A DNA stretch of 64,000 nucleotides from Podarcis pityusensis. Lineage: Eukaryota. Of the stretch, positions 1-64,000 are shown in pieces. The DNA is taken from NCBI GenBank assembly GCA_964106645.2, contig OZ067038.1; one strand, written 5' to 3'. A model generated the notes under the pieces. That model made no database searches. It was given only the letters and a program-made list of their open reading frames with translations, and was not told where the DNA came from. A program made the translations under genes and the position numbers. The first letter of the stretch is position 1; the number at the start of each line of letters is the position of its first letter.

Positions 1-2091
1 TACTCTTTAAAAATAGTAAGCTTTTTGGCTCTCTAGCTTCCTTCAATGCTGCCTCTAGCCCTTGCCCTTAAAGGGAGGGTGGAGAAGCTTCTGGGTTTGG
101 CAGGAGATGGAGAGTGGGGGGAGAATTAGGATGTGGGGTGTGAGTCTGCGTGAAGTGGAAGGGTCAAAAGGATCAGCAGCAGATCACAGGACAACTTCTC
201 CCTCAGTCAGTCATTCTGTCTCCCTCCTTCCTGTTTGCTGTCTTCCTTCCCTGACACTTGTTGCCGCATCCGTTTCCTCTGCTTCTCAGATAGGCGGGTA
301 TGTCAAACTCAGTTTTCTTTCAGTTTCTTCACATTCTTAATTTCACTTCTCTACATTTCTACATCAGCTTGTAGAAAAACATTTCTTTTTTAAAAAAAAC
401 AAACCTCATTGAAATTCAGTAGCCTTTTAGTGTTCATTTATCCTAATGTATGCACTTTGATACGCAGTTTTCCTGCAAATTCCCTGAATACGTTTTTTAC
501 CATGTTCTATGATTCTATGTATGTATTCAATGCACATTTTACCATAGCATTTGCATTTTATTTTTTTTAAATCCCTCTCTCAATAGAACATACAGAGACT
601 CAGTTTTCAAATCCTAGAACTGTTCAGACAAATTAGCTATACCCAAAGTATGACATTGCTGTTATAGGCAATATAGAGATTGTGAGAGAAGAGAGAGAGG
701 AATGGAAAGGTGGAGACAATAAATTTCATTCTTTTACATTTTTGTACCCATTATTTGTCTGGAGAACTACACTGCAGAAATCGGAGAAGTGTGAATTTCA
801 GAGGCTGAAGGTTCGCATCTTGTTTTGCAAAGTGTGGATTAGGTAAATTCACCTTTAAATGTGAACTGAATACAGTTTCTCCCGCATCCCTAATTCCCAC
901 CCTGACACACTGCATGCTGCAGCTTTACTCTCTTACCAATTCATCTCCTACATATTCCTGTGCACTGTACATGCAGGGAAATGCTGCGACCCACCGCTCA
1001 ACAAGAAAGCCACGGCATGACAAGGCAGGTGGGATGCAGTGCTGAAGTGTCCTGGTGGTCTCTGGAGCACAGTTTGAGAAATGCGGCTGCACATTTTCCA
1101 GCCCCAGCACACCTGAAGGAGGGCTGTTAGCCAACTGCTCAAACTAACACATTCTCAATGTATATTGTTTATCAATTGACTAAATACATAAGCCAGATAG
1201 TGGCAATGCTAATGTTTTGTGGTTTTAAAAAAATAATAATCTTGCATTGCTGAGATTTGCTGACCATAAATTCTGTCTGTCTTGTTTTCTTTGGCGCTTT
1301 CCACTCAAAATAAATTGGCTTTGGGTGAGTTTGTGTTCCTGTTTGTTTTGGTTCTGTTTATTGGACTGGCTTAGGTTTCCAGTGTTGTTAGATTGTATTT
1401 GTGACTAATATCTTTTGAGGAACTGAATTCTTAAAAGTGATTTGGGATGTGTTAGGACTGTGCAAAACAATCTATAGGCACAAATCAGCTAATGCTAGGC
1501 ATTTTCTGGGTGCTTTTCTTTGAAATGGGAGATTTAAGCATCTGCTTTAAGCCTCTTCCAGAGAAAAGAACGTGACTGAAAGGTGCTCAGCTTCAACTGG
1601 ATTGTGCCAACCAGTCTTACTTTATTTTTTATCATGAATATGTGTCGACTTTGCTCCTGCCTGGAGAGAAAAATGCACAGAAGGGAGTGGGATATAAGAA
1701 TGCTGAAAAGAATGACATAATATGACCTCACTCTACAGCTGTCTGCCTTCCCCACCCGCTTTTGCTAAAGATTCCCCATTGAGGTTCTTAGTTGTCCAGT
1801 ACTCAAAAAATACTCCTAAAAGTAGTAATAATGCTTATGTGGATTCTCTCCTCCAGCCCACCCCCCAAATTAGCAGGAGGTTAATCTCAAAGTATTGCTG
1901 CCTGTTCCATCTCCAGCATGAACAAACCCAAACAGACGGTTAGCTAATGCTCTAATTGTGTGTGGTGGCTGAGAAGTGTTGGAGACAACATATAATTTCC
2001 AGCTTAATTGTGCTCTACCTCAAGCTGGGCTGAGAACGCAGGAATGCAAACAAGAAGTATTTAGCAGTGATGGGAAGTCTATATTTCAGGT

Positions 2092-2290
2092 GAACCTGGG
2101 CTGGCCTCTGTCTGTCTTGGGAGAAAATGGAAGGGTGCTCTATTGGGAGGTGAAGTCAAACCGTTGGAGAATTGCAGCGCCTGCTGTGGCTGTAGAGACC
2201 AATATGGGAGAGACACATTTTGTTGCAGGTGGGGCAGGTGAAGGCATCATTCCTCCTCTGGTCACTGCTGTGGATACACGACGTGGCTGA
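2092..2290 (-). mobile_element. RTE-clade LINE 3' fragment (family A)
   Basis: Minus strand encodes the C-terminal Cys/His motif CPTCNKMCLSHIGLYSHSRRC. Homologous to the copies at 9.2 kb and 42.8 kb. Confidence 0.75.
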
Positions 2291-3835
2291 TTGTCTCCAG
2301 GTGCTGGGTAACTGGCAAACTGGCCTTAGTTGTGGACTAACAGTTTTCAACCTACACTAATAATTCACAATGGCAATAACTATTTAATTCAGTGATTTTT
2401 GAACTTTTGGCCTACAAGGATCTTTTCCCACAAACACTTGCCTGTTGATGGTGATTAAATGTGTATACTGCCCTTCATCCAAAGATAATAGGGTGGTTCA
2501 CAACATAAAAGACCTGTTATGACTATTCTGGGGAGTATTATATCCAGTATGCAGACTCTGTGTAGCAAGGTCACATGCTAGACCCATTGGCTTCATTGTC
2601 GTTAATGTCTCTGCTTGAATCAAGCGCATTTTGTAACCCAGCTCTATTTATTATTTTCATCAGGTTCAGGGGAAGCAATGGATATGCAAAAGCAATGTTT
2701 TAAGTTGCTTAATTATTGGATGAAGGCCAATAAACTAAAGACGGAGGTACTGCTGGTAAGATTCCAGCTGATCTGGAAGTTAATGTTCAGCATATTGTAG
2801 ATGATACACTCGCCCTAAAAGATCAGGTTCACAGTTAGGTATGGGAAAGCACCGGCCCACCCATGAGGTGAAGCAGCTGCCTCAGGCAACAGGATCCACT
2901 GGGACAGCAAATCTGGCCTCCAAGAATGCATTGCCTGCTGCTGCTGCCATAGCAGCAGCAACAGCTACGGTGTGCTCCTTGGAGGCCAGATCTGTCCCCT
3001 CTATAGTGGCCTCATGGCAAATAGGAGGCACTGCTGATCTCCTCCCACCCTTGTTCCTGATGTAGATCTTCACTCACTCCTTCTCTGGCGGGGGGAGTAC
3101 ATGCCAACATGTATTGGGTCAGCCCTGGGTTGAGGTAGTGCTAGATCCATGCCAAAGTGGCATGAATTGGCTCTCACAGATTCAGACTGGTGCACCAACT
3201 GTGCTTCTCCTAGACACTGTTATCTGTGCTGTAGTAGCAGTCACATTAGACCACTGCCAATGCATTGTGCATAGGGCTTCCTTTAGAGAATCTCCAAAGT
3301 TCTGAACACCTACTACCTTCCCTCTTAACTACTGAACTAACCACAGTTTCCATTATGTCCAATCTCAGGGAACTGTGGTTAAATGAAGCAGGAGGGTTTG
3401 CAGATACAGTTTTCCACAGCTTCTGCTACTTGATGTGAATTGCCATCTGAATTGCTGAAATGTTAAACATGCAAAAACATGCTGTTCCTCAGAGCAATGG
3501 CACCTTTCTAGCTCACTAGGCATTAAGACATCAACTTCTCCTGCCCTCTCACCTAGTGCAAGTAGCCCAGTTACAAGTGCTAAATAAAATGTTGTGTATG
3601 GTATGCGTTATGCTTAGCCATGACCCGGCTCTAAACACGGAGTCCTCAGAGAATGATCCAGACATGCCACAGGTCAAGGACCTAGAGGAGCGGGCAGGAA
3701 CTCCTGGAGCCAGTCCTGAGGATTTCCTCTTTTGGGAGGTTAGTGGAAGAATTCTTGGATCCAACAGAGGAGGTGGAGCAACCCCTCAATGCTTGAGAAT
3801 GCTGCTGTCAAAAGGCCCTGGTTGAAGCCAAAGAA

Positions 3836-4157
3836 CTCATCTCTGCTTTTCAGGCTGAGGGAGCCAGCGTTTGTCCACAGACAGCTTTACCAGGTCATGT
3901 GGCCAGCATGACTAAACCACTTCTGGTGCAACAGAACACTACGACGAAAGTCAGAGCGCACAGAAATGCTGTTTACCTTCCCGCTGCAGCGGTACCTATT
4001 TATCTACACACGCTGGTATGCTTTCAAACTTCTAGGTTGACAGGTCCTGGGACAGAAAAATGGGAGCTCACCCCGTCATGCGGATTCGAACTGCCGACCT
4101 TCCAATCAGCAAGCCCAATAAGCTCAGTGGTTTAGACCAGAGCACCACCCATGTCCC
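3836..4157 (-). mobile_element. Sauria SINE (Squam1 type)
   Basis: Reverse complement of the copy at 40529-40898, with a tRNA-like head containing A/B boxes. Confidence 0.85.
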
Positions 4158-6129
4158 ACACCTTTTACCCACTGGCAAAACAGGAGACTTCCTAATCTTA
4201 TGGGCTACTGTGTAATCATATGTGGTCAAAGGATAAAAACATGCAATTTACTGTGTACCTCTTACTGTAGGGTGAGGTATCATGTAATTTTTTAAAAAAT
4301 GTTGCACAATAAGGAGGTGGAAATTCTGAGAATAAATTGCCTGCATTTTCACATTAATGTATTTTGTTTTCACAGCAACACCAGCTGCTTGTAATGAACA
4401 GAAGGGAATCTTACAAGATGTTGGCATTGCTGAAATAGAAATAAAAAAATCATTCTCTTTCCTCCTAGAATGCTGATTTAAAGGGCAAGAAAGTGCTTGA
4501 ATGGTTGAGCTCATAGGCAATGTTGAATTATTCTAGTCTCTGAGCAAATAACATTGTGCATGGTAGAGAATACTCGATCTTGTGGTGACCAAGAAAAGTC
4601 AGTAAGTCTGTGTGCATTATGTGGTTGGCATATAAAGCGGAACATTGATTACTAGCTATAATGGGAACATTTCTGATGAAGGAGGAATACTAAACGCTTA
4701 ATAGAGTGGGGGCAAAATCCTTGCTCACACATGACAACCTAAACAGTTGAAACTACAGCCTTGACTTCAGTAACTGGATTCCAAACTTCTTACTGTAAGA
4801 TGAGCTGTGGATTGTACAGGACATTTTTTTTCTTGGTTTTCAACTGCCTTCCACCTCTAAAGTCAACTGCAGGGATAATGATTTCTTTACGAATCCTATT
4901 CTGGCATAGCTAAATGAGGGTGTATACCAGGTCTGCCCCAATGTATTTTGTCATGTGTGATGCAACTCCAATTAACATCTTGTTGTTCTAAGTTAAAATA
5001 GAAACTGAAAGTGACTTAAAAAATGTATGTGGACCACTTCACACTTGACACTTCTCCTGTGTGGAACAACACAAGAAGGAAAAAGAATGTGTGGTGCCAT
5101 CATTACCCCATTATGGTATTTGTGTTATCATCTATGTTTCATATTCCACCAAAGCACTTTATTGTACTGTATGTGGCACTCTTAACACAACTTAAACCAG
5201 CCTTGTTAGATCTTAGTAGTACCGTACTGTCTTTGTACTAGAAGGGCAGAGAGGCCACTGAGAATTGAAGAATATTTTTTATACTCTCCTCCTTGTAATA
5301 TGCTGTATGGATTATATTACGGGGGTTGTGGGTGGGGTTGTTTTTAGGATCTTAATTGTGGTTGTATATACTGTAACCTGCCATGGGACCTTCTGGTGAA
5401 GGGAGAGTAAGAAATACAATAAATAACTGTAGGAAACACTGTTGTTGCCAGAAAATTGTGTGAACATTTGTTTTTCCCTGTATCCAGATGTTTGGAAGTC
5501 ATTGCAGTTCTTAACAAACGTTTTCAGTGCGAAATTGGCTTTCATGTAGCTGTTACATACAATCATGTGCATGCTATGTCATAATCAGTTTTACTTCTTT
5601 GTCCATTTATTCATTCGACAAAAAGTATAACCCACTTTTCAACAGCCGTTCTCAAAGGCTGATTACCACTGACGAAACGACAAGAATCAGAAACACTCCA
5701 GAAATTAGAATACAGCATCAATCATGGACAGGGTCAGTCGAATTAAAACAAAGCTGACATTAAAACATCTTAGCTGTAACGATGCTTGCCTGAAGAGAAA
5801 CACTCTTATCCTTGAATGAGTCGCACCAAACTTCGTTTAAAAAATTGTTCTGGGAGGGTGAAAACGGGCTTTTCATATGGTCTTCCGTTCTGCTGGCTGG
5901 TTTCCTTGTACAGCGCTGTTTGCTGTTAGCTTTTTTGTGGCAGAGGGCAATTGATTTGCTTGGCTGGTGTGCTTCGGTGTGACACCTCCAGCATGCGGTC
6001 GGGCATCTAACGAAGGTTTCTTATTATTTCGTTCTATTTAATAATAACATCTTCGGAACACATATCTCTATTTCTAATCCCATTGGGTTTTTTATGTCAC
6101 TCTGTGAAATGTTATGTGCATTTATAATA

Positions 6130-7210
6130 TACCACCGATGACGACGCCGGGGGAGGATTGCGCGCGGTTGTTTTGCATTTTACTGTTAAAGCCTTCGATG
6201 AGAATAAAAATAGACGGTCAACCCTTCGACATCTCCGAGGCTGCACTGGGCGGGTCGAGTGAGCGAGGAAACACCCTGGGACAGCCTTGCCACACCCTCC
6301 TTCCCCGCCAGCCAATCCCGATCATCTTTTGCTCTCCCCGGCTTCGGATCCTGCCCAATGGAGGCTCTCCCCTGCGCGGGTTCCTTCCCTCGAAGGGAAG
6401 GGAGGAGAGCGCCAGGAGTGCAGCCCTCTCGCTCCAAGGGGGGATGGCAGAGCTTGGCTTCCTCCGCTTGGATCGCCTGCCGCTGAACTTTCCTGCCGGG
6501 ATTTAAATTTCCCCCATCTCCCCACCACAGCCTTTCTCCCTTTCAGCACACACACCTTTTTGCTGGAGGGAGAGAGAGAGAAAGACTGCGTGGCGCTTCC
6601 AAGGTAACCCGATCTCTTGCTGCACACCACGTTTGTATTTTCTGATCTTCTCCCGCAAACCAAACGAGGCAGGTGGAGGGCAGGGTCAGGCCAAGGAGGC
6701 AGCGACGGCCGCAGATATAGCCGGTGTGATCGCAGCCTCGCCCCGCCGTGGGAACATGTGCGCGTCGCCGCGTCCAGATCTCCGCCCGGGTTTCGCCTGG
6801 GCTCCGCGGAGCACTTTCAGCCTGCGAAACTGCACCGGCTGCTTGGCGGGGACCTGAGAGCACCACGCTTGGAGCGTGCAAATCCCTCGCAGCCAAACAA
6901 AGAAGACCGAGATACTTCGCCTGCCTCGAAAGTAGCTCGGCGAACGCCGCTGGGTAGGGCGCGGTGGAGGTGAAGGAAGGGACACTGCGTTTATAGAGGA
7001 TGTTTTTTTACGCTTGGCTTTTTTTTACCCCCCTTTTGTAAATCATTTGCTAGAAATCGGCACCGGGGAAGACCCGGTAGCCAGGGAGATCCGTGATCGC
7101 CCACGATCGGCGGTGGGAATCGCTCTTTGTATTATATAGCCTGTGACACAGGGACGCTGTTGGGTTTGTCTGTCTGTTGCTTTTAAACTCTCCTAGGGGA
7201 CGGCGCTCAG
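6130..7210 (+). promoter_or_regulatory. STON2: CpG island, probable STON2 promoter and non-coding first exon (candidate donor AAG|GTAACC, GT at 6604)
   Basis: Abrupt rise in GC and CpG density against a CpG-depleted background, about 11 kb upstream of the first coding exon. TSS and exon bounds cannot be fixed from sequence. Confidence 0.75.
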
Positions 7211-9221
7211 TCTGGAGATCGGGTGCTTTTGGAGGGGTGATCTTCCCCCTGTTTCCTCACCCAAATGTTCCCACTTTAGCTGCGCTCTGTTGCTCGCGAT
7301 TGATGGTGCCCCTTTCAGGCACTCCCCTCTCTCTTCACTCTGTACTCGAATCTGCTCGAGCACCTGCTTAAAGGGAAAGCGGTTATTTCTCTCGTTGGTC
7401 CTAGCAACCCTTTAGTGTCTCTTGTCTCTTTCCGGAATGCATTATCTTCCCAGACATTAGCACCCGCAGGGCTTCAGAAAAATGCAAGTCGATAATGTGT
7501 TGGGAGTTCCTCCCCTTCTCTTCTCAATGCATCCATTATTGACTTCTATACTTTCACATACCAGAGTTTTTAGGTGGTGTTCCTGGAGTTTAGCGAAAAG
7601 GAAACGGCAGTTATATAATGCAAGAAATTGCCTTGGTTCTATTTCGTGCTGGGAATCAGAAATATCCCATTTAGGCAAACTAAGAAGGTAGAGATGGGAT
7701 TGTGTGTGTGTGGTAAAACTGTTGTTGTCTGGATTGAAGTTGAGGAGCCATTAAGAAGAACAGGCAGATCTTACCTTTGGAGCACAATCCATCAATAGGT
7801 CATCAGTCTTTTGTACACGTCTTGTTCATGAGTTTTGCCCAAAGGAATTTCCAGGGAGCTGTGAGCCTCATGTCAGTGGGAAAGTGGGGTGCTGTGTGGA
7901 TTTCCCATCTCTGGTACTTGAATGTCTTGCAAGAGCCAGCCCTGTGGCTAGAAAGTTCTCACAGTAATGTGAATAGTATTTCTCACATTAACTTCTGAAC
8001 TAAATTAAACAGGTGCATTCCAAAGATGAATGAAAGCCTGGTATAGAAAAAGTAACAGATAAGTATCTTTCTGAGAGAAAAACGCTCAAACTCCTGCTGT
8101 GAGAAAAATAGGGGGTCTCCCAATAGCTCTCTTCACCCTTAATTAATTACAGTTCCCATGATTCTTTGGTAGAAGCCATGTCTGTATGGTGCTGCTTTCA
8201 TTTACAGTGCAGATGGAGCCTTAGACTATGAACTTACAGTAATGGTCTAGGGACAGGGGTGTTCTTTAGGTGATGGTGCATTTAGATTTGAATACTTCAC
8301 TTCAAAATGTGGTAAGCTAGCCCTGAAAAACGTGGGAGCCCCTCTTGCTCATTCTTCTGAGTAAGGCCTTGGACTTCTGCCCCAAAGCACGACCTTGACA
8401 GCACTTGTGATAGCTCAGTATTAAGCCTCCAACTGGGAGCAAACATTGGTTCAAGGCCATGCTTTAAATGTACGAATGTAAAAAGAGCCATCCTGGGTCA
8501 GACAAAAACTCCAGAATCCAGTCCCTCAAAGCTCCTCTGCAGTAACTTGGGGTCTTGACGATCCACAAGGGCCAGCCAGATGTCTCTGGGAAGCCAACAA
8601 CCAGAGCTGGAAGGCAACAGCTCCCTCTACCAGTGCCTTTGAACACCTGGTATTCAGCTCCATGTTCTTTCAACATGGAGTCTCCATATAGCCATCAGTT
8701 TGTTTGTTTGTTTGTTTGTTTGTTTGTTATATTTTTATCCTGCTTTTCAGCTAATTATTGTCCCCCCTCCCAAGTGGCTGAAATGAATTAAAAATAAACA
8801 ATACAAGCACTACCATTGTCTGGAGGTTCTGTAACTGGCCCTGGCCCTATGGTTTTGGCAGGTAAGGCAGGAGCCATGGCAAGGTGTTGGTAGGAGTAAG
8901 CTGTGCATGCCGTGCTGCCCTCTGGTCTAGGGAAGGATATTACCCTATTACCGGTGTTGAAATAAGATTCAACTGCCTGTCAGGTCAGCTTCTATGTGTG
9001 AAGTTGGGGTTGAAGTACGGGTGGCACCATGTCATCCTTCGCCTGAGGCAGCAAAGGATTTTGAGCAAGCCCAGGTCCTACTGATGGTAGCTCAAGACTC
9101 CTAAACATTCCCCCAGATTGAGACATATGGGGAAAATGCATCTCTCTAGTTCTTCAGGACCTGTCCATGCAAAGTTGGAATGTCCACTCCCCTTCTGGAA
9201 TTCGTCCCAAGTGGAAAATAA

Positions 9222-9532
9222 TAGGTTGGCATCCATCTGTCTCAGGAGACAATGGAGGAGTGACCATTGTGGGTGAAGTCAACCTGTTGGAAGGTTACAG
9301 GGCCTCCTGTGGCTGTAGAGGCCGATATGGGAGAGCCATGTTTTGTTGCAGCTGGGGCAGGTGAAGGTGTATGGTTGTGCTTCCCTCTGTGCTCCTCCCA
9401 GCAGTCATTCCTCCTCTGGTCATTGCTATATGACCTGACTGCCTCCAGACAGGGATTTCCGTATGGCGGGGTTGATGTTACCGGCCTTCATGTCACGTTT
9501 GGAGAAATCTTTGTAACAGGTCTGGTGTCTGG
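9222..9532 (-). mobile_element. RTE-clade LINE 3' fragment (family A), internally deleted
   Basis: Shares cctgtggctgtagag.ccgatatgggagag and cattcctcctctggtca with the 2.1 kb and 42.8 kb copies. Confidence 0.75.
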
Positions 9533-10314
9533 TTAAATAAGGAAAATAAAATTACTGCATATCTTGCTTGCATCATAGGTCTGTCTTGTTAACCTCTGAA
9601 TATCAGTCAGCCATCTATCCCTGGCAATGGCGGTTTTAGGGGAGCACAGGAAAGAGGGGTCTCCTCCAAAATGCTGACAGCTCCTTCAGTCAGGGTCTGC
9701 AGTTCACACAGGAGAGCAGCTCTTCAGACAAAAATGTTTTCAGTAGGGTAGGAGAAGGCTGCTCTTCACGAGGCATCGCCTTAGCATTCTCAAGGGAAGG
9801 AAAACAACTTCACAGCCCTGCCTCTTAGCTGTCTTCACCAGCCCTCTCACAGCTGCCCACTTCTCCACCAAAAGGGAGCAGCCTGGGCTTACCCTCTGTT
9901 ATTGCTAGACAAAACATCTCACAAAGACTCTCCATGCAACATTCCCCCACCACCCCAGATGGCATCATTCTTGGGCCAATAGGTGCTTTGCACATGTGTA
10001 AACTTTTAAAAAAATCACTTTCAAAAAGGATCCCTTGGCCACAAAATAGTACTTTGAAGGATACATGTGGGGATTTGGTTAGTTCTGTAGGCGCATCACC
10101 TTCAGTTGTGCAAGATTCGTATATATCTTTCGTCAATGTAGTGGTTCTGTTGCAAAGAGATTAACCTTTTGAAAGCCCTCAAAATAGCAATATTGTGTCA
10201 CTTTCAGAAATTCAGCCCTTCGTCCTACTGGAACAGCTTGGGGATTTAAACCATTTGTTAATGATTGGGTAGGGATGTTACACCGCACCTCAAGAGTGCA
10301 AAAAACCCCTGACA

Positions 10315-11248
10315 AATGGGGTGTTGCAGCGTTCTTTTCTTGACCTGTTGTTGTTCAATGTTCCAAACAACTTGGAGGAAAGAATTGAGGGGGTGCTCAT
10401 CAGATTTGCAGATGGCACCAAACTGGGAGGGGTAGCTAATCCCACAGAAGACAGAATTGGGATTCAAGATGACCTTAATGGATTGGAGAACTGGGCCCAA
10501 ACTAACAAAATGAATTTCAGTAGGGACAAAGGTTCTGCACTTAGGCAGGAAGAACCAGATGCACAAATATAAGTTGAGACACCTGGATTGCCAGTAGTAC
10601 ATGTGAAAAGGTTCTAGGAGTCTTAGTAGACCACAAGCCGAACATGTGTCATCAGTGTGATGCATCAGCACAAAAAGCTAATGCTATTCTAGACTGCAAC
10701 AACAGAAGATTTGTGTCCAGATCAAAGGAAGTCATAGTACCATTATATTCTGCTTTGGTCAGACCACACCTGGAACACTGTCCAGTTCTGGGTGCCACAA
10801 TTTAAGAAGGATATTGACAAGCTGGAACATGTGCAGAGGAGGGCAACCAATATGATCAAGGGTCTGGAAACCAAGCCTTGTGAGGAACAGTTGAGGGAGT
10901 TGGGTATGCTTAGACTGGAGAAGCGGCTGAGAGGAGCTATTTAAAGGGCTTTCACATGGAAGATGTAGCAAGCTTGTTTTCTCCCTCTCTGGAGGATAGG
11001 ACCTGAACCAATGGATTTAAGTTACAAGACAGGAGAAACTGACAAAACATCAGGAAGAACTTTCTGACAGTATGAGCTGTTTGACAGTGGAACAGACTCC
11101 CTTGGGAGGTTGTAGACTCTCCTTCCTTGGAGGTTTTTAAGCAGAGGTTGAATGGCCATCTGTCATGGATGCTTTAGCTGAGATTCCTGCATTGCAGGGG
11201 TTTGGACTAGATGACCGTTCGGGTCCCTTCTACAATTCTGTGATTCTA
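10315..11248 (+). mobile_element. CR1 LINE 3' portion (decayed RT domain plus 3'UTR)
   Basis: Translation LFNV.NNL...LIRFADGTKLGG...IQDDLN.LE.WA..NKM.F. Ends in the CR1 terminal repeat ATTCTGTGATTCTA. Confidence 0.92.
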
Positions 11249-13035
11249 AGAGTAGGTACGGTCATCTGTTGCCACCTGAGAGCTTTGACTTGCTGCATAT
11301 ATTTATGTTGTTGTTCCCAATTTTTACCCAACAAAGAGAGAATTTTAGATCAAGGACTGTGAGAAATGAATTGGTTATGTAACAGTGAACTAGTCCCCCC
11401 CCCCTTGACAGACTGTCTAGTACAAAGGCTCCCACCCACCTGCCACAGGTGAGGTTTTCTCCCTGGCTGCAGAAGACTTTGAGAAATGCAGTTTTGCACA
11501 TACATATTTTATAACCACCAAATTTACAGAGGCTCCCTTCCATTTGCTTTGTCAAAATGTTCCGTGTGGGAAGCATCACATTCTTTCGTGTTTACTACTC
11601 GAACTGACTTTTTCTGCTTGCAGTCTTTTCTGCTCAGTCCTAGTGTGAAGAAAGTAATTTTGCATGAATTGTAAATGAAATAAGAAAATGCCCACAAGCA
11701 CTGCCAGGGAAGAGCAGGGAGAGGGAGACTGAGACCGACCATTAGTGAGGAAGGATATGCCTCTAGAATAACCACACCTACCATTTTCTATGCATTTTTA
11801 ATCCATCATGTCCATTATCCCTCCAAGCTTACTAATTGTTGCAAATTAATAACACCAGTGCAGGAATGTATATTGGTATCTGACTTCATCATCTGGAGAT
11901 ATCACTGTGTAGCACTGGTATTTGCAATATCAGACCAAGTGCCAGTGACTGGTCACGTTGGGCAGTGGCAGAGGCTGAGAAGGACCTCTCACCAGTCCAT
12001 CCCAATGGGCCCCAGGACTACCATCTTAGCAGTAGATTAGCAGCCATTTTTGAATGGGAGTGAAGCTTCCATCCACAATGGCTTCCCACTATCTTAATTT
12101 GCTTCTACCCATGGATCTATAAATTTATAAAATCTAGAGATTTTGTCAGTGCTATTTTCCAGAAAAAGAGATGCCATGAACACCTCCCTTGTTTTCTTAG
12201 AACAGTAATGGCACCCACCTGAGAGATGACAGAATTGAGTTCCGGCAAGTTCCAGCTGAAAGAAAGCCCTGGTTTTCATGGATATATAGGCCAGCATTGC
12301 TGCCCACTACTAAAATGCCTTCAGGGGATCTGGCTGTTGGCGTGCAACCAAGGAAACGGGGGCAGTTGGCAGGTCCCCAGCTGCTTCCAGCCCACCGGCC
12401 AGTGTGCTGGGCGATCTCCAGTCCTTGGTGCAGCATCTGCAACCCAAGCTTCAGAAGCTAGGGCATGCTACACAGCAGAGTAAACGCTACGCAACAGAAG
12501 TGGTAGGAGAAGTTGTGTGAGCATATTTACAAGCAGTTTATTCAGCATACATCAGGACAAAAGGAAACATGTCTGATCTCCTTCATGTCCAAAGCAAGGC
12601 AGCAAAAGCAAAAGCTGTACACAAACAGAAGTTCCCAGCAAGCTGTGCTGGAGTGTAAACAGACATGTGACATACAACAATTCCACACGTCTGTTCTTAA
12701 GGTGGAATGGAATATCCCAACACTGGCAGGGAGTGGTGTTGCTGCTCTTGCAACAACAGGAGAAAATACTGTGTGACCTGTGACGGGGGGCAGTATTGAT
12801 GAAGTATTGCTTCAAGCCTTCAAACGATCTTCAGGAATGAGGAATATCACAGTCCAGTGTGTTATCTCGTTGAGCAGGGCAGTAGGAAAGAGAACACAGT
12901 TTTCCCCAAAGCAGAGCTGGATCTGCCAAGTGTGTAAGGGAAATAGGAATATATCTCAGTTCTTATTTCATGTGGTAGAGTGGCCTATTCCTGTATTCTA
13001 CCATGTGCATAACCTATGTGCCCTGGCCCTGTTTG

Positions 13036-13125
13036 CATAGCTGTCAACATTTCCCTTTTCTTGTGAGGAATCCTATTCGGAATAAGGGAATTTCCCTTAA
13101 AAAAAGGAAAATGTTGACAGCTATG
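13036..13125. mobile_element. 90-bp hAT-type MITE
   Basis: TIRs CATAGCTGTCAACATTT / AAATGTTGACAGCTATG. Perfect 8-bp TSD CCTGTTTG at 13028-13035 and 13126-13133. Confidence 0.85.
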
Positions 13126-14779
13126 CCTGTTTGATCTTGCCCTTGGTTTAGAGTAGCCATCCCCAGCTTGTTGCCCTCCATCTGCCCTGGCCAGGGATAA
13201 TGGGAGTTTTAGTCCAAAGTTATCTGCAGGTTTGGGAAGGCTGGTTTAGAGCATTTTAACAAGCAAGGTTTATACGTGGGTCTACAATCCTCTCCATGCC
13301 ATTGATATATGCCATACAGCAGTAATCCTATTTGAGCTTTGACGAACCAGCTGTTCATTTGCTACAAAAACCGTCTTAATTTTCAGGGCCTTTATGTAAT
13401 GGGAAGATGTGCTGTAATACAGCATCAATGTTAAAACACCGAGACTCAATAAGTAATGTTTCAAGCTGATTATTTCCATAACTGGATTTTCTTTTTAATG
13501 GTCAAAGCAATAGTTTCCTGCCATATCTCTAATGGGGCTTTTTCACTGGAGAACACTGCTTGTTGTGAAGTAATACGTTTTGATTCTTATTGTGCTACAG
13601 GACCTGGTTAAATCTCAACAGAGCCATAATTCTAAACACAGTGGGGTTGAATTCTCAGCAGATCCACATCAGTTAGTGCTGTAAGTTGTCACTTTATGTT
13701 GGCGGTCAACCAATGCAATGGAAACAGCTGAGACTCTTATGGCACCTTGAAGACCCATAAATATAGGGGGGCATAAGCTTTTGTGGCCAAAAAAGATTGT
13801 TTCAGCTTCCTGCTCTTCAAAGAGGCACCAGATGCCAAAAGTCTTATGCTGACAGGGCCACCACACCTGCAGGTACTCGTGTTTTTCATGCACACCCACC
13901 AAACCTCAGATCAGTGCAGTATTTCAGATAGGGGCATGCACAGTCCCAAGCCATTTGAGGCTTTGCAGGAAAATAGTAGCACCTTTAAAAGCCCAGAAAT
14001 GAGCAAGACAAAATAGGGTGAAATTACACTCTGATCGCCCAGTCTCAGACCTTTCTCATTTCATTTCACTTTTAATTTGTATACCTTCTTTCTATATTGC
14101 TGTAAAACATGGCGGCTTACAAGCTGAAGAAACAACGAAATAGACAGCAGAGATCAAGAGTTTGGCAATGATATTGTGGACCTTTTGTTATACTTTTCCA
14201 GCTCTGTAGAGCTTGATGACTGTGGCCAAATCCCTTTTTTGAGAAAAGGGTGCAACAGCCAAAGCTGGTAAAAGGCACTGATACTCAACCATGTAGGTGT
14301 GCCACATCAACAAGCGCTAACAACCTGTGAGACTTAAGGGGAAGTGCGACACCTAACCCTGGATCAGATGATTCGCTGAACCAACAGCATTTGCATCTTA
14401 AATGGATTAAATTTCATTTAAGTGCACATCTAGTCCTTTATTGATATCAAACATTAGTTTAGGATTTCTGGTCTTCCTAGAATCTGATGAAAGCAAGAGG
14501 TAGGACTAGGTGTCAACTGTGTGCTGGCTCCTCATCCCAAATCTCTCCTGATAATTGCACCAGAAATTTCACGTTGCTACTTCACTTGCTTTGTCCGATG
14601 GGTTGCTGTCTTTTCCACGTTATAAAATATTTGTTGTTTTGGAATTTTACAGACTTGGGGGCAGGGCTTTGCTTGAAGGAGAGACTAAGACAGTACAGTG
14701 AAGTGGGTACAGAAATGTGCTCTTATCTCTTTACCTCTTCCTGCCACCACTATGCATTTTTTTCATTGCCTCTCTGAAT

Positions 14780-14907
14780 TCCAGGTAGGGCTGCAGGGGA
14801 GGGAATCCCGTCTGAACCCTGGAGAGCGGCTGCGAGTCAGTGTAGACAACACTGAGCTAGGTGGAGCAATGATCTGACTCAATATAGTGCAACTTCCTAT
14901 GTTCCTA
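14780..14907 (+). mobile_element. Squam3-type SINE 3' part
   Basis: ccaggtagggctg...ccctggagagc.gctgc.agtcagtgtagacaa...gactcaatata...cttcctatgttccta, homologous to the 41.9 kb copy. Confidence 0.7.
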
Positions 14908-17454
14908 TTACTCTTCGGAGTTGAAATGAAGGGGTAGTTTAGCTAAGAATCTGAAAATGCACATCACTCGGTGACCGAAATCTCAAGCACATGTGAAATG
15001 GCGATAAACTCAATTGACAGCCTGCTGACCTTGCGGTTTATCTAAAATTTGCTGCATGTAGGGCCTCCAGCAAATGATTACTCCAGAGTGGTAAAATAAT
15101 ATTACTTTTACCACTATTGAGGGCAGAGACAGCTCCAGGTTTGAGGGGGCAAAGAGCCCACAAGTATTAGCCCCTTGGGGGTAGGGGCAAAAGCACTTCT
15201 CATTTCCCACAATGCCCCTGATGTAGCATCACTGTGCAGCATATCGGGAAAATAAATGGCAGCTTCCAAACCCAGGGTAAGTATTAGTGGTTGACCTTAC
15301 TGAGATGCTGGGACTTTGACAGCTGCCTGACGACAAGAGCAGCTTGCTGATTGTTGTGGGAGAGAGCATAATTTGAACTGTCTGCCTTGGGCACCTAAAT
15401 GACTTGGGTCTGTCTGTGAAGGAGTGATGGTTTAGGACACCCCTTGGACAAACCCCCTCTCCTGCTGGGGTGTGGCCATCAGCAGGATGCATGAACCATG
15501 CTGACTTTTGACACTGGCCTTAATTAGCATTGCAGTGGCTTGCCTGCTAGTCTCTTTAGTTAGATCCCAGGGTTTGCAAAAAGAGGAAAAGTTATGCCCT
15601 TCTTCTTTGCTGGGACTCTGCCATCCAAACCCTCAGAGCTACTGTATGGGCGTTCAGTGACTCATAGGGTCATTAGGGTCTTGCTCATATATTATGAGTT
15701 GCTTCTGTGGTTGGATACTCCTCCATTAAGACTATTTTGGGCACAAAGAGCTGTTTTCATTTTGCAGATGAAATACCCAACCCTTCTTTCAGGCATGGCC
15801 TAACATGAAGATGAATCGTGGCACTCAGTCACACCTGTTGCTCACTTCAGCCCAAAAGCAAGGAGGAATACTGTCAGAATTCAGCCGTTAAAAGACCAAG
15901 AGTTTTGTTTTCCATGTTTAAACTCTCAGTCTTGATGAATTTTCATTTGGTTGTGGGAGGGGATATATTTGGCATGCTTTTTTTATGGAATTGGAAAGGG
16001 AGTGGTGACAGGTAAACACGGTCACAGTGAGGAGAAACAAATCTACCTCCGCAATGGGCCTGCTTCATCCTCTCTCCTTTCACAGGTTTTTCTTGGACAC
16101 TGAAAGAAAAGAGAGCATTCTCCTCAGCTCCCTGAGCGTGTGAAACTCTTGATAAAGCCTTTTGCCTGTTCATGTCCTGCTCTCTTCAAATTTCGTTCAG
16201 GACTTTCTCAGCTAGGCTGCATTGGGAGAGGGAAATGCTCTGTTAAAAAATTACTCACATTACAGATGTTTCAGCAAGCCAAAAGAATGGTTCAATTGGT
16301 CAGGTGGGAAAAACAGCAAAATATTGAGGTCAGTCTAACCCTCCCTCTCTCAGGGGCAAACCCAAAAAGAGCACACGCTGCCTGTGACCTTAAATGTCTT
16401 GAAAAGAGTTTTCTGTAACTAGCCTGCCTGTTTAAACCACAAGTGTGAGCCACGGCTTCTGGGGCTGAGCTCTGATTAACTCTTGACTCAAATTAAGTCC
16501 ACCTGGCTAGAGTCCACCTCCTCCCACTCCCACATTATCCATCCTTATCCAGCTTCCTTGTCCCTGGCAGGGAACAAGCTGGCAAGTTTTCTTCGCAGTT
16601 GTGAAGTTTTCAGTAAATCACTCTTCACTCTCTTTTCCCATCAGAACGTTACACTGCCTTAAAGTATTGAGTACACACACAAAAAGTTCTCGGTAGAAAT
16701 AGAAAGATTATTAAAAGTAGGGGCCTCCTGAAAAACGGGGCTTGGGCTCGCTAGGAAACCTAACACTGCCCCTTTCCCTGTGACATGTTAGTTACCAGAT
16801 TATTTTAAGAAGTGATACTGCAGAGTTATGGTATTTATTTTATGTAGTTCAGAGAACAATTACCTACCTCTCCAAGGAACGTACAGCAATTCATTGGTTT
16901 AATGCTGACCCCATTTGCTAGTTGGTTTTGCAAAACTCTCTCAGTGCTTTCTACTCTGCACTTTTAAACTCTTTAACACTGGATAGCTGGGCAGCATACA
17001 CAAACAGGGCTGTGGTTTCAAATTCAGTTTATCAGTGGAAACCTCTGGTTACAAAGGGGGCTTCATGCTTAAATTGTGCTATAAAAAAACATGCATTTGG
17101 TATTGGAATCTGGTTATGGAGGTTGTTAGGAAGGAGCTGGGTTTGCTCTTGTAGCAAGAAACTTAGATCGCTTATTTGGTATTGTGTGCTTGCCATAAGA
17201 TCAGGATGGTACTTGAAGATGATTTGTTGTTCCATAAGGGTCTTCTTTGAAGACCAGCTTTATTTAAGTCCAAGTAGTTATTGGAACTGGAATTTCAAGA
17301 TCTAGATTTTTCCAAGTGGAAACTCTCAACTTCAGCAAAATAAATAGAGGTAAACATTCCCTTTTGAACACTTTGATACCCGGAGCAAATAGAGAGAAAA
17401 GTTTGTGGCATAATCCAACTATTTTAATCTCCACTTAAATCTCTTTAGTCTAGG

Positions 17455-17590
17455 ACAATATTCCCCAGCTTGGTGCCCTCCAGATGCTATAGACTCCAAC
17501 TCCCATCATCCTCAGGCAGCATTGCCAGTGGTCAGGACTGATGGGAGTTGCAGCCCCAAAACATTCAGAGAGCACTATATTTGGGGAAAC
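17455..17590. mobile_element. Degenerate palindromic hAT-type MITE
   Basis: ccctccagatg...aactcccatcatc...gatgggagttg hairpin. Same family as the 31628 and 47379 elements. Confidence 0.65.
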
Positions 17591-18279
17591 TTTTGAATTT
17601 ACTTAGTAGCCTTAATCTCCCTCAGTTTAAATGTTACCTGGTCAAAAGAGCCAAAGTCCCAATTCCAGAAAAAATAGGTTGCCTGATTTACACTTACACT
17701 TACTTACACAAATTCCATATGCAAGCAACAGTAGACCGCCTTCAGAATCGCACAGGGCCAGCCCAATCCATTTTGCCATTTGAGGCAAGGCTAGTAATAG
17801 TTGGTTTTTATCCCTGCCCAGCCAAAACATCTCTAGGAATTTCACAAGAAGTTACTGAATCTCCAATAAGATTGGCATAACATCTTTATTTCAAGGAAGT
17901 TACTTTGGAATAAAACATGCCCAAACCAGCCAGCTGTGTTTTATTCTGCAAAGGCTGCAGACTCGGGGAATGAATGAAATAATAGAAAAGTTCTTAAGCA
18001 AGCATACCCCAATATCCTTCCCTGTCCCTCAGAAATGTCCGCTTCCTTTTTTAAAAATGAAAGCTAAGATTATACCCAACTCCCAAATCCTACCCCTTCT
18101 ACCCATTTGTCAGGAGCTCACAAGCCTGAAATTTGCTCTCTTCAGCTGTAGTTCAGTAGCACTTTCCTGTATGTTTTCCACAGCAAATGGTATTCAGAGA
18201 CACTAATCTTTACTAGTAGCCATTTATACCCTTGTACAATCAAACTGTGGATTTCTAATCCCCCCCCCCCTCCTTACAG

Positions 18280-18395
18280 CTGCTGTGTCAGGAATGAAAT
18301 GAATTTTTTAAAAATGACAACTTTGCAACAAAGAGGGCTGTCTGCTGTCTACTGTCTGCCGGTGATGTGAAGATGAGTAGCGACTTGCAACGAGC
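18280..18395 (+). other. STON2: 5'UTR part of the first coding exon, containing three uORFs
   Basis: Pyrimidine tract plus acceptor (C)n-tccttacag| ending at 18279. uATGs at 18294, 18299 (in-frame ATGs at 18314, 18365) and 18373. Confidence 0.65.
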
Positions 18396-18483
18396 ATGAC
18401 ATCACTAGCCAACGTCATTGCTTCCCAGCAATCCGAGTGGGTCTCCTTCAACGATGGGCTGCTGCTACCGGTTGCCTCCCAGG
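18396..18483 (+). CDS. STON2: Stonin-2 coding exon 1: [29 protein letters not shown](G), first WVxF motif
   Basis: Manual translation matches the recalled stonin-2 N-terminus ([21 protein letters not shown]). 88 nt, phase-1 donor G|GTAGGC. Too short for the ORF track. Confidence 0.93.
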
Positions 18484-19132
18484 GTAGGCAAATTCCTTCC
18501 CTCTGATGAAATAGGCTGTTGCTGTATCTTGATATAAATAAGTTAGTCAAAGGAAACAAGGCAACTCTTTTACTCCAATCCAAAGTCCTCTGTGGGTTGT
18601 ACTTAAACATAAGCGGTTTTTGTTTTTTGTTTTTATCAAGTGCAGCCTCTTCTCCATTCATTCAGGATAGACACAAATGGATGGGTCTTCCTCCCATGGG
18701 GTTTTGTGTTTTCCCAGTTGCTTGTCGCACATGGGCCTACTAAAATGGAGGAGCTCCTTGCATGAATAGGAATTGCTTGTGCTCAGGGGTGGACCGTCCC
18801 ATTTCACTGCCTGAGGTAAAACGGGAAGCTGTTCCACCACCCTGCCAAAGCCTTGCTTACTGGGATCTCGCAGCAGCTTCTGGTGAGATATTGTGAGAGC
18901 TCACAAAAGCACTGTGAGATCTTGCCAGAGTTCCATGAGATTTTGCAAGATCTGGCTGGAAGTCACTGTGGCACAGCCCCACCAGCAACAGTACCCTCCC
19001 CATGGGATTCTGTGACCCAAGGCAGCAGCTTCAGTCTACCTCATGGGCAGGCCAGCCCTGCTTCAGCAGTAGTTGTGACTTTTACTAGCATGAGTCAGTA
19101 TAGTGCAAATCCAGTGTGAAGTAATGGATAGA

Positions 19133-19272
19133 GCAGGGATGAAGAGCCTGTGGTCCTATAGACGTTGCTGGACTCCAGTTCCCATCAGCCCCAGCCAGTT
19201 TGGCTGATAGTCAAGAATGATGGGAGCTGTAGTCCAGCAATATCTGGAAGGCCACAGGTCTCCCAACTCTGG
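19133..19272. mobile_element. Degenerate palindromic hAT-type MITE
   Basis: cagggatg...ctgtgg...ttcccatca...tgatgggagctgtagtcc...ggccacagg inverted structure. Confidence 0.65.
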
Positions 19273-19948
19273 GATAGAGTGTTTCGGACTCAGAACTAGG
19301 TTGAATTCCTTCTTCAACTCACAGGGAGAACTTGAGTAAAATCTCTATCAACCTATCCTACCTTAAAGCATAGTTATGGAGTTAAAATGGGGTCACCCTA
19401 AGCTCCTTGGAAAGACAGGCTAGATGAAAGTAGCTAAAGGATTCGATTACATGTGGGTAGCTATGTTCAGTTTTTATATACCACCTCAATGTGTTATAAG
19501 AAATTTGACCTAGGGAGGGGAAGCAGCCTTGTGCCGAACTTCTCCTTCTCCTATGTAACATCTAGTTCAGGGATGAGGAGTCTGCAGCCCTCCAGATATT
19601 GCTGGTCTACAAGTCCCTCACTCCCAAGACCAACCAGCCCCAGAATGAGTAGTGGAAACTGCATTTAAGCTGTGTATTTGCCCACCCCACCTTCACATTG
19701 TTTCAGGCAGGGATGGATACTTGCTCAGCATAATGACACTGGGACACAGTATTGCATTACAAAGTCTCTTTAATGGTGGAAAGGAGAATGACTCAACATG
19801 GGCTGCCATATTTCTTATAACAGGTAGTTTCACTCAGAAGCATAAAGCTGTAACATTGCCCTATACACATTGAACATTTACAAATGATGAAAAAGGATGT
19901 TTAAAAATTCCTTGTTACTTCTACATTATATTGTGATTCTTCTTGCAG

Positions 19949-20212
19949 GCCAAGCTGGAGAACCTCTTGAAAGGTTTCTGTCCTCCTCTGATACTTCTTC
20001 TGAAGGCATCCAAAACCTGGATGGAGAATTTCAGACACTTGCACATGCAGAGCTGGGAGATGGAATGGACAAAACTGCTGCAGACTCTGTGTCCGTATGT
20101 TTGCTTGAAAACCACCCGTCTCCAAAGCCTGATCTGTCTTCATCATTCAGCACATGGGTCCAGTTTGAAGATGCACCCTGGCCTAGCACTTCACCAGAGA
20201 ATGCACATACAG
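19949..20212 (+). CDS. STON2: Stonin-2 coding exon 2 (GQAGEPLERF...STWVQFEDAPWPSTSPENAHT), second WVxF motif
   Basis: Acceptor ttcttcttgcag|, donor G|GTTGGG, 264 nt, phase 1-1. WVQFED..W.STSP is a stonin-2 signature. Lies inside ORF 19897..20250. Confidence 0.92.
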
Positions 20213-21871
20213 GTTGGGATGTCACACTAAACCAAAGTCTATTACAGTAATGCTTGCAAATGATTCCAGGTTCAGTCCCTGGCATTTTCAGGTAGGGCTG
20301 AGAGAGGCTCTTGTTTGAAACCCTCGAGAGCCACTTCTTGTGAATAACACCAAGCTGGAATGATCCTGTGATGGAGTAGCAAGAGACTGCATTGATGCAG
20401 CTTGCGTGCGCTTAGATCGTTGACCTCAAGAATAATACCCAACCTGACACAGTTTGGGGGCTTCTGTGATATTTTATTGAGGCTTCTACATACCAGACCT
20501 CTTACGGCTTTGTTCTGCCGGGTAGTTAGTCCCTTGCTAAAATAATTAAGAAGCCATCCCCTAGGCCTTGCCCCCACGCATTCCACAGATATTTTGGCTT
20601 GTTTATTGTCAACATCGCAAGTGAATCACATACACACACACCACATGCACAGAGTGTCTAAAATACTATCTGCTACTCCATATAAACCTACCTTTTTAAC
20701 TGTTTCAGAGACTGTGTTGTTACTCCCTTCAAAGTTGAGATGTTGGCAACTGGAGAAAGGGCATTTTCAGTAGTGATACCCTTGTTGTGAGATTTTGCTC
20801 CTCCAGAGATACTTGACTGGTACATACTTTGCTAACTTTAGAGTACTGGGTAGATATATTATATTATCCTGATATATATATTATTATTATCCTGAATTTT
20901 TAAGGGATGATATGATTCTGATGATTTTTACTGATGATTTTAGCAACACAGGAAATATACTGAGTCAGATTATTTGTCCATCTAACTTACTGTTGTCTTC
21001 TCTGACTGGCAGTGGCTCAACACCTGCTACCTGATCCTTTTTTAGGTGATGTCAGGCTTTGATCCAGGGGCCTTCTGCAGGGGAAGTGTTCCACCACTGT
21101 GCTATTATTTTTATTTAAAACCCCCTGTTCTGTGATTTTAATTCTTTTTTTAAATGCTAATTGTTGAATTTTTAAAGCTTTGTTGTTGGTTTCTTTGAAA
21201 GAATTTGCTAAAAGTGTTATTTTAGAAATAACACTTAATTTTCCCCCCTCCAAAAAAATGTTTAATTATGCAAATGTATTGTGACACTCGTCCTGGCAAG
21301 GGTCACCAATGGCATGGGAAATAGCCATGTCAGTCATACAACTCATATGGTACCCTGATTGCTTATGCTACCAATGCAGCAAGGAACTTGGCCCTGTTTC
21401 AATTCTCTTTCATATTGACATCACAATTCAATCAGATAAACTGCTGGGCAAAGCTGCACCCTGGAATGTAGCAAGGTATGAAAAGTAGAGCTAGAAAAGG
21501 CCTATTGTGACATCTGGATCACACTCCTCTCAAGGACTTTGTCTGCTTCTAAGTGGCTCAAGTAACTAGGACTTTATCTCACATTCTTGGGGAGGCATTT
21601 TCACAGCAGAACAAACTTCACATAATGCCGATTGTGCTATCCGCTCTGAAACTGGCAAGTCTTGAGTAAGAGAATCGTACAGCTGAGGAAGAAGGAAAGC
21701 AATAACTGAAAATGATGAGAGCTTGATGGCATGCTAAAATTGGAACAAATTGTACTATCTTCGCTGCTGGAGGAAAAGTTTGCTATAAGCTCAGGTAGCT
21801 GAAGATTGAGGATGTATGTAATATAACTGGAACAAATTTGGAGAGAGAATTCTCAAGCAAGCTATTCTAGA

Positions 21872-22052
21872 TCTCATCCACATCATACATGTAAAGCATT
21901 GCTTTTAAGAGTAATAATGAATCCTGGGAACCGTGGTGCTAACCTCATAGAGCTGTAATTCCCAACACCCTTAACAAATTACAGTTTCCAGGATTCTCCA
22001 TGACTGTTAAAGTGGTATAATAGTTCTTTAAATGTATGGTGTGAGTAGAGCT
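21872..22052. mobile_element. Palindromic non-autonomous DNA transposon (Chompy/PIF-Harbinger-like). Related remnants near 8100-8220 and 62860-62985.
   Basis: Inverted arms catacatgtaaag...aatcctgggaac / gtttccaggattct...ctttaaatgtatggtgtg. Confidence 0.55.
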
Positions 22053-23717
22053 TGCTTCTAAAGACTATGATGGTACGTTCTTCTAACTGTGATTTTGGAC
22101 ATTTCAGATTATAGATGCTGTTTGCACTTGAGGCTTATAAGGAAACATATCTCTGTTCAGACATTCTGAAATAGTGTGTACAGAGGGGAGATGAGGATCC
22201 CAGTTCTCCTCGCATCCCATGTATTAATAGTCTCTATGCAGAGCAGGCAGGTATGCGGTTTTCATAGGTTTTTTTATACACATGTATAGGAAATGGGTTC
22301 CCTCAGTTCCTGCTTTCTGTAAACACATTTAGGTATTTGCACTGCTTATATAGAACCAGCCACTGTAACTTAGGGTGAAATTCAACACTACACTACTATT
22401 CTGTCAATGCAAATATTTTTGCTTGCTAGATGGAATGTTCTTTCCCATCTTCTCCCCACAGGCTGATCTCCCCAGAGCAGATTTTGGGGAAATGCATGGG
22501 GGGGGGGGGGAGAGCCCTGTTACACTAGCAGAAGTCCTCTTCCAAGACTTCCGCTAGGTTAGTTGAATCTGGCCCATGGAGTTCTCCAATGTGACCCTTT
22601 TCTGCTGGCACCAATTCCCTTAAAACACTCTTAAAACTTCCTGGTAGCCTGGCATTAGGTGTGAGATTGTCACCAGTACTGGGGATGGACCAAACTGTTA
22701 ACTAAGACTGTTTGTTTATCAAAGGGCTAATTGTGTGCATAAGGAAAAGCTGATACATTGAGATCTACACATGCTTGATGATGGTTTCCAAGGACTCAAG
22801 AGATGCTGTTGCTGAGACCTGCCTCTAAAAGGCTTTTACTGTAGGGGTCATTTACCTCAGACCAATTTCCCTGACATTCCTCCCCAGCCAAATTCACTCA
22901 CAACCCAGTTAACTACTGGGTACAATCTGCCTCTGACCCCAAAGCTCCTCTGGTTGTACTTCTGGCTTCTTGGACATTTCCCCTGTTTTAAAAAACCTTC
23001 ATGTGTCCTCTTCCGTTAAAATCTTTACACAGTGCAGCCTATTAGCCTAACTCAGCCACTGACTGCCTTCTTCTGGTCACAGCCACCAAAGCATTGTTAA
23101 CACACCGGGGAAAAATATACCATAATATTCAGGATTTCGCTGTCCACTTTCACCTCAACTTTCTCTGTTCTTCGCCTCACACCTTCCTCATCAACTGTCG
23201 TTCCTGACTGACAGGTAAACTGCCCATTCTTCACTGGCTAGAGCCTCCAACCAATCAGAGCCTCAGACCCATCGAATTTACTTGATCCCGGGCCCGTCTA
23301 TAAATATTAAAAGCAATTATCTCTTTCCCCTTTCGGAACTTGTCTCCAAGCAGCTACTGCTAAACAGTCTTGCAGCATAGTAAACAGCACAAGGCCTTGG
23401 ACTTCGACATTTACGTTCTGACATTAACAGAGGTTGCAGAAACTCATAGACAGACATACACAGCATTCCTCAGTATACAACATGGTAGCAAGTGTTTTGG
23501 TTTTATAGTAGAAGGCTTATAGCAAATGGGGAGCACTGATAGCATCAAATAACCAGCTACCCTGCAGAATACTCAGGCAGCATTTCCTCACTTGAGGGAA
23601 ACTTGATATAAGATGTTCTGCACCATCCAATTCCCTCTTTTGTCATGACTCACCTTTCCAGAACCCTTTTTATGCTGCCTAGTTCCACAAATTTCTTTCT
23701 TTCTTTCTTTTTTAAAG

Positions 23718-23915
23718 CCTTCTCTCCAAAAACATTCTGCTGGACATGTCCCTCTTCGGGATCTTCTGAGAGAAGGCCTCTCACGTCAGACAACAGTTGG
23801 ACAACTACTTCTGAGAACACCAGCAGCCCCAGTTTCACACCTTCCTATACTGACCTGCAGTCCATAAACACTGAAGACCTGACCAGTGGCAGAGCATCTG
23901 CAGCAGACTCAACCG
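23718..23915 (+). CDS. STON2: Stonin-2 coding exon 3 (AFSPKTFCWTCPS...SYTDLQSINTEDLTSGRASAADST)
   Basis: Long pyrimidine tract plus aaag|, donor G|GTAAGC, 198 nt, phase 1-1. Matches recalled human CWTCPS...PLTS.SSWTT.SE.TSSPSF..SYTDLQ. Confidence 0.93.
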
Positions 23916-26900
23916 GTAAGCCAGCTTTGTGCTTCCTTCCCCTTTCATTGGTCACATTTCCCTAAATAAACTGTTAACATTGGAATCTAAATTTGCAATG
24001 AATCCTGGATCAGCCTATTACAAATGCAGTATCATGATACGAGCTTCAGAAGATGGCTCGGTCAACTATAAGTTACCTTATTCTTGGTGCTCTTGCTGAA
24101 CCCATGACTGGCCTACCCATTTTATTAAGTCTTTTAAAGAACAGTTTAACCAAACAAACATAAAACAAGAATAAAAAGTGAAATAAATAAAAGGTATACT
24201 ATATCATTATATGAGTTAACAATTACAATCCTGTTTATACTTCTCTGATGTGCAGGTTTTATTATTATCCAGATGCATATATGCTTATTTTTAACCTACT
24301 ATATTTTGTGTAAAAGTGTTCCAAATGTCTTTATACTTGTCCATGCAAAGTCTACATCTCTAAGCAATTGGTTCATAAGTTGCAAGTGCAGTCATATCTT
24401 CAGTCCACTGATTAAATGGAGCCGTTCACTTATATTTCCGGTGCATCAGTATCAGTCTTTTGGCCCTAGTAAGGGATGAGATGGACTGAGGCAGCCACCT
24501 TGGGTGGCAGAATCCCACGGGGCAGTGCCCCTGTGTGAGCCCCGCCCACCCCACCACCACAGGAGAAGCTGAGAGAAGCAGTGGTGGCTTCCAGTGAGAT
24601 GTCTCCGGAAGCCACCACTGCATGACCCTGGTAAGCAAGGATTTGGCAAATGGGAGGCAGTGAGGTGGCACCTTCCCATTTTGCCTCAGGGCCACCCCAG
24701 CTGTGCCAGTTGTCAAAGAAGACCACTCGTGAGACTTATGAAAATGTTTTACAAATCAATTTAATCTGTAGTTAAAATATTCTAGTTCCTTCAGCACATT
24801 CACCTTTCCTTCACTGACAAGGAGAAACTTCTAGCTCCCCCCCCCCCGGGGGGCAAGAATCTTTTTTTAAGAGCTGAAGAAGATCTGATAACGTTTATGT
24901 CTTTAGCCCTGATATTCCTGCTCTGCCCTTTCCTAGGCCAGATGAGGACTGTGGCCCTGGGGGGACTTTAACCTTTCCCCCCTCCCAAGATGGCTGCTTA
25001 TTATGGGAGGGGGAAATCATGTACCCCACGGCTAAAGGCATTGCATAACTTTTCATGTACTGTTCTTTGGCCCTAAGACAAAGGAAAAAGCAGAGAGAGA
25101 ATCAAGACAACCTATGGAGATATGTGATGAGATCTTTTGACTTTTTTTAAAAAACAACTTTTGCTCAGCTGTTGTGGGGGGCAGACTTTTGGTCAAAGCA
25201 GCAGATCTGAGGGGGGAGTTGTATAACCCTTTCTGTCTGTGCCATTTTTGTAATCTAAATCCCTCCCCCCCCCAGCTGATATGAGCCTTACCTGGGGGGT
25301 GGGGTGGAATACAGATAGATTACCTGCTTCCTCCATAGATTTTGCTCCTGTAGGATAAATAGTAGCTGGGGCGTGATAGGGTTAATTAAACACCCCTCCA
25401 CCCATTGCTGCTGTTCTGATTAAAATCTGAGTCCTCCACAGCTACTTTAAAGCTACATCTGTTTTGGTCAAGAGAGAGAAACAAATTGGCAGACCTGTGT
25501 GATAAAAAATAATCAGAAGTAGATTCTGCCTGCTGGAATGTTAAGCTGTGCCCCTGATATGCCCAGAGGTAGAAAGCACAAATATTTACACTAAAGCACA
25601 TGAAGCCTGTGTTTGATCAAATTAAAAGCTGGACGTGGTCTGTGGCTAATTCATATGTGGCCTACTTCAGGGCAGTGAGGTGAACTTTTGACAAGCTTCA
25701 AGGATAGCTGTCCTAGGTTTAGACCTTCACCTTTCCTAGGTAAAATTTACACAGTCACATACCAAGCAACCAGTGCTATCTGAATATTGTGGGAAGGATT
25801 TGCAAATAGATAAAAGTGTCTTTACAGGATTTATCATGCTGACTTTGGGTCTCGGCTCTGCCATGCAATGTGGAAAGTCAAATATCTTTGCAATGGGCGG
25901 GAGTTCAGTTTGAAGTAGGGCACAGTTGTGTCAGACTTTGTATGGAAATTCTTGGTCTTCTGCTTCTGATTGAGGGGGAAAGAGCAACACAGCACCGAAG
26001 TGTTCAGGTCCACAACTGCAAGATACCGAGCACCCTGGAAAGCTGATTTAAATCCCCAGGAACTTCCTTTTAGCATTACTAACAAGGAATTGGAAAATGT
26101 GAGCAACAGCCACTGAAAAAGTAGCCTGACTTCTAAAGGGTATATGGCTTCAGTGGCTCAAAAATGACTAAGAGTAAGCCAGGACTGGGCAAAGCTCTGC
26201 ACTATGCAGGGCAGAAATGTATGTTTGAAGAGTTTTAGGGCATCACAGTGAGCTGATTTCTCATGGTGAATTAAATACACGACTGAGAATCTTGCACTCT
26301 CTTGATGTGATCTTTCAAGTGGCTGGAGATCAAATTGGTGAGGTTTTAGCAGTAGCACTAACAGCTCTTACTTGTAACTCGTTTCATATGCTCGAGTTAT
26401 GGGAGTGGGTGCGTTGCCAACTATAAACACAAAGGTGGCATTTCCCATCATAATCAAGCAGTGCTTGATCCTGCTCTATCCTTAGGAATGGGCAGGACCA
26501 CACATTGGGTGGGGGGGAGGGAGGGTTCTCATGCTGAAATAAGAGATTCTGCTTCTTTGTAATATAATGTGGTTGCCTCAAAAGCATGGGAAAGGATGAG
26601 GAGATTGTACCGGTAAGAAGCACAAGAATGTGGTTTAGCGATGATGAGAGGTTTAGAGGATCGGTTTTAGGCCTAGCTGTTCTTAAGCACAGGGGGCTAA
26701 TTGGAAGCAGATTTAGTGTAAAAGGAGAAGGGAAAGTCAGGGGGAAATCTTGTAGGCTCAAATGTTGGCTTCTCCTCTTGTATGATTTCTTCCTAGATGC
26801 TCAGACAGGGTCTGTTGCAATGTTTTTTCCACTTGGGGGAAAAATGTCACTAAGATTGAGTATCAGTGTGTGTGGCGCATCATTTTAGATGCCCTGAATC

Positions 26901-28869
26901 CAAGCTGGCCATTAATGATGGGTATAATAATGCATTAGGGATGTCCAATTTAATTCTTGCTCTGTATGATAGTTTGTATCAAATATGAGTCATTCTAACT
27001 TACCTGTTTGGAGACGAGAAAGCCCTAATATATAAATCTTTGTATTTATATGTCAAACCCAAAGTTTCTGATCTTATTATTGAAATCAAATTACCTCTTT
27101 TCTTTCTTGTTAAAAAACAGCCAGGGGACCATGCAGTGTTCACACTTTTAGATCTTTTAAGCTCCCTGTTTTGCTGGATTTTAACCCATTTTTTAATTGT
27201 CCATTCCTGTAGGTGGTCTTTCTCTAATGTTGTTCATGCATAACCTCCTTGCAAATATAAGAAGAACAGTTTGTTTTTCACTCTGGGGCCAACTACTGGA
27301 CATATCAATGGTTTGATTCATTATAGGGCATCTTCCTATGCTCCAGTTTCCCTAGGAGTTTGCTTCTGTCATGAGAAAAAGGAGACAAGAGAGAACAGAA
27401 ATTAAGGATGGGAGGAAATGCCCTTTTTGCTGTAGATCCACGAAAGTAGGGAAACAGGGCTGTTACGACCCAGAAGAGTTCGTATGGAACTCCTAGCCAG
27501 TTGGAAGGCTTCACAGTCAGAGCCTGTTGGAATTGGAAAGAAGAAAAGTAGGAGACTCCTCACTCTTTCCCAATCATCTTATGCTCATGGAATGGCTGAA
27601 TCTGCTGCTCCCAGTGGAGAGATATGAGTTCTAGTTCAGTGGCAATAATTTGGTTCCCTATGACTTTTATTTTAAATCCTTTGGGCAGTTATTACCTCAA
27701 ACTCCAACACTGTTTTTTTGTGGGGTTTTTTATAAAACTTGATAGCGGATTGGAGTTAAGAGTGGGTTAGCTATTAAGAGTTAAACTTCAAAGAAATTCC
27801 TGTGCGTGTTTACTGCAGATTGGGTGATCTCTGCATTACATACACAAATGGCAGCAAAGTTTGAGCTTTTGCCTACTATGAAAGAAATGCAGCGTTACTA
27901 AAGAGGATCTGCTGCTCTGATCAAGAGTTTCTCTGGTGGACCTGACTTTGGGTTATGTACGAGCATGTATCCCATCTTTACACTGGCACACAAGGTTATG
28001 GCATGCCTGTTCACAATACCACGATCAATAGGGTTATTCCTTTAGTGCAAGGTGCATTTTGACTTGTTCTTGGCGACTTGTGTTTAATACAGTTAGTGAC
28101 TCATCTATATTGTTATGCTTTTATAGATCCTATATAGTGCAATAATTCCCTACTTCCCCTTCTCATTAACAAGCTCACACACTCTGGAGGAGAACAAAGC
28201 ATTGTATTTTGCCACTGGGATTCTGGCTTCTTTGGCTGAAATCACCAGTTGGCTTGAAATCTGAGTTCCAGGCTGCACTCGAGTATGTAGGTAGGCGCCT
28301 GTACAGACACCTACTGGCTCCAGCCTTGAGGCTTACAGATAGTTATCGCAGAGGCGCAGAAATGGTAATGGAAATTAAAAAGAGCACTACTGTAATTTCC
28401 TGAAGTGCCCTGAAGCAGGTTTTGGAGCAAAGATGTAATTTCATAGATCTGCATGAATGGTGTGAATGCAGACAATTTAACCCCTGGGCTGCCTTCAGCG
28501 ATTTTGGAAACGGGAGAGAGTAGAACCTTCCTGATGCTATCATGGAAATAATTGATCACACTTCAGATTTAATGCAGAATTGAAAGCATGTTTCCTCATA
28601 AGTGTGACCTGTTGAATTCAGTGAACCTTTTTTTGAATAGTAATATAAGTGTGCTTAGGACTGCAGGATATTTATTTTATTCTGTTTCATTTTAAGGTTG
28701 AAATTACACTGCATCATGTTTAGTATGGAAGAGCCACTGAAGGTACTGAAGTGGATCGCAAATTGCGTTTTTGGCTTAGTTGAAATCCCATTTCAGCAAG
28801 TTACTTATGAGAAGGGGCCTCGCTCCCAGGACTCATGGAAGGGCAATGATCATAAGGAGCTTTGAAATT

Positions 28870-29299
28870 TGTTATTGTTTAGTCGTTTAGTCGTGTCCGA
28901 CTCTTCATGACCCCATGGACCAGAGCACGCCAGGCACTCCTGTCTTCCACTGCCTCCCGCAGTTTGGTCAAACTCATGCTGTAGCGTCGAGAACACTATC
29001 CAACCATCTCATCTGTCGTCCCCTTCTCCTTGTGCCCTCCATCTTTCCCAACATCAGGTTCTTTTCCAGGGAGTCTTCTCTTCTCATGAGGTGGCCAAAG
29101 TATCGGCTTTAGGATCTGTCCTTCCAGTGAGCACTCAGGGCTGATTTCCTTAAGAATTGATAGGTTTGATCTTCTTGCAGTTCATGGGACTCTCAAGAGT
29201 CTCCTCCAGCACCATAATTCAAAAGCATCAATTCTTCGGTGATCAGCCTTCTTTATGGTCCAGCTCTCACTTCCATACATCACTAACTTCCATACATCA
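28870..29299 (-). mobile_element. BovB (RTE) LINE, 5'-truncated 3' end
   Basis: Typical BovB 3' sequence (gtcgtgtccgactcttc..gaccccatggac; tccaaccatctcat; catgaggtggccaaagta; aaaagcatcaattcttcgg). 10-bp TSD CTTTGAAATT at 28860-28869 and 29300-29309. Confidence 0.9.
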
Positions 29300-30984
29300 C
29301 TTTGAAATTACTTGCATGTGAATAGTTCCATGTGAATGTTGACAATCCCTGATAAATGTATTGAGTCCTGGGGCTGTAGGAGGCCACTTTAAACTGTTTC
29401 AGGCCAATGATCCACCTGCCTCAGTATTGTCTCCAATGTTAGCAGCCCTATAGGATTGAAGATGGTCTTTCCCAGGTCTAACTGGAGATGGCAGGGGTAG
29501 AATCTGTGGCCTTCTGCATGTGCTCTTCCACTGAGCTCCAATTCTTCCTCCCCCCCCAAAGTTCAACATTCACTGCTGCATGTCCTTACTTGTGAGCTAT
29601 AGACTGGTAAGTGCTCACAGTCTTCTTTTTAAAAAACAACAACAACATGAATATATCCTCTGGTATACCTCCGTCACTCAGAAAAGGTCAAACTGCATAT
29701 CCATGATTGGATTTTCCTTCTTTGAAAAAACTCACAGGAGAGGAGGGATGTTATAACCTTTTACTTGTTCACCGTTTCCCCAGTCTCATCTCCATCCTTA
29801 AGGTGCAGCTAACTCCCATTAAAGGCAGGGGGGGGGGGATAGTCAACAAGTACATACAAGTGCTGTTAACAGCAGCAAATTTGGAGCGCAAACTGTGTTA
29901 GTGTCTCCCTTTTACTGTTGTTAGCCGCTCTGAGCCCAGCTTTGGCTGGGGAGGGTGGGATATAAATAAAATTTATTATTATTATTATTCACCTGTAACT
30001 CTCTGCAGTGTGCAAGACACCTGTGCAGAGTGTGGACTTCTACATCCATGTTCAAGCAGATTACACGCCTTGTGTTTTATATACAGATTAAAAACACATG
30101 CCTTGTGTTTTATATACAGATTCTAGCTAGTGGAATTGCACCTGTATGCCTCTGAGTGAGAAAGTAAATACTATCTGTATAAGGACTAAGGACTGGGTGT
30201 TAGAATGAGGTGGGCAAAAGCAAGGTGATGGCCATTGTCACTGATTCCGAAGCTCTGCAAAACAGACCTTTCCTGTACTGCAAAAAGACTTGGCTCTGAA
30301 AGTGGGGCAGTTAGATTCCCCCATAGTGCTTTGCAGAGGCTCCTTTGTGGCAGGGTGTTCTCTAATCGTGCAGTATTAGGATCTGGTTGGGAAGCTTTGC
30401 ACAAAAGAACTTAGGGGCTCTGGAGGCTTTGCTTTCATGAACTCATTTCTTCTCCTGCTCCCGGGCTGATTTGTTTGCAGAGGCTCGGTTGCCTCAAGCA
30501 ACGTAATATCAGTGTGAACTATGGGGTATCCTTGGAGATCTGCAGGATTCCCTGCAAACCTTTTCAGCTATTAGCCTTTTCAGAGGATGAAACAAATAGG
30601 CATTTTCTTCAGTAGGAGCTATTGCTTAGTCTCCCCTTCCCTTTTCTTTTCTCTGCCCCACCCCACTTTTCTGAAGTATGTAAAAGCAGCTTGGTGTGTT
30701 TCACAGGCAGATACTGTGAACAGTGTAAAGCAATGCCTTCCATGCCACAATCTCTTCTGTTAGTCCTAATGCCTTTGCGTCAGTCTTTAGCCTTAGGGAG
30801 AAGCAATGAGTGAACTTGCAATATGCCTGACACCTGCCCATGCCTCAGTGCTCTTGCTTTCTCCCTGAACTCCCCTTTCCCCATGCCAACTGGGACCATG
30901 TAGCGGCTACAGTCTTCCTGTTGCTTCTTCTGCTTGCCCCATCCCAGCGGATAGCAGCATGGGACTGGCAGTGACTACCCCCCC

Positions 30985-30987
<3 letters not shown>

Positions 30988-31019
<32 letters not shown>
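30988..31019. repeat. (CA)n microsatellite
   Basis: Directly visible. Confidence 0.95.
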
Positions 31020-31021
<2 letters not shown>

Positions 31022-31627
31022 TTTTGCAAGGCTCTGCAAATCCTATCTTTTCTAGAATTGCAATTTTGTGTGGGTGGTGCAAGTGTTGTGATGGCGGGTG
31101 ATGATGTTGTGTAGTATGGGTGTGTGAATATATTTGTGGTGTGGGGGGATGAATGGGTATAGAGGTTGTACCCTTGGGTTTATACTTGTCCTAAACAATC
31201 ATTCTTTTCTTCAGCATTGGAGCATGAATCGTAAACAACAGCTATAATGCCAAATGAGGGGAATTGCACCCTGTAGTGAGTGAATGATCCAGAACTCACA
31301 TTTAAGCTAAGATATATAATGCCAAATTTGTTAACTAATTCTAACAAAGAGATGTTTTGGTGGGTGGGAAGGTTGTGAATAATTTGAAGTCAGTCATACA
31401 GGAAATTGAACCTGCCCCCATTGCTCATTTCAGTACATTTCTATTTATTTATTTTTTGGTCATAAAATTGTGTATGGACAATGCAAATGGCAGAAGAATT
31501 TCCTTGGAAGGTGATCGCTGACATGATATTAGCCGTGCAAGTGAAAAAGACCTTGATAGTTATGATAGGGCCACTGAATATCTTTGCAAAGCTGCAATGC
31601 TTACTTCATTAATCAGTTTGGTTAGCC

Positions 31628-31755
31628 CAGGCTTCCTCGATCTCAGCCCTCCAGATGTTTTGTTTCCTATCATCCCTGACCACTGGTCCTGCTAGCTAGG
31701 GATCATGGGAGTTGTAGGCCAAAAACGTCTGGAGGGCCAAGGTTGAGGAAGCCTG
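31628..31755. mobile_element. Palindromic hAT-type MITE
   Basis: TIR CAGGCTTCCTC / GAGGAAGCCTG. Perfect 8-bp TSD GGTTAGCC at 31620-31627 and 31756-31763. Confidence 0.88.
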
Positions 31756-33989
31756 GGTTAGCCTTTTGGAAGACTGAATAGGTGCCCCCAATCAAAGAGA
31801 TAGTAAGGATACATGTATCTAATTTATAAAAGCTTATGGTGGCAAGAGCAACTCTAAAAGGAGTATTCTGTCCTGGATGTGAGAGAGGGCGAAATGTCTC
31901 TTTTAAATGCTCTGCCACGTGTATGCTTCATCTGAAAACAAAACAGTCCTTGCCTGTAGATTTATGCATATTTAATTGGTTAGAAACTCCTATGAGAAGC
32001 TGGAAGAACCCTAGTTATTTTTGTTACAACATTAAGAACTGACAGGCACTCTCTTATAGAGCCTTGTGCTAGCAAGATAAGAATTGTGGGAGATAAGAGT
32101 TTGTCTTATGGGTACAGAGTTTATTTTTCTGGAAACTGAAAGTAGCTGAGCTAACAGCAGTGGTGGAACCTTTTCCTTCATTTCTTTCAAGTTATTCCTT
32201 CCTCATTCGTAATTAGTTGGTTTATTATAAAAGTATCACAACCCAGTTATAATGCTTTTTAAGCTCTTTTCTTGCTCAGATATGTAAAACTTTGGAAAGA
32301 GGAGTGCTTATTCTCCACTGGCGTGGTAAGAGGCATTTCTGTGGCAACCCATTAGCCAAAGCAAATGCCATCCTTGTCCACAGCTTTACACAATGTAATT
32401 CCCTGTTATTAAATACAGCTGCAGGTGAGCAAACACTTCTTAAAAATGCAAACGGTTCCCTTTATTCAGTTTTTCTTGACTCTCCGTCTCTTAACCGAGG
32501 GATGAACTCTGTGGCATGGTTATGAATTTTAAAGGGAGTTGAGCAAAGCATTGCTTTGAAATTAGCCTCCATTGTGCCTTCACTGAAAAAGCAGTAGAGC
32601 AGCCCTTCTGCCTCGTAATCTCTGTTAATAAGGGTGACTGAGCACATCTTCATTAAACTGTTGGTGTTGCTGTGATGGGGGATTTATTTGGCCCCAGCCT
32701 TCTTTCAGATTCTGACCTCGATGAATCAGCCGTAATGCTCACACTCTGAAAATCTTTTGTTGCCTTGCTGCTGCTCTGAGAGCAATTAGTAGTAATGCAC
32801 AATATATTTGGGGCTAGGGAAGAACCCCAACACATTCTTCCTTTTCTTCTCTTTTTTTAATGAGGGGGGCCTAGCTGTCATAGAATTCAAAGTTCACTTG
32901 ATTGATTGAGCACCATGTTAGCTCTTGTACCTAAAAACCACAAAAGACCAGGAGAACATGTAATATTGCCCCTAAATCATTTTCTTCCCCCATACCCTGT
33001 TTGCACACTTTGGTTGCCAAATGTAGTGAGTTCTTCCGTGTGTAAAATATAAACCGTTTACCCACAACGAAGGCAATTCTTGCAATATGATGGCCCATCC
33101 ACAGATTGCAGTTCTGAACAGAAGAGCAGATATTGGAAGCAAGCCATGCTCTTCTAAGTGTTTAAGGAAATCAAGCTTATTGCGTTTTTGCAGGGCTGCG
33201 GCTTAAGACTGGTTAGAAGTGGGGGCAAAGAGATTTTCGGGGGAGCAAAAGTTTTGACATGGATATACATTGATGTTCTGCAACCAATCTGTTTTGTTAG
33301 CCACTTTGGGCTTCCCTTGGGAAGGATAAGCAATAGGTAACATATTCAGAACATGAAATATGTTTTGAATTGCAAAACTGGAGGGTGTATTAAGGGGGCT
33401 AGCTATCGAGGGGGTTCTTTTAATACCCCATAATAGCCATATTATCAACGTTTTAGAAGAACCATGGTATGTAGACCCATGCAATGCTTATAGTAAAAGC
33501 TGCTCTGCATGTCAAACCTATGAAGTGGCCCAATATAGGTCATGTGGTCTGAAGAACGCAAGGTAGAGGACGCAGCACACCACTGCTCTGAATGGCACCC
33601 CTACACAGATGTCCATAGTTGACCCTTTTTCTGGTATATTATGAGTCACACTACCCTCTTGTGGCCACAAGGTGGTGTTACCAAACTTACATATTCCACA
33701 ACATGGGCTGAAGCTGCCTTGCATTCAGTCTGTCTTTTGGTTCTTCTAAGTATGGTCAGCACACTGTACAGCTGACACCGCCTCTTATTGCACCACAGTC
33801 AAATATTAGCCACCTTCAGACGTTCGCCCACAACTTTGTGCCTCTCTTCCATCCACCCCCTTCCCTCATGTGCTTGCTTTGGCGCAGAAGTGCTGGCTTG
33901 CATTAAGCCAAAGTTTTCAAATGTGGGACCATGAGAAGGGCTTCATCCCTGGATCCAGGAACTCCAGCATGCTAATACAGGGACGAGCG

Positions 33990-34360
33990 TTGCTCCGAGA
34001 TGCTTGAGTCCCAAGTTGTTTAGGTGGCAGTACTTTAAATTCAGCCCAGAAGCTTATAGACACCCATTGAAGATCTTTCAGTATTATGTGATCCCTGATG
34101 GCCGCTCCAGATAATACTCTGACAGGCACACTTGGCACTAATCGTAGTTTCCAGGTCAGTTTTAAGGCAGGTTCATGTTGAATGTATTGCATTAATCCAA
34201 GTGGGAGGTAGCCAGAGCACAGGTCACAGTGACCAGGTTATCTCTGTCTACGGCAGCCATAGCAGACAAACTTGTCATAGCTGGAAAACAGCATTCCAAG
34301 CCAGTGAAGCACCCGAGTCTCTGATGTCAGCTCCGTGTCAAGTACTTCCAGATTATTAGA
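33990..34360 (-). mobile_element. Old L2-type LINE fragment
   Basis: Minus-strand translation KLRLVPSVPVRVLSGA..RDHI.LKDLQWVSISFWAEFKVL resembles the L2 ORF2 C-terminus (KLQLVQNAAAR...L.W LPV.F...FKVL). Confidence 0.65.
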
Positions 34361-35249
34361 ACATAGCAACCTAAAGAAGACCCTTCTGGAGCAGGCCAAT
34401 GGCCATTCTAGTCCATCATCCTGTACTCACAGCGGCCAACCAGATGTCCTTGTGGAACCCACAAACAGGATCCGAGCACTTGCCCCTGCTGGCTGTCAGT
34501 GTAGACAGTTCTGAGCTCCTAGGGATTAGATCTGGGACCTGCTGCAGGCAACAAGTACTTGTTCTTCCTTATCATTGGCAGAAAGGGATAGATACTGTGA
34601 ATATACACGTGCAGTGTTTTCCCAAATGATGCTTTCGGAATCTTATGTATGGGCTGTCAGAATATCAGTAGTGCTAAGTCTTAAGTCTTGAGAGGAATAC
34701 AGCATGAGAGCGCTGGGATCCCCTTCTGGGTCTATAGTTAAAAGTCAGCAGGTGGTTCTCTTCTAGCAAAGGTTTAAGACTGAAAAGCAAACTTTGGGAG
34801 AGTCGCCCTCTGTCTCTCTCCTAATATATTCATTTGTCATAGGCAGACACACAGCGTAGATCTTAATTCCTGATTTTAATTGAAGTTGTCAGCTGGGGGA
34901 AAGGAGTGATTGGTGCTGATGGCACTGTAAACAAAGCTGCTTTAAGATGTTTCTCCGAATGATTAGTGGGCTGTGTTTTAGCTGGAAGTAATTGTTATCC
35001 TTCCTCAAATATCATTTATCAAAAATGCCACCTGCCAGTGGCAGAATAGAAGACGAGCTAAAGGACCAAACAGGATTTATAATCAGTCCAACATGCCCAG
35101 AAGACAAAGTCTGAATTTAATGTTACCCAAGACAGATAAATTTTTAAGGGGGTTAAAACTTTAAAAACTGAAATGAAAGAAATGCCTAGTTCCTCATAAA
35201 CTGTCATTTGTGGCAATGGAATGATACGATTTGAGGGTGTTTTTGAGTA

Positions 35250-35491
35250 CAGTGGTACCTCAGATTGCATACGCTTCAGGTTACATACGCTTCAGGTTAC
35301 AGACTCCGCTAACCCAGAAATAGTGCTTCAGGTTAAGAACTTTGCTTCAGGATGAGAACAGAAATTGGGCTCCGGCGGCGCGGCAGCAGCAGGAGGCCCC
35401 ATTAGCTAAAGTGGTGCTTCAGGTTGAGAACAGTTTCAGGTTAAGTACGGACCTCCGGAACGAATTAAGTACTTAACCTGAGGTACCACTG
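35250..35491 (+). mobile_element. Tc1/mariner (Tigger-like) MITE, copy 1
   Basis: TIR CAGTGGTACCTC...GAGGTACCACTG flanked by TA on both sides. Confidence 0.9.
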
Positions 35492-35829
35492 TATATGCAG
35501 AGTGCATCTCTCTCACACACCACAGGGCAACCATAGCCTGTCATGTTTCATATTAAAGCACAAGCTTTTCTATCACAAGCTTAAAAGTGGGGTTGGGGGG
35601 CAAACTGCCTTCCCTTCCCCCTCTTTCTGCCCCTTTCAGAAATTGCTGCACACATGCATGCCCACAACACAAAAGGTTATCCAAGCTCCAAGGATTTGGA
35701 GGTGGTTCTTTTGCTGCCCATTTCCTTCTATCCTCCACGGGTGTGCCTTGTTTGATTTGAGAGTAACCTGCTGCACTTTCCCTCCCTCCCTCCCCACCCC
35801 CTTCTGCCCTGCCCACACTAACTGAGCAG

Positions 35830-35999
35830 GGCTGACTGACAGGCAGGCAAACAGCCACGGATCCTGCTCAAGCATGTATAATGCATACCTCCCCACACCA
35901 TTCCCACAAGGCAGCCTCACTACGCAAGCAAAAGGGAGCCCCGGCTGGCTTGGCTGTCGTTCTAAAGGCTAAACTGACACACAGCGCCATCTCCCTGGG
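35830..35999 (+). other. STON2: Candidate alternative first or cassette exon in a locally CpG-enriched intron segment
   Basis: Pyrimidine tract plus CACTAAC plus gagcag|, strong donor GGG|GTAAGA (GT at 36000). One frame reads TGRQTATDPAQACIMHTS, similar to a recalled human STON2 optional exon. Confidence 0.5.
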
Positions 36000-38900
36000 G
36001 TAAGAGCCGCAAGGTCGCCTGGCTTGCTTTGATTTTAAACGGGGGGGGGGGGGGGAGGAGGCAGAGAAGGCTAGCAAGATGGGAAGCGGCAAAACAAGAA
36101 GCAGATGTGGGGGGGGGGAGAGAAAGAAAACTTTTGAGTCTGTTGACCCGTTGCCTGCAATACACTTGAAGCTGTAGTGCTGAAAGACTTAACTGACTCT
36201 GTAACCCGAGAGCGTTGAAATGGGGTCTGGGCTGTTTGCTTTTAACTGGACATTTGAGCCGGGAACCCAGAAAGATGCGAGCGGGTTGCCCTTTGCACAT
36301 CGACGCCGTTTTTTACAAAGCTACTCTTCATGGATCTAGCATTTGAGAAAGTTAGCCTGTAAATGCGGCGGCTTTTACAAAAGGAGCTCAAGGTGTAGTG
36401 GTTTGGTCTGGGTTTTCCCCAGAGAAATCCTGATGCTCTTAGCACACAAGACCATGTTGAATGGAATGGTCCAGGGTTTGTTTCTTGGTTCCTTCTCACC
36501 TTTAAAGAAGCAAGCAAAAAGAAAGGGGGAGGGGAGAAAAGCTGGCCTCTTCTTACAGTAAGATAATTCCTGCTATAATGGCATTTGTCTATGTGTTTGT
36601 TCATGGGGAAATCAAATGCGATTTTCACATGTTAAATCAGTTTTTGCATTTCTCTGCAGCTGTAGTCAAATGCTGATGGCCCCATTGACTAGAAAGGGTT
36701 ATTTATTTATTTTAAAAAGGGCTCCGTCCACATTCTGTACTACCTTAATATTCCAAAGTGGTGCATTCCAGACTAAAAGGTGCTTTGGGTATGACTTGTG
36801 AGAACACCTTTCTGTTAGAGGTTTCCTGAGGGTGCAATGCTATGCTATGCAATACCTGGAAGAAAGGCTGTTTGAATTCAGTGAGACTTTTCTCTGCTAG
36901 CATAAAATATAACTCCTTGTGTGTGAAAAAGAATGCAGGGAGAGTAATTCAAAACAAAAGTCAATGTAGATTCTAGCTTATGCAAGGTTGCCTTCAAATT
37001 ATAAGTATGAATAGATACACAGAGACACTTATATAGACATACTTGTTATTAATAATTGTAAAAACTCTGAAAACTTTGTTGGGGTCTTAGGTTTTGTAAA
37101 TAAGTGAATGTATGAATTGGTTAGATCCCCTGACTGCATTATCTGGAGATGTAACTTCTGACTTTTAATATTTGTTGAACACTCATTGCCTTGGTTTGTG
37201 GAGTAATGAATCATGGAATACATAAGTGACCCGAACTTTGCAAGTGATGCCCCAAGCAAGGAAAGGAAAGGAAAGGTCCCTTGAAGTCAAGCTCATGTTG
37301 TTAGGTTGATACTAGTTTCCTTGAAAAACAAGAAAGGCCTTGCCTGTTCTTATTTTTAAACAAGGCTTCGATCGCCAACCTGATTACCATGAAGAGCGTG
37401 GAAATTCTGGCAAAGCATTTGTGGACACTCCGTGGGGTTAAGATTTTAGTGCACTAAATGATAACGCTTCTTTTTACAGTGCAAAAGTGTTTTGAAAATT
37501 CCCTAAAACACGGTGCCAGGTTTACACCACATTTTTGTGAATTTTCAAAGCGAACGGCAAGGGTACCGTTTATTTCTCCATTCTGTCACCTACTCTTTAC
37601 CATATTGCTTTCTCAAACTTGTAATGCCACATATTTAATAAGTTGAGCTCCATCAAATTATGTGATCTCATCCTTAAATAATTCCTTCCTTTTTGTCTTT
37701 TTAATAGGTCAGAATGTTTCTAAAAGAGAGTCACCTTAAAGCCAGTGGAAGGTTGTTGCAGAGTAAATAAATACAATATACAGCTGGTGAAAATGAGCCT
37801 CCAGCTCCTGTGGCTGGAGTAGATATTTGAAAATAGGGGTGTTACATAAACTAAACTCTGCTCCTTTTTTAAAAGTGAAATGTTGGGTGGGAATGCACAA
37901 TGTGAATCTGTAGTAATTGCTAGTGGCTTTAATTTGTTTTTGTTTTCAATTGGAGTCTGGACAGCATCCAGTCCTGTTATTAGTGCTAGGGCTCTGCCCA
38001 GGACCATGTAAATTACTAATATACTTCAGAGCATGTACAGAGGTGCATTTAAGTCACCACAAATCAGTGGTGCTCTCAGGGCAGATGCCCGGAGCCCCAC
38101 TCAGCAGAACATCCAGAAGGGCCATCAGACATGGTAGGGCTTGTTTACCTAATTTTTAAGTAATGCACATGGCCAGCTAAAGAGGATGGGACATAAGACA
38201 GTTAAGTTCAGAGCCCAAAATTACCTAACTGCACCATTGTCCTTGCTTGACCACCCAAGCCAGCCATCTCACCTAATAAAGCAAGGGTTCCATACTAATA
38301 AGCCCAGCTTTCAGGCAAGCTTCAGTATTGTCTCATCGTTTCTGTGGAAGTTAATCCCCGCAGGGAAGCGTTTCCACAAGTCACTCCCAATATATGAAAT
38401 CATAGCATGATAGAAGGGTTGACACACTTTTTTTCCCCTTGAAGGAATTCTGTGCATATGCTGAGAATCAGTTTGGCTCTGCGTGCCTGAGTCTGCCCTA
38501 TGAGGAAACAGGGATATAAACTCAATCACCATTTTGATTCTTATATTTCTCTTCCACCCTTCCTCCAAGGAGCTCAGAGTGACAAATTTGGATTTTGTTA
38601 AATGGTGGGAGCGACTCTTGGGAACAATACCACGAAGATTTGGTGCTTCTATCGGCCATTGCTTACACTGGAACACCCCCCTCCTAAGAGTAACTCTGAT
38701 GTTAAAAAAAATTACAAGGTGGTGCGTCAAAATTTAACAGTTGGAATAAATGTTTAGCATATTTAAGATGTTAGTCTCTATTTAGGACTACTGCTTTCTT
38801 TCGTTGATATTGGCTAGTTAGGCAAAATGCAGAATCAGCTGTTTAGTGCTGGACAGTACATTCTCAGATGTTATCCTCAACCCCTTCACTAACATCATTG

Positions 38901-40528
38901 TCATGCGTGCAGAGCGGGGGGGACTTGGAGCTGTTGTGGTTTTCCGAAGACAATAGTCTTACTCAAAGCCCTTTTATATGTTCTCTAATTCAAGCTTTAT
39001 TTTGAATCCTCATAGCTCATCCTCTGACATTGATGGATAATACTGATTTATTTAGTTTGTTGAGGTATAGATATTAATGCATGCAGACAACCCCGAACGC
39101 TGTATTGTCAAGCTTTCAGGTGTGAGGCTATATTAGTTCAGTAGTTGTGCATTGCTGTAAATCAGCTGATTATTTTTGGGAGAGAGTTTATAACTTTTAA
39201 GAAAACCAATGAGCAACAGAATAGATGCACAAATGCCAGGGACAAATGGAAGCATTTTTTGCCCTAAACGAGGAAGGGATTCATAGAGGGTGAGGTGAAT
39301 GGCAGCTTGGACCTGTCTTGACTCATACATTTAGTTGTTCATTCAGGTGGTTGCTTGCTAGGTAGGGGGTGTTTTTTTGGTGGGGATGGGCTGCAAAAAT
39401 GGTGTAAGGCATCTTTGTAAGATGGATGCTTATATCAGAAGCAGGTGTAATCCAGAAGTTTCATGAAAACAGTGAAGAGGCATAGAATGTTTTGTATTTG
39501 CAGGGGGTACTGATTCTTACAAACAGAACAATTGATGGCTGGAAGGAACTGTAGAATGGTGGGAACTGATTGGCCAGAGAACCTCCTTGTCTCAATCTTG
39601 GGAACGAAGTAAAGGGGCTTGGCAATTAAGAAGGAGAACCTAGGTCACGATAGCCAACGTGTGCCCTCCAGATGTTGCTAGACTACAACTCCCATCATTC
39701 CTGATCATTGACCATGGTGGCTGATGGAAATTAGAGTTCAGCAGCATTTGGAGGGAACCACATTGGCCACCCCTATTCCAGACTATCTGGGAAAATCAAA
39801 ATCTATTCATAAGGCATATTCTTAGGTTTGGTTCATACTGTGTTTTCACCACATACTTTTGAACAGCTGGAGGGGCACTGCATTGACTACTCCTGACCTA
39901 GGTGATGCATAACCTGCTAACCTCACATTTTGGGCCAAATAAAACAGTTTTGGTAGGATTCTGAAGCTTAATGCTTGATGGTGTGGGTAACAGTGTTCCT
40001 CCAGTTCTGCTTTGAGAATCTTGCACCTAGTCACTCACTATATGAACTGGCTGAGAAGTGTCATTGAAAGAACAGCAGGCTTTATGGACCAAGTCACGTG
40101 GTGTGTGATATCACAGCTCAGCACCTTCTAGAAAAACTTCAGAACGTAGGTTGGGCAAAATGGACGAGTTGTGATTTTGACGCATCTTAGAGAAGGCGGA
40201 AACTCAAATGATACTGACTTAACAGAATCAATTTCATGTCAGCCAAAGCTTACAGTGACTCTGTGGAGCTGAGGTAATGTTTTAGTGACTCAACATAGGC
40301 AGGGGCTGCACATGTAGGATCCAGCCACAGAAACAGGCACCCTGCCAGAGGGTTGGGCTATTTACATATTATACTATTCACATGGGAAGTGCTTGCAGAA
40401 AAGCAGCACCCACACAGCTGAGTGAATGCTTAAAGGGCCCTTGTGGTGAGAAAACCCGTTGAGCATAGACTGTGAGGGGACAGCTGTATGAGGTGCAAGG
40501 ATTGTGTGCATGCTATATAAATCCAGAA

Positions 40529-40898
40529 GGGACATAGGTGGCGCTGTGGTTTAAACCACTGAGCCACTTGAGTTTGCTGATTGGAAGGTCGGTGGTTTGA
40601 ATCCCTGCGATGAAGTGAGCTCCCGTTGCTCTGTCCCAGCTACTGCCAACCTAGCAGTCCAAAAACATGCCAGTGCAAGTAGATAAACAGGTACTGCTGC
40701 GGTGGGAAGGTAAACGGCGTTTCTGTGTGCTCTGGTTTGCATCACGGTTTTCCGTTGCGCCAGAAGTGGTTTAGTCATGCTGGCCACATGACCCGGAAAG
40801 CTGTCTGTGGACAAACGCTGGCTCCCTTGGCCTGAAAGCGAGATGAGCGCCGCAACCCATAGTCACCTTTGACTGGACCAGGGGTCCTTTACCGTTAC
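40529..40898 (+). mobile_element. Full-length Sauria SINE
   Basis: tRNA-derived head (gggac..ggtggcgctgtgg...ggtttgaatccc) and (ACCTTT)-like tail. Perfect 16-bp TSD CTATATAAATCCAGAA at 40513-40528 and 40899-40914. Confidence 0.93.
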
Positions 40899-41620
40899 CT
40901 ATATAAATCCAGAATAATTCACTGTAGCTTATCTAGTAATGTTGTTGTTTGATTTCTACTTACAAAATGGTGCACTTTCCCTTCGTTTTTTGTAATACAC
41001 AAAATACTTGTAGGCGTACCTCTGTAATGCAATACATTTCCTTCATTAAAAGACTCGTTAGGAGGAAAAGCAGTATTTTCTCCCTTTTGGGTGGTGGCTT
41101 GCTAGAGTTTATCCAGTTGGTTTTTGTGCGTGTTTGCATTTTGTCTTTAAAAAAGAAAAGTGTGAGCATGGTTAGTTCCAAGCTACACACCCTTCTAAAA
41201 TTTAACACTCAATTCTTTAGAAGCAAGAATAGTTTGTTTCTTCCCTCTTGTCTTTTTTATAGCCTTCTCATAGCCTACAGGGTCCGGTTGTGGCCAGACA
41301 CATAAAGGTTGAAATATTCTCAGGAATGCTGATTTAGCAGCTTTTCTGTTCTGACTTGTAAGTGCTGGAATTCCTATAAGAAGAATTAGCTCAGCTTCCA
41401 GAATCTGAACAAAAAGTGGAATGTTATCTTTTGATTTGGAAAAAACTATTTCCTCCTACTGTCTATAACATAGTAGCAACGTTTAGAAATGGCATGTTCC
41501 AAGAATGTAAGGTGTTCTGAGGATGAATTGGAAAAAGTAAATAAACTGAAACAACAACAAGTTGGCCACAAGTCCTAAACAGGTTTAAGGTGAAAGCTCC
41601 ATTAAATACAGTGAGATTTA

Positions 41621-41873
41621 TGTTATGTACTGAAGTTCTCACCCTGGGCTAGCAGGGGGATACTGTAGATAGTTCAGGTCCACATATGCAAATAAGGGAT
41701 CGAAAGTGACGTTCAGTGATTGGATAGTTACAGAAAATGGTTACTGTTGCGTTCTAGTGGAGCTCTATATAAGCAGGCTGGCTGAACCCTTCAGTTCTGT
41801 TCTGGCCTGTGAATAAACAAGAGCTGTTTGAAGAATCGCTGTGTCGTCTGATATGTTCACCCACAACTTAACA
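41621..41873 (+). mobile_element. Solo LTR (253 bp)
   Basis: TGTTA...TAACA termini, perfect 5-bp TSD ATTTA (41616-41620, 41874-41878). TATATAA at 41766 followed by AATAAA at 41812. Confidence 0.85.
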
Positions 41874-41895
41874 ATTTACTTCTGCATAAATATAT

Positions 41896-42422
41896 GGAGA
41901 AGGGCTGCAGCTGAGTGATAGAGCATCTGCTTGCATGCAGAAGGCCGCAGGTTCAGTCCCCAGCATCTCCAGGTAAGGCTGGGGGAGACTCCTGCCTGCA
42001 ACCCTGGATTGCAGCTGCCAGTGTAGGCAGTGTAGGCAGTAATGAGCTAGATGGGCCAATAGTCTGACTCAGTACAGTGGTGCCTCGCAAGACGAAATTA
42101 ATCTGTTCCGCGAGTGTCTTCGTCTAGCGGTTTTTTCGTCTTGCGAAGCAACCCTATTAGCGGCTTAGCGGATTAGCGCTATTAGCGGTTTAGCGGCTAT
42201 TAAAGGCTTAGCGGCTTAGCTGCTAAAAGGCTATTAGCGGCTTAGCGGCTTAGAAAAAGGGGGGGGAGCGAAAAAAAATCTCAAGACTCGCAAGACATTT
42301 TCGTCTTGCGAAGCAAGCCCATAGGGAAATTCGTCCTGCGAAGCAACTCAAAAACGGAAAACCCTTTCGTCTAGCGGGTTTTCCGTCTTGCGGGGCACCA
42401 CTGTATATCAACTTCCTATGTA
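41896..42422 (+). mobile_element. Squam3-type tRNA-derived SINE interrupted by a MITE
   Basis: Head ggagaagggctgcagctgagtgatagagcatctg...ggttcagtccccagcatctcca. The 3' end gactcagTA|MITE|TA..caacttcctatgt is split by the insertion. Confidence 0.8.
42075..42403. mobile_element. Tc1/mariner-type MITE with an internal TTAGCGG(C) tandem array
   Basis: 20-bp TIRs (CAGTGGTGCCTCGCAAGACG, 19/20 match), TA TSD, CpG-rich. Confidence 0.9.
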
Positions 42423-42829
42423 CTGATGCACAGGATCCAGAGTTGTAAACTCATTGAAAATAATAGATGACATTTAGGTCTAGCACAAATGTAACAGTTT
42501 TCTAATACATTGCCTAAGTCTGAGTGCTTCACCCCCTGTTCTGTTCTTCCTTGCACGTGAATTCCTCCCCCTTTTAACTTCCAGTCCTAACCATGGTTAG
42601 CATTTATTTATTTATTTGTTCATTGTTTAAGAAAATGTCTTTACCACTCAATTGTCAGAAAACCTCTAAGCGGTTTACAAAAAACATAAATAAAAGTTTA
42701 TTGATAAACAGTTAGGAACAGGTATTTAAAAATATTCAAAAGATGATTATACATGCAGTTCCGTCAGGTGGAAATGTATCAACACCTACCCTGTGATGTT
42801 GTGGATGCACCATGTATTTTGTTGGTAAA

Positions 42830-43810
42830 GCTGGGCTGGCCTACATCTGTCTCGGGAGACAATGGAAGAGTGCGCCTTTGGCAATAAAGTCAAAGCATTG
42901 GAGAGTTACATCGCCTGCTGTGGCTGTAGAGACCGATATGGGAGAGACATGTTTTATTGCAGATGGGACAGATGGAAGTGCCTGGTTTGCTACTACAGGT
43001 ACACCATGGCGTTTCTGCTCTCTGCACTCCTCCCAGCGTCATTCCTCCTCTGGTCACTGTTGTCGATACATTAATAATATATAATAATAATAATTTATTA
43101 TTTATACCCCACCCATCTGGCTGGGTTTCCCCAGACACTCTGGGCGGCTTCCAACAGAATATTAAAAACACAATAAAACCTCAAACATTAAAAACTTCCC
43201 TAAACAAGACTGCCTTCAGATGTCTTCTAAAAGTCAGATAGTTGTTTATTTCGTTGACATCTGATGGGAAGGCGTTCCACAGGGCGGGCGCCACACCGAG
43301 AAGGCCCTCTGCCTTGTTCCCTGTAACTTCACTTCTTGCAGTGAGGGAACCGCCAGAAGGCCCTCGGAGCTGCATCTCAGTGTCCGGGCTGAACAATGGG
43401 GGTGGAGACACTCCTTCAGGTATACTGAGCTGAGGCTGTTTAGGGCTTTAAAGGTCAGCACCACACTTTGAATTGTGCTCAGAAACAGGGAACCAATGTA
43501 GATCTTTCAGGATCGGTGTTACATTACCTGCCTGTCTGTTTCCAGGCATTGCAATCATCTGCAAGGGATTCCCATACGGTGGGGTTAATGTTGCCAGCCT
43601 TCATGTCACATTTGCGGACAACCTTGTAACACACAATTATTCTGCCAACAGGCCCGTAGAGCATGTCCTTGGGGACCCTGTCATCTTCTATTCTGTGGAT
43701 ATGAGCAAGCCAGCATAGACATCACTGAGACAGAAGTGTGAACATGCTGAGCATGTGGGCTTGGGAGAGCACATCTTTGTTTGAGACTCTGTCCTGCCAT
43801 GTGATGCCCG
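42830..43810 (-). mobile_element. RTE-clade LINE fragment (family A) split by an L2 insertion
   Basis: CPICNKTCLSHIGLYSHSRRC on the minus strand. Homology to the 9.2-9.5 kb copy resumes after 43520. Confidence 0.75.
43074..43519 (-). mobile_element. L2-type LINE 3' end
   Basis: Minus strand VLTFKALNSL..YLKE and RAFSV.AP.LWN.LP motifs, (TAT)n tail. Same 3' end at 57165-57233 (+) and 60345-60480 (-). Confidence 0.85.
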
Positions 43811-44544
43811 GAATCTTCTTGACACATATTTAATCATGTGTTCAGTGGTGGATTGCTCTGAAAGGCTAGGATCAAGCGCCACATTTGTACCAGCTTTTAC
43901 GATCACCTACCATTCTGACTTCTGTGCAGAAGTCTTGACTTTAAAAATCTGGCTTCAAAGAACACGGAATGCAGTTCTAGATTTCAGCTGGCTTGCTCAC
44001 TTTTGACCTGGGCTTATTCATCCTTTTCCCTTTCTCCTCTAGTGACGTAAAACATCCATATTATGTTCCCTCGTGGCTCAGCCATTACTTTTGCAGCACA
44101 GACCATGTAAAACAGTGCATTTCTTTGTCTTCCTATTCCACTTCCAATTCATTTCATAGAAAGAAATGAGGCTATTATAAGAAAGTCAATTCATTAACCT
44201 TCACAAGTGGCATTTTAGACTTTGAGGCCAACATTGTTCTAGAATTATGACAAGTACCACTGTTGAAGAACTAACTTGTCCACTAAAACTCACTTTTACC
44301 TGGGTGACTGCTGCCACTGCATTTCTCCCCTTCTTCCACCACCCTCTACTGCTGCCACCCCTGCAGCAGTAGAAGCTTACAGGTTCATACTCCGTCCCAC
44401 AGCTTCTCTCCTTCCTCTTCATTGGGCAGACAAAGAGGTGGGCCTTACTATGGCCACTTACCACTTCTAATAAGTAGGACTGCTGGGTTTTGGTTATTTG
44501 AAGAGGTGGGTGGCCCATAGCCAGACAGTGTACTCCCGACTGAA

Positions 44545-45233
44545 GCGTTTGAGAACCAGGACATTCGCAGGGATACCAAAATGCTTGTTTACAAAGCTAT
44601 TGTACTACCAACCTTGCTGTATGCTTGTGAAACATGGACCACTTATAAACGCCATCTCCAACTCCTCAAAAGATTCCATCAACAGTGTCTCCCAAAAAAA
44701 CTGCATATCACTTGGGAAAGGAAGACAGGTGAACTAATGCCAGTGTACTGGAAGAAGCAAAGATCACCAGTGTCGAAGCCATGATTCTTCAACATCAACT
44801 TTGTTGGACTGGTCATGTTGTTCAGATGCCTGATTATCGTCTTCCAATGCAACTACTATATTTCAAATTTAAAAATGGAAAGTGTAATGCTGGTGGTCAA
44901 CAAAAGAGGTTTAAAGACTCTCTCAAGGGAAATATTTTTTAAATGTAGTATAAACACCGACAATTGGGAAACTCTGGCGTGTGAGCGCTCCAATTGGAGA
45001 ACAGCCTTTACCAAAGGACTTTGAAGATGCTCAAACTCAGGACGAAACATGCTTTGGAAGGAACCTGTGGCAAACCCTCACCATGATCAGCTCCCGCCCA
45101 GAAACCTATGTCCCCACTGTGGAAGGACTTGTGGATCCAGAATTGGCCTCCACAGTCACTTACGGACTCACTGTTAAGACCATGTTTATGGAAGACAGTC
45201 TTACTTGAGTGATCGCCAAAGAAGAAGAAGAAG
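44545..45233 (+). mobile_element. RTE-clade LINE 3' portion (family B)
   Basis: MLVYKAIVLPTLLYACETWTTY and terminal CPHCGRTCGSRIGLHSHLRTHC, with frameshifts and a (GAA)n tail. Confidence 0.88.
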
Positions 45234-47378
45234 TTGTTATTGTCAAGGCCTGACTCCTCCTTTACATTCCTGCTATTCTAACATGGTATGTGTGTGAGAG
45301 ATTCACTGCAGAACACACTCTATGATTCCTTATGTTCCAGCCGGGTTCTGCTTATTAGAGGAGGAAGGTAGCCGTACCCTGGGGCAGGATGCTGCTTAGT
45401 CACACACACACCATCCTGCTGCCCAAGACATGTGCTCCCTCTTGTCTCCCCTCTGTCTGGGCCTGGTTGTTTGTTGCTAACACTGAAGCAGTCTGCATTG
45501 TGATATAATTGGTCCTAAGAAACTACCAGAGAATTTAACACATTTTTAGCTTTTCTGCTTCATTTCCAGTGGTTTGTGATGTGCCCCCAAATAAGGCATT
45601 TTATTTGTGATTTAGTTGGTGCTATGTGTGGCTCTATTCTTTTCTCTGTTTTTTAAATCTTTTAATTACCTCTCTTCCTCTTGCTACTGTGCAGCAGTTC
45701 ACCCAATGGTGAACAGCAATGCTCTGCATCATTAGGAGACACTCACTGAGGGCTGGGTAGGGATTTGGAATTGATGGACTCATAGAACCAACATGGCAAA
45801 TTGTTCCACTGAATCTTGTTTGCCTTGCTGCTATAGCAACAGTCTGAGACCATTATTATTTTTATCCTGTGAAGTTGTTCAGAAGAGCCTGCCTTGCAGA
45901 TGGCTGTGTTGTCTGCGGTATAATTGCTTTTCAATGAAGCATCTTCATCCTGGAGAAAAAGGAGCAGATGCAAAGCAGAGACTTGAAAGAGAAGGTATAA
46001 TTGTCAAAAAAGGAGGTATGGTGGAGGAACACTCCCAGTGTATATCGGATCAGCAGAGGAGTGTTGTCTTGCTTGAGAACACCGGGATAAAGCAAGATGT
46101 TTCTAGATTTAATTAATCAGATTATCTGAATGATCGCTTACATCCATGTGAACCTGCTGACATGGCATTGACATCTTTGAAGGCTCTACTCTCTGGTCTG
46201 TCACTAGAGAAGCTTAGGTTGGCCAGGTACTTCTCAATGGGGCCTCACAATTGGTGGAATTCACTTCTCTGGGAACTCTCATTGGTAACTCTCTTCTGTC
46301 TCCATCAAAACATCTTTAAGACTGCAGAAAGAAGAAACGCCATGGTACACCTGCATCAGCACAACCAGGCATCTTCAGCTGCCAAAAACATTCCTCTCCC
46401 ATACTGGTTTCTACAACCACAGCAGGCGCTGTAACTCCCACAACCATTTGACTTTACTCCTGAAGATGCACTCTTCCATTGTCTCCCAAGACAAGACAGA
46501 TGCTAACCAATGCATTTTTACTCTGCAACACCATATTACATTGGTCATACACATTTTATTACATTTTTTAAAAATTATCTGTTGTGGTGGTATTTTGAAA
46601 TGTTATCACTTTTCTGTTAGCTTATTACGCCTCTACTCAAAGATCTGATTTGTTACTAGACTGAGAGCAAAGTGTTGTATTTAATATTGAAAGCTCTTAA
46701 CAACTTGGGACCAGTTTCCTTGCAGGATCACCTCATGCTATGTGTGCCCACACAACTTCTTTAATATGTGGAACTTAGTCTGTATCTGTGAGGAAACAAT
46801 ATTTTAGTGTGGCAGCACCCGTGCTCTGAAACTTCCTGCCTGTCGACATCAGGCAGGTGCCTTTATTGTACTGTTCTAGACACCTGTTAAAAATATTTTT
46901 GTTTTGGAAAGCCTACCCAGACATGTAAACTTAACTCTTCTTCCTTTATTAGCACCCAACAGCCCATTAAAATATTTTATAACAACTGACAGTTACACTT
47001 GATAACTTTAATAAAAATACACAGTAATACAGCTGAGAAACACAGAATTAAAATACTAGACCACACACACAATCAGGCAATCGTAAGAGGTCTAATAAGG
47101 AAAAACTTTGCCACATTTTCGTGATTATTTGGATTATTAGAGACTAAGAAGGACCAGTAGGGAAGGGTTGACTGTTGTCAGGTGTAACATAAGTGGCACA
47201 TGCTGCAGGTTTTCCTATCTGTCTTCAGCCTGTGCTGGTTGAAGGTAATGTCCATTGGAACAATTGGAACATTTCAGTGTTCTTGGCAAATCACAGCTGA
47301 AAGTGGTACAACAAATGACTGCTTTCTATAATACTATACCAGTAAGTTTTTGCTGTGGCTGAATGCCAGATTATAGAT

Positions 47379-47514
47379 CAGGCATAGGCAAACTCAACCC
47401 TCCAGATGTTTTGGGACTACAACTCCCATCATCCCTGACCACTGGTCCTGTTAGCTAGGGATGATGGGAGTTACAGTCCCAAAACATCTGGAGGGCCGAG
47501 TTTGCCTATGCCTG
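47379..47514. mobile_element. 136-bp near-perfect palindromic hAT-type MITE
   Basis: TIR CAGGCATAGGCAAACTC / GAGTTTGCCTATGCCTG. 8-bp TSD TTATAGAT/TCATAGAT (1 mismatch). Confidence 0.88.
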
Positions 47515-49237
47515 TCATAGATAATCTGAACACTCCCAGTTGCAGAACAGAACAGGGTAGCATAGCAGTTTGTATTGCAGTTGTTGAGCCCAGGGGTCTG
47601 TAGCCAGGATTAAAAATCGAGGAGTAACATGTCTCCAACGCCTAAAAGGAAATTAGATGTCGTTGTTTGTGGTGTGAAATGGAGAAGGAAGCATGGATTT
47701 CCTGTCTACTTCTCACCATGCAGTCCCAAAGTAATTATCAGATCTTGTTCCTGGATATTATGAATTGCTCATTCTTGAATCATGTGGTTCTTTTGCAGGT
47801 CAGCTTTGTCCTGAAATCATAGGCTTGGTACTTACTTTTTCCTTTTCATGAACTTCCTCCCTTCCTTATGTGCTCATGTTGTCTATAGGAGAAGGTGAGC
47901 GTTGAATGTTGTGAGAGAGGAAACAGTGGCCTCTTGCCTAATTCCGCTTTCTGGATTTCTGTGATGTGACCCCTGGTAATCTGATGAACTTGTGTAGCTT
48001 TGTGTGTGCACAAATAAAAGGAAGCCAACAAAATCCCAAGTGACGAATGGAAGATAATAGTCCGATATTGGCTTCTGTTAATTTCCTGCCATTGTGAGTG
48101 GCTGCTTTAGTCATTGTGAGACTTTATTATTGAGGTTTGTTTGATTGATGGGCACCCATGTCAGAGAAGGGTCCCAAGTTAAGGCAAGAAGGTTGCCTTT
48201 CCTTCAGAGATGAAGGTCAGGGGATGAATAGCTCTCTTGTTATGAGTGTTGCATCATCAACACACATGTCCTTCACTCTTTTTTGGAGCCTTGAGGTCTG
48301 GGCTGCAGAGATTTCAGTAAATGTAAATAAGATGCAGTGTTTCTGTTCCCAAGTGTCCCAGGTTCCCAAGGAGGGGAATAATGGGATGCGTGCAAGCAGC
48401 CTGGTTCCAGGCTCAATTGCTCTATAATCATGCAAACTTACAAGTAGTGGTTCCCAGGCGCTTGGTTTTGTCTGGCAGTAGAGAAAGCAAAATAGAGCCT
48501 CTTGACTTACATTATTGCTGCACCTTGCCCAAGTTGCCAGAGTGACTTCTTTTTGGTTCCGTTATCTCAATGGTTCTTAGACCCCAGCCTGGCTTCTGGA
48601 GACTGAGGAAATACATTTTCCCACCAACCAAGAAAATGTTCACGTTTTTGTGTTCTGAGAAAAGGTAACTGTCCCTTCAGTTGAAATCTTACATAATCAT
48701 ACATTGCTCCCGTGCAACAAAAAAGTTACAGTGATGCATTTTATGCAACAAGTGAGTAAAAACTGTGTGTGTGTGTTTTGAGGGAATGGGAATTTGGAAA
48801 GGTCCTCATTTCCAGGGAAGGTTCCTTCATTCTGAAACACTTGCTGTTAAGGAAGAAGTAACAGAAAGGTGGAACGGGCTAGAGCTAAGATGTAAAATAT
48901 ACATGTTGCAAAAGATCTCAGATTCGACCCCTGGCAAGTCCAAGAAGGAGATGAGAAGGTCTTCTGCCTGTGATCTTGGGGAGCAACTGCTAGTCAGTTT
49001 AAATAATGCCAAGCTAGATGGATCTGTGATCTAGCTTGAAACAGATTCATATAATTGTGTCCCGCTTAGACCTATTAAGAAGTATCAAAGTGGTGCAGGG
49101 GGAAAAAATGCAAAATACAACAAAACAAAGAATAAAATTTTATAATCAATTTCATATCAGTCAAAATAAAGAAGAGGAGCAGAACAGAAACAACAGCAGA
49201 GCAAATCTCAGTAAAAACCACAATTACAATTGCAGGA

Positions 49238-49720
49238 CTGCACTGGCTGCCAGTTAGTTTTCGGCCCAATTCAAAGTGCTGTTTTTGACTTATAAAGCCT
49301 TAAATGGCTCAGGACCACAAGACCTCAAGGACCACCTCTCTCCATATGAACCTACCCAGACCCTTCTTCATGTGCCTCCTCTATGTGAGGTCAAGAGGGT
49401 GGCAACATGAAAATGGGCCTTTTCTGCAACGGCTCCCACCTGTTTTTGGTTTGAGGTTCGGCTAGTGCCTTCATTATACACATTTAGGCACCAGGTGAAA
49501 ACGTTCCTCTTCAACCAGGCCTTTGGCTGATTTGACATACAATGCCCTTTTAAATGTGTTGTGGGAGGGGAGATTATTGGTTTGGTTTGGTTTGGTTTGG
49601 TTCTTATTTTTATCATGTCTTTTGTGGTTTTTATATTGTAATTTTATGTTGTGAACCGTCCTGAGATCTAGAGATGAAGGGTGGCATACAATTTTTAAAA
49701 ATTTATTTATTTATTTATTT
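49238..49720 (+). mobile_element. L2-type LINE 3' end
   Basis: LHWLPVSFR(AQ)FKVLFLTYKALNGSGP motif, then 3'UTR ending in (TTTA)n. Confidence 0.82.
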
Positions 49721-49968
49721 GTCAGCTTTAGAAAAGCAGTGTTTTGCATGCTGGTTAAATTTCCACTGCAGGGAGTTCCAGGCCCCTAGCAAGGCTACCA
49801 AGAGGACCATGTCTCTCCTGTGACAGAGAGCAAGGGGTTTGAAACTGATCTGAATGGCTAGGCAGGTTTATATAGAAGCAGGCAGACTCTGAGATAACTG
49901 GGTCCAAAGCTGCTTAGAGGCAGATCCTAGGGCAGAGATGGGGAAACTATGGTCCTACAGGTGTTATA

Positions 49969-50194
49969 CAGTGGTACCTCGGGTTACAGATGCTTCAGGT
50001 TACAGACTCCGCTAACCCAGAAATAGTACCTTGGGTTAAGAACTTTGCTTCAGGATAAGAACAGAAATCACGTGGCGGTGGCATGGTGCCAGTGGGAGGC
50101 CCCATTAGCTAAAGTGGTGCTTCAGGTTAAGAACAGTTTCAGGTTAAGAACGGACCTCCAGAACAAATTGAGTTCTTAATCCGAGGTACCACTG
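49969..50194 (+). mobile_element. Tc1/mariner MITE, copy 2, nested in a hAT-type MITE (about 49933-50293)
   Basis: TA-CAGTGGTACCTC...GAGGTACCACTG-TA. The host arms cagagatggggaa...ttccccatctg lie on either side. Confidence 0.88.
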
Positions 50195-50349
50195 TACTCC
50201 CAATTCCCATTAGCCCCCCCCCACACCAGCACAACAGAGATGATGGGAGATGGAGTCCCACAACATTTGCAAGGCCACAGGTTCCCCATCTGTCCGAGGG
50301 GAACCTGCGTGTGTGTTTATGTACTGTTCCAGAAGCTTGAGGGCTACTG

Positions 50350-50750
50350 AGTCGGTGGAAGAAGATTGGAAAAGGTTTAAAGACTATCTACAGAAATATT
50401 GCAAAATTAATGAATGTTAGAATGATGTTGGATAGAAATTAAGTGGTTTTTAGTTGTAATATTATAAGGGAATATGAAAAATGGATTATTAAAAGGTTAA
50501 AATTCAATGTCACAATATTTTAAGATTAAAGATTAGGATAAAGAAAGAGGGGAAGGATTTGCTGAACTAACAAACTGAATTGGAATACAAAAAAGGGAGG
50601 CGCGAGGAGGTCCGGGAAACAAGCCAATGAAAGATAAGTAATGGAAAGATTGAGTTGTTTTTAACTACTTTTATTTTGTATTTTTTCTTTTTTCTTTTTT
50701 CATTTTGTAATATTTTGAAAATTTTAATAAATATCTTTTAAAAAAAAAAA
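50350..50750 (+). mobile_element. Young 5'-truncated L1-type LINE (ORF2 end, 3'UTR, polyA)
   Basis: Perfect 20-bp TSD CAGAAGCTTGAGGGCTACTG (50330-50349, 50751-50770). ORF end SVEEDWKRFKDYLQKYCKINEC*, AATAAA, then an A-tract. Confidence 0.88.
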
Positions 50751-51498
50751 CAGAAGCTTGAGGGCTACTGTGGGTGAGAAGTCAGGAGGGCAGGGGCTGG
50801 AATCAGTGGTTGATCAATAAAACTTCTGTTCTCAAAATGAATCACTATAATCTCCGAGAAATAGTCTGCTTCTGGATGAACTGCAGGAGCTGGCCACGAG
50901 CCCTGCATAACAATTGAGGAGGAAGCGCCTGCAGTTCAGTCCATGGCATACACATGCCCAATTCTGTGTTAAATGTGGGCTGGAGCCCAAAAGAAGATGC
51001 TACTGGTGAAATGCCTGAAGCTACGATGGTGGGAAGCAATTCCAGTATGTTTGTTCTAAGTGACGTTCCACCCATGTTACCTGGCACAGGCTCAAAGCAG
51101 TGCGAAAGCTTCCCAGAGCAGAAGCAGATGGTCTCTGAACAGGTCTTCTTTCCCACTGTAAAGAAGACTTGGAAGGTCAGTCCTGCCCTGAGTCAGTTTG
51201 TTAAAATTGCCAGACTGTGCCAGAATTTTGTCTACGCTACAGCTGTCATTGGTAAATCTGCTGGTGAGATGTTGTTGTTTGGCTTTTGGACTGTGACCCA
51301 GGAAAGAAGGAGAGAACACAATGTGACAGGGATGGTTGCTTTCCAGTGGAGAGAGAAGCAACCATGAGGACTTCTTTTTTGGGTAGAACCATTATGCTGT
51401 AGTGAGTATTAGCCTTAGGTGTGGTTCAGATCAGAGAAGAAGCTCATTACAGGGCTACCTGAGTATGTAGAACTACAAATGTGACTATATTGTAGACT

Positions 51499-51563
51499 CT
51501 GAAGAGTTGGAAGGGACCCAACGGTCATCTAGTCCAACCCCCTGCAATGCAGGAATCCCAGCT
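51499..51563 (-). mobile_element. CR1 3' terminal fragment (similar one at 59062-59126)
   Basis: gagttggaagggaccc...gtcatctagtccaacccc ctgcaatgcaggaatc is the reverse complement of the CR1 end at about 11180-11240. Confidence 0.75.
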
Positions 51564-51576
51564 ATATCCAGTCCCA

Positions 51577-51644
51577 GAAAGAAAGAAAGGAAGGAAGGAA
51601 GGAAGGAAGGAAGGAAGGAAGGAAGGAAGGAAGGAAGGAAGGAA
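51577..51644. repeat. (AAGG)n microsatellite
   Basis: Directly visible. Confidence 0.95.
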
Positions 51645-52611
51645 AACTGGGTAGAGAAGAGGTAAGGGTGGAGAAGCAGTGGAGAAATGCCCCAAATTGG
51701 GCTGGACTATATTTTTTTTTTGGGGGGGGGGGTGAACAAATTCCTATGCCCCACAAATAACCCAGAGATGCATTTTAAATAAAAGCACACATTCTACTCA
51801 TGTAAAAACACGTTGATTCCCGGACTGTCTGTGGGCTGGATTGAGAAGGCGATTGGGCCGCATCTGGCCCACGGGCCTTAGGTTGCCTGCCCCTGTCATA
51901 GATGCACATTTGAAACCTTCACATGGGGAAAAGCTGCTGGCGAAGCAGTTTGGTGCAGGGAACTAGTAAACGAGAAAAGAGTCCAGTTCCTTCACATTTC
52001 TGCTCTCAATCATTGCTTCCCAAGCAGCTTTTTCCAACCATGGGGTCAGGGCTCTATTGCACAGATATGTGGAGTCGAAGCACTTAATATCATTTTCCCC
52101 TACTACAACTGCATTTATGGAACATTTTCTGATTCTCTTCTGTGGTGTCTTCATTGTACTCTTTCTTCTTATAGACCCCATCAAACCCTAAGTAATTTCT
52201 CTGACATTTGGCTGTAAAGTTTTCATACATCAACACCATGCTTGTAAACACCACTGTTCTCATTATATGGGATAATGAGTTATATTTGTCCTGCTCTGGG
52301 TTATTATAGTGTGTAGCCACTAGTTCAGCTACTTCTTAATTTATGGGCAATATAAAGCAAACAAAAATGAAATTGAATTATCTCTCTATCTGAACAAAAT
52401 GTCCATGGTGATAGCTTTAAAGTTTATTACTGCAAGGAAGAATGGACATAATTTATGGCCATAAATTATATGCTAGTCTGTTCTGCCTAGCATTTTAAGA
52501 TTGTTGTTCATATTCAAGGCAGCTGTGCCTAGCTCAGCTAGGCAGCAACCTTGCAATAACTTGACAAGTGGGAAATGATAAAAATGCTGGCTCCACTTAT
52601 CTATATTAATC

Positions 52612-52805
52612 TCTTCTTCTTCTTCTTTGGCGATCACTCATAGCTGAGTAAGATTGTCTTCCATAAACATGGTTTTAACAAAGAGTCCGTAAGTGACTGT
52701 GGAGGCCAGTTCTGGATCCACACGTCCTTCCACAGTGGGGACATAGGTTTCCGGGCAGGAGTTGATCAAGGTGAGGGTTTGACAAACGTGCCTTCCTCTT
52801 AGCAG
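52612..52805 (-). mobile_element. RTE family B 3' fragment
   Basis: Reverse complement of about 45050-45233, including the (CTT)n tail. Confidence 0.85.
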
Positions 52806-54228
52806 AACAGAGCCTTACTGTGAAGACTGTTTAATCCCATACCCAGCAACTTGCACCAGTTGATGCAAGGATCACCTAGGTTGCTAAAAGCTTGTGTAGA
52901 GGGGAAAAACACAACAAATTTTCTGTTTTGTGGTGACTTTTATACTTCAGCTCCTTGCATGGCAGTGATCCCTTTTGTTCTTGTGCCTGAGGCTTGTGAG
53001 CGGTTTGCCACATATCAGGACCATGGGTTTAAAATGTCAGGCTGACCACTGGCCAGAAAAGGCGTTGAACCATTCACACAAGAGTGACGTGGAGTATTAG
53101 GCCGTATATTGTATGGCCACCCTTTGCTCCTACTATGTTACAGTGGCTTTCCATCATAGAACTCAAATGGTTTCTTTTATAAGGAGGGTATTCACTCCCT
53201 TTGAGTCTTTTAACTGATATTCCTCAACTACTAGCTTATCGCTCTGTCCTCTGTTGGTTTGCATATGTAGAAACATAGGAGGAAGATGCCTTATACCTAG
53301 TCAGTTTCTAGCTCTACACTAGGGATATAAGAAGACTTTGTTTTCCATTCCACCCTGTATTCTTTGCATACAGTAGTGTTCCCACTCTGCTGTAGTTCAT
53401 CCTCTGCCAAAAGGTACGTTATTCATCTTGCTGTCTACTGTGGCAAAATTGCACAACTTATGTGAGTTACATTGACATGGTGTTATTCCATCCCATTCAT
53501 GTCAATACAGAGGAAATACAGTGCAAAGCAGGGGGTGTCATAATCAGTTGCATATTGCTTGTGTACTGAAAGCAATAACAAACATAGCAGGCCAACCATA
53601 TTTGCTTAGGAAGGGATGAGCAGCCATTGGACACCACATCATTCCTCACAGTGCTTCTCCACCCCAGGAGTCAGCCAGCCACTCTGGTCTTGGCTTGACT
53701 GAGCTCTCCTCAGTCTTGTGTCTTCACCTACAAGGGGTGTGTCAGAGAGAGAGAGACAGAGACTGCAATATTAAGTGAAAGGAATGGTGATATTCTTGCC
53801 ACATGCAGACAGGCCAGTGGCTATTTGTCACAGGCAGCCAGGTCACTGACCATCTTGCTTGTGAGTCCTGGAAGACCTGCTTCCTCTCTTGCAAGCCTTT
53901 TTCCACCTGGCCTAGGAAGGCAGGGCCCTGACTGACTTGTCTGGCTGTTAGACTCTTGGGCTGTGGTATTATTTAAGGGGATTTTTTGGTGGGGGTTGCC
54001 GCTGTTATTTATATTTTTTTATATCTTTATTTTAGATCTTACTATGATTTATGTGGAAATTGTTTCAATTTGGTGGTGTATTTTTTGATCTTTTATATAT
54101 TGTTTATGATTATTTCTGTTCTGTTTGTAATTATTCCCCCTCCCCTGCCCCGTGTTGTAAGTTTCCTTGAGCCTAGTTTTAACTATAGAAAAGCAGCATG
54201 CAAATGAAATGGTGTGTGTATTTACAAA

Positions 54229-54620
54229 CAGTGCCGGATTTACGTATAAGCTAAAAAAGCTTAGGGCCCCACTCTTTTGGGGGCCCCCAAAAAATTTAAA
54301 GAAAAAAAACTGGATGTACAGTTCCAAAATATAAGATAAAAAACAAATAAAACAAAACCTACATACAGTTAGAGCTGAATAATTATTTCACTATTAATAT
54401 AATTCTTAATTGTATTTCACTACAGTATTAATATACTTCTTCTTAATTGTAGTTCAGTTCAACAAATCCTTTGATAAAATACATATTTTGCTATGTGCTA
54501 ATGGTTGTAGATACCTATGAGGTCCGTAAATTACCATATAGCATATATTCAACACAAAAAACAGCGACAATTTGTTGTTACAGAAAGCTTCAAAAACGAC
54601 ACTATGTAAATTGTCTACTT
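54229..54620. mobile_element. Partial non-autonomous DNA transposon (hAT-like)
   Basis: Starts CAGTGCCGGATTTAC...GGGCCCC, a common hAT-like terminus. The second terminus is not seen. Confidence 0.45.
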
Positions 54621-56927
54621 CCTTCTCATCTTGTGCAGGCATTTTGTTTGTCATATTCAGCAGATAGAAGATACAGTTCTGCATTAACATTTGATCCTTA
54701 GGAAATACCCTGGGCACCAGAAGCAGGAAACCGGTGTTACTATTTTTGAGTTCAAGAGAAAACCAATGAGAACTGGTCTGGGCAATGTTGTGAAAGCATG
54801 TTTTGAAAATAGAAATGGCTGCTGTTTCTCTCCCCCCCCCCCCCCCCCATCTTTCCTGTCGTGTGAAATTCTGAAGAATAGTTATAAATCTATTCACATA
54901 TATTATATTCTTAGATATGGCTAAATCCCAGCTTTGAGTGTCATTCACCATTTATGAAATTAGCCTTGCTGTGGCTCCTGCAACCGGTATACCAACCAAA
55001 CGGCAAAAGTACTGATAAGGAACCCTCTCTTGCTTTGGAACTGCTGATTTTGGCTGCTCTGGCAAACCTGCTATCAGTTTATCAGCAAAACAGGTGCAGC
55101 AAAGGCAAGTTTCTTTACAGCTTTTTCCTGTACAAAAGCTTGTATTGTCTCTGATCTCCTTGTAGTTGGCCTGAAGAAATCACCTGGCTAAGACTTGAAT
55201 TGGAACTCCCTGTCTGTTATATTAGCCACCAGAATGTCATAGTAACAAAATAGTCACTGTGTAAACATATTGGAGTTGTACTGGAGAGCTGGGACTCAGC
55301 TATTTTAGTCAAAAAACAATGATTTGAATGTGTTATTATAAACATGCAACACCAGTTGGCGCCAGAGAGCAGAAATCTTTTGTACGTGATTTTCCATAGG
55401 TCCTCCCCCTTTTGTTACAACTATCTAATTTCTGACTTATTTATAGCGTGTGTTTTTCCTGTATGTAGATCCATCCCTGATAGTAGAAATCAATCTTATA
55501 TTGACCATACTTTCCTTTGTCCTATTTTAAAGCAAACATGTTCTGTGTTTTCAGAAGTAGAACAAGAGAGAGCTATGTCTGAACATGCTGTGGCTTCCGA
55601 CCTTTAATACCTGGTGGATATCTTCTGTGTTGTCCTTTTTCCTTTCCTTTCAAGACTTTGTACCTGCCATTCCACTACCTGAAAGTATGAGCTCCAACCA
55701 GTGACTAGAAATAACAACAGATGAATCCTCCATATACAAACTCCAGTTGCACCTTAAAGAGACATGTATGATGCGTTATCTCCCCTGTGCAGCTATCTGA
55801 TATTAGCAGCCTGTTAATGGTCTTTAAGGCAGCAGTGAAACTCCTGTATGTAGCCATCTCAGATAGGAATATGTGAGGAGGCAGATATTAAGCTGTGTGC
55901 GGATATGAGCCAGGTCTGAAGTCCTAGCAGGCTGGTAGCTTGTCCTTTCAGCATGTTTGTGTCTGCTGAATGGAAGGAGACTTTGAATCTCAAGAGCTCA
56001 GTCAGGTGATGAATTGGGTTCTACCTTATGGAAGCTTCTGCCCCAATGAATCTGTTAGTCTTTTATATGCCACAATATTTTTTTTTGTCTCTTACTAGTG
56101 CACTAGCTTATGGCTCAACAAGATGGGTAAAGACTGGAACCTTGGGAGTAGGGGAGCTTTAGTCTCAATCCAGGTCAGGCCTCCCTCACCTCCTCTTCGT
56201 ATTGTGGGGGGCATAGTCTCCCCTTCATTCAAGAGGAAACGTTTCTTTAACATAATAGCAGACACATGGTGCCTGAGGCTGTTTGGAATCACATCAGGAG
56301 ACAAGGAGTTAAAGCCCCTATTCCACAGACACAAGAGGGTCCCAATCCAGGATGTTTCCTTATGTCATAAATGGCAAACGAAGACTCAGGGGCCAAATGT
56401 GTCCCTCCACGGGGATGTGGCCAAGCCACACACCTCACCAGTCCTGCTTTGAACCCCTCTAGATAATTTTTGTCTGGCTGGAATGTGTCCATGAACTCTT
56501 GATAGTGCTTTTTATTTGTCTTTTACAAAGGTAAAAAATTACATGCGTTGTTCTGTGCACTTTTTCCTCTGGCACCACCAAACAAAGTCATGTGGCCCCA
56601 GGAAGGAAGAAGGGAATATGGTCCTTGGAATGAGAAATGTTCCTCATCCTTGCCTTTATGTCCTTGTGGGTTCCTTGTAGCTCACACTGGGAAACAGAAT
56701 ACTGAACCAGGCAGACATTTGGTCTGATCTAGCAGTACTCTTATTGTGCAGCATCTGAGATTCCCTTCTTTCCCTGGTGCTTTGGGATTTAACTTGTAGC
56801 TGCATTCTAGCCTATGTGGCTTAAAGGTAACTGTGTACTTTGACTGGGACAGGGAGCATCCGATGGCATGTCATGTTGGAGTGTTGTGGGTATCAAGGAG
56901 TTAACACTCTGTGTTCAGTAGAAATGT

Positions 56928-56955
56928 TGACTCAGCATCATGTGATGAGTCAGCA
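56928..56955 (+). promoter_or_regulatory. Tandem NF-E2/ARE-like (AP-1 + Maf) motifs
   Basis: TGACTCAGCA (56928-56937) and ATGAGTCAGCA (56945-56955). Confidence 0.4.
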
Positions 56956-57023
56956 TCAGGAAACCAAGATATGGGGAGTTGCCTAATTGGTCTGTAGCCA
57001 GCTGGTATAAAAAGGTATGGTTG

Positions 57024-57024
<1 letters not shown>

Positions 57025-57060
<36 letters not shown>
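57025..57060. repeat. (CA)n microsatellite
   Basis: Directly visible. Confidence 0.95.
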
Positions 57061-57062
<2 letters not shown>

Positions 57063-57195
57063 GGGGCTTCTCCCCTGTGTGTAATCCCACTTATGTATGC
57101 TGATTCCTGAGTGTAAGAAGATTGCTTTATGATGACGCAAGACTGCAACTGGAATAGAGTGGCTGGGAAACCCAGCCAGATGGGTGGGGTATAAA

Positions 57196-57234
<39 letters not shown>

Positions 57235-58355
57235 GCCCTACTTAAAATACGGCTTGGTTCCTGAGTGCTTCATGTGGGGGCATCCTTATATCGCAGCATG
57301 TCCCTCTCTCTGCTGTATAACGTGATGGGTGGCCTTGAGCAAAAGCGCTTTCTCTCAGCCTAATTTCTACCTCACCAGTTGTGGCGAGAATAAATTGCTT
57401 CCCTGAGCAGGGCAGGGCGCGTGCAACAATGAAACAGTCTTCCCATGGAGCCTTGGAATGCAAGACCAAATTCCAAAAATATTTCACTGTCAAGCCAAAT
57501 TACCTGAGCATGGAAAAAAAGCTAAAATATGGCACATCCCTTATCCTCTCGCGTTGTTGTATTTCCTCGGTGAGAGTGTATGTGTGTGGACCCAAAGGTT
57601 CCCTATGGTGGCTTACCTAAATTATTAAAATTTAATGTTAGGAGCTCCAGGGCCTCACTTACCCAATTGGACATTTACGTGGAACCTCAGGTCTGTATAT
57701 GTTTACACATGAGGCTTTCCCCTCTCTTGGCCCTTGAGATGGGAGGCATAAAAGACCTCCTGTGACAGCAAGTCGAAGGGCCACGAGTGCAGCTGGAGCT
57801 TTAGCTAACACAGTGGGGAAAGAGCCTGCAGAACCACCCAGGAGCCTTGTGTGAGGGCAGGCTACAAGTACAAACCAGCCGCAAATAGAATAAAGTGTCT
57901 GCACATGTTTTCAGCTTGCTACTTCAGTTATTATTGCTAATCTTCACCCTGTATGAATAATCAAAAGCTTTGCTGCCCTCAAGTTCTGTGAATATTGAGT
58001 TGGAGGTCATTCAGACGCTAATTAAAATAGTTCTCTTGCCAGCACCATGTAGATAAAGAGGTTGAGGAACCAAGTTTTCTACTAGCTCTGGGTTCTTTTA
58101 TCAGTTTTCTTCAGCCCCTCCCCACCACCTTCCAAGTCAGGTTTCTACCCAAGCAGCCTACAGTATCGTTGAAAGCGCGTCTGCTGAATGATGAGCTGCA
58201 TTTACTGAAGTCCTTGTGTAGTTAGGAAATGCACTCTTTTCCAAGCAAAGTGTTCTTCCCCACCCACACTGTGTTCTGTTCAAGGTCACAGATATAGTTG
58301 GCAAGGCTGCTATATTCTTCTTTTTGTTGTTGAAAAATACTACAAAGCTGTAGTA

Positions 58356-58581
58356 CAGTGGTACCTCGGGTTAAGTACTTAATTTGTTCCGGAGGTCTGT
58401 TCTTAACCTGAAATTGTTCTTAACCTGAAGCACCACTTTAGTTAATGGGGCCTCCTGCTGCTGTCGCGCTGCCGGAGCATGATTTCTGTTCTTATCCTGA
58501 AGCAAAGTTCTTAACCTGAGGTACTATTTCTGGGTTAGCGGAGTCTGTAACCTGAAGCGTATGTAACCTGAGGTACCACTG
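58356..58581 (-). mobile_element. Tc1/mariner MITE, copy 3 (inverted relative to copies 1 and 2)
   Basis: TA-CAGTGGTACCTC...GAGGTACCACTG-TA. The internal sequence is the reverse complement of 35250-35491. Confidence 0.9.
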
Positions 58582-60672
58582 TATTCATTTTATGCCTTCA
58601 GTAGCTATTAGCTGTGGATTGGGGGCAGATATTCTAAGAAAATAGTTCATGGTTTGTTTGTTTTAGTTTTGATTTACAGAACTTTAACATTACAAATAGG
58701 AATTATTGAAAGCCCTCATCAGGGAAGACTAAAAGGATGATCTATTCTAGTGTCATGTTACAGTGGGTACCCTCAGGGAGGCTGAGCATAGGTCCAGGTT
58801 CAAAATGTAATCTAGAGGTGAGGTCAAGCAACAGGTGAATACCAAAAGGAATTAGATACAGCATAAGTTCAGGTCCAAGGAGCCAGAGACCTGTGTTATT
58901 TTCAGCAACTGGAAGGTTCAAAAGGAAGGCCTGATATCAAATCAAATCATTGGGTGTCCAATGCAGAGCACAAAAACTAGCAAAGCACAGAGAAGGAGTG
59001 TTCATTTGCAATATGGACATTGCACTTTGATCTTCTGTTTCTCTCAACTTTCCATTGTACTCATAGAATCATAGAGTTGGAAGAGACCACAAGGGCCATT
59101 GAGGCCAACCCCCTGCCAAGCAGGAAATGTACTCTCTGAGGACATTTCATGCATGTCTGTAGGATCCTGCAAACATTTTCCTGAGTAAGAGGAAGATGTG
59201 GAGAATGGCATCTCTGGGAAATATTTTAGGCTTTTTTTAGCTATATAGACTGTGCAAATGCAACATAGTAGGCTTCTGTGAAAATCTCGCTGTGTACCCT
59301 TTTGAGATCTACCAATTAATTGGTGTCGTGGTGGTCGTGGGGTAAATGTTTTGCAGTAAGTGTATAATTTTGGAAGAGGTCTCTTAGGTTTGTCTGGCTT
59401 TATGGCACCACCTTCTGGACATACTGTTAAATTATTCTGGCTCAACAAGGTTCATAGTTCTGAAGGTGGCACGACAACAAGGGCCCTTATTCATGCATTA
59501 CCTGGCAATATGTTTGCCATCTTGAAAAGTCAGAGCTGCGTGGCATATGCAAAGAGTAATCACACGGCTTGCCTGGGCATATGAGATGAGATGCTTTTCG
59601 CATAGGAACTAACCACACAATCCCGGTTCTCAGTGTGGTTTTCATAGTCATGGGGAGGAAAACCTGCATTATACCATTTAGGTTCCGAATTTATTTAACC
59701 CTTCACTGACCACTTATAGAGATGTTTAACAGCGACGTGTTTAGTAGTCAAGAGCAGCGTTTATGATAGTTCGTATTTCATTTATTGAAATATATTTTAT
59801 CTCAAATCTGTTTCATAAATTAATGATGGAAGTTTGGCTTCCTCATCTGTTGTTATTCTCTCCTCCACAGAACATGACAAGCTGTCAAGGATTGTGCATA
59901 GGCTAGAGACAGATTTATGTGCTTGATGAAAGCACTTGTAAATGCAAATGAGCAAACAACAGTTTTATTATTATTTGTGAAAGTCTGTACAGTAGAATTA
60001 CATTTTCTGGCTCCATGAATCTGACCAGTAATTACAAACAAAATCTGAACAGAAAGCAGAATCAGAATGTCTAGCTCCATATGAGCTCTTGCGAAGGAGG
60101 TTGCTTATTTCTGTAAGTGGTTTCTCCCTTCTAAAGGATACAAAAGCAGTTTGTCTAACATGCTGTCCCCCTCCCTTAAAAAACTTTCTATTGTACTTGC
60201 ATTTTGTTTGTAATTATGGCATTCATTGGGCTGTATGCAATATAATGCTAAAGTGAAGGTTCTGTTAGCACAATGGAACATGCTCCCCCTGTGTGACCCC
60301 TAAATCTGCCCTCCACAACTCTCCGGAGTAGTAGTAGTAGTAGTAATAATAATAATAATAAATTTATTATTTATACCCCACCCATTTGGCTGGGTTTCCC
60401 CAGCCACTCTGGGCAGCTTCCAGCAGAATATTAAAATACAATGATTAATCAGATATTAAAAGCTTCCCTAAACAGGGCTGTTTAATAAATTTAGAGATGG
60501 TGTGGGATGCACATGGGTGGAGTAGAGGAGGAAATACTGTTGTGCTAGTGCTAATCCTTGTGCTAGCACAGCTATTTAGTTGCATACCGCCCATTGTAGA
60601 CATGATGAAACGTACTATGATGCCTAGAACTTGCATCCTAGGATTGACACTTCTTCTCATTTCTCCATATAG

Positions 60673-62538
60673 ACAATTCCTCATCCCTTCTCGAAGATGA
60701 AGAGCTAGGCATGGAGGCAACCAGCTGGCAGCTGAATAGCACATCTGTAAATGGCCATAGTGAAACCCCAACAACAGCTCGTTTCCCCAGCTGGGTGACT
60801 TTTGATGACAATGAAGTCAGCTGCAATTCTCCATCCACTTTATCCCCCGTAAAAACAGATTCCCCACCATTAGTAGCAACTGCAGCAGCAGCAGCAGTCA
60901 CAACAACACAGATCACAGATGTGAACTCTCTTACCCTCTCCTCATCCTTTAAGAAAAGGGAACGCCCCAGAAGTGCATTGGCTGACCTCCCTAAAATTCA
61001 GAAACTAGACCTTTCCTCAATAACCAGCTTGCCTTTGTTTAGTGGGACACCCCCTTGGAGTGCTACTAACCCTTTCCTTGACGAATCCCTGAGGGATGTT
61101 CAGCCTTCTCCTATCAACCCGTTCAGCTCTTTCTTTGAAGAACGGGACAGGCATTCTCAAACCTCTCCCATTTCTGGCAGAAACCAGAGAGACTCCCTCA
61201 TTATCCTCCATCAGGAGCCTGACTGCATCAGCTTTAATGAGCCAAGTAGACACCTCAGGCACAGAGATGCTGTCGAGCAGCTCAAGCAACTCCAGATCGG
61301 GGACCCAGATCAGCTGAGCAGTCCTACTCTGCCCGACGATGACCCCACAGTGCCAACTGAGCTATACAGCACCGTGTCCTTTCTGGGGCCACCTCCGCGA
61401 AAAGATGGCTGGCCAATGATGCTGAGGATACCAGAAAAGAAGAACATCATGTCATCTAGACACTGGGGGCCGATTTACGTCAAGCTGACCGAGAGCAGGT
61501 ACTTGCAGCTCTTTTACGAGAAGGGATTGGAAAAGCCTTTCAAGGAATTCAAGCTTGACATCAGCCATGAGATTTCAGAACCCAAACTCCAGAACTATGA
61601 TGAGAATGGGAGGATACACAGTGTGAGGATAGATCGCATCACCTACAAGGAAAAGAGGAAGTACCAGCCAAAGCCTGCTGTCTCTCACATAGCGGAGAGG
61701 GAGCAGGTTATCAAGCTGGGTACCACCAGCTATGAAGACTTCCTCAGCTTCATCAGGGCGGTCCAGGATACACTAATGGATTTGCCTGCCTCGTCAACAG
61801 ACCTGAGCACAGTGGGATTGAACTACCAAGAGGAGGAAATCACTGTGGATGTAAAGGACGAGTTCTATGGCACCTTGGCCAAAAGAGACAATAGGATTTT
61901 GCAGCACAATGTGTTGACCCGAGTGCACGTTCTCACTTTCCTTTCTGGCCTGGCGGAATGCAGGCTGGGTCTCAACGATGTCCTTGTCAAAGGGAACGAA
62001 ATCGTCTCGCGGCAGGACATCATGCCCACTACCACCACCAAGTGGATTAAGCTGTACGATTGCCAGTTCCACTCCTGTGTGGAGGAGGAGGCGTTCGCCA
62101 GCGCCCGCGTCATTCAGTTTAACCCCTTGGACGCCTGCAGGTTTGAACTGATGCGCTTCAGAAGCGTGTTTTCCGAGAAGACGTTGCCTTTCACCTTGAG
62201 GGTTGCAGCTAGCATCAACGGCGCTGAGGTGGAGCTCCAGAGCTGGCTGATGATGTCTCCGGGGTTCTCCTCCAACAGAGACCCTCTCACTCAGGTCCCC
62301 TGTGAAAATGTGATGGTCCGCTACCCAGTGCCACAGGAGTGGGTGAAAAACTTCCGCAGAGATAGTGTCCTCGGGGAAAAGTCTTTGAAAGCAAAGGTGA
62401 ACAAAAGCGCCAGCTTTGGATCCACCAGTGTGTCCGGTTCTGAGCCAGTAATGAGAGTAACACTAGGAACTGCCAAATATGAGCATGCCTTTAATTCCAT
62501 CGTGTGGAGGATAAATCGGCTGCCCGACAAAAACTCTG
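60673..62538 (+). CDS. STON2: Stonin-2 large coding exon: WVTF motif, two NPF motifs, stonin-homology domain and most of the mu-homology domain
   Basis: Acceptor ttctccatatag|AC (DNSSSLLEDEELGM), donor G|GTGGGT after RLPDKNS, 1866 nt. DGWPMMLRIPEKKNIMSSRHWGPI and AKYEHAFNSIVWRI identify stonin-2. The gene continues beyond the window. Confidence 0.97.
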
Positions 62539-64000
62539 GTGGGTACTCGTGCTTCAACTGGGTAATAATACTGGGAAAAGTTGTATTTTGGGTGCTGGGT
62601 CATATTGGAGTAACGTGCAACATTAATGGATCAAACGGTGTTCTGTCAGAAGGTGCAAACAGAATGCCTGCATAAAGCGAAGTAATTACATTTTTTGAAG
62701 ATATGAAAATTTGCAACAGTAATAGTAGTAATTAAACATAGCAGTACTTGATTGTATTGAATATCACTTCTCATGGTTCTTAATTGCCTCCCCTTTTTTT
62801 CGTTTTGCTTTTCTTCCCACCATCCCCCAAAATCTGGCTCTGCTTACCCCAAGAGTTTATAGGAGTCTCCTCAAAGAGCAACAATTCCCAGCACCCTTAA
62901 GGAACTGTAGTTCCCAGAATTCTTTGGGGGAAGCAAAGACTGTTAAAGTGGTAAACGAGTGCTTTAAATGTATGATGTATAAGGTGATACAGGAAAAACT
63001 TTGTTGGAGAAGTTTGTTTGAGAACCCTTTGCAAGAAAAACTTAGCAGCGTATGCACAGGGTCTAGTTAAACTGCCCAGATACTTGTTTAGGTAAAAATA
63101 TCAAAAATGAGAAGGCAGAATGGACCCCACCATCCTTCTCTTCTTTTCTCAGTATTTCATTTTTCTCCTCATCCCGTTTACCATTCAAAGCCTAGTCTCA
63201 CTGTCCTTCAACTCCTTTCTTTCTCCCTTCTATCACAAGCTGTGGCAAAAAACAAAAGCCCTATTATATGAAAATGTATTTTTTAAACATTTTATACCTC
63301 ACATTTCAAAATAAAAGCTTCAAGGCAACTTGGCAAGCATGAACTGAAACATCCAGTGAGAAATTAAGAAACTATATACTAGACACAGCAATAAAAACCA
63401 ATTCAGCAGAGGTTAAAAAGACTAAAAGGAGAAACATCGAATAATCAAAATGACAATAAAAGCATTAACAAAAACAACCTCGATCAAAAGGAATCTGAAC
63501 AACAGGTGTTAGAATCCAGGTATGTCCTGGAGAAGGTAAGAATTGCATCGATGGCTGGTTTGTTTGCTTTTCTCTACTTTGAAATGGGACTGGGGTGGGG
63601 CGAGAGGACAACAGACCAAAACTGACATTCTGCATATGTTTGGGAAGAAGGATTTCCTCACAACTTCCTATCTAGGAAGAAAGAAAGCTCAGAGTCAGAG
63701 CTTTCAGGCATTGGCTCTGGCACTATTATGATTTGGCTGTGGAATAAGTGTGTTAAGCCAAAAGGCATATGCCCAGCTTTATGCAGAATCCCATTTTTCT
63801 AACCTTGTGCACCCTTCATATCTGCTGCTGGGCCTTGTTCTGACAGGCTGTAAACCTCTCTGGGCTGAACCACTTTAGGCTGCAGGTAGAAGCTGACATG
63901 AATAAAACTCCTATATTCCAAAGCCTCCAAACACAGAGAGCTTGATGGGCAGGGGGGATGCTATAATAAACCCTTCTCCCTAACATCTGATTTAATTCAG

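Follow-up and report, generated by a model that had tools for sequence, protein, structure and literature searches.

A conserved element in intron 3 of lizard STON2 as a probable internal promoter and first exon for a short stonin-2

The 64-kb window, that is, the whole stretch of DNA analysed, contains the stonin-2 gene STON2 on the plus strand. The product of exon 4 is 99% identical to Zootoca vivipara stonin-2, and the gene is therefore the lacertid STON2. It encodes the parts of a stonin-2 orthologue, namely Stonin2_N (PF12016) and mu-homology (PF00928) domains, three WVxF motifs (at about 18438 in exon 1, 20155 in exon 2 and 60792 in exon 4) and two NPF motifs, both in exon 4 (at about 61068 and 61116). 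Exon 3, which exits in phase 1, joins exon 4 in frame across intron 3 (23916-60672; 36,757 nt), and the exon-4 methionine codon (60711-60713) lies in a strong Kozak context. A CpG island at 5900-7300 (O/E about 1), upstream of the first coding exon, is probably the main STON2 promoter. The element considered here lies within intron 3; the relevant features are as follows.

18396..18483, plus strand: coding part of the first coding exon of STON2, with WVxF motif 1, placed by translation; an RNA-type contig from a related lizard links it to exon 2.
19949..20212, plus strand: STON2 coding exon 2, with WVxF motif 2; ends read from AG/GT.
23718..23915, plus strand: STON2 coding exon 3, with a phase-1 donor at 23916.
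35248..35493, no strand assigned: MITE-like repeat bounded by 19-nt inverted ends; it lies outside the module, the C-rich tract following about 285 nt downstream; very deep repeat coverage.
35778..35815, plus strand: C-rich tract with CACCC/CCCTCCC boxes and a minus-strand G4 pattern, identified by composition; putatively promoter-proximal.
35828..35829, plus strand: weak candidate acceptor, formed by the latter of the two AGs in GAGCAG; the corresponding region belongs to the exon body in mammals.
35839..35900, plus strand: conserved core, common to mammals, a turtle and iguanian lizards (35860-35900 also to frogs), in three frames across the species' models.
35874..35972, plus strand: upstream ORF 1 (32 aa), ending inside the exon; the homologous ATG opens the Pogona and Mixophyes models.
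35881..35999, plus strand: exon part of upstream ORF 2, 48 aa if spliced to exon 4, with its stop at 60698-60700.
36000..36005, plus strand: consensus donor GTAAGA (GGG/GTAAGA), the probable exon end; the end of the Pogona model ranks this donor 2 of 490, and Anolis ends rank it 13 and 24 of 490.
36041..36118, plus strand: two intronic G runs past the donor, at 36041 (15) and 36109 (10).
60673..62538, plus strand: STON2 coding exon 4, with Met 60711, WVTF (motif 3), two NPF motifs and the stonin-homology and mu-homology domains.

The preliminary description of this intronic patch gave correct coordinates throughout (intron, tract, CACTAAC, AG, TGA, donor, the stop reached from ATG 35881, Met 60711 and the phase 2 exit); it missed a second upstream ATG, at 35874, whose stop at 35970 lies inside the exon. 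The patch had been called non-repeat, and a search of the lizard's own genome returned a single match, the patch itself. The local CpG enrichment also reported is present in that 20 CpGs in 631 nt tie the highest count among 58 intron blocks of the same size, but it falls below island level: a CpG-island promoter was rejected at an O/E of 0.44 and a GC content of 0.54 (criterion, O/E of at least 0.6 and GC above 50%). The most CpG-dense 300-nt patch of intron 3 lies at 42070-42405 and by eye resembles an inverted-end element with short tandem repeats, not a promoter. The MITE-like element at 35248-35493 also contains internal repeats of 16-23 nt, and its family is very abundant in RNA reads of a related lizard.

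The C-rich tract (25 C and 9 T in 38 nt) is, judging from its composition, likely to be promoter-proximal rather than a splicing pyrimidine tract. The proposal that CACTAAC acts as the branch point of a normal acceptor at AG 35828 is not supported. A branch point should precede the tract, but CACTAAC (35816-35822) follows it, 6 nt upstream of the AG; of the 16 nt leading up to that AG, 3 are T, versus 8-12 at the three real acceptors of the gene (two of those placed one base off). Single motifs alone are within chance: intron 3 contains 17 G/GTRAG donors and 38 copies of GCATG, which we take to be the RBFOX motif (one in the core, at 35872), yTnAy occurs 685 times (intron 3/window) and CACTAAC four times in the window. 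An Rfam search gave a single chance-level match, to a bacterial leader (E 0.14). Conservation across species, in contrast, is beyond chance.

Placental STON2 models found in a search confined to long isoforms and in cluster listings carry a 57-aa (171-nt) insert between exons 3 and 4, which is 46-54 aa long in squirrels, lagomorphs and pangolins. Homology of the patch to this mammalian exon had been suggested and is borne out, as the mammalian inserts match intron 3 best at 35839-35898, with 70% identity over 20 aa and an E value of about 1e-6 for the best of them. At the nucleotide level, the bonobo peptide scores 33.8 bits at the element, and no other place in the intron exceeds 12.2. The insert is present in bonobo and orangutan records and absent from the two human records seen (P0270 and P0271). 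A frameshift-aware scan left out segments shorter than 12 aa, the 76 of 536 proteins without an exon-4 motif and three Pogona records (tested separately). In it, none of the 179 other intron blocks scored as high as the element for 35 of 43 distinct internal inserts, and the same was true for 12 of 50 distinct non-exon-3 segments, seven of these 12 being truly N-terminal. Internal use was found in 62 models, comprising 60 named placentals, one mammal-like model and one turtle UniRef model. A snapping-turtle (Chelydra) model contains the same core; the internal Chelydra model was used for conservation only, because its last residues resemble the translation of a pyrimidine tract. Exon 3 is skipped, and exon 2 joined straight to the element, in models of chimpanzee, marmot and ground squirrel (P0260, P0212 and P0319).

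Conservation is limited to about 60 nt, irrespective of frame, and the distance from core to donor is similar in amniotes. A donor-anchored scan, in which positive control P0124 worked, P0123 failed and one mammal row (P0257) was affected by a wrong junction parse, supports homology of the donor itself in Pogona and does so weakly in Anolis; in mammals and frogs it found none (ranks 32-252 of 490). Sequence comparison thus identifies the patch as this lizard's version of a STON2 exon that also occurs in frogs, in a turtle and in placental mammals; its age exceeds what was first supposed.

The alternative-first-exon reading put forward in the preliminary description agrees with stonin-2 models of lizards, frogs and some mammals, in which the same element is used N-terminally. 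The X2 models of Anolis carolinensis and A. sagrei (z 10-12) and the X2/X3 models of Pogona (E 1.5e-6) begin inside the element and run into exon 4. Up to six frog models show N-terminal use (Engystomops, Dendropsophus, Leptodactylus, Ascaphus, Eleutherodactylus and Mixophyes). Engystomops has a z of 7.8 and ranks first against 179 other blocks, Dendropsophus and Leptodactylus also rank first, Ascaphus and Eleutherodactylus rank third, and Mixophyes is weak (rank 38) in the whole-segment scan, where the element ranks first for the Anolis and big-cat segments. Trimmed peptides of four frogs, chosen after inspection, score 19.5-27.8 bits at the element versus 12.5-15.1 elsewhere. Among mammals, N-terminal use occurs in models of big cats (P0284, P0290 and P0297) and narwhal (P0439). 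The big-cat N-terminus of P0284 matches 35800-35819, upstream of the mammalian acceptor, and for this peptide, which was picked by eye, 3 of 36,755 intron positions score as high. The match suggests transcription beginning further upstream and continuing across the acceptor. Peptide comparison also indicates that the lizard probably lacks roughly 12 nt that hold the mammalian AG. Panthera has both N-terminal and internal-use models, all of them automatic predictions. No bird, snake or crocodilian model among the records seen uses the element.

The frame of ATG 35874 is read in the Pogona, Engystomops and Mixophyes models, that of ATG 35881 in Anolis, Ascaphus, turtle and mammals, and the third in Dendropsophus, Leptodactylus and Eleutherodactylus; lizard models moreover shift frame along the exon relative to the window. 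Conservation of frame across species, proposed earlier as a check, is therefore not observed, and since the models read the element in all three frames, the constraint is on DNA or RNA, not on peptide. A conserved intronic enhancer or factor-binding core could be under such constraint, in which case transcripts spliced to the strong exon-4 acceptor would be low-level by-products and the short protein would have no role of its own. This is unlikely. It would suit a conserved stretch of only about 60 nt that ignores frame, the out-of-frame ATGs preceding Met 60711, and the unrelated first-exon models in the same intron of other lizards (at 45968, 53803, 55611 and 57129). However, unlike those species-specific first exons, the same element recurs as an N-terminus in lizards, frogs and mammals; its core-to-donor spacing is shared by amniotes, and this lizard keeps a consensus donor.

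None of the ATGs at 35400-35999 in this lizard starts a frame that continues into exon 4. The suggestion that the exon is non-coding stands for this lizard but not for every species, since an in-frame N-terminal extension is read from it in models of Anolis, Pogona and frogs. Internal inclusion gave a stop or a frameshift for 7 of 7 acceptor positions tried, and none gave an in-frame phase 1-1 inclusion. The TGRQTA frame contains a TGA at 35833-35835 and leaves the donor in phase 2. Between 35836 and the donor the mammal-like frame has no stop, as would be seen if the element were a normal mammalian-type cassette, coding and in frame, that only an assembly error has disrupted; a homopolymer error whose correction would restore phase 1 had been considered. 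Entry phase, TGA and exit phase all disagree, however, and therefore no single assembly error explains the broken frame. Together with the independent frame mosaics of Anolis and Pogona and the presence of all 50 sampled words in one run (possibly the assembly's own source), this makes a broken mammal-like cassette scarcely credible.

Conserved poison exons are known, for example in SR-protein genes, and DNA conservation without conservation of frame is also typical of them, as is a stop on inclusion. The element might accordingly be viewed as a poison cassette between exons 3 and 4, entered through AG 35828-35829 and leading by frameshift to the stop at 35970 and nonsense-mediated decay. Inclusion from 35827 or 35830 does lead to the stop at 35970, a long way ahead of the following junction (the poison-exon criterion being more than 55 nt), and the core has one GCATG (35872). 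Frame-breaking inclusions are invisible in protein databases, and decay substrates would be missing from protein records. The element nevertheless differs from poison exons in its weak acceptor, with a T-poor tract and a misplaced CACTAAC, in the in-frame inclusion of its mammalian homologue, and in its N-terminal use in many models, with the big-cat model reading through the acceptor region from upstream. A poison exon is quite unlikely. Protein records hide whether exons 1-3 are in the transcript, so that N-terminal use may represent an annotated frameshifted internal inclusion.

Among the sequencing runs listed, no RNA run contains the sequence as a whole, and four RNA-like contig sets contain a small share of it (0.08-0.10). 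RNA of a related lizard was mapped over 17500-37000 from three raw-read runs and one of these contig sets (X1). Raw-read depth in the bin 35728-36378 is 1.3-1.4; the next bin has 0-0.06 and the exon-3 bin 0.2-0.4. The covered bin includes the two G runs, to which spurious reads may be drawn, and it has reads on both strands. A contig row in this bin is a 20-letter repeat match. The depth fits expression of the element and is a candidate signal. Repeats dominated the mapping, and 2546 loose-end, 55 joint and 5959 piece rows fall outside the listing; among the rows listed there was no junction at 35999 or 35830 and no start pile-up.

None of the 12 lacertid protein records uses the element. Four of the 12 records in this set use other intronic first exons, which implies that the intron yields first-exon models cheaply. 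Single-species first-exon models in intron 3 lie at 45968-46014, 53803-53859, 55611-55694 and 57129-57188 (Zootoca, Podarcis muralis, Elgaria and Lacerta agilis); the Elgaria first exon is still recognisable in the window but with a stop. The unused element in lacertid records, the missing junction among the mapping rows listed and the MITE at 35248-35493 would agree with an exon that is active elsewhere but in lacertids has fallen silent or is in decay, left as a relic next to a recent insertion. Such a relic is very unlikely: a non-coding first exon adds no new N-terminus and is easily absent from protein lists, the core and donor are intact, and the bin has some RNA read depth.

The best explanation, with a probability of roughly 0.6, is that the element comprises an internal promoter and an alternative first exon that is spliced from 36000 to exon 4, giving a short stonin-2 with one WVxF motif from Met 60711. 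Transcription would start at or just past the C-rich tract, at about 35790-35830, the donor at 36000 would be joined to the exon-4 acceptor, and translation would begin at Met 60711. A transcript from the element would contain two upstream ORFs and then Met 60711. Both upstream ATGs (35874 and 35881) have A at -3; being out of frame, they would be expected to damp output from Met 60711 and may leave little short protein. A start at Met 60711 would drop WVxF motifs 1 and 2 and keep WVTF, both NPF motifs, the SHD and the mu-homology domain; the one-WVxF product predicted in the preliminary description is supported.

WVxF motifs bind AP-2, and the mu-homology domain binds synaptotagmin 1 (PMC5770824 and PMC2373488, each available in part). 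With its NPF motifs and mu-homology domain, the short protein would reach AP-2 mostly via Eps15. In human record P0271 the exon-4 Met has residue number 204, and if full-length human stonin 2 is, as we take it to be, 905 aa long, a start there gives 905-203 = 702 aa. A short stonin-2 is thus predicted here but is not a novelty, as a 702-aa protein was the first form of human stonin 2 cloned, by 5' and 3' RACE (Martina et al. 2001, PMC2174325). The available part of that article describes an endogenous stonin 2 species of about 88 kD in five cell lines, neuronal and non-neuronal, and binding of the 702-aa protein to AP-2 only indirectly, via Eps15. The 702-aa form resembles the predicted lizard short form in its two NPF motifs, SHD and mu-homology domain and in having the length of a protein started at the exon-4 Met; in the same part of the article, its 5' exon is unnamed and isoforms are not treated (PMC2174325). 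The 702-aa cDNA may be an incomplete clone. Later work describes a longer form of stonin 2 with W15, W102 and W232 (PMC2373488, available in part).

The closest class for the element is the hybrid first-internal exon (HFE), although both uses in one species are known from Panthera predictions only and not from the lizard. HFEs are first in some transcripts and internal in others, and like them the element would be one exon with both uses (PMC11797052 and PMC8769537, each available in part). In the available text of PMC11797052, HFEs are common (80,000 human hybrid exons), their starts cluster at the acceptor position, and one route to them is a first exon gaining an acceptor. HFE comparisons in these texts are between human and rodent, whereas the element extends from frogs to mammals; moreover, the lizard retains a product only when the element serves as a first exon. 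One text supplement file of each article contains no mention of STON2, and the large exon tables may list the exon.

The history of the element would be similar, with first-exon use ancestral in tetrapods and with placentals gaining an acceptor and an open frame to produce a hybrid first/internal exon. Parsimony on the models favours first-exon use as ancestral, with N-terminal use spanning frogs, lizards and mammals among records seen that include no marsupial or monotreme. It is likely that placental mammals turned an internal first exon into an extra coding exon. The idea that the coding status of the mammalian exon is secondary is probably right, internal use being nearly all placental (60 of 62 models).

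RefSeq/GenBank isoform models place a homologue of the element ahead of exon 4 (Anolis X2, XP_008115854; Pogona X2/X3, XP_020633439; frog X2; Panthera X4; Monodon X4; 955-aa placental isoforms). These models are automatic predictions and coding, each in its own frame, whereas this lizard has no in-frame ATG. A literature search, with subscription journals outside its scope, returned no title on an internal STON2 promoter or short isoform. Databases already contain the parts, and the class too is known; the search found no publication linking the parts.

Stonin 2, an endocytosis adaptor, sorts synaptotagmin 1; what it does in non-neuronal cells is unclear according to a review (PMC6912373). If the internal-promoter reading is true, a conserved short isoform with weaker direct AP-2 binding would provide a testable handle on the non-neuronal role, and the 702-aa and ~900-aa descriptions of stonin 2 would be reconciled. 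It would also bear on knockout, siRNA and antibody designs aimed only at N-terminal exons, and would offer a deep example of a first exon recruited as a coding cassette. A wider reading is held only tentatively, the odds being somewhat against all its parts holding jointly: STON2 would have had an internal promoter since the frog-amniote split; the short stonin-2 would bind cargo and Eps15, and AP-2 mainly indirectly; the human 702-aa, ~88-kD protein would be a genuine, probably non-neuronal isoform and not an incomplete clone; and the placental 57-aa cassette would be a 5' leader that gained an acceptor, a dated instance of a first exon becoming a coding one.

Short-isoform N-termini ahead of exon 4 in turtles and alligators (P0168, P0170-P0172, P0174, P0176, P0153 and P0159) do not match the element, and further conserved internal first exons may exist in these groups. 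A TFIIA domain (PF03153) is present in three amphibian stonin-2 models (P0216-P0218; 1200-1320 aa), which in this respect resemble the STON1-GTF2A1L read-through.
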